Assembly: GCA_045540115.1 (NCBI GenBank)
Contig: JAZQGR010000066.1
Location: 12,354-76,353, forward strand
From: Eubacteriales bacterium
GTDB lineage: Bacteria; Bacillota; Clostridia; Oscillospirales; CAG-272
DNA: 64,000 nt
Reading direction: 5' to 3'
The notes under the pieces were generated by a model. The model made no database searches and had not been told where the DNA came from. It was given only the letters and a program-made list of their open reading frames with translations. Shown piece after piece: positions 1 to 64,000 of the stretch. Positions within the stretch are counted from its first letter, which is position 1; each line of letters begins with the position of its first letter. Made by a program: the position numbers and the translations under genes.

Positions 1-432
1 ATAAACGGTCTTGATACCGACGGCATGAGGATAATGCGCGAAATACTGACCGAGATCACCGAAAAATACGGCTGCACCGTTCTTATTTCCTCGCACGTTC
101 TCGGCGAGCTTGAAAAGATTGCAACGCACTACGGTGTTATCCGTCAGGGCAAGATGATAATGGAAATTTCCGCAAAGGAAATGGACAGCCGCGCTCAGGT
201 ATTCGCGTCGGTCAAAACGCCCGATATGAAGGGCGCCCTGGCACTTCTTAAGGAAAAATACGGCGACGTCCGCCTCGACGGCGAATATATCAGGGTTTAC
301 GACGTCGACGATACCGCCGAGATCGCGGGCTGCCTTATGGAAAACGGTCACGGAGTGAGTGAGCTCCGCAAAAATAAGATAGGTCTTGAGGAATACTATG
401 TCGAGCTTATGTCGGGCAAGGAGGGAAAGTGA
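1..432 (+). CDS. ABC transporter ATP-binding protein, C-terminal part (truncated by window edge)
   Basis: Frame open from base 1 (INGLDTDGMRIMRE..); H-loop ISSH; C-terminal LEEYY; paralog of 1274..2182. Confidence 0.9.
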   Translation: MNGLDTDGMRIMREILTEITEKYGCTVLISSHVLGELEKIATHYGVIRQGKMIMEISAKEMDSRAQVFASVKTPDMKGALALLKEKYGDVRLDGEYIRVYDVDDTAEIAGCLMENGHGVSELRKNKIGLEEYYVELMSGKEGK

Positions 433-433
433 T

Positions 434-1270
434 ATGACGAAGGAGCTTAAATTCAAAGAGCCGAGCTTCGGAGAAAGAATAAAGGGAATGCTCGGTGTCG
501 ATTTTTACCGCCTTTTCCACACCCCGATGTTCTACATTTTCCTCGCCATCGCTGCGATAATTCCCGCGATGGTGTCGGCGATGACTATGATGCCCGATCA
601 GAACGGCGAGGTAATGAAGCCGCTTTACTCTAACGTATGGCAGATAATGGCGGCGTCGGAGCCTCTTTACGTAATTAAGAGCATTGCCGACTATGCGAAT
701 ATGAATATGGTCTTCATTTTCGGCGGAATAATGGTCTCGATCTTCATCGGTCACGACTATAAGAGCGGCTACGTCAAGCAGCTTTTTACCACACACGCGA
801 AAAAGCAGGACTATATGATCTCGAAAACTGTGGTTTGTGCCTTTGCGATGGCTTGTATGTGTGTGACATACCTTGTCGGCGGAATCGCGGGCGGCGCTTT
901 TGCGGGATATGATTGGGACGTTAACGTCGGATCGCTTGCGATCGCGCTTGTCGGCAAGATAATAATGTCGCTCGGCTGGGCATCGCTTTACACCTTCCTT
1001 AACGTAATTTTTCGCAGATATTTCGGAATTTCCATCGCGTCGAGCTTCTTTTTCGGTACGGGAATAATCATTATAGGTGCTGCGGCGATCGTTGAGAATC
1101 TGTCGCTCCCGACCTCGTTCCTTAACATTTTCCTTTACGGCTCGTCGGTCAACGCCTGTCTTGTGAGCAATTTGGGGACGCTTGCTACCTGTATCGCGGT
1201 GTCGATCCTCTGGACGGTGGTCTACAATCTGCTCGGAACGGCAGTGCTGTATAGAAGCGACGTTTATTAA
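434..1270 (+). CDS. ABC-2 type transporter permease
   Basis: Multiple TM segments, DYKSGYVKQL motif; ATG at 434 directly after the upstream stop. Confidence 0.85.
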   Translation: MTKELKFKEPSFGERIKGMLGVDFYRLFHTPMFYIFLAIAAIIPAMVSAMTMMPDQNGEVMKPLYSNVWQIMAASEPLYVIKSIADYANMNMVFIFGGIMVSIFIGHDYKSGYVKQLFTTHAKKQDYMISKTVVCAFAMACMCVTYLVGGIAGGAFAGYDWDVNVGSLAIALVGKIIMSLGWASLYTFLNVIFRRYFGISIASSFFFGTGIIIIGAAAIVENLSLPTSFLNIFLYGSSVNACLVSNLGTLATCIAVSILWTVVYNLLGTAVLYRSDVY

Positions 1271-1273
1271 GGG

Positions 1274-2182
1274 GTGAAGATGATGAATGCAGTTGAAATA
1301 AGAAATCTATCGAAGAGCTTCGGTCAGAAGCAAGCCGTCAGCGGTCTTGATATGACGGTGCCGATGGGTGCGATCTACGGCTTTATCGGTGAAAACGGCT
1401 CGGGAAAATCGACGACTGAGAAGATGATATGCGGACTTATCCCGAAGAGCGGCGGATCGATAAAGCTTTACGGCAAGGATCATACCGACGAGGCGGTAAG
1501 AACAAAGGTCGGGGTTCTTATCGAATCCCCCGGATGCTTCCCCTCGCTTACGGTGTTTGACAATATGATGCTTCAGGCATCGAATCTCGGCATCAAAAAT
1601 GCCGAAAGCGAGGTCATCAAGATGCTCAAAACCGTACGAATGGAGGGCGCGGCGGGCAATAAGTATAAAAACTGCTCGCTTGGCATGAAGCAGAGGGTTG
1701 GAATCGCAATGGCGCTTCTCGGAAATCCGACGCTTCTCGTTCTCGACGAGCCGCTGAACGGCCTCGATGCCGACGGAATGAGAATAATGCGAAAGGTATT
1801 TACCGACATTGTCAAGAGCGGCGAGAGAAGTATCATAGTATCGTCGCACCTGCTCGGCGAGCTTCAGAAGGTCGCAACTCACTACGGTATCATCCGACAC
1901 GGCAGAATGATCCGCGAGATGACTGCCGAGGAGCTTGATAATGACTGTCGAACCTATATTGCGCTGAAGGCGGACGATATGGGCAGGGCAAAATATATTC
2001 TTGGAAGCAAGCTCGCGCGCGTGAACGAGGACGAGGAGGGATATATCCGCGTTTACGATCCCGTGACGCCCGAGTCGGTTGCCGCGTACCTTTATAAAAA
2101 CGGCGTGACGGTTACCGAGATAATGACTGATAAGATCGGGCTTGAGGAATACTACATCGATCTTATGAAGGGAGGCAGATGA
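1274..2182 (+). CDS. ABC transporter ATP-binding protein (BcrA/lantibiotic-resistance-like)
   Basis: Walker A GENGSGKST, signature CSLGMKQR, Walker B LLVLDEP, VSSH. Confidence 0.92.
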   Translation: MKMMNAVEIRNLSKSFGQKQAVSGLDMTVPMGAIYGFIGENGSGKSTTEKMICGLIPKSGGSIKLYGKDHTDEAVRTKVGVLIESPGCFPSLTVFDNMMLQASNLGIKNAESEVIKMLKTVRMEGAAGNKYKNCSLGMKQRVGIAMALLGNPTLLVLDEPLNGLDADGMRIMRKVFTDIVKSGERSIIVSSHLLGELQKVATHYGIIRHGRMIREMTAEELDNDCRTYIALKADDMGRAKYILGSKLARVNEDEEGYIRVYDPVTPESVAAYLYKNGVTVTEIMTDKIGLEEYYIDLMKGGR

Positions 2183-2183
2183 G

Positions 2184-3032
2184 ATGGGCACACTTAATTT
2201 TCGTAAGAACAGCTTTGCACAGCGCGTAAAAACGATGATGAAGGTCGATTTTCGAAGAATGATGAAATCGAAAACCTTTTATATAATAATCGCGGTCGCG
2301 CTTCTGACTCCGATCCTTATGACAGTAATGCTGACGATGATGGACGGCAAGGAGCAGGTCAATCCTCAGACGGGAGAGGTCACTGTAATGGAGGGGCCCG
2401 AGAGCGTCTGGGAATCTATCGGAACGCTTCCCGATAAGGAGAAAGCGCCTATTCCCGAGGAGGGTGAAGGCGGAGCAAAGAGCGGTATGGGAGATATGGA
2501 CGTTATGGCGATGTGTAATATTAATATGGCGTTTATGGGCGTCTGCGTTTTCGTATGCCTCTTTATCTCCGACGATTTCAGAAGCGGTTACGCGAAAAAT
2601 CTCTTTACCGTACGCGCAAAGAAGGGTGATTACGTATTTTCCAAAACCGTCTGCGGCTTTATCTGCGGTTCTCTTATGCTGATATTCTACTTTATCGGCG
2701 CACTTCTCGGCGGAGCGGTAAGCGGTCTTTCCTTTGATCTCGGAACGCTCACGATTGGAAATATTGTGATGTGTATGATAGCGAAAATATTCCTTATGCT
2801 CGTGTTCGTTTCGATATTCACGATCATCGCGGTCGCCGCGAAGAGCAAGGCGTGGCTCTCGATCTGCTGCTCGCTCGGCAGCGGAATGCTGCTCTTTATG
2901 ATGGTCGGAATGATAACGCCCCTCGGCTCAACACTGATAAACGTTATTCTGTGTCTTGCCGGCGGCACCCTGTTCGCCTTCGGTCTCGGCGCAGGCGCAA
3001 AGGCGATCCTGAAGAAAACAAGCCTCGTGTAA
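2184..3032 (+). CDS. ABC-2 type transporter permease
   Basis: About 6 TM segments, DDFRSGYAKNL motif; paralog of 434..1270. Confidence 0.85.
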   Translation: MGTLNFRKNSFAQRVKTMMKVDFRRMMKSKTFYIIIAVALLTPILMTVMLTMMDGKEQVNPQTGEVTVMEGPESVWESIGTLPDKEKAPIPEEGEGGAKSGMGDMDVMAMCNINMAFMGVCVFVCLFISDDFRSGYAKNLFTVRAKKGDYVFSKTVCGFICGSLMLIFYFIGALLGGAVSGLSFDLGTLTIGNIVMCMIAKIFLMLVFVSIFTIIAVAAKSKAWLSICCSLGSGMLLFMMVGMITPLGSTLINVILCLAGGTLFAFGLGAGAKAILKKTSLV

Positions 3033-3038
3033 ATAAAC

Positions 3039-3060
3039 AAAAGGCAACGCGTTGCCTTTT
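3039..3060 (+). terminator. Intrinsic terminator-like palindrome
   Basis: AAAAGGCAACGCGTTGCCTTTT perfect palindrome after the stop. Confidence 0.65.
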
Positions 3061-3070
3061 CTGCGGGACG

Positions 3071-3688
3071 TTGTTAGCCTTCCCCAGCGGGGGGAAGGTA
3101 AGAGGTAAACCTCGGATGAGGTGTAGGTTGCGGAGCAACCGTGTGTCAAAGGGATGCAACACCGTTTTTGCGCGGCGGGAGTAAACCCCCGCCCTACAAA
3201 CAACGTATCGGAGCTTCGCCACGTTGTCTTGCCTTCCCCTCAGGGGAAGGGGGACCGCGGTAGCGGTGGATGAGGTGTAGGTTGCGGAGCAACCGTGTTT
3301 TAAAGGCAAAGTAACATCGTTTCAAAATGGACAGTCGAGGACGCCTGTCCCTACAAACAACGTATCGGAGCTTCGCCGCGTTGTTAGCCTTCCCCTTGGG
3401 GAAGGGGGACCACCGAAGGTGGTGGATGAGGTGTCTAAAAAGCGATGCAACATCACACCCTAACACCTCATCCGTCTGCTCCTTCGTCGCAGCCACCTTC
3501 TCCCACTGGAGAAGGTGAATGAACGTGCCGAAGAATCGCCGCGTCGTTAGCCTTCCCCTTGAGGAAGGGGGACCGCGGTAGCGGTGGATGAGGTGTAGGT
3601 TGCGGAGCAACCGTGTTTTAAAGGCAAAGTAACATCGTTTCAAAACGGACAGTCGGGGACGCCTGTCCCTACAAATAACGTGCCGAAC
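3071..3688. repeat. Mosaic REP-like (BIME-like) array, 4 units of ~155-163 bp
   Basis: GCCTTCCCC..GGAAGG..GGATGAGGTG units start at 3077, 3231, 3387, 3550; reverse GTAG-type REPs (..CCCTAC) in units 1, 2, 4; 83 nt identical between 3245-3327 and 3563-3645. Confidence 0.9.
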
Positions 3689-3794
3689 CCTTAAAACCCG
3701 AACAAAATCCTCCGAAAATTCAAAAACGCAAACAAAACGTTAACATTTCCGTGCTATAATATAAAAAATCACCCGAAAACAGGGAGGCAGGATA

Positions 3795-4466
3795 ATGTTT
3801 AAAATATTGGTCGTAGAGGACGATAAGGACCTGAACAAGACCGTCTGCTCGTTTCTTTCCAATAGCGGATACGAGGCGACGGGCTGTCTTAATGCAAACG
3901 AGGCATACGACGCGATGTACGACAATATGTTCGACCTCATAATATCCGACATTATGATGCCGGGGGTTGACGGCTTTGAATTTGCCCGAAACGTAAGAGA
4001 GCTGAATCAGGAGATCCCGATCCTCTTCATGACCGCTAGAGACGATATTGCCTCAAAGCAGAGAGGATTCCGAATCGGTGTCGACGATTATATGGTCAAG
4101 CCGATCGACCTCGACGAGCTGTTTCTGCGTATCGGGGCGCTCCTTCGCCGTGCGAAGATCGCATCGAGCCGAAAGCTCGAGATCGGCTCCTTCGTAATGG
4201 ATGCCGACGAGCACACCGCTTACCTTAGCGGCGAGGAAATTTCACTTACGAACCGCGAGTTCAGTATCTTGTATAAGCTCCTTTCCTACCCGAAAAAGAC
4301 CTTCACACGCACTCAGCTTATGGACGAATTTTGGGACGCAGATACCGAGACCGCGCCGAGAGCTGTCGACGTTTATATGACGAAGCTACGCTCGAAGCTC
4401 TCGGAGTGCGAGGATTTTGAAATTAAGACGGTTCACGGGCTTGGCTACAAGGCGGTGATAAAATGA
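3795..4466 (+). CDS. OmpR-family response regulator (HssR-like)
   Basis: Receiver motifs VEDD, SDIMMP, KP; winged helix with IKTVHGLGY. Confidence 0.95.
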   Translation: MFKILVVEDDKDLNKTVCSFLSNSGYEATGCLNANEAYDAMYDNMFDLIISDIMMPGVDGFEFARNVRELNQEIPILFMTARDDIASKQRGFRIGVDDYMVKPIDLDELFLRIGALLRRAKIASSRKLEIGSFVMDADEHTAYLSGEEISLTNREFSILYKLLSYPKKTFTRTQLMDEFWDADTETAPRAVDVYMTKLRSKLSECEDFEIKTVHGLGYKAVIK

Positions 4467-5530
4467 AAAAGCCGACAGTCAAGGGCGTGCTCAAGTCGGT
4501 CAATAATTTTCTCATATTCTTTCTTACGATCGGCTTTGCGGTCTCCTGCTGTATGATGCTGTTTTTAAGCACGATGGCAAAGTCAATGGATCTGACCTAT
4601 ACGGCAGAAAATATCGAATCGGCGGCGAAGATCACGTTTATAAACGTGCTGATCCTCACCTTTATTTTCGCGACGATCGACCACGTAAGGAGAAAAATCA
4701 ACGTCGACCGCCCCGCAAAAATAATCACCGACACGACCGAAAAGATAATGCAGGGCGATTTTTCCGCGCGCGTTCCGAATATGCACGGCGCGGGTATGGA
4801 CGGCTTCAACCGTATCGGCGCGGCGGTGAATCAGATGGCGTCAGAGCTGAAAAGCGTTGAAACGCTCCGTACCGATTTTATCGCGAACGTGTCGCACGAA
4901 ATGAAAACCCCACTTGCCGTTATGCAGAATTACGGAACGCTTTTGCAGTCTCCGGATCTGAGCGACGAAAAGCGCCTTGAATATGCAAAGGGTGTGACCG
5001 ATGCTTCCCGCCGTATGGCGGATATGATGACGAATATCCTCAAGCTCAACCGCCTCGAAAATCAGCAGATATACCCCGAAATTACCGAGTTTGACCTCGG
5101 TGAGCAGCTTTGCGAATGCCTGCTCAGATATGAGAGCGTGTGGGAAGAATCGGAGATAGAGATCGATACCGATATCGAAGAAAACGTAATGATAAAAGCC
5201 GACGCCGAGCTGCTGAGCCACGTCTGGAGCAATCTGTTTTCAAACGCCTTCAAGTTTACCGATAAGGGCGGACGGGTGTCGGTTTCACTATCCGCAACCG
5301 AGCATCACGCAATCGTCAAGGTGACCGACACGGGCTGCGGAATGACTCCCGAGGTCGGCGCGCATATATTCGAAAAGTTCTATCAGGGAGACACCTCCCA
5401 TTCCGTTCAGGGCAACGGGCTTGGTCTTGCGCTCGTCAAGAGAGTCGTTGACATAATGAAGGGCGAGATAAGTGTCGAAAGCGTGCTCGGAAAGGGAACG
5501 ACCTTTACGGTCAGAATGAGGAGGGCGTAA
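4463..5530 (+). CDS. Sensor histidine kinase (HAMP, HisKA, HATPase)
   Basis: SHEMKTPL H-box, NAFKF N-box, DTGCG, GNGLGL; two N-terminal TMs with a tiny extracellular loop. Confidence 0.95.
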   Translation: MKKPTVKGVLKSVNNFLIFFLTIGFAVSCCMMLFLSTMAKSMDLTYTAENIESAAKITFINVLILTFIFATIDHVRRKINVDRPAKIITDTTEKIMQGDFSARVPNMHGAGMDGFNRIGAAVNQMASELKSVETLRTDFIANVSHEMKTPLAVMQNYGTLLQSPDLSDEKRLEYAKGVTDASRRMADMMTNILKLNRLENQQIYPEITEFDLGEQLCECLLRYESVWEESEIEIDTDIEENVMIKADAELLSHVWSNLFSNAFKFTDKGGRVSVSLSATEHHAIVKVTDTGCGMTPEVGAHIFEKFYQGDTSHSVQGNGLGLALVKRVVDIMKGEISVESVLGKGTTFTVRMRRA

Positions 5531-6414
5531 TGAACCTGAAAAAGCTTGGGCTCAAGCTCCTGTTTCCGCATATCGCGCTGATGATATTGCTTGTCCCCGT
5601 GTCGACGGCGGCTCTCGTCTGCTCGATGGTTTTTCTGGGGAAGACCTCGGCAGTCTCGATAATCTCCTACGTCCTGTCGGCTTATACGCTGACGGTCTGG
5701 TGCTTCAAGATACCGTATCTGATTCGTTTTTTCAAGAAATTCAAAAACGAAAACAAATATATCGCGGTCTGGCGGGGTGATGCGAACCTGAGAGTGAATA
5801 TCTCTCTTTACGGCACGCTGATATTCAATACCGCCTACGCCGCGCTTCAGCTCGGAATGGGCATCCGTCACAGATCGTTCTGGTTCACCTCGCTGTCCTG
5901 CTACTACATCTTTCTTGCCGCGATGCGCTTCTTTCTTCTGCGCCACACAAGAAAAAACAAGCCGGGCGAATACCTTGAAGCCGAGCTTCGCAAGACGCGT
6001 GCGTGCGGCGTGGTGCTGCTGACGATGAACCTCGCGCTTGCGCTCATGATCTTCTTTATGGTCTATTGGAACAGGACCTTTATTCACCACGAAATCACAA
6101 CGATATCGCTTGCGGCATACACATTCACCTCGTTCACGCTCGCCATCGTGAATATCGTGAAGTACCGCAAGTACGAAAGCCCCGTTTACACGGCATCAAA
6201 GGCAATTTCGCTCGCGGCGGCGTGCGTTTCGATGCTGACGCTTGAATCGACGATGCTGACTACTTTCGGCACCGAATCGCTCAGCCTGACTGAAAGGAGA
6301 TTATTCCTCGGTCTGAGCGGCGGCGCGATCTCGGCGTTTATCATCGCGATGGCAATATATATGATCGTTAAGGTAACGAAATCACTTAAGCGGCTCAAAG
6401 CCGTCAAGGAGTAA
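5530..6414 (+). CDS. Hypothetical multi-pass membrane protein
   Basis: About 8 hydrophobic segments; start overlaps the HK stop. Confidence 0.8.
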   Translation: MNLKKLGLKLLFPHIALMILLVPVSTAALVCSMVFLGKTSAVSIISYVLSAYTLTVWCFKIPYLIRFFKKFKNENKYIAVWRGDANLRVNISLYGTLIFNTAYAALQLGMGIRHRSFWFTSLSCYYIFLAAMRFFLLRHTRKNKPGEYLEAELRKTRACGVVLLTMNLALALMIFFMVYWNRTFIHHEITTISLAAYTFTSFTLAIVNIVKYRKYESPVYTASKAISLAAACVSMLTLESTMLTTFGTESLSLTERRLFLGLSGGAISAFIIAMAIYMIVKVTKSLKRLKAVKE

Positions 6415-6417
6415 AAA

Positions 6418-6822
6418 ATGGAAAACAAAGAAACCTTTAACTATACCTACTCCGCAAAGGAGCAGGACGAAATAAAGGCGATCCGTAAAAAATACGAGAA
6501 GCCGATCGAGGTCGAGGATAAAATGTCGGCGCTTCGCCGCCTTGACGCGTCGGTGACTAAAAAGGCTACCGTTGTTTCGCTGATATTCGGTATAATCGGC
6601 GCGCTTGTGATGGGCTCGGGAATGAGCCTCGCGATGGAAAAAACCTTTGCGGAATTTCTCGGAATGGGAGAAACGACCGCGATGCTCGTCGGAATATCCG
6701 TCGGCGTTGTCGGGATCATCCTCGTCGCGCTTGCGTATCCGATATATAACGGTATCGTAAAAAGGGAGCGCGAAAGGATCGCCCCCGAGATCATCCGCCT
6801 GACCGATGAGCTGATGAAATGA
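6418..6822 (+). CDS. Conserved small membrane protein (2 TM)
   Basis: AGGAG RBS; FNYTYSAKEQDEIKAIRKKY N-terminus; two TMs. Confidence 0.8.
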   Translation: MENKETFNYTYSAKEQDEIKAIRKKYEKPIEVEDKMSALRRLDASVTKKATVVSLIFGIIGALVMGSGMSLAMEKTFAEFLGMGETTAMLVGISVGVVGIILVALAYPIYNGIVKRERERIAPEIIRLTDELMK

Positions 6823-6827
6823 AAGAG

Positions 6828-6856
6828 AAAAGCACCTGCCGAAGCAGGTGCTTTTT
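6828..6856 (+). terminator. Intrinsic terminator
   Basis: AAAAGCACCTGC-CGAA-GCAGGTGCTTTTT. Confidence 0.85.
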
Positions 6857-6918
6857 AGATAAAAGAGAATAATGAATAGATAATAAATAATAAAATAATT
6901 GGCGTGAGAACAGGGGCG

Positions 6919-7308
6919 TTATCTTGCCTTCCCCTCAGGGGGAAGTTAAGAGGCGGAGCCTCGGATGAGGTGTTCCAAAGGGATGTAACATCTTTTTACG
7001 CGGGCTCCTCCACCGCCTACGGCGGAGCCCCCTTTGCACAAGGGAGCCTAAGAACGCAGCGAAGCGTCGGGACGTTATCTTGCCTTCCCCTCAGGGGAAG
7101 GTGCTGAACGAAGTGAAGCGGATGAGGTGTAGGCGGCAACGCCGCCGTGTGCCTCGCCCTTCGGGAGAGGTGGCACGAAGTGCCGGAGAGGGTGTTAAAA
7201 ACGATGTAACACCGTTTTTACGTGGGCTCCTCACCGCCTTCGGCGGAGCCCCCTCCCGGAGGGAGCCTAAGAACGTTGCGAAGTATTGGGGTGTTGTCTT
7301 GCCTTCCC
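6919..7308. repeat. Mosaic REP-like array, same family as 3071..3688
   Basis: GCCTTCCCCTCAGGGG.. at 6926 and 7082 (period 156), GGATGAGGTG, GATGTAACA spacer motif, two copies of GGGCTCCTC..GGCGGAGCCCC..GGGAGCCTAAGAACG. Confidence 0.85.
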
Positions 7309-7314
7309 GCGATA

Positions 7315-7342
7315 TTGACATTTCGCGGAGGTATGATATAAT
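7315..7342 (+). promoter_or_regulatory. Sigma-A promoter
   Basis: TTGACA-16nt-TATAAT with TG extension. Confidence 0.75.
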
Positions 7343-7386
7343 AAAATCAAGCTAACACAAGGCGCATTCAAAAAAGGAGTCTGTAT

Positions 7387-7665
7387 ATGTTTATTATAAG
7401 ATTGATAATCGGTCTGTTAGGACAATTTTTTACGATTTTTCTCTTTTTCGGTATTCCGATATTGACGGTAGGTTTTTTTATCAAAAGCTTATACGGATAT
7501 ATAAAAGCAAGAAAAACAAACAAAGAGATTCCCGACACGTTTCCTGCTGAAGAAATGAAAAAGCGGCTCGTCCGTTTGGTAGTTTCATCAATTATGATGG
7601 GCGTACTTGTAGCGGCGGTGATCGGTGTTATCTGGCTGATGTATATGGCGGCCGCATATATGTGA
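7387..7665 (+). CDS. Small membrane protein
   Basis: AAGGAG RBS, two TM segments. Confidence 0.75.
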   Translation: MFIIRLIIGLLGQFFTIFLFFGIPILTVGFFIKSLYGYIKARKTNKEIPDTFPAEEMKKRLVRLVVSSIMMGVLVAAVIGVIWLMYMAAAYM

Positions 7666-7672
7666 GGTGGCT

Positions 7673-7813
7673 ATGAAAAACCGAACCTATTACACTGTAC
7701 TTTTCGCCGTGCTCGGAATTTGTGTCGCTTTGACCGTTGCTCACCTTATCTACGCAATCTACGCATACGAGCATTGCTCCATTATCTACTTTATAGGGAA
7801 GGAGCTGTGGTAA
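7673..7813 (+). CDS. 46-aa membrane peptide (absent from ORF track)
   Basis: GAGGTGG RBS; MKNRTYYTVLFAVLGICVALTVAHLIYAIYAYEHCSIIYFIGKELW*; stop abuts the next ATG. Confidence 0.7.
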   Translation: MKNRTYYTVLFAVLGICVALTVAHLIYAIYAYEHCSIIYFIGKELW

Positions 7814-8800
7814 ATGAAATTGCGTAAGCAGATAATTTCGATCATTCTTCTGATAGCGGTATTTGCGGTTTTTAATTTCAGTATGTATATGCTGCTCACA
7901 CGTCGGCTGTCAAACAATTTCAGCGATGCAACAAGGGCGCAGATGGTCGACGTCGGAAGGTATCTGCCGCATAACGAAAGCTCCGATCTTCCGAAGATAG
8001 AGACTTCCTTTAAGCTTGAAGAGGATCTCCCCGTGCTTGACGGTGCGGCGGCGCTCGTTCCCGTTTACGCGGGGGTAATACATAACGTCTATCCCGAGGG
8101 CTGTGTCACTTACGAGGGCGGAAAATTCTCGGACGATAATTTTTACGGCGAAAACTTCGCCCCCGACAGCGCGATGCAGTATAAGAATACCGTGCGCGGA
8201 TATAAGGCGATAGTCGACGGCGAGACCGACGTTCTTTTCTGTGCGGCACCGTCGGAGGAGCAGAAAAAATATGCGTCAGAAAAGGGCGTGGAGCTTGTTT
8301 ACGTTCCGATCGGGCTTGAGGGCTTCGTTTTCTTCGTGAATGAGAAAAACCCCGTCGATAACCTGACGGTCGATCAGATAAGAAAGATCTATTCCTGTAA
8401 ATATACAAACTGGAAGGACGTCGGCGGCGCAAACCGTATAATCAATCCCGTAACGAGGCTGAAGGGAAGCGGAAGCCAGACGGCGTTTGAAGCGTTTATG
8501 GGAGATCATAAGATCGGGAAAAAATCCCCGTTTGCGATCACGGGCGCCTCGATCGGCTTTTCCTTCAGGTACTATATGGACGGCATCGTCGGAAACGATT
8601 CTGTGAAGATGCTTTCGCTCAACGGCGTATATCCGAGTGCCGAAAATATCAGGAACAGAAGCTATCCTGTCGTCGTGCAGTTCTACGCCATTTACAGAGC
8701 GGATAACGATAACGAAAATATTCCCGCGCTGATCGAATGGCTCTTGTCGGACGAGGGGCAAAGCCTTATAGAAAAGACGGGATACGTCAGAATCAAGTAA
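7814..8800 (+). CDS. PstS-like (PBP superfamily) substrate-binding domain protein
   Basis: LDGAAALVPVY, PIGLEGFVFFVN, GSGSQT, IGFSFRYY motifs; N-terminal TM. Confidence 0.85.
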   Translation: MKLRKQIISIILLIAVFAVFNFSMYMLLTRRLSNNFSDATRAQMVDVGRYLPHNESSDLPKIETSFKLEEDLPVLDGAAALVPVYAGVIHNVYPEGCVTYEGGKFSDDNFYGENFAPDSAMQYKNTVRGYKAIVDGETDVLFCAAPSEEQKKYASEKGVELVYVPIGLEGFVFFVNEKNPVDNLTVDQIRKIYSCKYTNWKDVGGANRIINPVTRLKGSGSQTAFEAFMGDHKIGKKSPFAITGASIGFSFRYYMDGIVGNDSVKMLSLNGVYPSAENIRNRSYPVVVQFYAIYRADNDNENIPALIEWLLSDEGQSLIEKTGYVRIK

Positions 8801-8837
8801 TGTCATTTTGCGTTTTTACGCTGAAAGGACGGTAAAT

Positions 8838-9812
8838 ATGAGCACGTGTATCAACAAAAGGGTCTTCTGCGCCTGTGCGTCGCTTTTGCTTGCGGCGTCA
8901 CTTGCAATTTCCGCGTCTGCCGCTGCTGCGCCCGAAAAAGGAACGCTCGTTATTTTGGGCGATTCCATAGGAACGGGACACAGCCTTCCCGACTACAACA
9001 GCGAGGGAGATCCGAAGTCGAAATATTCGTGGGCGACACTGCTTTCGAAAAAATACGGCGCGAAGCAGATAAATCTTGCTGTCGACGGCGACACGACCTC
9101 CGACCTTCTTGAGGTCGTAAATGACGCGTCAAAGCGCAGAGTGATAGCTGACGCCAAGGTGATCTGCATCTCTGTCGGCGGAAACAATTTCCTTCAGCTT
9201 ATGGGAAGATTGGCTCTGAGCGGTACGATTTTTGACGGCGAGGCGGTCGAAAGCGCCTACGTTGAGATGGAGACGGCGGCGGAACGTGATCTTGACGCGA
9301 TCTTTGCCGAGCTGAAAAAGATAAATCCCGACGCGAAGGTGCTTGTTCAGACTTTGTTTGAGCCGTACCGCTATTTTGAGATACAGGTGACGCCCGAGCA
9401 AACGGTTGCCGAATGGATGGGCGCGTTCATTGACCGATATAATGCCGTCCTGACGGCAAAGGCAGAGTCTCACGGCTTCACGGTCGTTGACGTTGCGAAA
9501 AAGTTTGAAGCCGACGGACAGAAAAGCTGGGTGTATACCTCTATGAGCGAGGGAACGCTTGCTGAAGCCATTATAGCGTTCGCAACCGCGAATCCGCATC
9601 CGACAAAGGACGGTCACAAGGGTATCTTCGATGCCTACTGCGAAACGGCGGGAAATATTTTCACGGCGGCGTTCGGAGACGAAAACACCTCGGGAGCTCG
9701 CGCCTCGGGCTCGGATAATAAGCATATCGGGCTGATCGTCGGGATCGGCATCGGCACAATTCTAATCGGTAGCGCGTGCGCGCTGATACTCGCAAAGAAA
9801 AAACGCAGTTAA
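8838..9812 (+). CDS. Secreted, membrane-anchored SGNH/GDSL hydrolase
   Basis: Signal peptide, GDSI, GGNN, NPHP (DxxH variant), C-terminal TM plus KKKRS. Confidence 0.85.
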   Translation: MSTCINKRVFCACASLLLAASLAISASAAAAPEKGTLVILGDSIGTGHSLPDYNSEGDPKSKYSWATLLSKKYGAKQINLAVDGDTTSDLLEVVNDASKRRVIADAKVICISVGGNNFLQLMGRLALSGTIFDGEAVESAYVEMETAAERDLDAIFAELKKINPDAKVLVQTLFEPYRYFEIQVTPEQTVAEWMGAFIDRYNAVLTAKAESHGFTVVDVAKKFEADGQKSWVYTSMSEGTLAEAIIAFATANPHPTKDGHKGIFDAYCETAGNIFTAAFGDENTSGARASGSDNKHIGLIVGIGIGTILIGSACALILAKKKRS

Positions 9813-9826
9813 TGGAGGAGCAGATT

Positions 9827-10351
9827 GTGAAACACGTTCTTGTAGTTGTAGATATTCAAAAGGACTTCGTCGACGGTGCTCTCGGCACTAAAGAGGCAGT
9901 TTCGATGATAGACAACGCGGTGAATAAGATCCGCGAATTTGAAGGCGAAATTTTCGTAACCTACGACACGCATTTTGAGGATTATATGAATACTGCCGAG
10001 GGCAAAAAGCTTCCCGTTCCGCATTGCATCAAGGGGAAAAGCGGCTGGGAGCTTGATAAGAATGTCGCCGCGGCGCTTGAGGGTAAGGATTTTACGACTG
10101 TTGAGAAGCTGACGTTCGGCTCGGTCGACCTGCCTGCACTCGTAAATGAAGCCGTCGGAGAGGAGGATTTTGATATTACGCTCATCGGTCTCTGCACCGA
10201 TATCTGTGTCGTGTCGAACGCCCTTATTTTGAAGGCGAGCTTCCCCGAAAGGGAGGTTTACGTCGATTCCTCCGCTTGCGCGGGCGTGACGGTCGATAGC
10301 CATAACGCGGCTTTGATTACGATGAAAATGTGCCAGATAAACGTGATATAA
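9827..10351 (+). CDS. pncA: Isochorismatase-family cysteine hydrolase (nicotinamidase-like)
   Basis: VDIQKDF, DTH, PHC, GLCTDICV motifs; GTG start after GGAGGAG. Confidence 0.8.
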   Translation: MKHVLVVVDIQKDFVDGALGTKEAVSMIDNAVNKIREFEGEIFVTYDTHFEDYMNTAEGKKLPVPHCIKGKSGWELDKNVAAALEGKDFTTVEKLTFGSVDLPALVNEAVGEEDFDITLIGLCTDICVVSNALILKASFPEREVYVDSSACAGVTVDSHNAALITMKMCQINVI

Positions 10352-10366
10352 ATTGATGCAAACATC

Positions 10367-10395
10367 TTTACAAATCGGATAACAAGTGCTATAAT
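10367..10395 (+). promoter_or_regulatory. Sigma-A promoter of nagB
   Basis: TTTACA-17nt-TATAAT with TG extension. Confidence 0.65.
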
Positions 10396-10430
10396 TTAAG
10401 CGTAATTTTATACTTTGAAGGAGAAAAATC

Positions 10431-11216
10431 ATGAAACTTATCATCAAAGACAACTACGCGGCAATGAGTGAATGGGCAGCGCAGCACATCGCGAATGCCA
10501 TAAACAATCACAAAGAGGACCGTCCCTTTGTTCTCGGACTTCCGACAGGCTCTTCCCCCCTCGGAGTTTATAAGAGACTTGCCGAGATGAACAAGGCAGG
10601 CGAGGTTACCTTCAAGAACGTCGTTACCTTCAATATGGACGAATACGTTGGACTTCCCCGCGAGCACGACCAGAGCTACTGGTACTTTATGCACGACAAT
10701 TTCTTCAACCACATCGATATTCCCGCAGAAAACGTAAACATTCTTAACGGTATGGCGGAAGATCTCGAGGCTGAGTGCCAGAGATACGAGGACAAGATCG
10801 CGTCCTACGGCGGAATCGACCTCTTCCTCGGCGGAAGCGGCGTTGACGGACACATCGCGTTCAACGAGCCCTTCACCTCTCTTACCTCCCGTACAGGCGT
10901 TCGCGCTCTTACCGAGGATACCCTTATCGTAAACTCCCGTTTCTTCGGAAACGATCCCGAGAAGGTTCCGAAGACCGCGCTTTCCGTTGGTGTCGGCACC
11001 GTTTGCGACTCCAAGCAGGTTCTCCTCCTCATCAGCGGACACAACAAGGCACGCGCTCTCCGTCATTGCGTTGAGGGTGGCGTTGACCATGCTTGGACGA
11101 TCAGCGCTCTCCAGCTTCATAAGGACGGCATCATTGCTTGCGACGAGGCTGCTTGCGGCGAGCTCAAGGTGGATACCTACAAGTACTTCAAGGAAATCTA
11201 CAAGAACGAAAAGTAA
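10431..11216 (+). CDS. nagB: Glucosamine-6-phosphate deaminase
   Basis: [27 protein letters not shown] motifs. Confidence 0.97.
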
Positions 11217-11222
11217 TATGAT

Positions 11223-11249
11223 AAAAAGCACCCGAAAGGGTGCTTTTTT
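11223..11249 (+). terminator. Intrinsic terminator
   Basis: AAAAAGCACCC-GAAA-GGGTGCTTTTTT. Confidence 0.9.
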
Positions 11250-11251
11250 GG

Positions 11252-11286
11252 TGAATAATGAATAATGAATGATGAATAATGAATAA
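11252..11286. repeat. Heptamer tandem repeat (TGAATAA)x5, one variant unit
   Basis: TGAATAA TGAATAA TGAATGA TGAATAA TGAATAA. Confidence 0.9.
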
Positions 11287-11299
11287 TTGTCGTGCGAAG

Positions 11300-11612
11300 C
11301 ATCGAGACGTTGTTAGCCTTCCCCAGCGGGGGAAGGGGGACCGCAGACGCTGCGTCTGCGGTGGATGAGGTGTTCCAAGGGGATGTAACATCGTTTCAAA
11401 ACGGACAGTCGAGGTGAGGGGTTCCCCGAAGCGAATAAAATGAGCTTTGGGGGTTCCGAGGTTGCCTGTCCCTACAAACAACGTATCGAAGCATCGGGAA
11501 GTCATCTCGCCTTCCCCAGCGGGGGAAGGGGGACCACCGAAGGTGGTTGATGAGGTGTCCCGAAGGAATGTTACATTGTTTATACGCGGGCGACCAACGC
11601 TCGCCCGTACAA
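11300..11612. repeat. Mosaic REP-like array, 2 units, one GTAG-REP with a 47-nt insertion
   Basis: GCCTTCCCCAGCGGGGGAAGGGGGACC at 11317 and 11509; REP GGACAGTC..CCTGTCCCTAC interrupted at 11411-11457. Confidence 0.88.
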
Positions 11613-11736
11613 GGTGCTTCCAAACGTTTTTGCGTGATGTTGCTTCACATCAAATATTTCCCGAAATCCGTTGACAAACACCTGCAAAAATGATAATATG
11701 ACCTTGACATCACCATCTCTGAAGGGAGACAAAAAT

Positions 11737-13728
11737 ATGAGCAGGATTCTTCTTGGCGCAAACTATTACCCCGAGGACTGGGACGACGAGCTTCTTGATT
11801 TTGATATCGAAAAAATGAAGGAAACGGGCTTCAACGTTGTAAGAATCGCGGAATTTGCGTGGAAAAGAATGGAGCCGAGCGAGGGCGAATACGATTTCGG
11901 CTGGCTTCACCGCGTAGTTGACAAGATGAAGGCGGCAGGCATCGGAGTAATTATGGGTACACCGTCGGCAACGCCTCCGAATTGGCTTGTCAAAAAGTAT
12001 CCCGATATGCTTTCTCTTATGCCGAACGGACGAAAGAGAAGCCACGGCGGACGCCGTCATTGCTGCTCGAACAATCCTCATTATATAGAGTACAGCGCGA
12101 AGATCGCCGAAAAGCTCGCGAGCGAGTTTGAAAACGATGACGGCATCATTGGCTGGCAGATCGATAACGAGATATACCATTGGCCCGACGCAAACGGAAG
12201 CTGGCAGGCAGCTTGCTGCTGCGAGCATTGCGTAAACGCCTTCCATAAGCATCTCCGCGAAAAGTACGGCGACGCCGAGGGCGTGAATAAGGCGTGGAAC
12301 CTGAATCTTTTCAGTCAGGCGTATGACGATATCGACGATATTCCTGCGCCCTTCAATACGTGGCACAACCCGCATATTCAGCTTGAATGGAACCTCTCGC
12401 AGAGAAATGCGCACGTTCGTTTTGTTCACATGCAGGCGGATATCATCAGAAAGTATCACAAGGCGCCGATCGGTACCGATACGATGCCGGTAAACGGCTT
12501 CGATTACAGAGAACTGAACGACCGTCTCGACGTCGCACAGTTTAACCATTACCGTGTCGACCACAGACATAACGCCTTCTATATGGACTATATGCGCCAT
12601 TTCTCGAAGATCCCATTCTGGAACACCGAGACGCAGGCGTGCTGGAACGGCTCGACCTGTATGGGACATCAGATTCAGGGAGAGGGCTTCATTTACATGA
12701 ACACCTGGCTTCCTATTATGCTCGGAGGCGAGGCGAATCTCTATTGGCTCTGGCGAACCCATTGGGCAGGACACGAGCTTATGCACGGTGCGGTTCTTGA
12801 CACCTCGGGAAGATTCACCTACGCGAACGGCGAGATCCGAAAGGCATCTGCCGAGTTTGAGCGCGTAAAGGATTTTCTCCCCGAATACAAGGTCGAAAGC
12901 GACACCGCGCTCCTTTTTACCTCGCTCAACTGGAACATCAAGACGACTCAGGACATAACCATGAGAAATCTCATAGCAGACGAGCTCGGATTGACCTACG
13001 AAATGTATATGTACCTGCTTTCAGCAGGCATACACACCGACGTTATTGACGCGAAGGAGTGCCTTGACAAGTATAAGCTTATCTTCACGCCGACGATGTA
13101 TACCTTAGAGGAGCATTCCTTCGGCGAGCGTATTGAAGAATGGGTAAATAACGGCGGCGTATGGGTAACGGGACCGCTGACCGATATCCGTACATCGATC
13201 GGTACGAAGTACAAGACCTCGCCCTACGGTTATCTTGAAAAGATCCTTGACGAGCGCCTTACCTATATGATGCCCGACGACGAGGGCAGGATCATCCTCG
13301 AAAACGATGAGGGCAGAGCTGTTCGCGGCAGAGGCGTTTACGAGCTGTTTGACCTGAATGACGCCACTCCGATCCTTACAGTCAAGGAAGGACATTCCGC
13401 ACTTGTCGGAAAATGCGCATCGTTTGTCAAGAAGATCGGCAAGGGATACGTTCTCATGCTCGGTACAATGCCCGAGCACAGCGAGCTGATCCGAATCATA
13501 AAGAAGGCATCTGAGCTTGCAAGCGCCGAAAGATATGACGTCGACGAGGGCATTATGGTGACGAGACGAGTCAAAGACGGCGACACGCTTTATATCGTTG
13601 CGCAGATCGCGAACAGAGCGGGAGAATACCGCTTCGACGGTGAGCTTGTCGATATCCTGACAGGCGAGAGCTTCAAGGAAAAAATGTCGCTCAAGCCATA
13701 CGAATTACGTATCGTAAAGAAAAAATAA
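11737..13728 (+). CDS. Beta-galactosidase, GH42
   Basis: GANYYPEDW, RIAEFAW, WQIDNE acid/base, NTETQ nucleophile; GGGAG RBS before ATG 11737. Confidence 0.92.
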   Translation: MSRILLGANYYPEDWDDELLDFDIEKMKETGFNVVRIAEFAWKRMEPSEGEYDFGWLHRVVDKMKAAGIGVIMGTPSATPPNWLVKKYPDMLSLMPNGRKRSHGGRRHCCSNNPHYIEYSAKIAEKLASEFENDDGIIGWQIDNEIYHWPDANGSWQAACCCEHCVNAFHKHLREKYGDAEGVNKAWNLNLFSQAYDDIDDIPAPFNTWHNPHIQLEWNLSQRNAHVRFVHMQADIIRKYHKAPIGTDTMPVNGFDYRELNDRLDVAQFNHYRVDHRHNAFYMDYMRHFSKIPFWNTETQACWNGSTCMGHQIQGEGFIYMNTWLPIMLGGEANLYWLWRTHWAGHELMHGAVLDTSGRFTYANGEIRKASAEFERVKDFLPEYKVESDTALLFTSLNWNIKTTQDITMRNLIADELGLTYEMYMYLLSAGIHTDVIDAKECLDKYKLIFTPTMYTLEEHSFGERIEEWVNNGGVWVTGPLTDIRTSIGTKYKTSPYGYLEKILDERLTYMMPDDEGRIILENDEGRAVRGRGVYELFDLNDATPILTVKEGHSALVGKCASFVKKIGKGYVLMLGTMPEHSELIRIIKKASELASAERYDVDEGIMVTRRVKDGDTLYIVAQIANRAGEYRFDGELVDILTGESFKEKMSLKPYELRIVKKK

Positions 13729-13739
13729 GGAGAATTATC

Positions 13740-14384
13740 ATGGCAAAAAGAATACTTTTTCAGGGCGATTCAATAACCGATTGCGGACGCAATTACGACA
13801 GCGCCTACGGAATCGGTCTCGGTTATCCGAAGCTTGTGGAGGCGACGCTCGGCGCCGATTTCCCGAATGAATACGAGTTTATTAACCGCGGGATCAGCGG
13901 CAACAGAATCGTCGATCTCTATGCTCGCATCAAGGCGGATTTTATCAACCTCAAGCCCGATTATGCGAGTATTTATATCGGCGTAAACGACGCGTGGCAC
14001 GAAATAAACAATCAGAACGGCGTCGATACCGCGAAGTTTGAAACGATATACACGATGATGATCGACGAGATCAAGAAAGCCCTTCCCAATATCAAGCTAA
14101 TTATAATTGCACCCTACGTTCTTCCCGGAAGTGCGACCTGCGATACCGAGGAGATCCCCGATCGACTTTCGCGCTTCAGAACCGATGTCGGAGAAAAGGC
14201 GGCGGTCTCGAAGAAGATCGCGGAAAAGTACGGGCTCCCGCTTATCGAGCTTCAGCCTGTCTTTGATGCGGCTTGTGAAAAGGCGGAGCCAAAGTATTGG
14301 ACGCCCGACGGTGTTCATCCCTCGGCAAAGGGACACGAGCTTATTAAGAGGCTGTGGATAGAGGCATTTGAGAAGATTAAATAA
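13740..14384 (+). CDS. SGNH/GDSL hydrolase (carbohydrate acetylesterase-like)
   Basis: FQGDSITD, NRGISG, GVND, DGVHP. Confidence 0.92.
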   Translation: MAKRILFQGDSITDCGRNYDSAYGIGLGYPKLVEATLGADFPNEYEFINRGISGNRIVDLYARIKADFINLKPDYASIYIGVNDAWHEINNQNGVDTAKFETIYTMMIDEIKKALPNIKLIIIAPYVLPGSATCDTEEIPDRLSRFRTDVGEKAAVSKKIAEKYGLPLIELQPVFDAACEKAEPKYWTPDGVHPSAKGHELIKRLWIEAFEKIK

Positions 14385-14385
14385 C

Positions 14386-14415
14386 AAAAAGCACCTGCGA
14401 GAGCGGGTGCTTTTT
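14386..14415 (+). terminator. Intrinsic terminator
   Basis: AAAAAGCACCTGC-GAGA-GCGGGTGCTTTTT. Confidence 0.85.
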
Positions 14416-14471
14416 AGATAATAAAGAATAGAGAACAAATAATAAATAGGGTAGAGCCGTTCTTTATGAAA

Positions 14472-14575
14472 GCATCGGGACGTTCTCTTGCCTTCCCCTC
14501 AGGGGAAGGGGGACCGCAGACGTTGCGTCTGCGGTGGATGAGGTGTTCGGGAAGGATGTAACATCGTTTTTTGCG
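14472..14575. repeat. Single unit of the REP-like family
   Basis: GCCTTCCCCTCAGGGGAAGGGGGACCGCAGACGTTGCGTCTGCGGTGGATGAGGTG..GATGTAACATCG. Confidence 0.85.
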
Positions 14576-14612
14576 GCGATCCTTGTGAACACCCGAAGCG
14601 GCAAATCCCGCC

Positions 14613-14641
14613 TTGACTTTGGGGGTAAAGTGTGCTATCAT
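14613..14641 (+). promoter_or_regulatory. Sigma-A promoter
   Basis: TTGACT-17nt-TATCAT with TG extension. Confidence 0.6.
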
Positions 14642-14672
14642 AATCGATAGTTAAAAATGGGAATAATGTGAT

Positions 14673-15485
14673 ATGAGCAAGATTTATACTAAAAACGATA
14701 TACACGGACAGCTTGAAAAAATGGGCGCGCCGAGGAGCTCGGTCGTGCTTATGCACTCATCTCTTCGCGCGGTCGGGGAAGTCGAGGGCGGAGCCGAAGG
14801 GCTCCTTGACGCGCTGATCGAATTTTTCACGCGCGATGGCGGACTTTTTTGCGTGCCGACACATACATGGGCAATGCTCGGTGAGGAGATCACCCTCGAT
14901 ACGACCTCGGACAAGACCTGCCTCGGTGCTTTTTCAACTGTCGCGATCCGTGACGGTCGGGGAATACGCTCTCTCCATCCGACACATTCGATGGTCGTCT
15001 TCGGAGACAGAAAAAAGGCTGAGGAATTTATATTAAGCGAGCCGTTTATTACGAGTGCAACCTCGCCTGAAAGCTGTTACGGAAAGCTTTATAAATGGGG
15101 CGGACACGTTCTGCTCGTCGGTGTCGGACATAACAGAAATACTTATATCCATTCGGTAGAGGAGATGCTGAATCTGCCGAACAGAATGGAAGAGAAGCCC
15201 GAGAAAACGGTTACGAGGCTGCCGTCGGGCGAGCTTGTTAAACGCGACATTCTTGAATTTAAGACCGACTATATCGACGACGTTTCGCTCCGCTTCGTCA
15301 AGTACGAAACGCCGTTCCGCTATCATAGATGTATCGTGGACGGCTTCATCGGCAACGCGCCGACACAGCTTTGCGACGCGAGAAAAATGAAAGAAACAAT
15401 AGAGCTGATATATAAGAACAGCGGCGGCATCGACGTCCTTTCCGACGAGAAGCCGATACCGCAGAAGTATTACGTCAGTAAGTAA
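14673..15485 (+). CDS. AAC(3)/YokD-family N-acetyltransferase
   Basis: VLMHSSL, GLFCVPT, RSLHPTHS, LLVGVG..NTYIH motifs. Confidence 0.85.
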   Translation: MSKIYTKNDIHGQLEKMGAPRSSVVLMHSSLRAVGEVEGGAEGLLDALIEFFTRDGGLFCVPTHTWAMLGEEITLDTTSDKTCLGAFSTVAIRDGRGIRSLHPTHSMVVFGDRKKAEEFILSEPFITSATSPESCYGKLYKWGGHVLLVGVGHNRNTYIHSVEEMLNLPNRMEEKPEKTVTRLPSGELVKRDILEFKTDYIDDVSLRFVKYETPFRYHRCIVDGFIGNAPTQLCDARKMKETIELIYKNSGGIDVLSDEKPIPQKYYVSK

Positions 15486-15655
15486 GATAATTATAACTGC
15501 AGCTCCTGAAAAGCGCCCGTTCGGGTGCTTTTTCTTTCCCTTTCCGCGATACTATTTGTTTTTATGAACATCCGTAATCGAATATAGATATTTTACTTTG
15601 GGATCATACTGTGATATAATTCAATGGTAGATTTTTTAATACGGTTGGTGAGCTT

Positions 15656-16342
15656 ATGGGTATTTTAGCAGACGCAATAGCTATCGCGGGAGGCGTTCTT
15701 ATCGGAAGCTGCTGGAAGAGCAAGCTGAAATTCAAGATAAACCAATATTTTGCGATAGCGGTAATGGTTATCAGTTTGCTTGGATTGATAGAAAACATAT
15801 TTACGATTTCAAATGAGCGGTTGTTCAGCGGCAATACTGTGATCGTCGTATTTTCATTGGTCGTCGGGGCGATCGTCGGCGATGCCTTGCGCCTTGAAGA
15901 GCTGGCAAACAATTTCGGAAAGGGCGAAAGCTCGGCAAAAAACGGATTTTGGGACGCGGTATTCCTTTTCGGAATAGGCGGTCTGCAGATCGGCGGGCCG
16001 ATTCTGATGGCAGCAACGGGAGATAATTCTCAGCTGTACCTGAAGGCGCTTGTTGATTTCCCGCTTGCGCTTCTTGTCGGCGCTTCATACGGAAAAGCCT
16101 CGATGCTTTCCTGTATACCGGTCGCGATAATTCAGGGCGTTATCGCGCTTGTTGCATATTTTTGCGGAGATTTTATTTCCGAGGCAATGCTGATGTCGCT
16201 TTGCGCTGTTGGGTTTATTCTTCTTTTCTTTACCGGCTTCAATATGATTCTCGGAACGGAAAATAAGATCAAGAGCACAAATATGATGCCAAGCGTTATT
16301 TTCGTGATAATATTTCAGGTGATTAAAGAGGTGATACTATGA
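15656..16342 (+). CDS. DUF554-like membrane protein
   Basis: Multi-TM; LFGIGGLQIGGP, LYLKALVD, C-terminal KSTNMMPS pattern. Confidence 0.75.
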   Translation: MGILADAIAIAGGVLIGSCWKSKLKFKINQYFAIAVMVISLLGLIENIFTISNERLFSGNTVIVVFSLVVGAIVGDALRLEELANNFGKGESSAKNGFWDAVFLFGIGGLQIGGPILMAATGDNSQLYLKALVDFPLALLVGASYGKASMLSCIPVAIIQGVIALVAYFCGDFISEAMLMSLCAVGFILLFFTGFNMILGTENKIKSTNMMPSVIFVIIFQVIKEVIL

Positions 16343-17262
16343 CTCTTCAGCAATGTGTATACGTTTTGAAAATACATGATACGGGGACATTCAGCGAGGC
16401 TGCAAGGCAGCTGTTTATCGCGCAGTCGGGATTATCGAACAGCGTCAAGCTTCTCGAGGAGGAGCTGAAAATTAAAATATTCGAGCGCACGAAAAACGGA
16501 GCGGTACTGACGAGCGAGGGAGCGGAATTTATCCGTTATGCTGAGCAGATGGTTGCACAGTCGGAGTTCATTTTGGACCGATACGGCTCGCAGTCGAAAA
16601 AGGATCGGCTCCACATCTCAACGCAGCACTATGATTTTATTGCTGACGTTTTTTGCGAATTTATCGATAAATGTCAAAGCGGCGGATATAACGTTTCACT
16701 TAAAGAAAAAATGACTCACGAGGTCATTTATGACGTTGAGACGGCGATGAGCGACGTTGGTGTTATAGCAGTCAAAAAAAGAGACTTTGAAATAATGATG
16801 CGATATCTGCAAACCAGAGATCTTTCGTTTTTTGAGCTTCTGAAAACGCCGCCGCATATGTTTGTGAAAAGCAGTCATCCGCTGTCGGGCAAAACCAGCG
16901 TGCATTACGGGGAATTGCAAGGGTACCCGTACGTTTCCTACGATCAGGGCAAGTATAATAACTCATCTCTTTTCACTGAGGAAATGTCGGATAACGTGGT
17001 AAGCGACAAGCATATTGTGATAAGTGACAGAGCGACCTTGATGAATATGCTTTTGAAAACCGACTGTTATACCGTCGGAACGGGTATTATGCCGTCTGAC
17101 CTGAACGACGGAAAAATTATTAGCATACCTATTGTCACGGACGAGGAATACAGCGTTGGTTACGTTGTAAAAAGAAACAGAGTCAATACCAAAATGGCGG
17201 AGCAGTTTATTTCTTTGCTGAACAGCTTCAGCTCGAGATATATCAGTAAAAAGAAGCCTTGA
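16339..17262 (+). CDS. LysR-family transcriptional regulator
   Basis: N-terminal HTH FSEAARQLFIAQSGLS..LEEEL..IFER; STQHYDF motif. Confidence 0.95.
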   Translation: MTLQQCVYVLKIHDTGTFSEAARQLFIAQSGLSNSVKLLEEELKIKIFERTKNGAVLTSEGAEFIRYAEQMVAQSEFILDRYGSQSKKDRLHISTQHYDFIADVFCEFIDKCQSGGYNVSLKEKMTHEVIYDVETAMSDVGVIAVKKRDFEIMMRYLQTRDLSFFELLKTPPHMFVKSSHPLSGKTSVHYGELQGYPYVSYDQGKYNNSSLFTEEMSDNVVSDKHIVISDRATLMNMLLKTDCYTVGTGIMPSDLNDGKIISIPIVTDEEYSVGYVVKRNRVNTKMAEQFISLLNSFSSRYISKKKP

Positions 17263-17317
17263 CCTGAGATCGAAAATGTGTTAAAATGTATCCCGTTGAA
17301 GCATACAGGAGAAGAAA

Positions 17318-18142
17318 ATGGGAAAATTTGACGGGATACTGATCTGCACCGACCTTGACGGCACCCTGTACCGTAACGACAAGACGGTGTCGAATGAAAA
17401 CAGGGAAGCGATAGAATATTTTAAAAACGAGGGCGGATATTTTACCTTCATCACAGGCAGAATGCCGAACTATTCGATGGACGCATACGAGTCGGCACAG
17501 CCGAACGCTCCCTTCGGATGCGTAAACGGCGGCGGTGTCTATGACAAGGTGAATGAAAAGTACCTCTGGACACACGGCGGAATGATCCCCGAGGTTTTGG
17601 AGCTTGTGCGCTTTGTGGATGAGAGCTTCCCGACCGTTGGGATTCAGGTCGTTACCTTTGATACGACCTATTTTTCCAAGCGAAACGAGGTCATCAAATG
17701 GTTTATCGAGGTCACGGGGCTTCCGAATATTGAGCGCCATTACGAGGACGTGACCGAGCCGATCGCAAAGATAATTTTTGCTATCGCTTATGAGGAAGAG
17801 ATGATAGCTGTCGAAAAGGCATTGAGAACCCACCCGAAGGCACATCTTTTCGATTTCGTGCGCTCCGAAAAGCACCTTTTTGAGATTCTCCCCAAGGGCG
17901 TGGATAAAGGGCTCGGCATCAGAAAGCTGACCGAATGCCTCGGCTGTGATATGAATAAGACCGTCGCAGTCGGGGATTTCGATAACGACGTCGGAATGCT
18001 GAAGGCGGCAAGATACGGTATCGCTGTCGCAAACTGCTCCGAAAGAGCTCGCGATGCGGCTGACTACGTTACGGTCAGCAACGAGGAGCACGCGCTCGCG
18101 CGGGTTATACGCGATATTGAAAGCGGGAAATATTTATTCTGA
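17318..18142 (+). CDS. Cof-type HAD-IIB hydrolase
   Basis: DLDGTL, ITGR, KG, GDFDND; promoter TTGACC-17-TAAAAT at 17259-17287. Confidence 0.93.
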   Translation: MGKFDGILICTDLDGTLYRNDKTVSNENREAIEYFKNEGGYFTFITGRMPNYSMDAYESAQPNAPFGCVNGGGVYDKVNEKYLWTHGGMIPEVLELVRFVDESFPTVGIQVVTFDTTYFSKRNEVIKWFIEVTGLPNIERHYEDVTEPIAKIIFAIAYEEEMIAVEKALRTHPKAHLFDFVRSEKHLFEILPKGVDKGLGIRKLTECLGCDMNKTVAVGDFDNDVGMLKAARYGIAVANCSERARDAADYVTVSNEEHALARVIRDIESGKYLF

Positions 18143-18162
18143 AACAACGGAGGAACGCAAAA

Positions 18163-19146
18163 ATGATAAAACGGATCTTATCCGTGCTGATGTGTATCTG
18201 CATTTGCATCGCCGCGCTTATCTCCTGCTCTCATGTCCACCGCTACAGCGAGAAAAATACAGCTGACGAGTACCTGAAAAAGCGTGCCTTCAGCTGTACG
18301 GAGCCGTCGGAATATTATTATTCCTGTAAATGCGGGGCGATCGGAAGCAAGTCGTTCACCGCAACGAAAAAGCACGATTTTTCGGCTGAAAAGCCGTTGT
18401 CGAAATATCTCTGCACCGATGCGACAGTCGACGAGAGGGCAACCTATTATAAATCCTGCGTAAATTGCGGCGAAAAGGGAAGCGAAACCTTCGTCTACGG
18501 TGAAAAGCTCCCGATCTTCAATAGCAGAAATATATTGGTTTTCGGCGACAGCTATTCGGCGTTCGGCGGATCGATACCGAGCGGATACGCCAAATATTAT
18601 CCGGCGGTCGGCGTGAGTGAGGTCGGTGATATGTGGTGGTCGGTTTTCGCAAAAAAGACGGTGTCAAAGATCGTCCGCAACGACGCGTGGAGCGGATCGA
18701 CTATATGCTATACCGGTTATAACGGAGTCGATTGCTCTGGAACCTCGTCCTTCATTTACCGATACAGAAAGCTGAAAAGCGAGGGCTTTTTCGATAGTAA
18801 CAAGATCGACACGGTCTTCATTCTCGGAGGCACGAACGACAGCTGGGCGAATGCGCCCCTCGGAGAAATGAAATACGAGGGATGGACGGAGGAGGATCTT
18901 TATAGCGTTCTCCCTGCAATATGCTATTTTGCGTATACTTTGAAAACCGATCTGCCCGAGGCAAGAATCGTATTCATAATAAACGATCTTATAAAGCCCG
19001 AGATTAAGGACGCAATGGAAAACGCGGCGAAGCATTACGGGATCGACTTTTTGCGTCTCCACGGCATAGCGATGGAGTCGAGCCACCCGAATAAGAGCGG
19101 TATGAAGAACATAAGCAATCAGCTCTTCGAGCTTTTGAATAAATAA
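18163..19146 (+). CDS. Lipoprotein: two Cys-rich repeats plus SGNH hydrolase domain
   Basis: Lipobox LISC; YYYSCKCG / YYKSCVNCG repeats; FGDSYS, GGTND, SHP. Confidence 0.85.
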   Translation: MIKRILSVLMCICICIAALISCSHVHRYSEKNTADEYLKKRAFSCTEPSEYYYSCKCGAIGSKSFTATKKHDFSAEKPLSKYLCTDATVDERATYYKSCVNCGEKGSETFVYGEKLPIFNSRNILVFGDSYSAFGGSIPSGYAKYYPAVGVSEVGDMWWSVFAKKTVSKIVRNDAWSGSTICYTGYNGVDCSGTSSFIYRYRKLKSEGFFDSNKIDTVFILGGTNDSWANAPLGEMKYEGWTEEDLYSVLPAICYFAYTLKTDLPEARIVFIINDLIKPEIKDAMENAAKHYGIDFLRLHGIAMESSHPNKSGMKNISNQLFELLNK

Positions 19147-19150
19147 AGAA

Positions 19151-19181
19151 ACCCGAGCGGAATTTTCCGCTCGGGTATTTT
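19151..19181. terminator. Terminator hairpin between convergent genes
   Basis: ACCCGAGCGGAA-TT-TTCCGCTCGGGT flanked by A and T tracts. Confidence 0.75.
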
Positions 19182-19188
19182 ATATTCG

Positions 19189-20208
19189 TTACTTCGTTCC
19201 AAACTCGAACGCCGTTTCGGTAAAATACGGATGCTCGGGGTCGATATAGCACTGAGGCATATAGGGACGGTTCGGGGTGTTCGGGCTGAACTGCGTTTCG
19301 AGGCAGAAGGCGTGCAGAGGTCTTTGCGGGATCCCGCCCTTGAAGAGCGTTGGACCGTTCATAAACTCTGCCGTGTAGAGCTGAACTGCGGGAAGATCGG
19401 TATAGACCTTCATCGTTCTGCCGCTCTCGGGATCGTATGCCTCAGCCGCAAGGCGCATATTTCCGATCTTTCCCTGAAGCTGGAAGGAATGGTCAAAGGG
19501 CTGACCGATCTTCTTCGACTTTCTGAAATCGAACGCTGTTCCGGTAACGTCTGTCGGGAAGCCGAGAGGGATGAGCTTGTCGTCGAGATCGTCGTAGGTG
19601 TCGGCGTTTATCATAAGCTCCTGATCCATTACCGAGCCGCCGTCGTAGCCGTTAAGGTTGAAATACGCGTGATTCGTCATATTGAGAACGGTCTTCATAT
19701 CGGTCTCCGCCTCGTAGCGGATCGAAAGAACGTTGTCGTCATCCCAGGTGTAGGTGACCTTTACGTTAAGGTTTCCGGGATAGCCCTCGTCAAGATGGGG
19801 AGAGAAAAGGGTGAGAATAACGCTGTCGCTCTCGGGATTTTCGACAGCTTCGCTTTCCCATACGCGGCGGTTGAATCCGGCAAGTCCTCCGTGAAGATGC
19901 CAACGTCCGACCTCGTTGTTGTTTATCTTGTAAAACGTGCCGTCAATTTCAAAGCCGCCGCCTGCGATTCGGTTGCCGTAGCGTCCGATGATCGCGCCCG
20001 TGTGCGAGCCGCGGTCGTCGAAATAGTCCTTGACCGAGTCAAAGCCGCAGACAACGTCGGCAAGCACGCCGTTTTTGTCGGGCACCTTGACGCTCTGAAG
20101 GATTCCGCCCCAGGTAATGACGGTCGCGGATGCGCCGTTTTTGTTAGTCATCGTATAAGAATAGATGTCTTTTCCGACAAAGCGGTCGAAAACGCGTTTT
20201 GTAACCAT
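19189..20208 (-). CDS. galM: Aldose 1-epimerase (galactose mutarotase)
   Basis: IGRYGNRI, HLHGG, EGYPG, TNHAYFNL, FCLETQ; GGAGGAG RBS before MVTKR. Confidence 0.93.
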   Translation of the reverse strand: MVTKRVFDRFVGKDIYSYTMTNKNGASATVITWGGILQSVKVPDKNGVLADVVCGFDSVKDYFDDRGSHTGAIIGRYGNRIAGGGFEIDGTFYKINNNEVGRWHLHGGLAGFNRRVWESEAVENPESDSVILTLFSPHLDEGYPGNLNVKVTYTWDDDNVLSIRYEAETDMKTVLNMTNHAYFNLNGYDGGSVMDQELMINADTYDDLDDKLIPLGFPTDVTGTAFDFRKSKKIGQPFDHSFQLQGKIGNMRLAAEAYDPESGRTMKVYTDLPAVQLYTAEFMNGPTLFKGGIPQRPLHAFCLETQFSPNTPNRPYMPQCYIDPEHPYFTETAFEFGTK

Positions 20209-20550
20209 AAACTCCTCCGGATGGGTATTTTTTTCGCATTTCTTTTCTCGTGAAAATGAAACAAGCAGTTTTGCTTCGCAAACCTGCGCAAAGAAACACG
20301 CCAAGGAGACAACCGGCAAAATTGCGCGAGCGAATTTTGCACGTTTTCTCCTTTGGAAACCTCTTTCGATTTGCGCGAAAAACTTAAAAGTTTTGCGTAA
20401 AACCGACGAGCGAATGCGAGGCGTGAAGTTTCTTTTGAAGATTCCAGAAGAAACTTTTCTTTGCGCTCAAAGAAAAGTTTCTTTGGCACCGTTCTTTGGT
20501 CACCTTTCTTGGGTGAGCAAGAAAGGTGATAAAAGAATATTACCGTTAAA

Positions 20551-20579
20551 ATTATATCTCAATAAATGAAAAAAGTCAA
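20551..20579 (-). promoter_or_regulatory. Sigma-A promoter oriented toward galM
   Basis: Minus strand TTGACT-17nt-TATAAT. Confidence 0.7.
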
Positions 20580-20649
20580 TCGCACATTAAAAATCCCCTT
20601 AAAAATCTCAAAAAAACGTTACTTCTTTGCCAAAATGTCAAAAAACCTA

Positions 20650-20678
20650 TTGCAAAATAATAAAAAATAAGGTACAAT
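20650..20678 (+). promoter_or_regulatory. Sigma-A promoter of efp
   Basis: TTGCAA-17nt-TACAAT. Confidence 0.65.
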
Positions 20679-20722
20679 AGTATTTGTGAAAATAATGTTT
20701 ATTCATTTGGAGGAATAATAAT

Positions 20723-21280
20723 ATGGTTACAGCCGGAGATTTCAGAAACGGTCTTACCTTTGACATGGACGGAAATGTAATGCAGGTAGTTGAATTCCAG
20801 CACGTTAAGCCCGGAAAAGGCGCCGCTTTTGTCCGCACAAAGATCAAGAACGTAATTACAGGATCGGTTATTGAGAGAACCTTCTCTCCTACCGATAAGT
20901 TCGAGAACGCATACATCGAAAGAAAGGAAATGGAATACCTTTACAGCGATGGCGAGCTCTACTACTTCATGGATATCGAGACTTACGAGCAGACTCCCCT
21001 TGAGGCGTCCAAGCTCGACGATAACTTCCGTTTCGTTAAGGAAAATATGACTTGTAAGATCCTTTCCTACAAGGGCAACGTATTCTCCGTTGAGCCCCCC
21101 ACGTTTGTTGAGCTTGAGGTTACCGATACCGAGCCCGGATTCAAGGGAGATACCGCTACCGGTACAACCAAGCCCGCTACTCTTGAGACCGGTGCTACCG
21201 TTAAGGTTCCGCTCTTCATTGACATCGGAGACGTTCTTAAGATCGATACCCGCACGGGCGAATATATCGAGCGCGCATAA
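20723..21280 (+). CDS. efp: Translation elongation factor P
   Basis: [31 protein letters not shown]. Confidence 0.98.
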
Positions 21281-21337
21281 CTGAAATTTAAACGCCGATG
21301 GGAGCCCCTGTCGGCGTTTTTCTGTAATTTTTTAATA

Positions 21338-21700
21338 ATGGAGGAAACTAAAGTGAACATTACCGAAAAGACCGCATATCTTAAGGGCCTGCTTGCAGGA
21401 CTTAATATCGACGAGAGCAAGCCTGAGGGCAAGCTCCTGACTGCTATCGTTGAAACTCTCGATGAGATGGCAAACGAAATCGCTGACCTTGGCGACGTAG
21501 CTGAGTACCTTGAGGACTATATAGACGAGGTCGACCACGATCTCGGAGACCTCGAGACCGAGTACTATGACATCTACGATGAAGATGACGACGACGATGA
21601 CGATGATTACTGCTTCTGCGACGACTGCGACGAGGAGGACTGCACCGACTGCATCCTTTGCGACGAGGACGACGAGGCAGAGACCGAGGACGAGGAATAA
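21338..21700 (+). CDS. Acidic protein, CD1247-N-terminal-like, with Cys-containing Asp/Glu tail
   Basis: EKTAYLKGLLAGL..EGKLL N-terminus typical of the gene after efp in Clostridia; true start may be GTG at 21353. Confidence 0.75.
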   Translation: MEETKVNITEKTAYLKGLLAGLNIDESKPEGKLLTAIVETLDEMANEIADLGDVAEYLEDYIDEVDHDLGDLETEYYDIYDEDDDDDDDDYCFCDDCDEEDCTDCILCDEDDEAETEDEE

Positions 21701-21718
21701 TCCTTAAAAGCAAACGCG

Positions 21719-21759
21719 CGCCCCTTACCGAAATGAATAATCGGCAAGGGGCGTTTTTT
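21719..21759 (+). terminator. Intrinsic terminator
   Basis: CGCCCCTTACCGA..TCGGCAAGGGGCG followed by TTTTTT. Confidence 0.75.
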
Positions 21760-21788
21760 AAAACGTGAGATATCGGAGGTGCCGCATT

Positions 21789-23276
21789 GTGAGTACTGAA
21801 ATACCGTCTGTATCTATCTGGACAAGACACAGCTACGATAAGATACGCGTCGAAACGAGAACACCCAAAAACGCAAAGACGAGCTATACGGCTTATCTTG
21901 CCAAAAACGAGACTTCGGGCGTGAATATTGCCCTCCGCTCAGAAGCGGACACGGAGCTCCTTAATTTCAAGGTGCTTTCGGGAGAGAACGAATACGTAAA
22001 GGTGGAAATATTCCACGTCGAAAAGATCCTGAAGCTGAAGGGAAAATATTGGACGGATCCTGCGTGTCCGCTCGGGCCTGACAAGTCCTTCCGCCTCGAA
22101 AAGAAAAAGACTATGGCTATCCTTGCCGACTTCAGGACGGACGTTAACACCCCCGCAGGCGATTACGCCTACGAGCTCGGAGTGACAGACGAAAGGGGAG
22201 ATATCGTTTGTAAGGTCGATATCACCGTTCACGTCTGGAATTTTGCGATGCCGACCGCGCCGAGGTTTCAGACGGCGATGGGAAATCATTTCGGACAGCT
22301 TGAACACTACGAAATGCTCCTTGAACACAACCTGACACCCTATACGATCCCGTACGATCTTCTCGATGAGCGCGCAGACAAATATTTGTCTGACCCGCGT
22401 GTGACGTCCTTTAAGATCCCGACGGATTTTGGCGATGAAAATATTATAGAAAAGCTTACCGCTTACTATAATAAAATAAAGGAAAACCCCGAATGGCGGA
22501 GCAAGGCGTATTTTTACCCGATCGACGAGCCGTCGTCAGTCGAGGAGCTTGATCGCTTTGAAAACCGATGCAAAAAGCTCCGCGAGCTTTTCCCGGATAT
22601 TAAAATCACGGTTCCTTACTATAAGGATCTTCAGATATCGCCCGACCTCGACCAGATCGACTTTATGAGCAGGTATATAGATCTCCATTGTCCGAAGCTT
22701 GCCCTCTGGGATGACGATCAGGTATATAACGAGGAACAGATCAAGAGGTATCCCTCCTTCGCATCCCGAATGAAGGCCTTGCAGGAAAAGGGTGATACCG
22801 TCTGGGCGTACGTTTGTAACTATCCTCTTGCTCCTTATCTCAACGTAAAGGTCGACGACGAGGGAATTGTCAGCCGCGTTCTTTTCTGGCAGTTCTACCA
22901 AAGAGATATAGACGGCTTCCTTTACTGGCAATCCTCGTGGTACGGCGCGCTCGGAAACGGTGAAAACCCTTGGGATAGCGTAGACACCTTCCGTAACGGC
23001 ATTTACGGCGACGGAATACTCATTTACACGGGTACGGGAGCAGGGCTTCCGAGAAGCACGCCGATTGCTTCCATACGCTTGAAGATCATGCGTGACGGCC
23101 TTGCGGATATCGAGCTTCTTTATATGGCTGAGGAGCTCTTCGGCCGTGAATGGGTGGATAAAAGAGTGAACAAGGTGACAAAGACGCTTAAAAGCGTTGA
23201 CGTTTCGTCCGACAAATTTGCCGCCATTCGCGTTGAGATCGGTAACGCGATAGAATCCGCACTCAACAAAAAATAA
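21789..23276 (+). CDS. DUF4091/GH123-like glycoside hydrolase, paralog 1 (no signal peptide)
   Basis: YFYPIDEP DE dyad, WAYVC, GFLYW, GDGILIY, SIRLKIMRDG; GGAGGT RBS before GTG 21789. Confidence 0.8.
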   Translation: MSTEIPSVSIWTRHSYDKIRVETRTPKNAKTSYTAYLAKNETSGVNIALRSEADTELLNFKVLSGENEYVKVEIFHVEKILKLKGKYWTDPACPLGPDKSFRLEKKKTMAILADFRTDVNTPAGDYAYELGVTDERGDIVCKVDITVHVWNFAMPTAPRFQTAMGNHFGQLEHYEMLLEHNLTPYTIPYDLLDERADKYLSDPRVTSFKIPTDFGDENIIEKLTAYYNKIKENPEWRSKAYFYPIDEPSSVEELDRFENRCKKLRELFPDIKITVPYYKDLQISPDLDQIDFMSRYIDLHCPKLALWDDDQVYNEEQIKRYPSFASRMKALQEKGDTVWAYVCNYPLAPYLNVKVDDEGIVSRVLFWQFYQRDIDGFLYWQSSWYGALGNGENPWDSVDTFRNGIYGDGILIYTGTGAGLPRSTPIASIRLKIMRDGLADIELLYMAEELFGREWVDKRVNKVTKTLKSVDVSSDKFAAIRVEIGNAIESALNKK

Positions 23277-23295
23277 CTACTTTCAGGAGATAATT

Positions 23296-24867
23296 ATGAA
23301 AAAAATAATCAGCGCACTTCTTTCAATCATAATGATCGCGACGGTTTTCGCATCCTGCGACAAAAAGGAGCCGACAGACAAAAAACCGAGCACGTCAGGT
23401 GACGGCGAAACTCTCGTTATGTGGACTGCACACAGCTACGATAAGCTCCGTACCGAAATGAAAGCTCCCGCAAATCCTCAGACCGAGTACACCGTTTCGC
23501 TCGCTAAAAATGAGACCGAAAGCGCGAACATCGGTATCCGTACAAATTTCGATACCAAGCTTCTTAATTTCAAGCTTCTTTCGGGTGATAACGAGCATAT
23601 CGAAGTTGAGATCTTCCACGTTATGGAGATCCTTAAGTCCAAGCGTAAGCAGTGGACCGATCCCACAGCTCCCCTCGGCCCCGGCAAGCGCTTCAAGATA
23701 AATAAGGACGAGACGATGGCGATCCTTGTCGACTTCAAGACTACCGCCGACACCCCCGCAGGCGACTACGTTTATGAGTTCGGTGTAACCGACTCGAAGG
23801 GCGTTGTCCTCAACAAGGTCAAGATCACGGTTCACGTCTGGAATTTCGCTATGCCGGAGGGACACAAGTTCCAAAGCGCTGTCGGTAATCACCGCGAAAA
23901 CTACGAAATGCTTCTCGAGCATAATCTGAGCGGCTACGATCTGCCCTGCGATATCCTCGATCCCGAGGCTGATGCATATATGTCCGATCCTCGCGTGACC
24001 TCCTTCAGAATCCCGCTCGACTACGGCAGAGAGGACAACATCGAAAGAGCAACCGCTTATTACAATAAGATCAAGGAAAACCCTGTATGGCTTGCCAAGG
24101 CATACTTCTATCCGATCGACGAACCGTCGGACGCCGAGGCACTTGAAAAGTTCGAAGCTCGTTGCAAGGAGCTCCGCCAGCTCTTCCCCGAGGTAAAGAT
24201 CACGGTTCCTTATTACAAGAACCTTCAGATAACCCCCGAGCTCGACCAGATCGACTTCATGGATAAATACATTGATCTCCATTGCCCGAAGCTCGCGCTC
24301 TGGAACGAGGATCAGATATACGATGACTATCAGATGACAAAATATCCGACCTTCGACGAAAGAATGGAGGCGCTTCAGGCAAAGGGCGAGACCGTTTGGG
24401 CTTACGTTTGTAACTATCCCGAAGCACCCTTCCTTAACGTTAAGGTCGATGATGAGGGAATCGTTTCCCGAGTTCTATTCTGGCAGTTCTATCAGAGAAG
24501 CATAGAAGGCTTCCTATACTGGCATTCCTCCTATTACGCTATGCTCGGTAACGGCGGAAATCCGTGGGGCAGTGTTGACACCTTCCAGAACGGCATCTAC
24601 GGCGACGGAATCCTCATTTACACCGGTACCGGTGCAGGACTTGGACAGAATACACCTGTCGCTTCTATCCGTCTGAAGATAATTCGCGACGGTATCGACG
24701 ATATCGAGCTTCTCTATATGGCAGAGGAGCTGTTCGGACGCGAGTGGGTTGACGAGAGAGCCGATAAGGTCTCGAAGTCGCTTACCACCGTCGACGTAAC
24801 AAGCGATCAGTTTGCCGCCCTCCGTATAGAGATCGGCAACGCCATCGAAAAAGAGCTCAACAAATAA
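23296..24867 (+). CDS. DUF4091/GH123-like glycoside hydrolase lipoprotein, paralog 2
   Basis: Lipobox VFASC; same DE, GFLYW, GDG, SIRL motifs. Confidence 0.82.
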   Translation: MKKIISALLSIIMIATVFASCDKKEPTDKKPSTSGDGETLVMWTAHSYDKLRTEMKAPANPQTEYTVSLAKNETESANIGIRTNFDTKLLNFKLLSGDNEHIEVEIFHVMEILKSKRKQWTDPTAPLGPGKRFKINKDETMAILVDFKTTADTPAGDYVYEFGVTDSKGVVLNKVKITVHVWNFAMPEGHKFQSAVGNHRENYEMLLEHNLSGYDLPCDILDPEADAYMSDPRVTSFRIPLDYGREDNIERATAYYNKIKENPVWLAKAYFYPIDEPSDAEALEKFEARCKELRQLFPEVKITVPYYKNLQITPELDQIDFMDKYIDLHCPKLALWNEDQIYDDYQMTKYPTFDERMEALQAKGETVWAYVCNYPEAPFLNVKVDDEGIVSRVLFWQFYQRSIEGFLYWHSSYYAMLGNGGNPWGSVDTFQNGIYGDGILIYTGTGAGLGQNTPVASIRLKIIRDGIDDIELLYMAEELFGREWVDERADKVSKSLTTVDVTSDQFAALRIEIGNAIEKELNK

Positions 24868-24876
24868 TCTGACCGT

Positions 24877-24904
24877 GCGGGCGGATTTATCCGCCCGCCT
24901 TTTT
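24877..24904 (+). terminator. Intrinsic terminator
   Basis: GCGGGCGGA-TTTA-TCCGCCCGC then CTTTTT; a related hairpin follows paralog 4 (28138-28158). Confidence 0.75.
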
Positions 24905-24936
24905 GAACTAAAGCTATGACGCTTTCAGGAGAAACT

Positions 24937-26493
24937 ATGAAAAAAATACTCAGTACGATTTTAGCAACGTTGACGCTTATGCCCGCTTTTGTCTCCTGTT
25001 CAGGTGGCGGCGGAGTCGAAAATCAGCCGAAGGAGCCGACGATTTCTATGTGGGCAGGACACGGTTACGATAAACTCCGCGAGGAGATGAGTATGCCCGA
25101 CGATGCAAGCACGGATCATATCGTATATATCGCAAAGAACGAGAGCGAGGCGGCAAATATCGCGCTCCGCTCCGACGCTGATACCGAGCTTCTTAATTTC
25201 AAGGTCGTTTCGGGAAATAACGAGCACGTTTCGGTTTCCGTATATCACGCAAGACCTGTTCTGAAGCTGAAAAGAAAGGTATATACCGATCCGCTGGCGC
25301 CTCTCGGTGCAGGCTCTCGTTTCAAGCTTGAAGCCGATAAAACAATGGCGATCCTCGTTGATTTCAAGACGACGGCAGAAACTCCCGCGGGCGATTATCT
25401 TTATGAGTTTGCGGTGACTGACTCGAAGGGTAACGTTCTGAATAAGGTGAAGATAACCCTTCACGTATGGAATTTCGCAATGCCCGAGGACGTTACCTTC
25501 CAGACCTCGATAGGCGGAAATATTCATAAGACGCTTTACGATCTGCTCCTTGAGCATAATATGTGCGAGCGTCAGCTCCCCTACGATATTCTCGATCCGC
25601 GCGCCGACGAATATATGTCGAACCCGCGCGTGACCGCCTTCAGGATCCCCTTCTGGGACGGTAACACCTCCGATGAAAAGCTTGTCGAGTATTATAATAA
25701 GCTTAAGACGAACCCCGTTTGGTTCGAAAAGGCATTCTTCTATCCCGTCGACGAGCCGTCGACTCCCGAAGCGGCAAAGAAGCTGACCGATTACTGTGTT
25801 CACTTAAGCGAGCTTTGCCCCGGCATCAGAATAACCTCCCCCTATTATAAGAACGTACAGATGACTCCCGAGCTCGACCAGATCGACTATATGGATCAGT
25901 ATATGGATCTTCATTGTCCCAAGCTTTCAAACTGGGACGACGACACTATATACAGTGCCGAGCAGAAGGAAAGATACCCCTCCTTCGCTGACAGAATGAC
26001 GGCAATGCAGGAGAAGGGCGAGACGGTATGGACATACGTTTGCAACTATCCGCTCGCGCCTTACCTTAACGTAAAGGTCGATGATGAGGGACTTGGAAGC
26101 CGCGTTCTTTTCTGGCAGATGTATCAGAGAAATATCGAGGGCTTCCTATATTGGAACAGCTGTTACTATTCAAGGCTTCCCAATAACGACCCGTGGTCGA
26201 GCGTAGATACCTTCGGAAACGGTATCTACGGCGACGGAATCCTCGTTTATCCCGGTGCCGAGATCGGCGCTCCCGGAACATATCTTCCGTCGATCAGACT
26301 CAAGATAATGCGCGACGGTATCGAGGATATAGAGCTGCTTTATCTTGCGGAGAATATGTTCGGACGCGAGTGGGTTGACGAGAGGGCAAACAAGGTTTCG
26401 AAGTCGCTTACCACCGTCGACGTAACGAGTGACGAGCTCGCCGCCCTCCGTATAGAGATCGGCAACGCTATCGAAAAAGAAATGAATAAATAA
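24937..26493 (+). CDS. DUF4091/GH123-like glycoside hydrolase lipoprotein, paralog 3
   Basis: Lipobox FVSC; FFYPVDEP; same C-terminal motifs. Confidence 0.82.
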   Translation: MKKILSTILATLTLMPAFVSCSGGGGVENQPKEPTISMWAGHGYDKLREEMSMPDDASTDHIVYIAKNESEAANIALRSDADTELLNFKVVSGNNEHVSVSVYHARPVLKLKRKVYTDPLAPLGAGSRFKLEADKTMAILVDFKTTAETPAGDYLYEFAVTDSKGNVLNKVKITLHVWNFAMPEDVTFQTSIGGNIHKTLYDLLLEHNMCERQLPYDILDPRADEYMSNPRVTAFRIPFWDGNTSDEKLVEYYNKLKTNPVWFEKAFFYPVDEPSTPEAAKKLTDYCVHLSELCPGIRITSPYYKNVQMTPELDQIDYMDQYMDLHCPKLSNWDDDTIYSAEQKERYPSFADRMTAMQEKGETVWTYVCNYPLAPYLNVKVDDEGLGSRVLFWQMYQRNIEGFLYWNSCYYSRLPNNDPWSSVDTFGNGIYGDGILVYPGAEIGAPGTYLPSIRLKIMRDGIEDIELLYLAENMFGREWVDERANKVSKSLTTVDVTSDELAALRIEIGNAIEKEMNK

Positions 26494-26529
26494 AGGCTTT
26501 GAATCTATTCAAACGAAAGGAGATATACA

Positions 26530-28128
26530 GTGAAAAGATTATTATCAGCATTATTTGTAGTGACTATGTTAATTACTCTGCTTGCCTCCTGCGATAAAAA
26601 GGAACCGGAAAAGAAAGAGGATCCGGCTCCTGACGTTCATGCCGTTTCCGTCTGGGTTGCTCACGGCTTTGATAAGCTTCGAACCGAGTCGACAGCGCCT
26701 GAAAACGCTAAGACCGAGCATACGGTTTACGTCGCGAAAAACGAAAGCGAGGGCGTTCATATCGGAATACGCTCTGATTCTCATACGGGACTTAGCCGTT
26801 TCGTGATGCTTTCGGGCGAAAATGAGAATATCAGCTGCAGCTATTATCAGGTTAAGGAGATCCTGAACCTCGATGGCAAGCAGTGGACGGATCCTCTTGC
26901 TCAGATTGATCCGAACAAGCGATTCAGACTTACAAAGGACGAGACGATGGCGGTCTACGTTGACTTTAAGACAACGTCACAGACGCCGGCAGGAGAGTAC
27001 GATTACGAATTTGCTCTTATCGATTCAAATAACAACGTTATGGGAAGGGCGAAGATAACGGTTCACGTCTGGGATTTTGCTATGCCGAAGGAGCTGACTT
27101 TCCAAAGTGCGGTAGGAAATACTTCTTCAAATAAAATATTCCCCGAGGATGTCCACTACGAAATGCTTCTTGAGCATAACCTCAGCGGCTACCGCCTGCC
27201 GGTCGACATCCTCTCCGACGAGGCAGATGAATATATGTCAAACCCGCGTGTGACCTCGTTCGAAGTGCCCGTTCCGAAAAATAAGGATAACACGATCGAC
27301 ACGGAAAAGATCCGTGCTTACCGCGATAAGCTGATAACAGATCCCGTGTGGCTGGAAAAAGCGTATTTTTATCCGATTGATGAGCCGTCCGATCTGAAAA
27401 AGCTTGGAGAATTTGAAAACATTTGCAAGCAGCTTCGCGAGCTGTGCCCCGAAATTAAGATTACTGTCCCTTATTATAAGAACGTTCAGGTAACTCCCGA
27501 GCTCGACCAGATTGATTTCATGGATCAGTACGTTGACCTCCATTGTCCGAAGCTCGCAAGCTGGAATGACGACGTTATTTACAGCGAGGAGCAGAAGGCG
27601 AAGTACCCTTCGTTCGCAGAGCGAATGAAGGCTCTTCAGAAGAAGGATGAAACAGTCTGGACATACGTTTGTAACTATCCGCTCGCGCCTTATCTTAACG
27701 TTAAGGTCAATGATGAAGGAATTGTCAGCCGTGTTCTCTTCTGGCAGTTCTATCAGAGAGATATAGAGGGCTTCCTGTATTGGCATTCGTCGTACTATTC
27801 ACAGCTCGGTAACGGCGGAGATCCGTGGAAGAGCGTCGATACCTTCGGAAACGGCATCTACGGAGACGGAATCCTGCTCTACACAGGCAACGGTATAGGT
27901 CTTCCAAAAACAACTCCGGTTCCGTCGATCAGACTCAAGATAATCCGCGACGGCATCGACGATATTGAGCTTCTCTATATGGCAGAGGAGCTGTTCGGAC
28001 GCGAATGGGTTGACGAAAGAGCAAATAAGGTTTCTAAGTCGCTCACGACCGTCGACGTAACGAGTGACGAGCTTGCCGCCCTCCGTATAGAGATCGGCAA
28101 CGCTATCGAAAAAGAGCTGAATAAATAA
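26530..28128 (+). CDS. DUF4091/GH123-like glycoside hydrolase lipoprotein, paralog 4
   Basis: Lipobox LLASC; YFYPIDEP; same C-terminal motifs. Confidence 0.82.
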   Translation: MKRLLSALFVVTMLITLLASCDKKEPEKKEDPAPDVHAVSVWVAHGFDKLRTESTAPENAKTEHTVYVAKNESEGVHIGIRSDSHTGLSRFVMLSGENENISCSYYQVKEILNLDGKQWTDPLAQIDPNKRFRLTKDETMAVYVDFKTTSQTPAGEYDYEFALIDSNNNVMGRAKITVHVWDFAMPKELTFQSAVGNTSSNKIFPEDVHYEMLLEHNLSGYRLPVDILSDEADEYMSNPRVTSFEVPVPKNKDNTIDTEKIRAYRDKLITDPVWLEKAYFYPIDEPSDLKKLGEFENICKQLRELCPEIKITVPYYKNVQVTPELDQIDFMDQYVDLHCPKLASWNDDVIYSEEQKAKYPSFAERMKALQKKDETVWTYVCNYPLAPYLNVKVNDEGIVSRVLFWQFYQRDIEGFLYWHSSYYSQLGNGGDPWKSVDTFGNGIYGDGILLYTGNGIGLPKTTPVPSIRLKIIRDGIDDIELLYMAEELFGREWVDERANKVSKSLTTVDVTSDELAALRIEIGNAIEKELNK

Positions 28129-28236
28129 TCAAGCCGTGCGGGCGGAGCGATCCGCCCGTATTATGTTCACTCTATTGTAAACTTCAGGATGCTTGACGAC
28201 CATACGAACAATGTGGCGAAGCGTTTGAACGCCCTT

Positions 28237-28351
28237 GTAGGGGCGACCCTTGGGAACCCCCAAAGCTCATTTTATTCGCTTCGGGGAACCCCGATATTGG
28301 TCTCCCGTTTGTAAGTGGTGCAAATTGCGGGCGACCATTGGTCGCCCCTAC
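28237..28351. repeat. Inverted pair of GTAG-type REPs (REPIN-like); left copy carries a 47-nt insertion
   Basis: GTAGGGGCGACC.. at 28237 and CGGGCGACCATTGGTCGCCCCTAC at 28328-28351. Confidence 0.85.
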
Positions 28352-28458
28352 AATGTAATTTCAAGCGTTATCGTATGGGTGACCACGTTTCATCCCCGCC
28401 ATACAAATAACATGGCGAAGAATCTACGCAAATTTCAATTCCCAAGGAGATTCCCAAT

Positions 28459-29946
28459 ATGGGCAACCTGAAAAACTTTGGCTTCAAGCACAAGGCGGGC
28501 ATACTTATGCCGATAAGCTCACTTCCGAATAAATACGGAATCGGCTCCTTCGGCTTCGAAGCGTACAAATTCATCGATTTTCTCACCGAAACAGGTCACA
28601 AATGCTGGCAGGTGCTTCCGCTAAACCCGACCTCGTACGGCGATAGCCCCTATCAGTCGCCCGCGTCGGGCGCGGGAAACCCGTATTTTATCGATCTTGA
28701 AACGCTTTTTTCAAAAGGGCTTTTGACAAAGGATGAGCTTTCGGATCAGAAAAACTCCGACAAAAAGGTCAATTACGGTTGGCTGTTTGAAAATCGCTAT
28801 AAGGCGCTCAGATCGGCATTTTCCCGCTTCGAGCCGAACGCTGATTACCGCGCGTTTTTGCGCAAAAGCGCCGATTGGGTAGAGAGCTACGCGCTCTTTA
28901 TGGCGCTGAAGGTCAAAAACAATTATGCCTCGTGGACTAATTGGGAGGAAAACGAGCGCGATTACAGATCCGCGCTTGAAAACGCCGCGCTTTACGAGGG
29001 CGAAATGGCGTTCTGGAGATGGGTGCAGTACGAATTTGACTCTCAGTGGCAGGCCTTACGTGCCTACGCAAGAAAAAACGGCGTGAAGATTATCGGCGAT
29101 ATGCCGATATACGTCGCGCACGACAGCGTCGACGTCTGGGCGTCAAGAGAGCAGTTTTTGCTCGACGAGAATTATAACCCGACGCTCGTAGCGGGAGTTC
29201 CGCCCGATGCCTTCTCCGAGAGCGGTCAGCTCTGGGGAAATCCCATTTATAATTGGGAGAAAATGAAAAACGAGGGCTTTACGTGGTGGCTTGACCGTAT
29301 CGGCAGAGCCTTTAAGCTCTACGATATCGTCCGGATCGACCATTTCCGCGGCTTCGCGGGCTATTATACGATCCCGTTCGGCGACGAAACGGCGGTGAAC
29401 GGATGGTGGAACGATGCGCCCGGACAGGAGCTTTTCGATGCGGTGAACGAGAGATTTCCGAACGCAAAGATAATCGCGGAGGACCTCGGCGTAATAACCG
29501 ATGACGTAAAAAAGCTTCTTAACGATAACGGTTTCCCCGGAATGAAGATGCTCCCGTTCGCCTTCTTCGACGAGAACAGCGACTATATCCCGCGCAATTA
29601 TAAGACCGATAACTGCGTCGTTTATACCTCGTCGCACGACAGCGACTGCGCAAGAAGCTGGGTGAATAACCTCCCGAAATACGCGGCGGCGATCTTTAAC
29701 CGTGAGCGAAAAAGGATCAAGGGCGAAAGTAACGTTTACAGCGTGATACGACTTGCCTTTGAAAGCAAGGCGAACCTCGCCGTCGTTCAGATGCAGGATT
29801 ATCTATGCCTGAATAACGAGGAAGGGCGAATGAATATGCCCTCCACCGCCTCGGGTAACTGGGGCTGGCGAATGTCGCCGCGATATAATACGAAAGCGCT
29901 CCGCGAAAAGGTGTCGGCAATGACGAAGGAGACGAAGAGAAGATAA
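28459..29946 (+). CDS. malQ: 4-alpha-glucanotransferase (amylomaltase, GH77)
   Basis: GILMPISSLP, WQVLPLNP, GDMPIYV, GQLWGNP, RIDHFRG, AEDLG. Confidence 0.96.
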   Translation: MGNLKNFGFKHKAGILMPISSLPNKYGIGSFGFEAYKFIDFLTETGHKCWQVLPLNPTSYGDSPYQSPASGAGNPYFIDLETLFSKGLLTKDELSDQKNSDKKVNYGWLFENRYKALRSAFSRFEPNADYRAFLRKSADWVESYALFMALKVKNNYASWTNWEENERDYRSALENAALYEGEMAFWRWVQYEFDSQWQALRAYARKNGVKIIGDMPIYVAHDSVDVWASREQFLLDENYNPTLVAGVPPDAFSESGQLWGNPIYNWEKMKNEGFTWWLDRIGRAFKLYDIVRIDHFRGFAGYYTIPFGDETAVNGWWNDAPGQELFDAVNERFPNAKIIAEDLGVITDDVKKLLNDNGFPGMKMLPFAFFDENSDYIPRNYKTDNCVVYTSSHDSDCARSWVNNLPKYAAAIFNRERKRIKGESNVYSVIRLAFESKANLAVVQMQDYLCLNNEEGRMNMPSTASGNWGWRMSPRYNTKALREKVSAMTKETKRR

Positions 29947-29958
29947 AAAACAGATGGT

Positions 29959-30174
29959 GAAATATTGCTATCGCAATATGATATATGCCCTTTGGGCATA
30001 TTATTGTAAAAAATGATCCGTTGCATTTAGCAACGGATCATTTTTATTCCTTAATATTTTCGAAGAAAATATTTCATAGGCGAAGCCTATTTCATACGAC
30101 GAAGTCGTATTTCACCAATTTGCGAAGCAAATTGATTTCATTGCAGGTTGAGCTTAGGGATAAGCTCAACCTGC
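29959..30174. repeat. Chain of hairpins, four with C-GAA-G loops, punctuated by ATTTCA
   Basis: See finding; stems read directly from the sequence. Confidence 0.8.
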
Positions 30175-30190
30175 TAACGGGTGCTTTTTG

Positions 30191-31099
30191 TTATCTCTCT
30201 AAAATTCTCTTTATAAGATCGGTCATGAGGTTATCTCTGTCGATGAAGAAGGCGTAGCGGAAATCGGGGCCGTCCGCTTCCTCATAAATGCCGTCATAAT
30301 TCGGTATATGGAGCTTTTCAAGGCGGGTGAGCATAAAGCGTTCGTTCTCGTTCATCAGCCAAGCGACGGCGGTAACGTCCCAGATGCAACGCGTCCAAGC
30401 GGTGCCGGAGGCATATTTTTCTGCTGCCTCAATCGTGTGCTCGGCAAGGTAGTTGGCGATCTTGCTCTTGTCCTTGAGCCAATATTCGAGCTCGGGGCGG
30501 GAGATCGTGAAGCTGCTGACGACTCCGTGGCAGGGAAGAAGCACAAGCGGAACTCCGCTTCCCATAACGACTCTTGCCGCAGCGATGTCCTGATTCATAT
30601 TGAACTCGCGGGTATGCGTAAAGTGGAGGGCGTGTCCGCCGAGCCATACGACAACGCAGTTTTCGGCGATTTCGGGGTTGAGAAGGATCGCCGATGCCAC
30701 GTTCGTTATCGCGCCGATCGCGACAACGTAAAGCGGATTTTCGGGGGAGTAGTTCTTCGCGCGGGCAGCGAGATCCTTCGCCGCATCGGAGATGACAGGC
30801 GTCTTTTCGTCGGGCAAATAACGGTCAGAGCCGCGGTAAACGTCGCATTTCTCATTCATAAAATCGAGGAGCTTCATTATTTCGTGATAGCTCTTCTCCA
30901 TTCCGTCGGCGGCGCTGACGGAATTTGAATTGTGGAAGGGCGCGGCGTAGAGCGCCTTGGTGTTCAATTTTTCCTTGCAGGAAAGAAGATAGGTGATAGC
31001 GAACTGGTCGTCTATCTCGTTATACGCATCGGTGTCGAGGACAACGTCAATGGGACCCGTCGGAACCGACAGGTTTTTGATTCTCTGCTCGTTTGTCAT
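30191..31099 (-). CDS. Nucleoside hydrolase (IU-NH family)
   Basis: DTDAYNEIDD, IGAITNVA, WLGG, EFN, IWD motifs. Confidence 0.92.
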   Translation of the reverse strand: MTNEQRIKNLSVPTGPIDVVLDTDAYNEIDDQFAITYLLSCKEKLNTKALYAAPFHNSNSVSAADGMEKSYHEIMKLLDFMNEKCDVYRGSDRYLPDEKTPVISDAAKDLAARAKNYSPENPLYVVAIGAITNVASAILLNPEIAENCVVVWLGGHALHFTHTREFNMNQDIAAARVVMGSGVPLVLLPCHGVVSSFTISRPELEYWLKDKSKIANYLAEHTIEAAEKYASGTAWTRCIWDVTAVAWLMNENERFMLTRLEKLHIPNYDGIYEEADGPDFRYAFFIDRDNLMTDLIKRILER

Positions 31100-32334
31100 A
31101 TAAATTTCTCCTTTTTATGTCTGTATTGAAGCGGCGTATCGCCGAATTTTTCCTTGAAGATCGCGCGGAAGAAGCTTCCGTTTTCGTAACCGACTGCGGT
31201 TATTACGTCCTTGACTGACATATCGCTGCGGAGCAGGTAATCTGCCGCCATCCGGCATCTTGCGTCCTGAAGAAGCTCGGAAAAAGACTTGCCTGTCGTC
31301 TTTTTGACAAGGGCGCCCGTGTAGATCACGGAATAGCTGAGAATTGACGCAAGCTCGGAAAGAGAGGCGTTTTTAACGTTGCTCTCGATATATTCCATGA
31401 TCTGTTTGCGGATCAGCTCGCTTTTTCTGTCGGCTTCTCCGCTTTTGAGGGAGCCGAGCTTAAAAAGAACCTCGTCCTTGATCGGTATCGACGGCGCGGC
31501 GCCCATTTTTGAGACGGTGATTGCCGCCGCCGCACTTGCAAGCTTGAGGTTTTGAGCGATGTCGATACCGCTATGAATGCCGGCGACGAAGTAGCCCGTG
31601 AAGGTGTCGCCTGCCGCAGTAGTGTCGACAACGTCGGTTTTGAAGGCGTATTGACGGTAGCGCGTGCCGTTATCAAGATAAATACAGCCCTTTGAGCCGA
31701 GCGTGAGAATGACCTTCAGAGATGGATAATTGGCTTCAAAGTAGGAAAGCGAAGCCTCGGGATCGTCGCTACCTGAAAATTCCGCCGCCTCAACCTCGTT
31801 GAGAAGCACGTAGGAGAGCTTGGAAAGATCGAGTCTTTTGATCTCGTCGGTGAAGGGAGAGGGGTTGAACACGATGCGCATTTTCTTTTCGTATGCGCGG
31901 TCGATAATGTACGGCACCGAGCTTATCTCGTTCTGAAGAAGTATAATATCGCCCTCGGAAAAGTCGGTAAGCACCGAGTCGACAAAGTCCTCAGTCACCA
32001 TTTCGTTTGATCCCCCGTAAAGGAAGATCGAATTTTCACCCTTGCTCGATACCTGAATGATGGCATGACCGTTTTTGCCCTCGACTGTCTTGATATAGGA
32101 GAGGTCAACGCCGCTTTTTTCAAGCAGATCGGTCAGCATTTTGCCGTCCTCGCCGATACAGCCCGCGTGGTATACCTTTGCGCCTGCGCGTGCGATGGCA
32201 ATTGATTGATTAAGACCTTTACCGCCCTCAAAGGTCTCGAGCTTGTAGGTCGAGAGCGTCTCTCCAACGCGGACGATGTGGTCCATAGAGTAAACGTAGT
32301 CAATATTGCAGGATCCGAAATTCAGAATTTTCAT
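31096..32334 (-). CDS. rbsK: Ribokinase (PfkB) fused to a C-terminal AraC-type HTH domain
   Basis: GSCNID, GGKGLNQ, NPSP, NEVEA, DTTAAGDTF; then IMEYIESN..VGYENGSFFRAIFKEKFGDTPLQYR. Confidence 0.9.
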   Translation of the reverse strand: MKILNFGSCNIDYVYSMDHIVRVGETLSTYKLETFEGGKGLNQSIAIARAGAKVYHAGCIGEDGKMLTDLLEKSGVDLSYIKTVEGKNGHAIIQVSSKGENSIFLYGGSNEMVTEDFVDSVLTDFSEGDIILLQNEISSVPYIIDRAYEKKMRIVFNPSPFTDEIKRLDLSKLSYVLLNEVEAAEFSGSDDPEASLSYFEANYPSLKVILTLGSKGCIYLDNGTRYRQYAFKTDVVDTTAAGDTFTGYFVAGIHSGIDIAQNLKLASAAAAITVSKMGAAPSIPIKDEVLFKLGSLKSGEADRKSELIRKQIMEYIESNVKNASLSELASILSYSVIYTGALVKKTTGKSFSELLQDARCRMAADYLLRSDMSVKDVITAVGYENGSFFRAIFKEKFGDTPLQYRHKKEKFI

Positions 32335-32504
32335 CGACTATACCTCCGTTGATTTCATTATAACACGCTTTTCGTCTCTTAACAAGGTCTTTTTGCAACC
32401 AAAAAGAGACGAAATGCAAGAATTTTATGCGCGCGTCCTTGTCTGGGCTCGATATATTGCCGCTGCGACAATTTTAAAATATTCCAAAATAAATATCTGT
32501 AAAC

Positions 32505-32563
32505 TTGTTGACAATTCAACAGGTCTGTGTTATAATTTTCCCGGCTTGTTGAAAAATCAACAA
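32505..32563 (+). promoter_or_regulatory. Consensus sigma-A promoter overlapped by two TGTTGA-N4-TCAACA inverted repeats (putative MarR operators)
   Basis: TTGACA 32508-13, 17 nt, TATAAT 32531-36; palindromes at 32506-32521 and 32546-32563. Confidence 0.85.
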
Positions 32564-32578
32564 TTACAGGGAGCAGAA

Positions 32579-33979
32579 ATGAAAGAAAGATTTGAAACCT
32601 TTTCGGTGCTGATAAACCGCATAAGACGAAATATGCGCAGAATAAAGATTCGCGAAATGGAAGAATACGGACTCCGAAGCGCGCACATGTCCTGCCTATA
32701 CCTCCTCTACTCTGAGGATAACCTTACCGCAACCGAGCTTTGCGAGCGTTGCGAGGAGGATAAGGCGACGGTATCGCGTGCGATCGAGCATCTCGAAGAG
32801 AACGGCTTCATTACCTGCAAATCCCGAAAGGCAAAAAGATATAAGTGCCCCATCGCCCTTACGAAAATGGGCAAAAAGGTCGGAAAACAGATCGCAGAAA
32901 AGCTTGACCGTGTTATCGATCAGATGTGCGAAGGTCTTTCCGAAGACGAGCGGGACACGTTCTACCGCGCCCTTTCCAAGGTCAGCGACAATCTTCAGTC
33001 AATTGCCGATACAAGTTTAACAAGAGGTAATGAAATGTCAACTAACGAAAATGAAACTAAAAACGGAATTATTCCGATATTCTTCTCCACCGACGATAAC
33101 TACATACCCTTCCTCGACGTAGCGATCCGTTCCCTGATAAAAAACGCGTCGAAGGAATACTCCTACAAATTGATCGTTCTCAACACGGGACTCAATCCCG
33201 AAAACGTCGCAAAGGTGATGCAGAACGTTCAGCCCGGATTTATTGACATTGAATTTGTTGACATCTCGGAGCAGCTTGAGGATATCAAGGCAAAGCTCAA
33301 AGATGTATACCATTTCTCGATAGTTACCTATTACCGTCTTTTTATCGCGTCCCTTTTCCCTCAGTACGATAAGGCGCTTTACCTTGACTGCGACCTCGTC
33401 GTTACCGGCGACATCTCGGAGCTTTACAGCTTCGAGCTTGACGACAACATCCTCGGCGCTTGTCCCGAGGAGTTTGTGCAGAATACTCCCGAGTTCCGCC
33501 TCTACGCGAAGATGGCGCTCGGCGTTGATCCGGATACCTACGTAAACGCGGGCGTTCTCGTTATGAATCTCGCTCAGTTCAGAAAGAACAAGATCGAAAA
33601 GAAGTTCATCAAGCTTATTACCAAATACGATTTCGATCTTCTCGATCCCGATCAAGCATATCTTAACTACCTCTGCCGCGACAAGATCCTTGTTCTCCCG
33701 AACGGTTGGAATAAGGAGCCCTTCGATATTCCCTGTGAGGGAAACAAAAACATCGTTCACTACGCCCTTTACAAGAAGCCATGGCAGTACGAGGATACTC
33801 CCGACGGTGAATACTTCTGGGAATATGCGAAAGACTCCTCCTTCTACGATGTAATCCTCGAAAGAAAAGCAGCCTTTACCGATGAAGAAAAAGCGGCAAA
33901 GGAAGAGGCGGGAAGTGAGATCCTTGAGCACGCGCTCAAGATCGTCGAATCTGACGAAACGTTTTTGAAGAAGCTTTGA
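32579..33979 (+). CDS. MarR-family HTH fused in frame to a GT8 glycosyltransferase (internal start at 33035 possible)
   Basis: TATELCERCEEDKATVSRAIEHLEENG winged HTH; GT8 motifs YYRLFI, YLDCD, NAGVLVMN, DQAYLN, HYA..KPW; no stop between the domains. Confidence 0.85.
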   Translation: MKERFETFSVLINRIRRNMRRIKIREMEEYGLRSAHMSCLYLLYSEDNLTATELCERCEEDKATVSRAIEHLEENGFITCKSRKAKRYKCPIALTKMGKKVGKQIAEKLDRVIDQMCEGLSEDERDTFYRALSKVSDNLQSIADTSLTRGNEMSTNENETKNGIIPIFFSTDDNYIPFLDVAIRSLIKNASKEYSYKLIVLNTGLNPENVAKVMQNVQPGFIDIEFVDISEQLEDIKAKLKDVYHFSIVTYYRLFIASLFPQYDKALYLDCDLVVTGDISELYSFELDDNILGACPEEFVQNTPEFRLYAKMALGVDPDTYVNAGVLVMNLAQFRKNKIEKKFIKLITKYDFDLLDPDQAYLNYLCRDKILVLPNGWNKEPFDIPCEGNKNIVHYALYKKPWQYEDTPDGEYFWEYAKDSSFYDVILERKAAFTDEEKAAKEEAGSEILEHALKIVESDETFLKKL

Positions 33980-33988
33980 GGTGAATAA

Positions 33989-34819
33989 GTGGAAAAGTCA
34001 GAACATAAGTTAGAGCTGCTTCGCCGAATCGCCGAGCTTGAAAAAAAGGAGCTCTGGCACCTCGACGTCGAGGACGATCCCGAGACCTACCCCCTCATGC
34101 CCGATCAGATCGATTACCTCAATGAAAAGCTTATAAATAAGATAAAGAATAAAATTGCAAACAAGGCGGGCTCGAAGTTCTTCGACAAGATGATTGCAGA
34201 CGGTCAACTCGTTATAAAGGAAGTCAAGGGAATCGAGAATTTTACTGCCGTTGAGGGCGGTAAGCTCGTAACCTGTAACCATTTCAGCGTCGGTGACAAC
34301 TACGCGGTATGGGTCGCGCTCCGCGACTATATGGGCGGAAAGCTTCTTTACAAGGTTATTCGCGAGGGTAATTACACGAACCCTCCGAAGCCCTTTGGAC
34401 TATTCATGCGCCACTGTAACACCCTTCCCCTCTCAAGCCAGCTTTCGACGATGAAGAAGTTCTCGAAGGCGGTAAAGGTTCTTCTTTCGCGCGGCGAAAC
34501 GATACTCATTTATCCCGAGCAGTCGATGTGGTGGAATTATCGCAAGCCCAAGCCGATGCAGGACGGCGCGTTCGCGCTCGCGGTCCGCAACAATACGCCG
34601 ATCGTTCCGATATTTATCACGATGACCGACAGCGAAACCATCGACGGCGACGGTTTCCCAGTTCAGGAATACACGATCAACATTCTCCCTGCGATCTATC
34701 CCGACAAGTCGCTCCCGTCAGGCGAGCGCAAGGATAAGATGAAGCGCGAGAATTACGAGGCGTGGGTAAAGGTCTACGAGGAGTTTTACCAAAAGCCCCT
34801 CGTTTACGGTGAAGAATAA
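33989..34819 (+). CDS. Lysophospholipid acyltransferase (PlsC-like)
   Basis: CNHFSVGD (HX4D), IYPEQ, PIVPIFI. Confidence 0.88.
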   Translation: MEKSEHKLELLRRIAELEKKELWHLDVEDDPETYPLMPDQIDYLNEKLINKIKNKIANKAGSKFFDKMIADGQLVIKEVKGIENFTAVEGGKLVTCNHFSVGDNYAVWVALRDYMGGKLLYKVIREGNYTNPPKPFGLFMRHCNTLPLSSQLSTMKKFSKAVKVLLSRGETILIYPEQSMWWNYRKPKPMQDGAFALAVRNNTPIVPIFITMTDSETIDGDGFPVQEYTINILPAIYPDKSLPSGERKDKMKRENYEAWVKVYEEFYQKPLVYGEE

Positions 34820-35400
34820 TGGTGCTGTATTTTTCCGTTATCGGTATCGCGATGGCGATAATCTTGGTTGTCAACATCGCTTGTCAGACAGCAGCCTGGT
34901 ACTATATCGTTATTGCGACGGTCTGGTGTACCGCTCTGCAGTTCGCAATTGACATTTCGATCGCAGGAATCATCAAATTGATGCCTGACGGATGGTTCGG
35001 TGTTGATAATCCTCATTACCTCGTGACCGACCGCGAAAAAAGATTTTACGGAAAGCTCAAGGTTCGGTATTGGAAGGACTATGTATGGGAGCTCGGCGGA
35101 ATCGGCGGCTTCAGCAAAAAGGTCTTGAAGGAGCCCGATAATCCCAAATACATCGAAAAATTTATCATCGAGTGCAACAAGGGCGTCCTTACCCACCGTC
35201 TTTCCTACCCTGCAGGATTTCTTGCGATGCTGACGCTTCCCAATATCTGCTCGCTTACTATTGCGCTTCCCGTTTCCGTCGTTAATCTCTTTTTAAATAT
35301 ACTTCCGACGCTTGCGCTTCGCTACAATACCCCGATGCTCAAGGCGGTGCTTGCGAGAATGAGAAAAAAGGAAGCAAGAGAAAAAAACACAGTAATTTAA
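34819..35400 (+). CDS. CrtO-like (glycosyl-diaponeurosporenoate acyltransferase family) membrane protein
   Basis: LKVRYWKD..G..FSKK..YIEKFIIEC..H..N..LRYN pattern recalled for the CrtO family. Confidence 0.6.
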   Translation: MVLYFSVIGIAMAIILVVNIACQTAAWYYIVIATVWCTALQFAIDISIAGIIKLMPDGWFGVDNPHYLVTDREKRFYGKLKVRYWKDYVWELGGIGGFSKKVLKEPDNPKYIEKFIIECNKGVLTHRLSYPAGFLAMLTLPNICSLTIALPVSVVNLFLNILPTLALRYNTPMLKAVLARMRKKEAREKNTVI

Positions 35401-35422
35401 GCCACCCGTTCGGGTGGCTTTT
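35399..35422 (+). terminator. Intrinsic terminator
   Basis: AAGCCACCC-GTTC-GGGTGGCTTTT. Confidence 0.85.
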
Positions 35423-35527
35423 CGTTTTTGGGAAAGCTGACGACGTTCCCCGTTTCATCGGTAGGGGAGGGGCAACCCCGAACCCGCGCGATGTAGCAAA
35501 TTCAAGCAACGAATTTCGGCAAAGTAA

Positions 35528-35555
35528 TTGACTTTTAGCCTTGTTATGTTATAAT
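35528..35555 (+). promoter_or_regulatory. Sigma-A promoter
   Basis: TTGACT-16nt-TATAAT with TG extension. Confidence 0.65.
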
Positions 35556-35621
35556 TAAATTGACGCAGATCATACCACACAAAACATAATAGCAAGCAAG
35601 ATTGATTGAGGAGTAATCAAT

Positions 35622-36692
35622 ATGAACACGCATATTTTTTCGGGATATTTCGGACACGGAAGCTGTCACTGTCAGGGAATCGCCGTTGACAAAAAGAACG
35701 GTTACATCTACTATTCCTTCACGACAAAGCTCGTAAAGGGCGATCTTGACGGCAATGTCATCGGCTCGGTCGATAAGATAGTCGGACACCTCGGATGTAT
35801 TGATTTCAACGAGCATGACGGCAAGCTCTACGCTTCCCTCGAATACAAAAACGACGAGATTGGACGCGGGATCCTGAAGTCGATCGGCGTGAGCGACGAC
35901 AGCCTTGAGGACGCGTTCTATATCGCGATCTTTGACGTCGACAAAATCGACAGAATGGGCATGGACGCCGAGACCGACGGCATCATGAGAACCGTTTATC
36001 TGAAAACCGTCGTTGACGACTACAACGGCGTAGCAAAAAACGGAGCGCCTCACGTTCACGGCTGCTCGGGCATTGACGGAACGACTATCGGTCCGGACTT
36101 CGGAGATAAAAACGGCAAGCACTATCTTCACGTTTGCTATGGAGTTTACTCCGATCATTCCCGCACCGACAACGATTATCAGGTCGTCTGTCAGTATGAC
36201 ATCGACCAATGGTGGGATAATTACGCAAAGCCGCTCAACCAGCACGCGATGCACCGCAGCGGCCCCGGAAACCCGAGAAACAAGTACTTCTTCTATACGG
36301 GAAACACGACCTACGGTGTGCAGAATTTCGAGTATGACGAATTTACGGGCGACTATTTCGCCTGCGTTTACGAGGGAACGAAGCCGATCTTCCCGAATTA
36401 CCCGATGTTCGTCGTTGACGGAAGCGTTCCTGCCGCAAAAAAGGAGCTTGTCGGCTGCGACGGCGAAAAAGGACTCGTTCTTTCCCTCAAAAACACAGGA
36501 GAATGTGAAAACGGGATCTTCGGCGTTAAATTCCCACACGGAAGCACAGGTCTCTGCTCGCTCGGTGACGGAAGATTTTATATTTCGCATCATACCTATT
36601 CAAAGGAAGACGGACACGCTACAAACGCTTATCTCTACCGTTTGACAAACGAAAACGGAATTTTGGAATTTTTAAAGGTGGATCAAGAATGA
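35622..36692 (+). CDS. Conserved hypothetical protein, probable beta-propeller
   Basis: GAGGAG RBS; HCQGIAVD, GHLGCIDF, GCSGIDG, GVQNFEYD blade-like motifs. Confidence 0.75.
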   Translation: MNTHIFSGYFGHGSCHCQGIAVDKKNGYIYYSFTTKLVKGDLDGNVIGSVDKIVGHLGCIDFNEHDGKLYASLEYKNDEIGRGILKSIGVSDDSLEDAFYIAIFDVDKIDRMGMDAETDGIMRTVYLKTVVDDYNGVAKNGAPHVHGCSGIDGTTIGPDFGDKNGKHYLHVCYGVYSDHSRTDNDYQVVCQYDIDQWWDNYAKPLNQHAMHRSGPGNPRNKYFFYTGNTTYGVQNFEYDEFTGDYFACVYEGTKPIFPNYPMFVVDGSVPAAKKELVGCDGEKGLVLSLKNTGECENGIFGVKFPHGSTGLCSLGDGRFYISHHTYSKEDGHATNAYLYRLTNENGILEFLKVDQE

Positions 36693-37834
36693 AAAAGAGA
36701 ATAATCACCCCCGATGATGGATACGAATATTTCTTCGGGTACTACGATCTTCAGCCGTATAACAAGGATATGACCTTGCATCTTGCCGCAAGAAGCACCT
36801 TTGCGGATCACATTCCGCAGTCAGGTGACGAGCTTTCGCTCGGATATATCGATCTTAAGAGAAACACATTCGTCGAGATCGCGAAAACGAAGGCATGGAA
36901 TTTTCAGCAGGGCGCACTTTTACAGTGGTTTGACGACGAAAGCGTTATATTCAATGATTTCGACGGCGAAAAATATATAAGCCGCGTGCTTGACCTTCGC
37001 GGAAACGAGCTTCGCCGCTACGACAGAGCATTTGCTGCGGTTTCGACGAAGTCTGAAAAGGCGATCTCAATTAACTTCAGCCGAATCTATAATTTTCGCC
37101 CCGGATACGGATACTGTAATATCGCGGATCCCTATTACGATATTCTCTCGCCCGATGACGACGGTATCTTCCTTACCGACCTTGAGAGCGGAGAAAGCAA
37201 GCTGCTTCTTTCCTACGCCAAGATGAAGGAGATCTTCGAGGAGGAGCCATTCACAAGCGAAAAGCTTGTTATAAATCACATAAATTTCGATCCCGAGGGA
37301 GAAAAATGCGTATTTCTGCTACGTAATTTTCCGTCGGGAAAGAAAAGGTGGGGAACAGTCCTTGCAGCAATTGATCTTAACGGAAGCGTCACACCTCTTA
37401 CCCGATTTGAGGTTAATTCGCACTATTCCTTTAAGGATAGCCGTACTCTTATGATATACTCCGGATTGCCTCGTTGGGGAATATACTTTATCGACACCGT
37501 GACGGGAGAACGCGAGGAGCTTTGCGATCCTCTTTGCGATGACGATGATATTCATTGCAGCTATTCTCCCGACCGCAAGTATTTTATCGGCGACGGTTAT
37601 CCCGACAAAAACGATAAAAGAACGCTGTTCTACTACAATTTTGAGAAGAAGCGTTCAAAGGCGCTCTTCTCGGTTTATTCCCTGCCTGACGGCGGATGTA
37701 CCGATATCCGTTGTGATCTCCACGCGCGCTTCTCACCCGATGGAAGCAGAATCTCCTACGATACGACTGAAAACGTAAGGCGTCAGATCGCGGAGATAAT
37801 TTGGGAAGACGGCGATTTTGATTTTGAGAATTAA
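36689..37834 (+). CDS. Hypothetical beta-propeller protein (oligogalacturonate lyase/TolB-like)
   Basis: FFGYYD, WNFQQG, HINFDPEG, HCSYSPD, RCDLHARFSPDG; overlaps the upstream stop (ATGA). Confidence 0.7.
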   Translation: MKKRIITPDDGYEYFFGYYDLQPYNKDMTLHLAARSTFADHIPQSGDELSLGYIDLKRNTFVEIAKTKAWNFQQGALLQWFDDESVIFNDFDGEKYISRVLDLRGNELRRYDRAFAAVSTKSEKAISINFSRIYNFRPGYGYCNIADPYYDILSPDDDGIFLTDLESGESKLLLSYAKMKEIFEEEPFTSEKLVINHINFDPEGEKCVFLLRNFPSGKKRWGTVLAAIDLNGSVTPLTRFEVNSHYSFKDSRTLMIYSGLPRWGIYFIDTVTGEREELCDPLCDDDDIHCSYSPDRKYFIGDGYPDKNDKRTLFYYNFEKKRSKALFSVYSLPDGGCTDIRCDLHARFSPDGSRISYDTTENVRRQIAEIIWEDGDFDFEN

Positions 37835-37837
37835 CGT

Positions 37838-37863
37838 AAAAGACACCCGAAAGGGTGTCTTTT
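37838..37863. terminator. Bidirectional terminator
   Basis: AAAAGACACCC-GAAA-GGGTGTCTTTT. Confidence 0.85.
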
Positions 37864-37969
37864 ACTGAAATAGGACAAAATCAAGGTAAATACTTGCCCG
37901 AAAGGGTAAACGTAATTGAGGCGCACTTCCTTACGGAGTGCGCCTCGAAGCGGTGTTTTTTTATTTTGT

Positions 37970-38716
37970 TCAATCTATATACGTATTTACCCAATTGCGC
38001 AAAAACTCGCGCTCATGTTCGATTCCCTTAACCGACTGCGATGCGGCGACGATCGGGAGCCATTTTCTTACGTAGGTCTTGTTCGTGTTGCTCTTTTCGC
38101 AGAAAAGCGAAAGGTACTTCTCCGCCGTCTCGTCCTCTCCCGCAAGGCGGAAAAGAAGATAGGTTCTCGCCGCGTCAGCCGACGCGTTTCCCTGTGTCGC
38201 GTGCGACCAGTCGAGCACGTAGGGCGTGCCATCCTCCGTTATTATGATGTTCGACGGGTTGAAATCGCCGTGGCAGAGCTTCGAGTGCTTCGGCATCGCC
38301 TCCAGACGCATGTGAAGGTCATATCGCGTCGTCGCGTCAAAATCCGTCTCGCAGATCTTCCGATTCATCTTATCCTTCAGCATTCTGAGGAGCGGACAGC
38401 TCTTTGACTGCACCTCAAGCTGTATATCGAGAAATTTTTCAAGATAGGTATCGAGGTTTTCGGGATTGTCCTTCATCATATCCGCAAGCGTCTTGCCCTC
38501 GATATAATCGGTGATTATCGCCCACTTGCCGTCGATCATCGTGATCTCTCTGATCTTCGGGATATTTAGCCCGGTTTCCTCTACTCGCGCCTGATTGAGC
38601 GCCTCGTTCAGAATATCAGCCTTCGAATAGGTCTCGTCAAAGACCTTATAGCAAAGGTCGCCATCTCGGTAAACTGTTTTGTTTTTTCTCTTCGCAACTA
38701 TATTTTCAAGCTTCAT
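37970..38716 (-). CDS. APH/choline-kinase-like phosphotransferase
   Basis: LCHGDFNPSNI and VLDW motifs; minus-strand promoter TTGCAA-17-TATAAT at 38746-38774. Confidence 0.88.
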   Translation of the reverse strand: MKLENIVAKRKNKTVYRDGDLCYKVFDETYSKADILNEALNQARVEETGLNIPKIREITMIDGKWAIITDYIEGKTLADMMKDNPENLDTYLEKFLDIQLEVQSKSCPLLRMLKDKMNRKICETDFDATTRYDLHMRLEAMPKHSKLCHGDFNPSNIIITEDGTPYVLDWSHATQGNASADAARTYLLFRLAGEDETAEKYLSLFCEKSNTNKTYVRKWLPIVAASQSVKGIEHEREFLRNWVNTYID

Positions 38717-38905
38717 TTTTATCCTCGCATAAGTTGTTGAGTGTTATTATATCACGGTTTTCACATGATTGCAAGTCAATTTATTTACATAATTGCCTTT
38801 TTTACGGTTAAAACTGCAATATTTATTTAATTTTGAAATAATCACAAATAATTCACAAATTGGTATTATAATGTAATCACAGTTTATTTTTCGGAGGAAA
38901 AAGCC

Positions 38906-39955
38906 TTGATAGAGGTCAAACACCTTACAAAAAAGTACGGCGCTTTCGTCGCCGTAAGCGATCTGAATTTCACAATCGAGCAAGGAAAAATATACGGCTT
39001 CCTCGGCCCTAACGGCGCGGGCAAGAGCACAACCATGAATATGATAACCGGCTGTCTTTCCCCGACCGAGGGGCAGATACTAATTGACGGGATCGATATT
39101 CAGGACGATGCTGTAAAGGCGAAGAAGCTCATCGGATATCTGCCCGAAACGCCTCCCGTGTATCCCGATATGACGCCCGAGGAATATCTTATCTTCGTCG
39201 CAGAGGCGAAGGGTGTCAAAAGAAGGGATATTACGGATGCCGTTTCCGACGCAATGGAGGAAACGGGACTGTTTCCCATGAAGGACCGACTTATCAAGAA
39301 TCTATCGAAGGGCTATAAGCAGAGAGTCGGTATTGCTCAGGCGATGCTCGGCGATCCGCAGGTCATTATTCTTGACGAGCCGACCGTCGGTCTCGACCCA
39401 AAGCAGATAACTGACATAAGAGAGCTTATCAAGCGTCTTGGCGAGACCAAGACGGTAATTCTTTCAAGCCACATTTTAGCCGAGGTCAGCGCCGTCTGCG
39501 ATCAGGTTATGATAATCAACGGCGGACGCCTTATCGCCTCCGACACGCTTGAGAATATAAGAAAAGAAAATTCGCCCGAGAACCGCTTCTCGCTGACCGC
39601 GAAGGGCGAGACGGCTCAGATCTCGGCGCTCCTTTCGCAGTACGGAAAAATTCTTTCCGTCAGCGCCGAAGCAGAGAACGGACTCGTTTGCGCTGAGCTT
39701 GAGGCTGAAAGCGATCCGCGTGAGGCGCTTTTCTTTGCCTTCGCAAAACGCAGCATACCGCTACTTGAGCTCAAGAAGGTCACTCCGTCGCTTGAGGAGA
39801 TATTCCTCTCGCTCACTTCCTCTTCCTATGTAGAGGAGGAGTATGAGGACGAATATGAAGACGGCGATTATGACGATGACGATGAATACGATGACGAAGA
39901 AGATGACGAAGAAGATGATGAAGACGACGGCGGATACAAGCCGCTCTTCTCGTGA
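38906..39955 (+). CDS. ABC transporter ATP-binding protein (GldA-like) with acidic C-terminal tail
   Basis: GPNGAGKST, LSKGYKQR, ILDEPTVGLDP; D/E tail. Confidence 0.93.
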   Translation: MIEVKHLTKKYGAFVAVSDLNFTIEQGKIYGFLGPNGAGKSTTMNMITGCLSPTEGQILIDGIDIQDDAVKAKKLIGYLPETPPVYPDMTPEEYLIFVAEAKGVKRRDITDAVSDAMEETGLFPMKDRLIKNLSKGYKQRVGIAQAMLGDPQVIILDEPTVGLDPKQITDIRELIKRLGETKTVILSSHILAEVSAVCDQVMIINGGRLIASDTLENIRKENSPENRFSLTAKGETAQISALLSQYGKILSVSAEAENGLVCAELEAESDPREALFFAFAKRSIPLLELKKVTPSLEEIFLSLTSSSYVEEEYEDEYEDGDYDDDDEYDDEEDDEEDDEDDGGYKPLFS

Positions 39956-39969
39956 AAGGGAGGCAACAG

Positions 39970-40836
39970 ATGATATCAATATACAAAAGAGAGCTGCGCT
40001 CCTACTTCACGAGCTTGACCGGCTACGTTGCGATTGCGCTCATTCTTCTGCTTACCGGAATATTCATCCGCGTGGTCGCCTTCGAGGCGAAGTATATGAT
40101 GATACAGAACGTACTTCCCTCAGCCGCCATTATTCTGCTCCTCGCGATACCGATAATCACGATGTCCTCCTTCGCCGGCGAGCGCGCACAAAAGACCGAC
40201 ACCCTTCTCTATTCACTTCCGCTTTCGACCTCTAAGATCGTGCTCGGCAAGTATTTTGCCATGATGACGGTATTTTCGGTTCCCGTGGCGGTCATTTCGC
40301 TCGTTCCGTTTATTCTCAAGATGTACGGAACGGTTGACTGGTTCTCGGTCTACTCCTCAATAATTATGTTCTTCCTTCTCATTTCGGCAATGACGGCGAT
40401 CTGTATGTTTACGTCGTCGCTTTGCGAGTCGCAGGTGATCGCCGCCGTCCTCGGATCGGGCGCGCTTATCGTCTGCTATTTCGCCGCGATACTTACAAGC
40501 GTCATTCCCAAGACCGAGTTTGCCGCATACGCCTCGTTTCAAGCACTCGCGATCTTAGTTGGGCTTGCCGCATACTTATTTACCAAGAACCGTTACATAC
40601 CGTTTGCGGTCTATGCCGTGCTCTTTACCGTTATAACGGTAATATACCTCGAAAACAGCGGTTTTTTCCTCGGGATTTTCAATAATGCCGTCAACCTTTT
40701 CGCGCTCTTTGACCGCTTTGCCGTATCGGTGAGCTCAAGAGTTTTTGACGTCAAGACCGCAGTTTATTACGTTTCCGTCGCAGTCTTCTTCAACGTGCTG
40801 ACCGTTCAGACCGTTGAAAAGCGTCGATACAGCTAA
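39970..40836 (+). CDS. ABC transporter permease (GldF-like)
   Basis: KRELRSYF, PIITM..FAGER..TDTLL, IVLGKY. Confidence 0.88.
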   Translation: MISIYKRELRSYFTSLTGYVAIALILLLTGIFIRVVAFEAKYMMIQNVLPSAAIILLLAIPIITMSSFAGERAQKTDTLLYSLPLSTSKIVLGKYFAMMTVFSVPVAVISLVPFILKMYGTVDWFSVYSSIIMFFLLISAMTAICMFTSSLCESQVIAAVLGSGALIVCYFAAILTSVIPKTEFAAYASFQALAILVGLAAYLFTKNRYIPFAVYAVLFTVITVIYLENSGFFLGIFNNAVNLFALFDRFAVSVSSRVFDVKTAVYYVSVAVFFNVLTVQTVEKRRYS

Positions 40837-40849
40837 GGGGGTAAGGCAA

Positions 40850-42325
40850 ATGAAAAAGTTCAATTCCTCTGCCCGCTACGGCAGCTTCTCCCTTATCGTT
40901 ACCGCGATAGTTCTCGTCATTCTCATTCTGGTCAACCTCGCTGTCGGCGCCCTTCCCGCGACCTACACCTCAATTACAGGCAAAAAGAGCGACGTCTACA
41001 AGATCTCAAAGGCAAGCGTCGATTATATGAAGAACCTCGACGAGGAGATCACAGTCTATATCGTTCAGCTCGACAACGCAAGCACCGAGCACGATCTTAT
41101 GATTAAAAACTACGTTGAGCGCTACGCTACGCTCAGCGACAAGATCACGGTAAAATACGTTGATCCCGAGATCAAGCCGATGTTCCTCTCCTCTTATAAC
41201 GAGGACGGCTCGATAAGCGAGGATCTTCTCGATCCCTCTTTTACTCACATCGTTGTCGAGAGCGGAAAGCGTTCGAGAATAATCCCCTATTCCGATATAT
41301 TCAAATACGCGCTCACGGGCGACGACCTTTCGGCGTTCTATCAGGCTTACGGCTACATTCCGTACAGCTATGAGATCGAAAACTGTCTGCTCAGCGCAGT
41401 CGATTACGTGACTCTCGAAACTCTTCCGAAGATCTATTACACGAATACCCACAAGGAAGCCAACCTTGCCGAGATATTCACCGCCTTTGCAAAGCTCGAA
41501 AACATCGGTCTTACCGCCCTTGATATTGAAGCAACGGGCAAGATCCCGTCCGACGCGCAGGCGATAGTCATCTACGCTCCGCAGACCGATTTCTCGCAGA
41601 AGGAGATCGCGGCGCTCAAGGAATATGCCGATAACGGCGGCAACATCATTCTCTCAACGGAGTTCAATCCCACGCTTACCGACAGAGTTCTCGACAATCT
41701 TTACGCCTTCACGAAGGAATACTACGGCATGAGCTATAACGACGTTCTCGTATACGAGGGAACGGCGGAAAGATTCATCTCCTCCGCGACCTACGTTTTC
41801 GTAACGATGACCGATAAGGCTCCCGCCGCGCTCAACTCGGGAACCTACGGAAGCGTGCTGTTCACTTACTGCCACGCTATCAATATCGAGCCGACGCTTC
41901 CCAAGGGAGTGACGGTCGACACACTTTTCACGACGACCTCCAAGGGCTACGCCAAGCTTGCATACAATAAGGAGACCGAGAAAAAGGAGGAGGGCGACCT
42001 TGAAGGAACCTTCGTTCTCGGCGCGACCTCAACGCGCAAAAATGGAGAAAAATCCTCCAAGCTCATCTGGTACTCCTCGACCGACGCGCTCCGCACGACC
42101 TATAACTACAAGCTTGCAGACAGTATGCACGTTGCAGTCTACACCCTCTCGGTTTCTGTCGAAAAGCGCGATATCGTCTCGGCTGTCGCAATGCTCATAA
42201 CGCGCGATGCTGTTGACATCAGCGACAAGGCTGCCGCATTCTGGAGCTGGACAATTATCGCGATAATTCCCGGTGCGATTCTCGGTTACGGAATATTCGT
42301 CCGCGTAAAGAGAGCAAGGAGATAA
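40850..42325 (+). CDS. GldG-like ABC auxiliary component
   Basis: N- and C-terminal TMs, VKYVDP, YYTNTHKE, PQTDFS..GG. Confidence 0.8.
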   Translation: MKKFNSSARYGSFSLIVTAIVLVILILVNLAVGALPATYTSITGKKSDVYKISKASVDYMKNLDEEITVYIVQLDNASTEHDLMIKNYVERYATLSDKITVKYVDPEIKPMFLSSYNEDGSISEDLLDPSFTHIVVESGKRSRIIPYSDIFKYALTGDDLSAFYQAYGYIPYSYEIENCLLSAVDYVTLETLPKIYYTNTHKEANLAEIFTAFAKLENIGLTALDIEATGKIPSDAQAIVIYAPQTDFSQKEIAALKEYADNGGNIILSTEFNPTLTDRVLDNLYAFTKEYYGMSYNDVLVYEGTAERFISSATYVFVTMTDKAPAALNSGTYGSVLFTYCHAINIEPTLPKGVTVDTLFTTTSKGYAKLAYNKETEKKEEGDLEGTFVLGATSTRKNGEKSSKLIWYSSTDALRTTYNYKLADSMHVAVYTLSVSVEKRDIVSAVAMLITRDAVDISDKAAAFWSWTIIAIIPGAILGYGIFVRVKRARR

Positions 42326-42326
42326 T

Positions 42327-43334
42327 ATGAAGAAAAGAAGCTTTGGGCTTATAGTTCTTATTTCATTGCTCGTTATCGTGATAATCTTCTACTCAGTTAT
42401 CGCGAACGCGATGAAGGACAGCGGCAAGAATGACAATCCCGTTTCGGGTAGCGACGGCATCTATATTGACCGTCAGCCGAGCGAGGTCGAAAAGGTCACC
42501 TACCGCACGGGCGATTCCGAATTTACCGTTCGGAAAGACGGGAGCATCTACGTTCTTGACGAGGACACCGAATTTCCCCTTGATACGACCGCTGTCGGTT
42601 ATATAATGAACGCAGCGGCGAGATTGACCTACGCAAGAAGGATCCGTCCTGAGGGCGACGACCTTTCGGAATACGGGCTGAACGATCCTCAGACGGTCAT
42701 CGATATCGTTTACGGCGATAATGCTCGCCTCACTCTCACGGTCGGCAATTACAATCCCTATTCCGACGCCTACTACTGTACGACGGGCGATGGCTTTGTC
42801 TACCTTATGGGCGGCGAATTTGCCGAGGCATTTTCATACAGATACTCCGACCTCATTCTTCACGACAGAGTCGAAGCGCCTCAATATGGCCTATCCTCAG
42901 TCACTAAGGTCGAGATTACAAGAGGATACGAGCGTGCCTTCTACGAGCTTGTCGACGCCGAGAACGGTGTCTGGAAAAAGAACGGCGAGGACGGTGATTT
43001 TGCCTACGAGGTAATGGATATCTACAACGAGCTTTACAAGCTCGCCGTCGACGAATGGGTTGACTATAACGTCGATACCGACGAGGAATTTGACGCTTAC
43101 GGTCTTAAGACTCCCGATATAAGAGTTGTGTTCACTCATATTGAGATCGAGGAGATCGAGGTCGAGGGCTCTTCAATAGTAGAAAAGGAGCACGAAAGAC
43201 AGACCGCGTTCCTGATCGGCTCCCCGACCGACGAAGCCGACGACGTCAAGCGTTATTTCGCCTTTGGCGGCGGAAGCATCGTTTACGTTGTCCACGAGGA
43301 AGCGTTTGAGGACACCCTGAACGCATTGAAGTAA
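42327..43334 (+). CDS. DUF4340-like protein
   Basis: N-terminal TM; two YGLxxP repeats (EYGLNDP, AYGLKTP). Confidence 0.75.
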   Translation: MKKRSFGLIVLISLLVIVIIFYSVIANAMKDSGKNDNPVSGSDGIYIDRQPSEVEKVTYRTGDSEFTVRKDGSIYVLDEDTEFPLDTTAVGYIMNAAARLTYARRIRPEGDDLSEYGLNDPQTVIDIVYGDNARLTLTVGNYNPYSDAYYCTTGDGFVYLMGGEFAEAFSYRYSDLILHDRVEAPQYGLSSVTKVEITRGYERAFYELVDAENGVWKKNGEDGDFAYEVMDIYNELYKLAVDEWVDYNVDTDEEFDAYGLKTPDIRVVFTHIEIEEIEVEGSSIVEKEHERQTAFLIGSPTDEADDVKRYFAFGGGSIVYVVHEEAFEDTLNALK

Positions 43335-43346
43335 TATAATGATTTT

Positions 43347-43373
43347 AAAAGCAGACGGACTCCGTCTGCTTTT
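43347..43373 (+). terminator. Intrinsic terminator
   Basis: AAAAGCAGACGGA-C-TCCGTCTGCTTTT. Confidence 0.8.
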
Positions 43374-43505
43374 ATTGCTCATTTGCCCAATGTCACATTT
43401 GATCTGACGAGCCTATATGGCTGCCATGTGCTTCCTCAATAGCAATCTTTTACACAATTTGGCCAAAAAAATTAATGAATTTACTACATTTTTTGAAAAA
43501 ACACC

Positions 43506-43534
43506 TTGCATTTTTGAATATAATGTGGTACCAT
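43506..43534 (+). promoter_or_regulatory. Probable promoter of the capsule locus
   Basis: TTGCAT-17nt-TACCAT with TG extension, AT-rich upstream region. Confidence 0.5.
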
Positions 43535-43619
43535 AGAATGGAACAAGTATCCGTATCGCCCAAACTGTCAAAAAAGCGTCAGGAATACTGAAACAAGCTC
43601 ATAGGAGACTTTACAGGAA

Positions 43620-44387
43620 ATGGAAAATAAGGCAAAAACAAGCAAGGACTACTATTCGATAGACCTTATGCATATAGTCAGGACTCTTCTTCACCGTCTG
43701 TGGATAATCATTCTCGTGGCGGTGCTTGCTGCAACGACGGCGTTCGCGTATTCTGCATTCGTCGTTCCTCCGTCATACGGCGCGCAGGTTCTTCTTTATG
43801 TAAACAACAGCTCGATAAACTTCGGTAATACGAGCTTCGATATATCTGCCTCCGATATTCAGGCGTCGCTCAGTCTGGTAAACACTTATTCGGTGCTTCT
43901 TAAAAACCGTACGACGCTTGAACGAGTGATCGAAAACGCGGGCGTCGACTATACGGTCGCAGAGCTTGCAAATATGATCGATACGGGCTCGGTAAACGAT
44001 ACCGAGATCATGAAGGTCGTCGTTGTTTGCGGCGATCCCTACGAGGCGGCAAAGATAGCAAACAGCATCGCGGAGGTTCTCCCGACGAGAATTTCCGAGA
44101 TCATTGACGGTGCCTCGATGGAGGTTGTCGACAGTGCCGTTCCGGTAACTCAGCCGATCGGTCCCAACATTTCAAGAAATACCCTGCTCGGATTTATCAT
44201 CGGCGGACTTGTTGCCGCGATCGTTATCGCGATTCTTGCAATAATGGATGACACGATATATAATGAGGACTACGTTCTCGAAAATTATGACTATCCGATT
44301 CTGGCTAAGGTTCCGAACCTTCTTGAAACGCATAACGATAATTATAACGGATATTACAAAAAAGCGGCTGCGGAGCAGGAAGAGTAA
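43620..44387 (+). CDS. cpsC: Polysaccharide co-polymerase / chain-length determinant
   Basis: IDL..LWIII, PSY..LYV, proline-rich PVTQPIGPN before the second TM. Confidence 0.9.
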   Translation: MENKAKTSKDYYSIDLMHIVRTLLHRLWIIILVAVLAATTAFAYSAFVVPPSYGAQVLLYVNNSSINFGNTSFDISASDIQASLSLVNTYSVLLKNRTTLERVIENAGVDYTVAELANMIDTGSVNDTEIMKVVVVCGDPYEAAKIANSIAEVLPTRISEIIDGASMEVVDSAVPVTQPIGPNISRNTLLGFIIGGLVAAIVIAILAIMDDTIYNEDYVLENYDYPILAKVPNLLETHNDNYNGYYKKAAAEQEE

Positions 44388-44403
44388 AGGCGGGTGATAT
44401 AAA

Positions 44404-45168
44404 ATGGCATTGACTAAGAAAAAGAGACCCGCGGCGCTCACTCCCGCGGAAGTACAGAAGACGCTTCACAGAAATCTCGAATTTATAGCGTCTGAGCAGT
44501 ACCGTCTGCTCCGCGCAAACATAAAGTTCACCATCCCGGAGGACGTCAAGTGCCCGATAATCGGAGTTACCTCGTCTATTCGCGGAGAGGGCAAGAGCAC
44601 GACGGCGATAAACCTTTCTTACGTTCTTGCAAATAAGGGACATAAGGTACTCCTCGTCGACGGCGACCTTCGCATTCCCTCTATCGCAAAGAAAATGGGC
44701 GTAAAGAGCACACCCGGACTTACCGACCTTCTCATCGGCTCGAGCGCGGATATCGCCTCCTGGAAATCTGACGTACATAAGGATTGGTACGTTCTCCCCT
44801 CCGGCGAGATCCCCCCGAACCCCTCCGAGCTTCTCGGCTCGAAGAGAATGGAAAACGTGCTTAACGTTCTTAAGGAGCATTTCGATTACATAATCATCGA
44901 CCTCCCCCCCGTAAACGTCGTTTCCGACGCTATGGCGATCTCGAGCTGGGTGACGGGAATGATAATCGTTATCCGCGAGGGCTATACCTCGAAAAAGGAT
45001 CTTGACCGCTGTATGAGACAGATCAAGCTCTCAAACGTAAACATTCTCGGTTGCGTTATGAACGAGAGCGAGGAAGGAAGCGCCACACGCGGCAAGTATA
45101 AGAGAGGCAAAAATTCCTATTATTCCTACGAGTACAAAGCAGAAAATAAGGAAGCATTCGACCTGTGA
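44404..45168 (+). CDS. cpsD: BY-kinase (tyrosine-protein kinase)
   Basis: EQYRLLR, GEGKST, VDGDLR, IIIDLPP, C-terminal Tyr cluster. Confidence 0.95.
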   Translation: MALTKKKRPAALTPAEVQKTLHRNLEFIASEQYRLLRANIKFTIPEDVKCPIIGVTSSIRGEGKSTTAINLSYVLANKGHKVLLVDGDLRIPSIAKKMGVKSTPGLTDLLIGSSADIASWKSDVHKDWYVLPSGEIPPNPSELLGSKRMENVLNVLKEHFDYIIIDLPPVNVVSDAMAISSWVTGMIIVIREGYTSKKDLDRCMRQIKLSNVNILGCVMNESEEGSATRGKYKRGKNSYYSYEYKAENKEAFDL

Positions 45169-45878
45169 TAGACTTCCATTCACACATTCTTCCCGCCGTT
45201 GACGATGGAAGCTCAAGCGTCGGGGAGAGCGTGAAGCTTCTGCAAATGCTCAGGGATCAGGGAATAAAAACGGTAGTTGCCACTCCACATTTTGACGCTG
45301 CAAGAAATACTCCCGAGAAATTCATCAAGAAAAGAAACGAAAGCTACGAGCTGCTTTCCCCCGTGCTTGAGCCCGACCTGCCCGAGATAATACTCGGAGC
45401 GGAGGTCGCCTACTATCCGGGGATCGAACGCTTGAAGGGGCTTGAGCTTCTTACGGCAGGAGAAAGTAGCCTGCTTCTTACCGAAATGCCAATATCGGTC
45501 TGGTCCGATTATGCGGTAAGAGAGCTCGTTGAGCTCACGACGACCAAGGGCTTGACCGTCGTTCTCGCACATGCTGAGAGATATCTCGGACTTCAAAGCT
45601 TAAAGACGATTGGACTTCTCCATGACAGCGGCATACTGATGCAGTACAACGCAGACTTCTTCCTGCGCTTCGGACAGAAGCGAACGGCTATCAGAATGCT
45701 GGAGCTCGGAGAGATAAACCTGATCGGCTCCGACTGTCATAACCTTACTGCGCGCCCGCCTCGGATCGGCGAAGCGTATGAAAGAATTAAGAAAAAGCTC
45801 GGCGATGGCTTCTACTCGCGCTTTTGCGAGTACGGATATTCGCTAATCAATACAAAAACAAAAAATAAAACCTCTTGA
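45165..45878 (+). CDS. cpsB: PHP-family tyrosine phosphatase
   Basis: DFHSHILP..DDG, ATPH, AHAERY, GSDCH. Confidence 0.95.
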   Translation: MIDFHSHILPAVDDGSSSVGESVKLLQMLRDQGIKTVVATPHFDAARNTPEKFIKKRNESYELLSPVLEPDLPEIILGAEVAYYPGIERLKGLELLTAGESSLLLTEMPISVWSDYAVRELVELTTTKGLTVVLAHAERYLGLQSLKTIGLLHDSGILMQYNADFFLRFGQKRTAIRMLELGEINLIGSDCHNLTARPPRIGEAYERIKKKLGDGFYSRFCEYGYSLINTKTKNKTS

Positions 45879-45893
45879 AAGGACGATTTTATT

Positions 45894-46553
45894 ATGAAAA
45901 AGCTACTTGTTGTTCTCATCTCCGCTGTTATGATCGCAAGCCTCTCGCTTACCGGCTTCGCCGCATCCTTCGTTTCGAGCCCCTCGGGCAACGCGGCTCC
46001 GACCGTCGATTCCTTCGACTTTGAAAACGATAGCTGTACCGCTACCGTAGTAGTTACCGCTTATTCTCAGAGAAATGCTCTTTCCGCTGATGCAAAGGCG
46101 GCTATCGAGGCTGCATACAACTCTATCAAGAGCTCAAACGATGTTTCTTCCCTTAATGCAGACCTTGCTGCTCTCGCTAAGAGCAAAGACATCAAGGGAA
46201 CCAACCTCGCAGTAAGCGACCTCTTTGATGTAACCTATACCGGCTGTAATGCTCATACCGGCCACGGCAAGGTAACAGTTACCCTTAAGGCTGAGACTCT
46301 TAAGGATTTCGTAGGTCTTCTTCACTACGTAAACGGCGGCTGGGAGCTCGTTTCCGGCGCTACCGCTGAAGGCGGTAAGCTCACCTTTACGGTTGACTCG
46401 CTTTCTCCCTTCGCTATCGTAGTTGACGCTACCCCCGATTCTCCTCCTACCGACGATAACGGTACCGTTTACCTCCTCGTCGCTATCGCAGCACTTTCTC
46501 TCGCGGCAGCAGTTATCTGCTTCAAGAAGTCCCGTAAAGAGAGAGCAAACTAA
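45894..46553 (+). CDS. Secreted surface protein with sortase-like sorting signal
   Basis: Signal peptide; LSPFAIV; SPPTDD + TM + KKSRKER. Confidence 0.75.
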   Translation: MKKLLVVLISAVMIASLSLTGFAASFVSSPSGNAAPTVDSFDFENDSCTATVVVTAYSQRNALSADAKAAIEAAYNSIKSSNDVSSLNADLAALAKSKDIKGTNLAVSDLFDVTYTGCNAHTGHGKVTVTLKAETLKDFVGLLHYVNGGWELVSGATAEGGKLTFTVDSLSPFAIVVDATPDSPPTDDNGTVYLLVAIAALSLAAAVICFKKSRKERAN

Positions 46554-46585
46554 TCAGTAATTTGAATTAAGGAAAGAGGAATGAC

Positions 46586-47584
46586 ATGAGAGTATCGAGC
46601 ACGAAAAAAAGCAGGTATTATAGGTATGCCGCGATAATTCTGCTTGTTGTATTTCTTGTGTCATTTTCTCTTATCGCGGTAAATATTTATGAGAATAACC
46701 GCGGGAAATATCCGACGCAAACGACGGTAGAGCAGTTTATTGAGCATGATGGTGTGAAGTATGAGCTCAAGGAAGATCTTGAGACCTTTATCGTTATAGG
46801 TCTTGATAAGATGAGTGATTATGACGGCGTGTCGGATTCGTACAATAACGATAAACAGGCGGATTTTATTATGCTCTTTGTCCTTGATAACAAGGCAAAG
46901 ACGGTTACGCCGATCCATATAAACCGCGATACGATGGCTGAGATGAATATTCTCGGCCTTAACGGAAATCCCGTCGGAAGCGTGACAAAGCAGATCGCCC
47001 TTTCTTATAACTACGGAAACGGCGGAAAAATAAGTTGTCGCAATACGCTCGACGCGGTATCTGAGCTTCTTCTCGGAATGAAAATAAAGCACTACGCTTC
47101 CGTCACAATGGACGCCGTGCCGGTGTATAACGACCTTGTCGGCGGTGTGACGCTTGAGGTGCTTGACGACTTTACGGGTATCGACGAGACTCTTGTTAAG
47201 GGTGAAACGGTTGCTCTCTCGGGACAGCAGGCGCTGACCTACGTCCGTACAAGAGAAGGACTTGAGGATAATACGAACGCCGCACGAATGATACGCCAGA
47301 AGCAGTATCTTACGGCGCTTCGTGAAAAAACCGTGGAAAAGCTGAACAGCGGCACCAAGTTTGCCGTCGAGCTTACGACGGCGCTGTCCGATTATCTCAT
47401 TTCCGACCGTTCAGTCACTCAGATGCAGGAGCTTCTCGATAAATTCTCGTCTTATGAATTTTTGGAAACTCTCGAGCTCGAGGGCGAAAATAAGGTCGGC
47501 GAGAAATTCATGGAATTTTATCCGAGCGAGGATTCGATCACGGAGATCGTCGTGAAGGCGTTCTATCGGGAGTCGGATAAATAA
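46586..47584 (+). CDS. LCP-family phosphotransferase
   Basis: IGLD, QADFIML, INRDT, DLVGGV, ALTYVRTR, RMIRQKQ. Confidence 0.92.
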   Translation: MRVSSTKKSRYYRYAAIILLVVFLVSFSLIAVNIYENNRGKYPTQTTVEQFIEHDGVKYELKEDLETFIVIGLDKMSDYDGVSDSYNNDKQADFIMLFVLDNKAKTVTPIHINRDTMAEMNILGLNGNPVGSVTKQIALSYNYGNGGKISCRNTLDAVSELLLGMKIKHYASVTMDAVPVYNDLVGGVTLEVLDDFTGIDETLVKGETVALSGQQALTYVRTREGLEDNTNAARMIRQKQYLTALREKTVEKLNSGTKFAVELTTALSDYLISDRSVTQMQELLDKFSSYEFLETLELEGENKVGEKFMEFYPSEDSITEIVVKAFYRESDK

Positions 47585-47590
47585 TATCGT

Positions 47591-47787
47591 GGAGACATTC
47601 TCCGGAAAACGGTCATGATAAGTGGCCGTTTTGCGCCGTATAGAGATATGTTTTAATTTGCTAATGCAGTGATATATTTCCGCCGTTTCGGGCGGAAAAT
47701 GATATGATTTCTACCCTTTTGAGCCGCGCCTGCGGCGGTTTTCCGCCTACGCGCGTTGACTGTGCAGATCCTCCCACCAAGTGTGGG
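47591..47787 (+). ncRNA. Candidate cis-acting structured RNA (five hairpins) inside the capsule operon
   Basis: Five stems read by eye in a 230-nt gap; no family identified. Confidence 0.4.
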
Positions 47788-47815
47788 TTAAAATATAATT
47801 CGGAGAAGCTTTGTA

Positions 47816-49714
47816 ATGAAAAAGCAGGGAAAAAGAAGATATATAATTCTTTATGATATTGTGATCTTCGCCGCGCTGTTCGTGTCGCTCTATTTTCTGC
47901 ACGGAAAGCCGGCGGGAATATCGACGGACGTAATATATATCCAGGCGGCGATAACCTTCGTTATCACCTTTGGCGCGAGAATTATCGGCCGAGTTTACAA
48001 GCAGATACTTCGCTATGGCGGTATTCAGGGATATATTCGCCTTCTTGTCGTCGATGCCTGCGCCTTCCTTCTCAATTTTACGCTTCTGAAGCTCTTGCCG
48101 ATAAGAACGGTATCGGGTGCATTTCTTCTGATCGTCGCGTCAATGAACCTTCTTTGCGCGCTCGCGGTCAGAATGCTCTACCGTTACGCTTATAAGTGCG
48201 CAAATAAAAAGACCTTTATCGGAAAACTCCTCAATTTCGGACTCCTCGTCGTCGCGGGAATAAGAATACCGGAGGAAAAGCTTGAAGAGGCACAGAAAAC
48301 CAATATCGCAATAGTTGGCGCCGGAAGCGTAGGCGTTGCGCTCGCAACGGAGCTTCGCTCCAACCCGAACAGCCAATTTTTCCCGCGTTGCTTCGTTGAT
48401 ATAAACAAGAATAAAGTAAACAGAAATATTCTCGATATACCTGTTCTGCTCGAGGACGGAAAGATTTTTGATAAGCTTGCGGATATGGGCGTCGGTGAGG
48501 TCGTTTTCGCAATAAGCGATCTTGATGATGAAAAGGCAAAGGCGCTTCACGAGAAGTACCTGAGAGCGGGCTTCAAGATCAAGGTCTACGATTTCCCGCT
48601 CATGCAGAGTGTAGGCGGAAAGCGCAGAGTAAGAGAATTTGACATCGAGGAGCTTCTGTTCAGAAAGCCGATAATCATACATAACGAAAAAACAGAAGAA
48701 TACTACAAGGGCAAGACCGTTATGATAACGGGCGGAGGCGGATCAATAGGCTCAGAGCTCTGCCGCCAGCTCGCGAAATTCTCGCCAAAGAAGATAATTA
48801 TAGTCGATATCTACGAAAACGGCGCTTATGACGTTCAGCAGGAGCTCAAGATCGCGTACGGCAATAAGCTTGATCTTACAGTCGAGATCGCGTCTATATG
48901 CAACAGACGTGCAATGGAGCGCGTTTTTGAGAAATATAATGTGCAGATAGTCATTAACGCGGCGGCGCATAAGCACGTGCCGCTTATGGAGAACAACTGC
49001 ATTGAAGCGGTCGAAAATAACGTGTTCGGTACGAAGATCCTCGTTGATCTGTGCGAGAAATACGGAGCTGAAAGCTTCGTAATGGTGTCGACCGATAAGG
49101 CGGTAAACCCCACCAATATAATGGGCGCAACAAAGCGTATGTGCGAAATGATCGTGCAGAGCGCAGGCACTCACGGTAAGGTAAAATACAGCGCAACGCG
49201 CTTCGGTAACGTCCTTGGATCGGCAGGCTCGGTGATCCCGCTCTTCAAGAAGCAGATCGCAAACGGCGGTCCGATAACGGTCACCGATAAACGAATAATC
49301 CGCTACTTTATGACGATCCCCGAGGCATCTCAGCTCGTGCTTGAATCGGGCGCGATCGCGAAAAACGGCGAGCTGTTCGTCCTCGATATGGGACAACCTG
49401 TCAAGATCTACGATCTTGCCAAGAATATGATACGCCTGACGGGCGCTACGGATATCGAAATAATTGAAACCGGACTCCGCCCCGGCGAAAAGCTTTACGA
49501 GGAGCTCCTCGTAAAGAGCGAAGAGCTCGATAAGACCGAAAACAGCCTTATCTTCATTGAGCGCGACACGCCGCCTACCGTGTCGGAAATCGAAGAAAAG
49601 CTTGCGATCCTTATACATGCCGTCGAAACCAATGACGACGAGACCGTCAGAGCCGCACTCAAAAAAACGGTGCCGACGTATAAGGAGCCGAACGAGATAA
49701 ATATCAAGGCATAA
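47816..49714 (+). CDS. UDP-GlcNAc 4,6-dehydratase (CapD/EpsC/PglF family)
   Basis: N-terminal TMs, GAGSVG, TGGGGSIGSE, AAHKHVP, STDKAVNP, RFGNV, GLRPGEKLYEE. Confidence 0.95.
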   Translation: MKKQGKRRYIILYDIVIFAALFVSLYFLHGKPAGISTDVIYIQAAITFVITFGARIIGRVYKQILRYGGIQGYIRLLVVDACAFLLNFTLLKLLPIRTVSGAFLLIVASMNLLCALAVRMLYRYAYKCANKKTFIGKLLNFGLLVVAGIRIPEEKLEEAQKTNIAIVGAGSVGVALATELRSNPNSQFFPRCFVDINKNKVNRNILDIPVLLEDGKIFDKLADMGVGEVVFAISDLDDEKAKALHEKYLRAGFKIKVYDFPLMQSVGGKRRVREFDIEELLFRKPIIIHNEKTEEYYKGKTVMITGGGGSIGSELCRQLAKFSPKKIIIVDIYENGAYDVQQELKIAYGNKLDLTVEIASICNRRAMERVFEKYNVQIVINAAAHKHVPLMENNCIEAVENNVFGTKILVDLCEKYGAESFVMVSTDKAVNPTNIMGATKRMCEMIVQSAGTHGKVKYSATRFGNVLGSAGSVIPLFKKQIANGGPITVTDKRIIRYFMTIPEASQLVLESGAIAKNGELFVLDMGQPVKIYDLAKNMIRLTGATDIEIIETGLRPGEKLYEELLVKSEELDKTENSLIFIERDTPPTVSEIEEKLAILIHAVETNDDETVRAALKKTVPTYKEPNEINIKA

Positions 49715-49735
49715 ATTAATTCAGGATGAAAGCGA

Positions 49736-50368
49736 ATGTATAAGAGGTTTTTTAAACGGCTTATTGATCTTGTGCTTTCAACGCTCGCAATCATTGTCCT
49801 CGCAATACCGATGGCAATAATTGCGTTGATTATCAAGATCACCGATCCGGGCCCCGCAATATTCAAGCAGAAGCGAGTCGGAAAGAATAAAACCTACTTC
49901 CGGCTCTATAAGTTCAGAAGTATGAAGATGAGCACTCCGAGAGATTGCCCTACGCATTTGCTCGAAAACCCCGAGCAGTACATAACCCGTATAGGAAAAT
50001 TCCTGCGTAAAAGCAGCCTCGATGAGCTTCCGCAGATATTCAATATCTGGACCGGGAAAATGTCGATCATAGGCCCGCGCCCCGCACTGTGGAACCAGGA
50101 TGACCTTGTTGCCGAACGCGATAAGTACGGCGCAAACGACGTCCGCCCGGGACTTACCGGCTGGGCGCAGATAAACGGCAGAGACGAGCTTGAGATTCCC
50201 GTCAAGGCAAAGCTCGACGGAGAATATGTTGAAAAAATGAGCTTCGGCTTTGACATAAAATGCTTTTTCGGAACGATAGGAAGTGTCCTGAAGTCCGACG
50301 GCGTCGTCGAAGGCGGCACGGGTGAGCTCGAAAAGAAAGAAGAAAAAGAAGAAACGGCTACGAAATGA
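49736..50368 (+). CDS. Priming phosphoglycosyltransferase (bacterial sugar transferase)
   Basis: KRLID, KFRSM, LDELPQ, GPRP, PGLTGWAQ. Confidence 0.95.
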   Translation: MYKRFFKRLIDLVLSTLAIIVLAIPMAIIALIIKITDPGPAIFKQKRVGKNKTYFRLYKFRSMKMSTPRDCPTHLLENPEQYITRIGKFLRKSSLDELPQIFNIWTGKMSIIGPRPALWNQDDLVAERDKYGANDVRPGLTGWAQINGRDELEIPVKAKLDGEYVEKMSFGFDIKCFFGTIGSVLKSDGVVEGGTGELEKKEEKEETATK

Positions 50369-51240
50369 AGAAGATTTTGATTACCGGCGCAAACAGTTAT
50401 ATCGGAAACTCATTCGAAAAATATGTAAATGAAAAATATCCGGATCAGTATACGGTTGATACTGTCGATATGACCAATAGCGCTTGGAAAGAAAAAAACT
50501 TTTCGGAGTATGATAGCGTATTCCACGTAGCCGGAATTGCCCATTCGGACAGCGGTAAGATAAGCGATGAAAAAGCAAAGTTATATTATGCGGTAAACAC
50601 CGATCTGACCGTTGAAACCGCTAAGAAAGCTAAGGCGGACGGGGCGGGACAGTTTATATTTATGAGCAGCGCGATAGTTTACGGCGAAAGCGCGCCGATC
50701 GGTAAGACAAAGGTTATTACAAAGGATACCCCTGTCAGCCCCGCAAACTGTTACGGCGACAGTAAAGTTCAAGCGGAAAACGGAATTCGTCCTTTGAATG
50801 ATGACAGTTTCAAAGTCGTTATCCTTCGACCGCCTATGATTTACGGAAAGGGAAGTAAGGGCAATTATCCGTTTCTCGTCAAGATCGCTCTCAAAACGCC
50901 GATTTTCCCTTATGTAAAGAACGAACGCTCGATGCTGTACGTCGAGAACCTTTGTGAGTTCGTTCGTCTTATGATCGAAAATGAAGAGCACGGCACATTC
51001 TGGCCGCAAAATGCTGAGTACAGCAATACAAGCGAGCTCGTGAAAATGATCGCCGAGGCGCATGGAAAAAAGATACGCCTTATCAAAGGCTTCGGTTGGG
51101 CTTTGAAAATAATGAGCCGTTTGGTCGGGCTTGTGAATAAAGCGTTTGGCAGTCTGAGCTATGATCGAGAGATGAGCCGATATAAATATGAGTACAGAAT
51201 GAAGAATCTTAAAGATTCTGTTGAGGATACGGAAAAATGA
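50365..51240 (+). CDS. NAD-dependent epimerase/4-reductase
   Basis: ITGANSYIG, YGDSK (YxxxK), LRPPMIYG. Confidence 0.9.
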   Translation: MKKILITGANSYIGNSFEKYVNEKYPDQYTVDTVDMTNSAWKEKNFSEYDSVFHVAGIAHSDSGKISDEKAKLYYAVNTDLTVETAKKAKADGAGQFIFMSSAIVYGESAPIGKTKVITKDTPVSPANCYGDSKVQAENGIRPLNDDSFKVVILRPPMIYGKGSKGNYPFLVKIALKTPIFPYVKNERSMLYVENLCEFVRLMIENEEHGTFWPQNAEYSNTSELVKMIAEAHGKKIRLIKGFGWALKIMSRLVGLVNKAFGSLSYDREMSRYKYEYRMKNLKDSVEDTEK

Positions 51241-52097
51241 TTGATGCGACCGCGATAATAATGACAAAAAACGAAGAAAAGAATATCGTTGATTGTTTGA
51301 AATCTATGAGCGGTTTCGCAAAACGTTGCGTGGTTCTCGACTGCGGTAGCACCGATAAAACGGTAGAGCTTGCCAAGGAAAACGGAGCAGACGTTTATTT
51401 TCACGAGTTTGAATATTATGCAAAGCAGTTCAATTGGGGTATTGATAATTGTGACATCGATACCGAATGGATAATACGTCTTGACGCGGATGAGCGTTTT
51501 CCTAATGAGCTGAACGCGGAAATCACAGAGCTGATCGAGAAAAACAAGGATAAGCCGATGAACGGCATTACTATCGAGGCAGACTTCTTCTTCCTTGGGC
51601 GCTGTATGAAGCATGGCCCGAGAAATAAGAGAAAAATGATGCTTTTCAAGCGATCATGCGGACGAATTGAAGACCGCAGAAGAGATGCACACAGCGTGAT
51701 CTCGGAGGGCTATTCTGAAAGCACAAAGCATCGCTTCATGCACTATGATTTCAAGAATCTGGATAATTATATTAAGCGCTATAATTGGTACGCAACCCGT
51801 GAAATGCAGGATTATATCGATTTTACGCACGGTGCCCCTACCGAAATAAAAACGGATAAAGCGATAGCAAAGCAGCGCAAAAAGAAATTTGGATTTTACT
51901 ATAAAATGCCGAAGTACGTGCGTGCTTGGGCGTGGTTTATCTATAACTATGTCTTTCGCGGCGGTTTTTTGGACGGCAAGGAAGGACTTGTGTTCTGCTT
52001 TCTTGAATGCTATTGGTACCGCCTGCTCGTAGATGCAAAGATTTTCGAGTACGAAAAAAACGGCGGCGAGTTTGAAAGGCTTAAGGCGATTGATTGA
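51237..52097 (+). CDS. Glycosyltransferase family 2
   Basis: TKNEE, DCGSTD, LDADE. Confidence 0.92.
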   Translation: MIDATAIIMTKNEEKNIVDCLKSMSGFAKRCVVLDCGSTDKTVELAKENGADVYFHEFEYYAKQFNWGIDNCDIDTEWIIRLDADERFPNELNAEITELIEKNKDKPMNGITIEADFFFLGRCMKHGPRNKRKMMLFKRSCGRIEDRRRDAHSVISEGYSESTKHRFMHYDFKNLDNYIKRYNWYATREMQDYIDFTHGAPTEIKTDKAIAKQRKKKFGFYYKMPKYVRAWAWFIYNYVFRGGFLDGKEGLVFCFLECYWYRLLVDAKIFEYEKNGGEFERLKAID

Positions 52098-52104
52098 GGA
52101 TAGG

Positions 52105-53010
52105 ATGAATATTAAATTAAAAAAGCTAATATTGTTTCCGTTCAATATCTTGTATCGCATTAGCCCCAAAGCAGAGTTGTCTTTGATGTATCGATTAAAG
52201 TGCAAAAGTAAGCTGAATTGGAACGATCCGAAAACGTATCTTGAAAAGTTGAATTGGATGAAGCTCTATTATCGAAATGAGTTGATGCCAATATGTGCAG
52301 ACAAGTATTTGGCGAGAGAATACATTGAAAAGCATGGATACGGTGAATATCTTCCAAAATTGCTTTGGGACGGTCAGGATCCTGCCGAAATTCCGTTTGA
52401 TTCTCTCCCAAAATCTTTTGTGATAAAAAGCTCTACGGGCTCCGGGAACAATATTATCTGTAAAGACAAGTCAACTTTGGATCGAAAGCAAACCGTTAAG
52501 AAACTGAAGAAGTGGCTGAAGGAAAAATACCTTCCTTGCTACGGCGAATGGCATTATGAAAAAATAAAACCCTGCATTATTATCGAAGAATACCTGTCGG
52601 ATGGAGAAAACTACGTTCCGGTAGATTATAAGCTGTTTTGTTTCAATGGACTTGACAACGGCGATGTCGGATGTATCGCGGTAGATTTGGGTCGATATGT
52701 GGATCACAGACGTAATATCTACGATGCGGAATTCAATTATTTACAACAGGTTTCATTTGGTTTTGAGCGCGATGAGAACGCAAAAATCGAGCGTCCCGGG
52801 GCATACGACCAAATGCGCAGAATAGCGCACGATCTGGCTAAACCATTTCCTCATGTAAGAGTTGACTTTTTTGTTATAGGCGATAGATTTTACATCGGAG
52901 AATTGACATTTTTTAACGGGGCGGGATATGATATGATTACGCCTCACGAATATAATGTCCAAATGGGAGACTGGATCAAGCTGACGGACAGGTCTACGGA
53001 GGAAACGTAA
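52105..53010 (+). CDS. TupA-like ATP-grasp protein
   Basis: PKTYLEKLNWMK, ADKYLAR, FVIK, DYKLFCF, HVRVDF, GELTF. Confidence 0.88.
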   Translation: MNIKLKKLILFPFNILYRISPKAELSLMYRLKCKSKLNWNDPKTYLEKLNWMKLYYRNELMPICADKYLAREYIEKHGYGEYLPKLLWDGQDPAEIPFDSLPKSFVIKSSTGSGNNIICKDKSTLDRKQTVKKLKKWLKEKYLPCYGEWHYEKIKPCIIIEEYLSDGENYVPVDYKLFCFNGLDNGDVGCIAVDLGRYVDHRRNIYDAEFNYLQQVSFGFERDENAKIERPGAYDQMRRIAHDLAKPFPHVRVDFFVIGDRFYIGELTFFNGAGYDMITPHEYNVQMGDWIKLTDRSTEET

Positions 53011-53011
53011 G

Positions 53012-53968
53012 TTGAAAAGGGTCAGTGTAATTATACCCTGTTATAACTGCGAGACTTTGATTGAGGAAACATTGAGGAGTCTTGAAAAACAAACATACCG
53101 TGATTTTGAGGTCGTTTGTGTGAATGACGGATCAACAGATGAAACGCTGTCTGTTTTGAAAAAGTGGGAAAGCTGCTCGGACCTCGAATTGCGAATTATA
53201 GATAAAGAGAACGGCGGCGTTAGCAGCGCCAGAAACGCCGGTGTCAGAGCTGCAAGAGGAGAAAGCATTCTGTTTTTGGATTCTGATGATATGTATCACC
53301 CGGAATTTGTTGAGCGCCTTGTTTTTTCTGTTAAAAAAAGCGGAGCGGATGTTTCATATTGCCGGTTGAGCAGGAATCAAGATACCGTTTTTTCTAAGCC
53401 TCATATCCATTCTGAGGTTTTACAGAATCAGAGCGAAGCCATGTATAACTTGTTATACAGAATGCCTGAATTTGGGTTTTATTGTTACCTCTACAAAAAA
53501 GAGATAATCGCTCGCGAGAATCTTTTGTTCGATGAAAACACCCGTCATTTCGAGGATCGGGAATTTAACTGGAAATATTTGTGTCACTGTCAAACCGCAG
53601 TTTTAGTGGATGCGCCATTGTACTATTATCGTGTAAATGAAACCTCCGTGACACAATCTAAGAGAATTCAATGGAGAACAGACGGGATTGATGCGGTAAA
53701 AAGAATTGAAAACTACGTTGAACAAAAGGCAGGAACTTTTCTGCCTGAATTGAAATCCTACCTGTATCCTCGGGTAATGTGGACTATGGCGAAAAACTAT
53801 TCTCTCGGAGGAGAGCGAGGATTGCTTAGGCGTTTAGGTAAGGAATATGATGTAAAGGCGTGCATGAAACGAACTGTGAAGGACAAAAACAAGCTGGTTG
53901 CAATAGCTTCGTGGCTTTATCTGATTCATCCGATGCTGTTCTACCATATTGTGAGATCGAAACGATAG
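53012..53968 (+). CDS. Glycosyltransferase family 2
   Basis: SVIIPCYN, NDGSTD, GVSSARN, FLDSDD. Confidence 0.93.
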   Translation: MKRVSVIIPCYNCETLIEETLRSLEKQTYRDFEVVCVNDGSTDETLSVLKKWESCSDLELRIIDKENGGVSSARNAGVRAARGESILFLDSDDMYHPEFVERLVFSVKKSGADVSYCRLSRNQDTVFSKPHIHSEVLQNQSEAMYNLLYRMPEFGFYCYLYKKEIIARENLLFDENTRHFEDREFNWKYLCHCQTAVLVDAPLYYYRVNETSVTQSKRIQWRTDGIDAVKRIENYVEQKAGTFLPELKSYLYPRVMWTMAKNYSLGGERGLLRRLGKEYDVKACMKRTVKDKNKLVAIASWLYLIHPMLFYHIVRSKR

Positions 53969-53980
53969 AAAGGCTTGTAA

Positions 53981-54805
53981 ATGAACCCAATCAAATTATC
54001 ATATGCGCCGCTACTTAATGCAGGTGACCTTTTTAATAAAGATATTGTCGAAAAGCTTTCCGGGAAAAAAGTTGTAAACTCCAAAATGTATAACGCCGAC
54101 ATGATTGCAATAGGCGGAGCTTTGGTGGGTGCGCAATACTCGGGTGGAGCTATTAGAAAGGTCTGTCAAACTGCACTTGGTTTGGTATATGGTAGTAAGC
54201 CCCTTTATGTGTGGGGGAGCGGTTTTTTTAAAAATGATAATAACTGTGCTCTGTATCGGAAAAACTTGAAGGTTTGTGCATTAAGGGGGCAAAAAACACA
54301 GGAGAAATTATCATCTCTTACTGGTGTTTCTTATAACGTTCCTTTGGCGGATGCAGGCTTGTTGGCAGATATGTTTGTCGATGATAAGATTGAAAAACAA
54401 TATGAGATAGGATTGATTCCGCACATGTCACAAATTAATGACGTGTGTATGCAAAGAATACTTAAACAGGATAATGTCCATTTGATCGATATACGGCGTT
54501 CCGCAAAAGAGGTAATTGATGATATCGCTCGTTGTGAGAGCATTTTGTCGAGTAGTTTGCACGGATTGATTTTTGCGGACAGCCTCCATATTCCGTCGAT
54601 GCATATGATGGGGGATGGAGAACTACATGGCGGTAATTTTAAATTTGAAGATTATTACTCAAGCTTTGGGCTGGAAGATGCCCGCTACATAATGGATGAA
54701 TCGAATTTGCCGAGCAAAAAAATGATTGTTGATAGTTATCGTATATCATTTGGAGCGGTGGAAAAAAAGAAGCATCAATTGATCGAATGCTTCCCTAGGT
54801 TTTAA
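53981..54805 (+). CDS. Polysaccharide pyruvyl transferase
   Basis: NAGD, WGSG, LRG, IPH, SSSLHGLIFADS, FKFEDY. Confidence 0.85.
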   Translation: MNPIKLSYAPLLNAGDLFNKDIVEKLSGKKVVNSKMYNADMIAIGGALVGAQYSGGAIRKVCQTALGLVYGSKPLYVWGSGFFKNDNNCALYRKNLKVCALRGQKTQEKLSSLTGVSYNVPLADAGLLADMFVDDKIEKQYEIGLIPHMSQINDVCMQRILKQDNVHLIDIRRSAKEVIDDIARCESILSSSLHGLIFADSLHIPSMHMMGDGELHGGNFKFEDYYSSFGLEDARYIMDESNLPSKKMIVDSYRISFGAVEKKKHQLIECFPRF

Positions 54806-54816
54806 GAGGTGCTAAA

Positions 54817-55974
54817 ATGGAAATGTGTTTTGTTGCATCAAACTATCCTACACCTAATCGACAGGTTCACGTTTTTTTGGAAAACGTTGTTGTGAAGCTT
54901 GTTGATCGCGGTGTCACCTGTAATGTAATTGCGCCGCAGAGCACGTTTGCTTATTTTACGAAAAGAGATATTCGAAGAGAACTTGTTTCGGAGCGAATTA
55001 CACCGAACGGAAACAAATATATGGTGTATTCGCCGCTATACACGGTTTACCCTGCAAAAAAAATCGGAAGAATACATTTGGCTGATATTAGTAAAAGATC
55101 GTATTATAAAGCGATTAAAAAAACATATATGCAGCATAAAATGAACGCGGATGTGATCTATTCGCATTTTATTCAGGCAGGAATCCCGGCGGTTATGTTG
55201 GCAAAGGACCGTGGAGTTCCGTCGTTTATCGCAAATGGAGAAGCCGAAACAATAAGAGAAACCAGTGCCATCAGCCCGAAACTTTTGAGAAAAACGCTTG
55301 ATGATGTAACGGGAATTATATCGGTATCCACCAAAAATAAAGAGGAAATATTTGAGCTGTGCAACGGGGATGATCGAATTATGAGCAAGGTAACCGTAAT
55401 CCCCAATGCTACCGACAGTTCGCGCTTTTTTAAAAAGGACAAGCATGTTTGCAGAAAAGAACTGGGCTATCCGGAAGATGCCTTTATCGTCGCATTTACA
55501 GGAACCTTTATAGAGCGAAAAGGCATAGGAAAACTATCAAATGTGTTGAATCGCTTTGACGATGTTTACTCTGTGTTTATTGGAACCGGCGATTCCAAAC
55601 CTACATGCAAAAACATTCTCCACGTGGGACGAGTGCTGAACTCAAAGATGAGTATGTATTTGAATGCTGCAGACATATTTGTTTTACCGACTTTAGCAGA
55701 GGGATGCTGTAACGCAATTGTGGAAGCGGTGTCGTGTGGTGTGCCGGTGGTGTCGTCGGATAGATCGTTTAATTACGACGTTTTGGATAAAACAAATGCA
55801 ATATTGATCGATCCGTTAAGCGAGGAAGAGATCTACAACGCAATTAAAGCTTTGAAAGAAGATCCCGAAAGGCGCAATCGACTGGTCGAAGGATGTCTTG
55901 AAAAGGCCACGGAACTGTCTTTGGACCGCAGAGTAGATAAAATACTTGAGTTTATAACCGAAAGGTGCGAATAG
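54817..55974 (+). CDS. Glycosyltransferase family 4
   Basis: RKG, EGCCNAIVEA (EX7E), GVPVV. Confidence 0.92.
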   Translation: MEMCFVASNYPTPNRQVHVFLENVVVKLVDRGVTCNVIAPQSTFAYFTKRDIRRELVSERITPNGNKYMVYSPLYTVYPAKKIGRIHLADISKRSYYKAIKKTYMQHKMNADVIYSHFIQAGIPAVMLAKDRGVPSFIANGEAETIRETSAISPKLLRKTLDDVTGIISVSTKNKEEIFELCNGDDRIMSKVTVIPNATDSSRFFKKDKHVCRKELGYPEDAFIVAFTGTFIERKGIGKLSNVLNRFDDVYSVFIGTGDSKPTCKNILHVGRVLNSKMSMYLNAADIFVLPTLAEGCCNAIVEAVSCGVPVVSSDRSFNYDVLDKTNAILIDPLSEEEIYNAIKALKEDPERRNRLVEGCLEKATELSLDRRVDKILEFITERCE

Positions 55975-55993
55975 GATCATTTGGAGGAACGAT

Positions 55994-57160
55994 TTGAGAA
56001 ATATAAAAATTAGTCTAAAAACTGCAGACATCTTGTTTCTGCTTACCATGGTATTTCTTCTTGCATTTCCCGGGGCCTCCCAATTGAAAGCAGTTTTGAT
56101 CGTTGCCTTTTTTTTCTATATGATGGCTCAAAAAATTGCGAACTATAGAAAAACAAAGAACACGGTTTATATAGTTGGAGCGCTTCTGTTTTTGGGATAT
56201 GCATATATAAGCCGTTTTTGGGCATCACATCCAGAGGCGGTTTCTGAACAGATCGCAAATGTTTTGTGGGCAGTAATGATATGCACCGCGGTGTCTTGTT
56301 ATGTGTATTTTAGCGAGTTGAGCGTTAGAGATATATCAAATTTGCTTGTCCCTATAGCGATCTTGTTTTGTTTTAACGTGGTTTTCAACGCTTCGTTTGA
56401 CGAAGGGCGCATGTCAATCGGAATTAACGCGAATAGCTTTGGACGAATTGCATCCGGAATGGCATGTGTGTTTCTGTTTAGGTGCAAACAGGATAAGTGG
56501 AAGAACATATTCATGAATTGTCTGACGATTATGTTTTTGCTATTCACATTCTTGTCCGGTTCCCGAACATCGCTGCTACTTGTCTGTGTTTATGCAATAG
56601 CGTTTATGTTATTTGAACATCCAACGAAGAGCATAAAGAAAACAGTCGGGAAATTGTTGCTGCTTTTAGTGTTGTTGGTCGCGGGATATGTTTGCTTAAT
56701 CAACATTGACTTTCTTTACAATTCTATAGGTAATCGCGTTGAATCGTTGTTGCTTGAGATGTTTGGATTGTCTGAGGGCGATGGTTCAACCATTACCAGA
56801 ATCAACATGATGAACACCGCTCGAGAAATATTCGCCGAGCATCCATGGGTTGGAATTGGAATGAACAACTTCAAGTTCGCAACTCATTTTGGAACATATG
56901 CGCATAACACTTATCTCGAATTGGCGGCTTGTCTCGGTGTCGTGGGTCTAGTTCTCTATTATGGGCCGCTTGTTCTATATTTGAAACAAGCAATAAGCGG
57001 TTGGAGAAAAGATCGTGACGAAAGCATTGTGCCACTTGCAATTTTAATTGCGTTTTTGCTTGGAGATATAGGCGGCGTTTCGTATTTCAATCCCGTATCT
57101 CACATTTTTGTTGGATTAGCTGTCGGACTCATATCGCAAAATGAGCGAGAGGATAAGTAA
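55994..57160 (+). CDS. wzy: Polysaccharide polymerase (Wzy / O-antigen ligase-like)
   Basis: Many TMs, SGSRT, GIG, AHNTYLE motif. Confidence 0.85.
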   Translation: MRNIKISLKTADILFLLTMVFLLAFPGASQLKAVLIVAFFFYMMAQKIANYRKTKNTVYIVGALLFLGYAYISRFWASHPEAVSEQIANVLWAVMICTAVSCYVYFSELSVRDISNLLVPIAILFCFNVVFNASFDEGRMSIGINANSFGRIASGMACVFLFRCKQDKWKNIFMNCLTIMFLLFTFLSGSRTSLLLVCVYAIAFMLFEHPTKSIKKTVGKLLLLLVLLVAGYVCLINIDFLYNSIGNRVESLLLEMFGLSEGDGSTITRINMMNTAREIFAEHPWVGIGMNNFKFATHFGTYAHNTYLELAACLGVVGLVLYYGPLVLYLKQAISGWRKDRDESIVPLAILIAFLLGDIGGVSYFNPVSHIFVGLAVGLISQNEREDK

Positions 57161-57189
57161 AATTAAACCGCAAAACAGAGGAATACGCC

Positions 57190-58092
57190 GTGAATTTGTT
57201 GAAAATAATAACGTCTTCCAAGGATAGATTTGAATTTTTATCAAACAAGGGCCTTTTAAATTGGATGACGGATAGTGAGTATCTGAAAAAGAGATATTAT
57301 TACAAGGTCGGTAGCGCGCTGAATTTGGACAATCCACAAAAATACACTGAGAAACTTCAATGGTTAAAACTTCATGAACGCAACTCAAAATATACTGCTA
57401 TGGTGGATAAGTATGCAGTGCGGGATTACGTATCACAAAAAATCGGTAACGAGTATTTAATACCCTTGCTCGGCGGTCCTTGGAAGAAATTCAGCGAAAT
57501 TGATTTTTCTGAGTTGCCTGATCAGTTTGTGTTAAAATGCACACATGACAGTGGTGGTCTCGTTATTTGTAAAGACAAAAAAACGCTGGATAGAAGGTGC
57601 GCTAAGAAAAAAATAAACAGTTGTTTAAAACGCAATTTTTATCACCTGAATCGGGAGTGGGTGTATAAAGATGTTGTTCCGCAGATTATTGCTGAGCAAT
57701 ACATGGAGGATTCACAAACAAACGAACTACGAGACTATAAGTTTTTTTGTTTCAACGGAGAGCCTAAGGCATTGTTTGTGGCAACGGATCGTCAGACGCC
57801 GGGAGAAGAAGTAAAGTTTGACTTTTTTGATATGGATTATAACCATATTAATGTTAAAAACGGTCATGAAAATGCAAAAACATTTCCGGAAAAACCTTGG
57901 CAGTTTGATTTGATGAAGGATCTGGCAAAAAAGCTGTCGACAGATATTCCTCACGTTCGTGTTGATTTTTATGAAGTTGACGGGAAAGTGTATTTCGGAG
58001 AAATGACGTTCTTCCATTTTAGCGGAATGGTGCCGTTTGATCCAGAGGAATGGGACTATACTTTTGGAAGTTGGATAGAATTGAAAGGTTAG
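57190..58092 (+). CDS. TupA-like ATP-grasp protein
   Basis: EKLQWLK, VDKYAVR, KCTHDSG, DYKFFCFNG, HVRVDFY, GEMTF. Confidence 0.9.
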   Translation: MNLLKIITSSKDRFEFLSNKGLLNWMTDSEYLKKRYYYKVGSALNLDNPQKYTEKLQWLKLHERNSKYTAMVDKYAVRDYVSQKIGNEYLIPLLGGPWKKFSEIDFSELPDQFVLKCTHDSGGLVICKDKKTLDRRCAKKKINSCLKRNFYHLNREWVYKDVVPQIIAEQYMEDSQTNELRDYKFFCFNGEPKALFVATDRQTPGEEVKFDFFDMDYNHINVKNGHENAKTFPEKPWQFDLMKDLAKKLSTDIPHVRVDFYEVDGKVYFGEMTFFHFSGMVPFDPEEWDYTFGSWIELKG

Positions 58093-58104
58093 TCGGAGAA
58101 GTCT

Positions 58105-58413
58105 ATGCTGCCTGTTGAACAACGGATATCTTCAAAAAACAGCTTAAAGAATGGACGTCGTGCGAGTTGTCCAAGTACGGGAGAAGCCGTAATCCTTTTC
58201 TGCTGATTTCCGAGCGTGCTATATTACGTAAGCACGTGATTTTGTTGCGGGAAACAGAGTATCATGTTAACTCCGGTCATAAAATTCGCGGTTGTTAATA
58301 AGGATGTTTTGGAGTCGAATATTGCAGTGGCGGGTGTTCCGCCAAGAAAAATAAGCAATAACGGAAGAAAAACATGGAACAAAATAGAGAAACGTAATAA
58401 TCCTCTATTTTAG
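58105..58413 (+). pseudogene. Remnant of a serine-acetyltransferase-like (LbH) O-acetyltransferase
   Basis: Frameshifted N-terminus ISSK/KQLKEW..LLRETEYH joined to C-terminal AVVNKDV..IAVAGVPPRKI; central hexapeptide repeats absent. Confidence 0.7.
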
Positions 58414-58488
58414 AGTGATGGTATATTTTGATCTTGGAAATTGCAATTATGCTATTGGAATTTGTCTAATGCGTATTAGGAGCGAGAA

Positions 58489-59955
58489 ATGTCTAACAAC
58501 ATAAATCAGAAAATTGGAAGCGCTACCAAGTGGTCTTCCATAACAGAAATTGTCGCAAAACTTATAACTCCTGCGACAAATATGATTCTCGCGCGCCTGC
58601 TGGTTCCAGAGTCGTTTGGCATTGTTGCAACAATCACAATGGTTATAAGCTTCGCGGAGGTTTTTACCGATGCGGGGTTTCAGAAATATATTGTTCAACA
58701 TGAGTTTCCTGATGACGAAACCTTGGACAAAAGCACCAACGTGGCATTTTGGACAAATCTTGGGGTTTCGTTTATAATATGTGGGCTTATATTTTTATTT
58801 AGACATTCAATCGCAGAGCTGGTGGGTAATTCGGGACTTGGCAATTCCATTAGCATTGCATCTGTTCTTATTATTATTGCCGCTTTTTCAAGCATACAGA
58901 TCGCTAGATATCGAAGGGCGCTTGATTTTAAAACATTATTTTTTGTTCGGATAATTACCTCGCTCATGCCGCTTGTTGTGACGGTTCCATTGGCTGTAGT
59001 TTTGCGAAACTATTGGGCGTTATTGATTGGAACGTTCGCAAGCCAGCTTTGTAACGCAATAATTCTTACGGTTCGTTCTAAGTGGAAACCAAAATTTTAC
59101 CACAATATTGAGTTGTTTAAGGAAATGTTCTCATTTACTGCTTGGACATTACTGGAGAGCATATCGATTTGGCTTACGCTAAATATCGGGACGTTTATTG
59201 TGGGGAATCGCTTAAGCGGGCATTATCTTGGAATCTATAAGACCTCTATGTCTACGGTCAATTCATATATGTCTGTTATTACTGCGGCGCTGACACCGGT
59301 CTTGTTTTCAGCATTGTCGCGGTATCAAAACGACGAGGATAATTTCAGAAAAACATACTATAAGTTTCAACGCCTGACTGCGATCTTCGTCATCCCAATG
59401 GGAATTGGGGCGTTCGTCTATCAGGACTTGGTTACGCGAATTCTCTTGGGAAGTCAATGGACGGAAGCTAGTGGATTTATAGGCGTTTGGGGGCTTACAA
59501 GCGCTTTTTCAATAGTTTTTGCGAATTTTTCCAGCGAAGTGTATCGAAGTAAAGGAAACCCCAAAGTCTCTTTAATAATGCAGCTGGTACACTTAGCTTT
59601 TCTAGTTCCGGTGTTAATAATAAGCGCGACATATGGATTTAAAGTACTGTACATGGCGCGTTCTCTTGTGCGCTTGCAGATGATAGCGTGCGCATTGCTG
59701 ATAATGCATGTCATGTATGGTTTTAAAGTGAATCACGTTGTGCGGAACGTTCTTCCCATGATTGCTTCCGGGACGGTGATGGGGGTAGCAGGCTACTTGC
59801 TGAAAATGGCAAGCACCAATGTGGTCTGGCAAGTTATATCAGTGATTCTGTGCATCATGGTTTATTTTGTTGTTCTTTTCGGCGTGTCTTCAAATACAAG
59901 AAGAGATTTTCTTGAATCGAATTTTGGAAGGAGGCTACGGGAAAAGATAAAATAA
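58489..59955 (+). CDS. wzx: Flippase (Wzx/WzxC-like)
   Basis: ILARLLVPESFG, about 12 TMs. Confidence 0.92.
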   Translation: MSNNINQKIGSATKWSSITEIVAKLITPATNMILARLLVPESFGIVATITMVISFAEVFTDAGFQKYIVQHEFPDDETLDKSTNVAFWTNLGVSFIICGLIFLFRHSIAELVGNSGLGNSISIASVLIIIAAFSSIQIARYRRALDFKTLFFVRIITSLMPLVVTVPLAVVLRNYWALLIGTFASQLCNAIILTVRSKWKPKFYHNIELFKEMFSFTAWTLLESISIWLTLNIGTFIVGNRLSGHYLGIYKTSMSTVNSYMSVITAALTPVLFSALSRYQNDEDNFRKTYYKFQRLTAIFVIPMGIGAFVYQDLVTRILLGSQWTEASGFIGVWGLTSAFSIVFANFSSEVYRSKGNPKVSLIMQLVHLAFLVPVLIISATYGFKVLYMARSLVRLQMIACALLIMHVMYGFKVNHVVRNVLPMIASGTVMGVAGYLLKMASTNVVWQVISVILCIMVYFVVLFGVSSNTRRDFLESNFGRRLREKIK

Positions 59956-60047
59956 TGGTGAGCTTTTGAAACATTTTCAAGAAACACTGAACATGCACTG
60001 TTGAGCTTTCTCACGCGATCATTTATTTCAATACTACGAGGAATTAT

Positions 60048-61220
60048 ATGACAGCTTACGAAGCGTTTGAACAAACCTATAAAAAGCCGCCGCAGCATGT
60101 GGCGTTCACGCCGTACCGGGTATGCCCGGTAGGTGCGCACACGGATCATCAGCTGGGGAAGATAACAGGCTTTGCGATTGACAAGGGCATCCACATGGTG
60201 TACGGTCCTAAGCAAAACGGCGTGATCGAAATTCGCTCGTTGCAATTTGAAAAACGTGCGCAGTGGCACGTTTTGTCGACTCCCGAAAAGCCGGAGGGCG
60301 ACTGGGCGGATCATCTTCGCGGTGCGACGATCGCGCTTGCTTCGAGATATCCGCTGAGAACGGGCTTGTGCGCCGTGATTGGCGGGGAGTTGCCAATAGG
60401 CGGACTGTCCTCGTCGGCAGCGGTGATTATTACGTTCCTGTCAGCTCTTTGCAAGCTGAACGGTATAACGGTGTCTCCGCAGGAGATGATCGTGATCTCT
60501 CAGGAGGCGGAGAACAAATACGTTGGCGTCGCTTGCGGGAAGCTCGATCAATCCTGCGAGGTTTACTGCAAAAAAAATCATTTGCTATGTCTTGACACCA
60601 AGGACGGCACCTACGAGCTGATCCCTCAGCCATCCGACATGAAGCCATACAAATTCGCGATATTTTTCAGTGGGATAGAGCGCAGTCTTGCGGGTTCGGC
60701 GTACAATATGCGGGTTGACGAGTGCAAGAGTGCGGCGTATGCATTGAAGGCTTACGCGGGAATGCCGTACGGGAAGCTTGAGGAAACTGTTCTCAGCGAC
60801 GTTCCGAGAGCGGTTTATGAAGAATACAAGCATCTGCTTCCCGAAAATTGGAGAAAGCGCGCCGAGCATTGGTATACTGAGACGGATCGCGTCGAAAAGG
60901 CTGCGGAAGCATGGCGGCGCGGTGATATAGAAGAATATGGGCGCCTTTGCTTCGAGAGCGGACACAGCTCCATTAACAGCTGGGATACAGGCTCGCCTGA
61001 GCTTGTCAAGCTATATGAGATCATGAGAAGTACCGAAGGAATATACGGAGGCAGATTCTCCGGAGCGGGCTTCAAGGGATGCTGCCTCGCGATAATCGAT
61101 CCCGAATATGAGAAAAGCATTATTGAAAACGTGACACGCGAGTATTTGAAAGCCTTTCCGCATTTGGAGGGCAAATATTCCGCCCACGTTTGCGAGAGTG
61201 CTGACGGAGTCAAATTATGA
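60048..61220 (+). CDS. GHMP sugar kinase, galacturonokinase-like
   Basis: PYRVCPVGAHTDHQ, PIGGLSSSAA, CGKLDQ, YNMRVDEC, GGRFSGAGFKGCC. Confidence 0.8.
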   Translation: MTAYEAFEQTYKKPPQHVAFTPYRVCPVGAHTDHQLGKITGFAIDKGIHMVYGPKQNGVIEIRSLQFEKRAQWHVLSTPEKPEGDWADHLRGATIALASRYPLRTGLCAVIGGELPIGGLSSSAAVIITFLSALCKLNGITVSPQEMIVISQEAENKYVGVACGKLDQSCEVYCKKNHLLCLDTKDGTYELIPQPSDMKPYKFAIFFSGIERSLAGSAYNMRVDECKSAAYALKAYAGMPYGKLEETVLSDVPRAVYEEYKHLLPENWRKRAEHWYTETDRVEKAAEAWRRGDIEEYGRLCFESGHSSINSWDTGSPELVKLYEIMRSTEGIYGGRFSGAGFKGCCLAIIDPEYEKSIIENVTREYLKAFPHLEGKYSAHVCESADGVKL

Positions 61221-61954
61221 AATGCTTGATTTTGGCGGCAGGCTACGCTACTCGCCTTTATCCTTTAACGGAAAATTTTCCGAAGCCGCTTTTGACGGTC
61301 GGCGACAAAACGATTCTCGATTGGCTTGTTGACGATATAGATTCAGCAAATGTCATCGACGAATACGTTGTTATATCGAATCACAAGTATGCTCACTGTT
61401 TTGAAGAGTGGGCGAAAACAAAAAAGCAGAAGATCACAGTCGTTGACGACGGCACGAGTACAAACGAAACGCGACTTGGAGCTGTAAAGGACATTCAGTA
61501 TGCTATCGAAAGCCTGAATATCGATGACGATATGCTCGTTATAGCAGGCGACAACGTGCTTGATTTCAGTCTTACGAGGTTTATTGCATACGCGATGAAG
61601 AAAAAGACTTCCTGCGTAATGCGTTATTACGAGCCTGAGTTTAAAAAGCTTCTCAAGACCGGCGTTGTGACGGTCGATGAAAACGACGTTGTCACGAAAA
61701 TGACCGAGAAATCTCCCGAGCCCGAAACACATTGGTGTTGCCCGCCGTTCTATTACTATACGAGCTCCGATTCCAAGCTGATAGCGAAAGCGATCGGAGA
61801 GGGATGCGGCACCGACGCCCCCGGAAGCTTTATAGCGTGGCTCTGCAAGGCGAGCAGGGTGTGTGCTATGGAAATGCCGGGAAAGAGATACGACATCGGC
61901 GACGTTGAGAGCTACGAGAAGGTAAGAGCCGAATATATCGGAATAGTGAAATGA
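61217..61954 (+). CDS. Sugar-1-phosphate nucleotidyltransferase
   Basis: LAAGYATRLYPLT..PKPLL, IAGDN, YDIG; ATGA overlap with the kinase stop. Confidence 0.92.
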   Translation: MKCLILAAGYATRLYPLTENFPKPLLTVGDKTILDWLVDDIDSANVIDEYVVISNHKYAHCFEEWAKTKKQKITVVDDGTSTNETRLGAVKDIQYAIESLNIDDDMLVIAGDNVLDFSLTRFIAYAMKKKTSCVMRYYEPEFKKLLKTGVVTVDENDVVTKMTEKSPEPETHWCCPPFYYYTSSDSKLIAKAIGEGCGTDAPGSFIAWLCKASRVCAMEMPGKRYDIGDVESYEKVRAEYIGIVK

Positions 61955-62016
61955 CTATTCGCCGCCTCATGTGTTCTTCGTTTGAAGAAGCGTAGCGGCT
62001 TGAAAGCGGTGATGGA

Positions 62017-63099
62017 TTGAAAAAAAGCAGACGATTATATATTTGGGGCTACTTTGTGAAGAACCTCGGAGACGACTTGATGCTCAAGGCGGCGATCGAC
62101 CGATATAAAGACCGATACCGAAAGATATATATAATAGGAAACAAGAGTCTCAAGAAATACTATGCTGATTTTGGCGTAAAGGTCGTTGCGCAGGATTCTT
62201 TCTTTTACAGAGTGCTGAATAAAGTATTCAAGACGTTGAAAATGCCGGAGTTGTTTTACTTGCTTTGTGACGGGCGGTCGGACTTTTTGATGCTCGGCGG
62301 CTCGCTTTTTATTGAGCTTGACAACGAGAGGCTTACCGCTATGAAGCTTAAAAACCTCGAATGCGCCGTTAAGCGTTCGCGCAATGCGTTTGTTGTCGGA
62401 AGCAATTTCGGACCGTTTCATTCCGAAGCGTTTTTTGAGGGGTTCGTGCGGATATTCGGCAATTGCAAAGACGTTTGCTTCAGAGACGTGCAATCCTGCG
62501 ATATGTTTGCCGGCAAGTGCAACGTTCGCTATGCCCCCGATACGGTTCTTGGAATGGAGCTCGGGGAAGGTCGTGCGATTTGTGACGGCGATCCCGTTGT
62601 GATCTCTGTGATTAATCTTGAAAACCGTAATAATCTGTCAGAACAGACCGAATGCTATGAGAAGCTAATGGCAAGCGTTGCGGCTTATCACGCGCAAAAG
62701 GGAGACCGTGTGATTCTTGCAAGCTTTTGCGATAATGAGGGAGACTTGGCTGCCTGTGAGCGCATAAGAAATTACTGTGACGAAACGCTCGAGATCGTGT
62801 CGTACGAAAGCCTGAGTGTGCTTGACGTTTTGTCGGGCGCCAATAAGATATACGGCGCAAGATTTCACGCCGTAATGCTTGCGATGCGTTACGGGATCCC
62901 CTGTATGCCGATCGTTTACAGTGCGAAGACCGTGAACGCGCTTCTTTCCTACGGAGTCTCTTTTGACAGCGTGGATATTACAAACCTTTCGGGGTGCTCG
63001 GCAGAGGATCTGACGGAACGTGCGGTAATCGGAAGCATTCCGTCCGACTTGACCGAAAGGGCAAAAAAACAGTTTGAGGTGATGGATCTATGCTGTTGA
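62017..63099 (+). CDS. Polysaccharide pyruvyl transferase
   Basis: NLGDD, GGSLF, NFGPF, FRD, APD, RFHA. Confidence 0.88.
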   Translation: MKKSRRLYIWGYFVKNLGDDLMLKAAIDRYKDRYRKIYIIGNKSLKKYYADFGVKVVAQDSFFYRVLNKVFKTLKMPELFYLLCDGRSDFLMLGGSLFIELDNERLTAMKLKNLECAVKRSRNAFVVGSNFGPFHSEAFFEGFVRIFGNCKDVCFRDVQSCDMFAGKCNVRYAPDTVLGMELGEGRAICDGDPVVISVINLENRNNLSEQTECYEKLMASVAAYHAQKGDRVILASFCDNEGDLAACERIRNYCDETLEIVSYESLSVLDVLSGANKIYGARFHAVMLAMRYGIPCMPIVYSAKTVNALLSYGVSFDSVDITNLSGCSAEDLTERAVIGSIPSDLTERAKKQFEVMDLCC

Positions 63100-63620
63100 G
63101 ATATTTCCGAGAAAAACGATTAAGACAAGAACGGGCACGGTTGACCTGTGGCACGAACGTGTTTATAGACCGATCCGTTCAGATATACGGTCCCGAAAAC
63201 GTGAAGATAGGCAACGATGTTCACATTCAGTTCGGCTGCAGCTTTTTCGTGAGTGCGAAGGACGGCTTGACGATTGGCGACGGATGTGTTTTTGCCCACG
63301 ACGTTCAGATACTGACGCGAAATCACAATTATGACTCTGATGATCTCGAATATATTCCTTACGATAAGCGTCAGATAGATCGACCGGTCGAAATCGGCGA
63401 ATACAGTTGGATAGGTGCGCGCGTAACGATACTTCCGGGTGTGAAGATCGGGCGCGGCGTAGTTGTCGGTGCAGGATCGGTTGTGACAAAGAACGTGCCT
63501 GACTATGCCGTGGTTGGCGGAAACCCCGCAAAAATACTAAAATACAGAAATAAGGAAAAATTTGAGGAGCTTTTGAAAGACGGTAAGGGGTACATAAAGT
63601 GCACTAAAAATTACCGCTGA
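63090..63620 (+). CDS. LbH acyltransferase (O-acetyltransferase)
   Basis: Hexapeptide repeats, WIGARVTILPGV, VGAGSVV, GGNPAK. Confidence 0.92.
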   Translation: MLLRYFREKRLRQERARLTCGTNVFIDRSVQIYGPENVKIGNDVHIQFGCSFFVSAKDGLTIGDGCVFAHDVQILTRNHNYDSDDLEYIPYDKRQIDRPVEIGEYSWIGARVTILPGVKIGRGVVVGAGSVVTKNVPDYAVVGGNPAKILKYRNKEKFEELLKDGKGYIKCTKNYR

Positions 63621-63651
63621 AAGTGTTCCGTGAACAGGAAAGAGGTAAATT

Positions 63652-64000
63652 ATGATAAAAGGACAGCATCATATAGCAATAAACGCGTCTGAGCGCGAGC
63701 GCACGGTCGCGTTCTACCGTGACGTTCTCGGCTTCGAGATCGAGAGCGAGGTAATTCGTCCGCACGACAGAATGATATTTATGTGCGCGCACGGAATAAT
63801 GCTTGAAATATTCATCGATCCGACCTGCCCTCCGAGAGTGACAGAGCCCGAGGCTATGGGACTCCGTCACCTCTGCTTCCACGCGACTGAGCTTGAGAAG
63901 GAGCACGAAAGAGTTAAGGCGCTCGGCTACGAGCCTGAGGACATCAAGCCCCATCCCGGAACGCCCTGCCGTCTTTTCTTCGTAAAGGACCCGGACGGGC
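63652..64000 (+). CDS. VOC/glyoxalase family protein (truncated by window edge; absent from ORF track)
   Basis: AGAGGT RBS; MIKGQHHIAI..FYRDVLG..LEIF..GLRHLCF..FFVKDPDG. Confidence 0.9.
   Translation, partial: MIKGQHHIAINASERERTVAFYRDVLGFEIESEVIRPHDRMIFMCAHGIMLEIFIDPTCPPRVTEPEAMGLRHLCFHATELEKEHERVKALGYEPEDIKPHPGTPCRLFFVKDPDG

Follow-up and report, generated by a model that had tools for sequence, protein, structure and literature searches.

Organization of the locus

The window, by which we mean the whole stretch of 64,000 nucleotides analysed here, contains a polysaccharide locus whose genes, from 43620 to 63620, all lie on the + strand. The presence of an initiating transferase, glycosyltransferases, Wzy, Wzx and Wzz/CpsBCD-type regulators identifies it as a Wzx/Wzy-dependent capsule or EPS locus. 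A kinase and a nucleotidyltransferase gene sit 3' of Wzy, a TupA-like ligase and Wzx, with the second pyruvyl transferase and the hexapeptide O-acetyltransferase on their own 3' side. The first five genes below form a regulatory/attachment block (43620..47584; Pfam PF02706, PF13614, PF19567, PF03816).

43620-44387, + strand: Wzz-like protein (Pfam)
44404-45168, + strand: CpsD-like P-loop kinase (Pfam)
45165-45878, + strand: CpsB phosphatase (Pfam)
45894-46553, + strand: ORF without a family match in our searches
46586-47584, + strand: LytR-CpsA-Psr protein (Pfam)
47816-49714, + strand: CapD/PseB-like UDP-HexNAc 4,6-dehydratase (PF02719; NCBIfam PseB-like, 178 bits, below cut-off)
49736-50368, + strand: initiating sugar-phosphate transferase (PF02397)
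50365-51240, + strand: SDR epimerase/reductase (PF01370)
51237-52097 and 53012-53968, + strand: GT2 glycosyltransferases (PF00535)
52033-53010, + strand: TupA-like ATP-grasp ligase 1, predicted amidoligase on the uronate C6 carboxylate of the polymer (PF14305, 6e-46)
53981-54805, + strand: first pyruvyl transferase (PF04230)
54817-55974, + strand: GT4 glycosyltransferase (PF00534)
55994-57160, + strand: Wzy polymerase (PF04932)
57190-58092, + strand: TupA-like ATP-grasp ligase 2 (PF14305, 4.2e-64)
58489-59955, + strand: Wzx flippase (PF13440, 7.8e-86)
60048-61220, + strand: GalK-like GHMP sugar-1-kinase, 390 aa, predicted D-galacturonate 1-kinase (Pfam, tree, signature positions)
61217-61954, + strand: sugar-1-phosphate nucleotidyltransferase, 245 aa, RmlA/GalU fold, predicted UTP:GalA-1-P uridylyltransferase (PF00483, ATGA overlap)
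62017-63099, + strand: second pyruvyl transferase (PF04230, 2.1e-25)
63090-63620, + strand: hexapeptide O-acetyltransferase, last gene of the locus (PF00132, 4.7e-17)

The sequence GAGGA lies a few bases 5' of the kinase ATG. The kinase and transferase genes overlap in an ATGA, with the transferase ATG at 61217 and the kinase TGA at 61218-61220, an arrangement of translational coupling. A promoter/terminator scan of 57-64 kb returned 8 terminator-like sites against 7.2 expected and is thus uninformative on operon boundaries.

Family placement of the kinase

Matches to PF10509 (5.1e-12), PF00288 (7e-12) and PF08544 (7.3e-8) place the kinase in the GalK-like branch of the GHMP superfamily. Its AF2 model (pLDDT 95.5) has the GalK fold, with a TM score of 0.87 to human GALK1 in Foldseek; no galacturonokinase (GalAK) structure was among the Foldseek matches listed, and sugar specificity is not informed by the fold. 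The protein scores below every GalK equivalog cut-off: TIGR00131 (196.8 against 226.65), NF003006 (208.4 against 443), NF003705 (206.9 against 385) and NF003472 (190.5 against 499). Protein atlas matches to the kinase were look-alike clusters from Bacteroidota and Verrucomicrobiota, named galactokinase or GHMP kinase.

The kinase ORF contains FTPYRVCPVGAHTDHQLG and IYGGRFSGAGFKGCCLAII; the retrieved Camellia sinensis galacturonokinase, P0229, reads PYRICPLGAHIDHQ and GARFSGAGFRGCC. In GalK, the Glu of the G-E-H-x-D-Y signature contacts the C6 hydroxyl of the sugar. Of the 92 clade members, 84 have Ala in the column aligned with A30 of the window kinase, whereas 15 of the 16 GalK-type rows have Glu there; the departure from the GalK motif is therefore a family signature and not chance. 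At the position of H34 all 16 GalK rows have Tyr, and Q35 is also discriminating. Discriminating columns were defined as those in which the GalAK clade and GalK are each conserved to at least 80% but on different residues. At 13 of 13 such columns the window kinase has the GalAK-clade residue, as does the Camellia enzyme. The catalytic-type residues R24, D33, D167 and Y219 are common with GalK.

In a careful IQ-TREE analysis of 51 rows, 11 GalK-type and 40 Ala-type rows were split at 100/100, and every one of 200 bootstrap trees showed this split; both the window kinase and P0229 are among the Ala-type rows. The same division was found in a quick tree of 109 rows (SH-aLRT 99). By the AU test, a placement of the window's 14-row subclade as sister to all other Ala-type sequences, next to GalK, was not rejected (p 0.42). 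This result bears on rooting within the Ala-type clade and so limits closeness to the plant enzyme, not clade membership; the split from GalK stands, and a function assigned by analogy with the plant enzyme has to reach across the deepest split within the clade. An earlier note on this DNA had described the Glu-to-Ala replacement, motifs of plant type and an ATGA overlap with a sugar-1-phosphate nucleotidyltransferase inside the Wzx/Wzy locus. Comparison with P0229 bears out the first two, ORFs and Pfam the third, and the phylogeny that the note proposed as a check groups the kinase with plant GalAK, apart from GalK.

The kinase family is widespread, counting 8000 or more clusters at 90% identity, and the name 'galactokinase/galacturonokinase' is already in use at JGI for some of its members, so that the novelty claimed for a bacterial route is narrower than the note had it. 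To our knowledge, the plant enzyme is the only characterised member of the GalAK clade. Annotations as 'galactokinase' on the window kinase's clade are probably wrong. A full-text search, covering titles and the beginnings of abstracts, returned no description of a bacterial GalAK-type route from galacturonate (GalA) to UDP-GalA; by a GalAK-type kinase, this route is experimentally documented so far in plants only.

The coupled nucleotidyltransferase

The transferase carries a full-length PF00483 domain (9.9e-26 over residues 3-239), and its N-terminal loop of the G-x-G-T-R type reads AAGYATRLYPLT. UGPase and RmlA are its top-scoring relatives in the PDB (1e-9). Among the 25 NCBIfam equivalog models shown (RmlA, GalU, AglF, GlmU, MurU, HddC and others), none was matched over its cut-off, the top scores being those of TIGR03992 (79.3 against 292.1) and AglF (77.3 against 400). 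A Pfam scan at E <= 0.01 gave PF00483, PF12804 and PF01128 only, with no UDPGP-family (USP/SLOPPY-type) domain. According to one study, a canonical RmlA had no activity on GalA-1-P (PMC9056299), and acceptance of a uronate-1-phosphate is thus not a given for the RmlA fold. We infer a specificity for GalA-1-P and, most likely, UTP.

Gene neighbourhood and genome content

Of the 80 best related loci, 75 have the transferase directly 3' of the kinase (74/76 where there is at least 800 bp of room). A UDP-glucuronate-4-epimerase-type gene is found within 3.5 kb of the kinase in 46 and a UDP-Glc 6-dehydrogenase-type (Ugd) gene within 5 kb in 22; the recurrent neighbours are Ugd and a 4-epimerase of carboxylate-binding type, not GalE or UXS. 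The best solved relatives of the neighbouring epimerase are 5u4q (3e-109), presumably a Klebsiella Uge-type epimerase, and the 6zl6 series (3e-36), which we take to be the B. cereus UDP-GlcA 4-epimerase; for both names the support is the conserved Arg185 numbering only, and those of 5U4Q and 6ZLA were not confirmed in the papers found. The neighbouring epimerase retains a Ser/Thr triplet and an Arg aligned with Arg185. According to PMC12338863, which cites 6Z73 for BcUGAepi, Arg185 holds the UDP-GalA carboxylate. One genus (G010, G040, G066) has the kinase without any orthologue of the transferase. A fused NT-GalK-like ORF of 799 aa in relative L017 is a different protein from the window pair.

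The window genome is a draft of 125 contigs, 97% complete. A profile search of this draft found no nucleotide-sugar dehydrogenase over cut-off (best 23.7 bits), and tblastn gave no Ugd hit, with a top epimerase hit of only 25% identity. The genome encodes the uronate isomerase UxaC, and free uronate is evidently usable by the cell, since this enzyme is present. A GH28 polygalacturonase was searched for and not found, so the cell would rely on free uronate.

Within the order, the kinase occurs in 9 of 201 genomes. The epimerase is present in 5/9 kinase-positive against 4/192 kinase-negative genomes and a TupA-like ligase in 6/9 against 8/192, counts that overstate the association because related genomes are not independent; the Ugd type is missing from 6/9 kinase-positive genomes.

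All the computational checks proposed in the earlier note that we ran came out in its favour. The window genome is without Ugd and UDP-GlcA 4-epimerase by profile search and tblastn, TupA-like ligases co-occur with the kinase, and the pair in relatives adjoins epimerase-type and Ugd genes. Its proposal that the organism builds its polymer directly from pectin-derived GalA holds up with a qualification: salvage of GalA is the supported part, as a predicted route, while an origin in pectin is not, GH28 not having been found.

A putative galacturonate salvage pathway

Established here are the structure of the genes, their family placement, the signature residues, the conserved neighbourhood and the content of the genome; which sugar and which nucleotide are used, and that the product enters the polymer, we infer from them. 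We consider it reasonably likely that the pair carries out salvage of GalA via GalA-1-P to UDP-GalA and that this is here the sole source of uronate for the polymer. The kinase would phosphorylate free D-galacturonate at C1 with ATP, yielding alpha-GalA-1-P, and the coupled transferase would join GalA-1-P to a nucleoside triphosphate, most likely UTP, giving UDP-GalA. Glycosyltransferases of the Wzx/Wzy locus would then put GalA in the repeat unit, where the two TupA-like ATP-grasp ligases would probably amidate its carboxylate. Since neither a UDP-glucose dehydrogenase nor a UDP-glucuronate 4-epimerase was seen in the genome, salvage would be the only route to a uronate donor.

Alternatively, the substrate of the kinase may be D-glucuronate (GlcA), by itself or alongside GalA, with the pair supplying UDP-GlcA; this would still be uronate salvage, with other or relaxed C4 specificity. 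We take the Tyr aligned with Y219 to set C4 specificity for the galacto configuration (after Yang et al. 2009, in which a Tyr-to-Phe mutant of plant GalAK reportedly acquired GlcA activity), and Phe stands at this position in 70 of 79 close relatives and 34 of 92 clade rows. Furthermore, the 4-epimerase linked in 46/80 relative loci would interconvert either product, so that context cannot tell GalA from GlcA. The function of the TupA-like fold comes from C. jejuni Cj1438C, and the characterised domain acts on GlcA (PMC11800379). The window kinase, by contrast, keeps a Tyr that aligns with that of plant GalAK and is found in 16/16 GalK rows. In addition, the sole characterised member of the clade carries GalA in its name, and we regard a kinase for GlcA, or for both uronates, as unlikely.

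A neutral galacto sugar (D-galactose, L-arabinose or D-fucose) could also be the substrate, with the pair making UDP-Gal or UDP-L-Ara for the polysaccharide independently of the Leloir pathway. This would suit the GalK fold of the model and the Pfam galactose-binding signature, and loss of the Glu could likewise be tolerated with a sugar that lacks the C6 hydroxyl. Pairwise BLAST does not separate GalAK from GalK for the window kinase, which scores 208 bits (34% identity) to plant GalAK and 211 bits (33%) to a GalK-type protein. However, the tree separates the kinase from GalK, the discriminating positions all side with GalAK, and the recurrent neighbours are of uronate type. Moreover, in eight genomes of the class sample a canonical GalK over cut-off is accompanied by a further match of 179-205 bits, the tier in which the window kinase scores. 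Judged from its sequence, the window kinase is not the cell's galactokinase, since it falls below the GalK cut-offs and the genome has a separate GalK-like gene and GalT; it has no linked galT or galE of its own. A neutral substrate thus seems quite improbable.

It is very doubtful that the substrate is some other acidic or modified sugar, such as a 2-acetamido uronate or a uronate that was amidated and then set free in turnover, or that the kinase recycles the cell's own polymer as opposed to serving dietary uptake. In favour of such a role, the locus makes a modified HexNAc via its CapD/PseB-like dehydratase, relative L022 has the kinase beside UDP-ManNAc dehydrogenase and 2-epimerase genes, and the genus lacking the transferase shows that the kinase can function in a different arrangement. 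Against it, the dehydrogenase beside the kinase belongs to the UDP-glucose 6-dehydrogenase type in 22 loci and to the ManNAc type in one, and we know of no precedent.

Comparison with known systems

The predicted GalA salvage follows the same logic as the plant pathway, which runs from GalA via GalA-1-P to UDP-GalA according to a review (PMC8636097). Plant GalAK (EC 2.7.1.44; Arabidopsis At3g10700) belongs to the same clade as the window kinase. Both enzymes have Ala where GalK has Glu, both have the conserved Tyr and a His-Gln pair following the Asp, and the GAGF(R/K)G motif of each includes a basic residue. The two are only 34% identical, however, and may be separated by the clade's deepest split. 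The plant partner is a UDP-sugar pyrophosphorylase (SLOPPY/USP, UDPGP family), whereas that of the window is a 245-aa PF00483 protein, encoded by an overlapping gene in an operon within a capsule locus. In the window genome, unlike the plant system, salvage seems to stand in for de novo synthesis and not to supplement it. Canonical GalK (TIGR00131, Leloir pathway) shares with the window kinase its fold, three Pfam domains and catalytic-type Arg, Asp and Tyr, but the latter differs in Glu to Ala, Tyr-Asn to His-Gln, a score below the equivalog cut-off, a separate clade and no galT/galE linkage.

Bacteroides Fkp, an L-fucokinase/GDP-fucose pyrophosphorylase, turns a scavenged free sugar into a glycosyl donor. 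In zebrafish, a glucuronokinase/putative pyrophosphorylase fusion acts in UDP-GlcA salvage (PMC3938481). Like the window pair, both combine a GHMP anomeric kinase with a nucleotidyltransferase, taking a free sugar directly to the donor; they are single fused polypeptides of other GHMP subfamilies, whereas the window has two separate, translationally coupled genes. The bacterial de novo route (Ugd and a UDP-glucuronate 4-epimerase of the Gla/Cap1J/BcUGAepi type) has the same predicted end product as the window pair, and its genes share a cassette with kinase and transferase in many relatives, but neither was seen in the window genome.

Implications

If the predicted pathway is correct, some bacteria would have a direct route from GalA to UDP-GalA in which a GalAK-type kinase is teamed with a small transferase of the RmlA fold, unrelated to the plant pyrophosphorylase. 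Plant GalA kinase is described in a UDP-GlcA 4-epimerase study as unstable, with activity too weak for UDP-GalA production (PMC7984243); a kinase/transferase pair from bacteria, if stable, would have practical value as a one-pot catalyst for this nucleotide sugar. The pathway would, furthermore, link surface-glycan synthesis in rumen and gut Clostridia and Bacteroidales, which are abundant and for the most part uncultured, to products of pectin breakdown.

More tentatively, it is possible that this organism and other gut Clostridia with the kinase and without Ugd obtain surface-polymer uronate only from free galacturonate freed from dietary pectin by neighbouring microbes, which would make capsule composition diet-dependent. 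The kinase-transferase(-epimerase-Ugd) cassette might be passed by horizontal transfer between herbivore-gut Clostridia, Bacteroidales and other phyla, and a natural Tyr/Phe switch at position 219 might set whether a given kinase takes GalA only or both GalA and GlcA.

Layout of the polysaccharide locus

The kinase and transferase lie in a polysaccharide locus, all on one strand, at ~43.6–63.6 kb of the window, with genes in this order:

5′ part: Wzz-like, CpsD-like, CpsB, unknown ORF, LytR-CpsA-Psr gene
Next: CapD/PseB-like dehydratase, initiating sugar-phosphate transferase, SDR
Next: GT2, TupA-like ATP-grasp, GT2, pyruvyl transferase, GT4
Next: Wzy, second TupA-like ATP-grasp, Wzx
3′ part: 60048–61220 (+), kinase, 390 aa; 61217–61954 (+), transferase, 245 aa; then second pyruvyl transferase, hexapeptide acetyltransferase

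A GAGGA precedes the kinase start. The earlier note had described two unusual kinase motifs and an ATGA overlap with the transferase inside a Wzx/Wzy locus: both motifs are present in the kinase ORF, and the ORF coordinates and gene content bear out the overlap and its setting. G+C is ~0.40 over 52–60 kb versus ~0.50 over 60–64 kb, with the jump exactly at the kinase start, suggesting that the kinase, the transferase, and the pyruvyl transferase and acetyltransferase genes after them form a distinct module in a mosaic locus, possibly different in origin from the GT/Wzy/Wzx core.

The ORF between CpsB and the LytR gene (45894–46553) had no Pfam family at E ≤ 1e-6; nor did ORFs 35622–37834, 386–1270, 5530–6414, and 19231–20253 (all given as 219–381 aa). 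Elsewhere, the window holds four tandem paralogues of 503–532 aa (21765–28128), each weakly matching a GH123-like catalytic domain (E 1e-13 to 1e-16). It also holds two unusual fusions: one joins a MarR-type HTH to a GT8 glycosyltransferase domain (32306–33979, 557 aa), the other a PfkB sugar kinase to an AraC-type HTH (31096–32334, minus strand, 412 aa).

Phylogenetic placement of the kinase

The kinase is galactokinase (GalK)-like, yet it is not a galactokinase. It carries all three GalK/GHMP Pfam domains, and its AlphaFold model (pLDDT 95.5) has a TM-score of 0.87 to human GALK1, but it falls under every NCBIfam galactokinase cut-off (e.g., TIGR00131, 196.8 vs 226.65). Among 120 scored genomes of the window's class, TIGR00131 matches form a top tier of canonical GalK (283–412 bits; above cut-off in 47 genomes), a middle tier that includes the window kinase (179–205 bits), and a lowest tier (107–154 bits); canonical GalK and a middle-tier match occur together in eight genomes. 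The window's own genome encodes a second GalK-like protein (PGRSEISGNHTDH; 428 aa, contig C106, locus L007:1393–2679) with Asn at the signature Glu position and 117.7 bits on TIGR00131, far under the cut-off, in a low-scoring tier that is widespread in Clostridia. Since GalT is encoded elsewhere in the genome, this protein is presumably the working galactokinase, and galactose catabolism would therefore be independent of the window kinase.

An exhaustive profile-free search returned 9846 representative kinase homologues (E ≤ 0.001). Most full-length proteins of the best 150 contain P-Y-R-x-C-P-L-G-A-H-x-D-H-Q; one of these 150, P0229, carries the name galacturonokinase (Camellia sinensis), and the streptophyte alga Spirogloea is the source of another match, P0236. 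In a quick tree of 109 rows, 92 Ala-type rows (mostly Ala where GalK has its signature Glu), including the window kinase and both plant rows, split off (branch 0.92, SH-aLRT 99) from 14 canonical GalK, two further GalK-type representatives, and the 428-aa protein. A careful 51-row tree, the kind of phylogeny proposed earlier as a check on the plant-type assignment, recovered the same split (100/100, in 100% of 200 bootstrap trees), grouping the window kinase with plant galacturonokinase (GalAK) and apart from GalK, within a 14-row subclade (99/98). Both the window kinase and the plant enzyme have the GalAK-clade residue at 13/13 columns separating the two groups. Position 30 is Ala in 84/92 clade rows versus Glu in 15/16 GalK rows, position 34 is His in 86/92 versus Tyr in 16/16, and position 343 is Arg/Lys in 49/92 versus Gly in 16/16. 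GalAK and GalK affinity are told apart by the tree and these signature columns only, not by pairwise BLAST, which gave 208 bits (34%) to plant GalAK and 211 bits (33%) to a GalK-type protein. An AU test (p 0.42) did not reject placing the window's subclade as sister to the rest of the Ala-type sequences; thus the plant enzyme and the window kinase may be as distant as the clade permits.

Residue 219 (window ~60702–60704) is a natural Tyr/Phe polymorphism. It is Tyr in the window kinase, the plant enzyme, and 16/16 GalK rows, and Phe in 34/92 clade rows; 79 close relatives have Phe (70), Tyr (7), Val (1), or Leu (1), with no clean link between residue type and epimerase presence seen among them. 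A Tyr-to-Phe mutant of plant GalAK, made by Yang et al. in 2009, reportedly took glucuronate (GlcA) as well; if so, the clade may contain strict and relaxed enzymes.

Gene neighborhoods in relatives

We counted neighboring genes in the best 80 of 516 confirmed relatives from species-representative genomes, nearly all gut or rumen MAGs labeled Clostridia, Acutalibacteraceae, Oscillospiraceae, or Christensenellaceae, with kinases 66–81% identical to the window's.

Genes near the kinase in the best 80 of 516 confirmed relatives
Transferase immediately downstream: 75/80 (74/76 loci with ≥800 bp available)
SDR of UDP-GlcA 4-epimerase type (cassette epimerase) within 3.5 kb: 46/80
UDP-glucose 6-dehydrogenase (Ugd)-type gene within 5 kb: 22/80
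UDP-ManNAc dehydrogenase type: 1/80
TupA-like ligase within 9 kb: 12/80
Homologue of the window's Wzx, Wzy, TupA, initiating transferase, or CapD within 9 kb: 19/80
Epimerase and Ugd both absent: 20/54 (loci with at least 4 kb each side)

In the exceptions, L098 and L101, an epimerase or Ugd gene directly follows the kinase instead. Among solved structures, the cassette epimerase matches 5u4q best (3e-109), followed by the 6zl6/6zla series (3e-36); we take the latter to be the Bacillus cereus UDP-GlcA 4-epimerase. The cassette epimerase retains a Ser/Thr triplet at 126–128 and an Arg aligned to chain residue 185; Arg185 of the B. cereus enzyme holds the UDP-GalA carboxylate, according to PMC12338863. 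The neighboring dehydrogenase is over the NDP-sugar dehydrogenase subfamily cut-off, with the E. coli-type UDP-glucose 6-dehydrogenase as its best model. The recurrent cassette of Ugd, UDP-GlcA 4-epimerase, kinase, and transferase would be sensible if all four fed a single UDP-uronate pool, and nothing other than this shared pool points to UTP as the nucleotide used by the transferase.

In locus L018, the Ugd beside the kinase (7531–9024, 497 aa) is extended at its N terminus by a helix-turn-helix domain (PF01381, residues 16–62), and several Ugd orthologues lie in open frames of 500–515 aa (G191, G086, G182); the extension reflects either the fusion of a regulator to the enzyme or a start-site artefact common to these genes.

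Kinases 67–75% identical to the window's also occur on MAG contigs, some of 115–317 kb, labeled Bacteroidales, Prevotellaceae, Muribaculaceae, or Abditibacteriota (L085, L109, L110, L116, L118, L119, L124, L129, L130, L133, L134, L113). This suggests that the cassette moved across phyla in herbivore guts, although binning errors are a possible alternative.

The nucleotidyltransferase

The transferase is a full-length PF00483 protein that matches no curated equivalog above its cut-off and whose nearest solved relatives, UGPase and RmlA, are distant (~1e-9). Close-homologue clusters number at least 8000 for the transferase and likewise for the kinase; many transferase homologues are on contigs of the same size as kinase matches, which fits linkage of both genes. 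From this linkage alone, the transferase is predicted to act on GalA-1-P. A standard RmlA had no activity toward GalA-1-P (PMC9056299), so a dedicated enzyme is plausible, yet acceptance of uronate-1-phosphates is not automatic. Genus g20 (G010, G040, G066; loci L019, L017, L021) has the kinase, adjoining TupA-like and/or epimerase genes, with the transferase orthologue absent genome-wide; pairing is therefore common, not obligatory, and this genus must either activate the sugar-1-phosphate with a different enzyme or put it to some other use.

Locus L017 also contains a fused nucleotidyltransferase and GalK-like GHMP kinase ORF (1952–4351, 799 aa), and long frames of this type (541–890 aa) occur in G240, G273, G245, G277, and G204. 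They match the gal_kin model at 107–125 bits only and are putative Fkp-like bifunctional salvage enzymes.

Genome content and gene co-occurrence

The window's genome (2.65 Mb, 125 contigs, 97% complete) has no nucleotide-sugar dehydrogenase above cut-off (best 23.7 bits), no tblastn match to Ugd at 1e-5, and a best tblastn match to the cassette epimerase of just 25% identity; this draft assembly thus shows the joint absence of ugd and epimerase that was suggested earlier as a check on salvage. It encodes a uronate isomerase, UxaC (542.6 bits), so the cell evidently imports and uses free hexuronates; GH28 was not found in this genome. Counts across the order are given without a statistical test because the genomes are not phylogenetically independent (G010, G040, and G066 belong to one genus).

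Genes in 201 genomes of the window's order (9 kinase-positive, 192 kinase-negative)
Kinase: 9/201
Ugd type: 21/201; 3/9 kinase-positive, 18/192 kinase-negative
Cassette epimerase: 9/201; 5/9 kinase-positive, 4/192 kinase-negative
TupA-like ligase: 14/201; 6/9 kinase-positive, 8/192 kinase-negative

Five of the six kinase-positive genomes without the Ugd type (G000, the window's own; G095, G010, G040, G066, G144) have TupA. The same queries found neither kinase, Ugd, nor epimerase in TupA-positive G004, G098, and G103. To our knowledge, GlcA amide formation is the single characterized activity of the TupA-like fold. In the Campylobacter jejuni capsule, the amide is formed on the GlcA C6 carboxylate, as PMC11800379 describes, which fits a uronate-containing polymer and agrees with the earlier note's reading of these ligases.

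A putative galacturonate salvage pathway

Gene arrangement, phylogeny, signature residues, linkage, and gene content of the genome are observed; the chemistry of the following pathway is inferred at every step. The cell would take up free galacturonate (GalA), the kinase would phosphorylate its C1, and the transferase would produce UDP-GalA. Glycosyltransferases of the locus would then place GalA in a repeat unit, TupA-like ligases would amidate its carboxylate, and Wzx and Wzy would flip and polymerize the unit, respectively. Salvage of a uronate, whichever the epimer, is quite probable, while salvage specific to GalA is somewhat favored.

The earlier note knew of no description of this route in bacteria. 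Full-text searches of openly available papers, judged by titles and abstract openings, likewise yielded no bacterial GalA kinase or salvage route; the papers returned concerned plants, metabolomics, zebrafish glucuronokinase, enzymology with plant enzymes, or unrelated topics. However, JGI already labels two of 120 listed homologues "galactokinase/galacturonokinase" (NCBI labels others "GHMP kinase"), so for this family annotation runs ahead of the literature.

The kinase–transferase pair is a real, well-conserved module, found in capsule loci. It would be a bacterial version of plant GalA salvage whose activating enzyme differs from, and is not homologous to, the plant one. In the window's organism, the module probably substitutes for the de novo uronate pathway.
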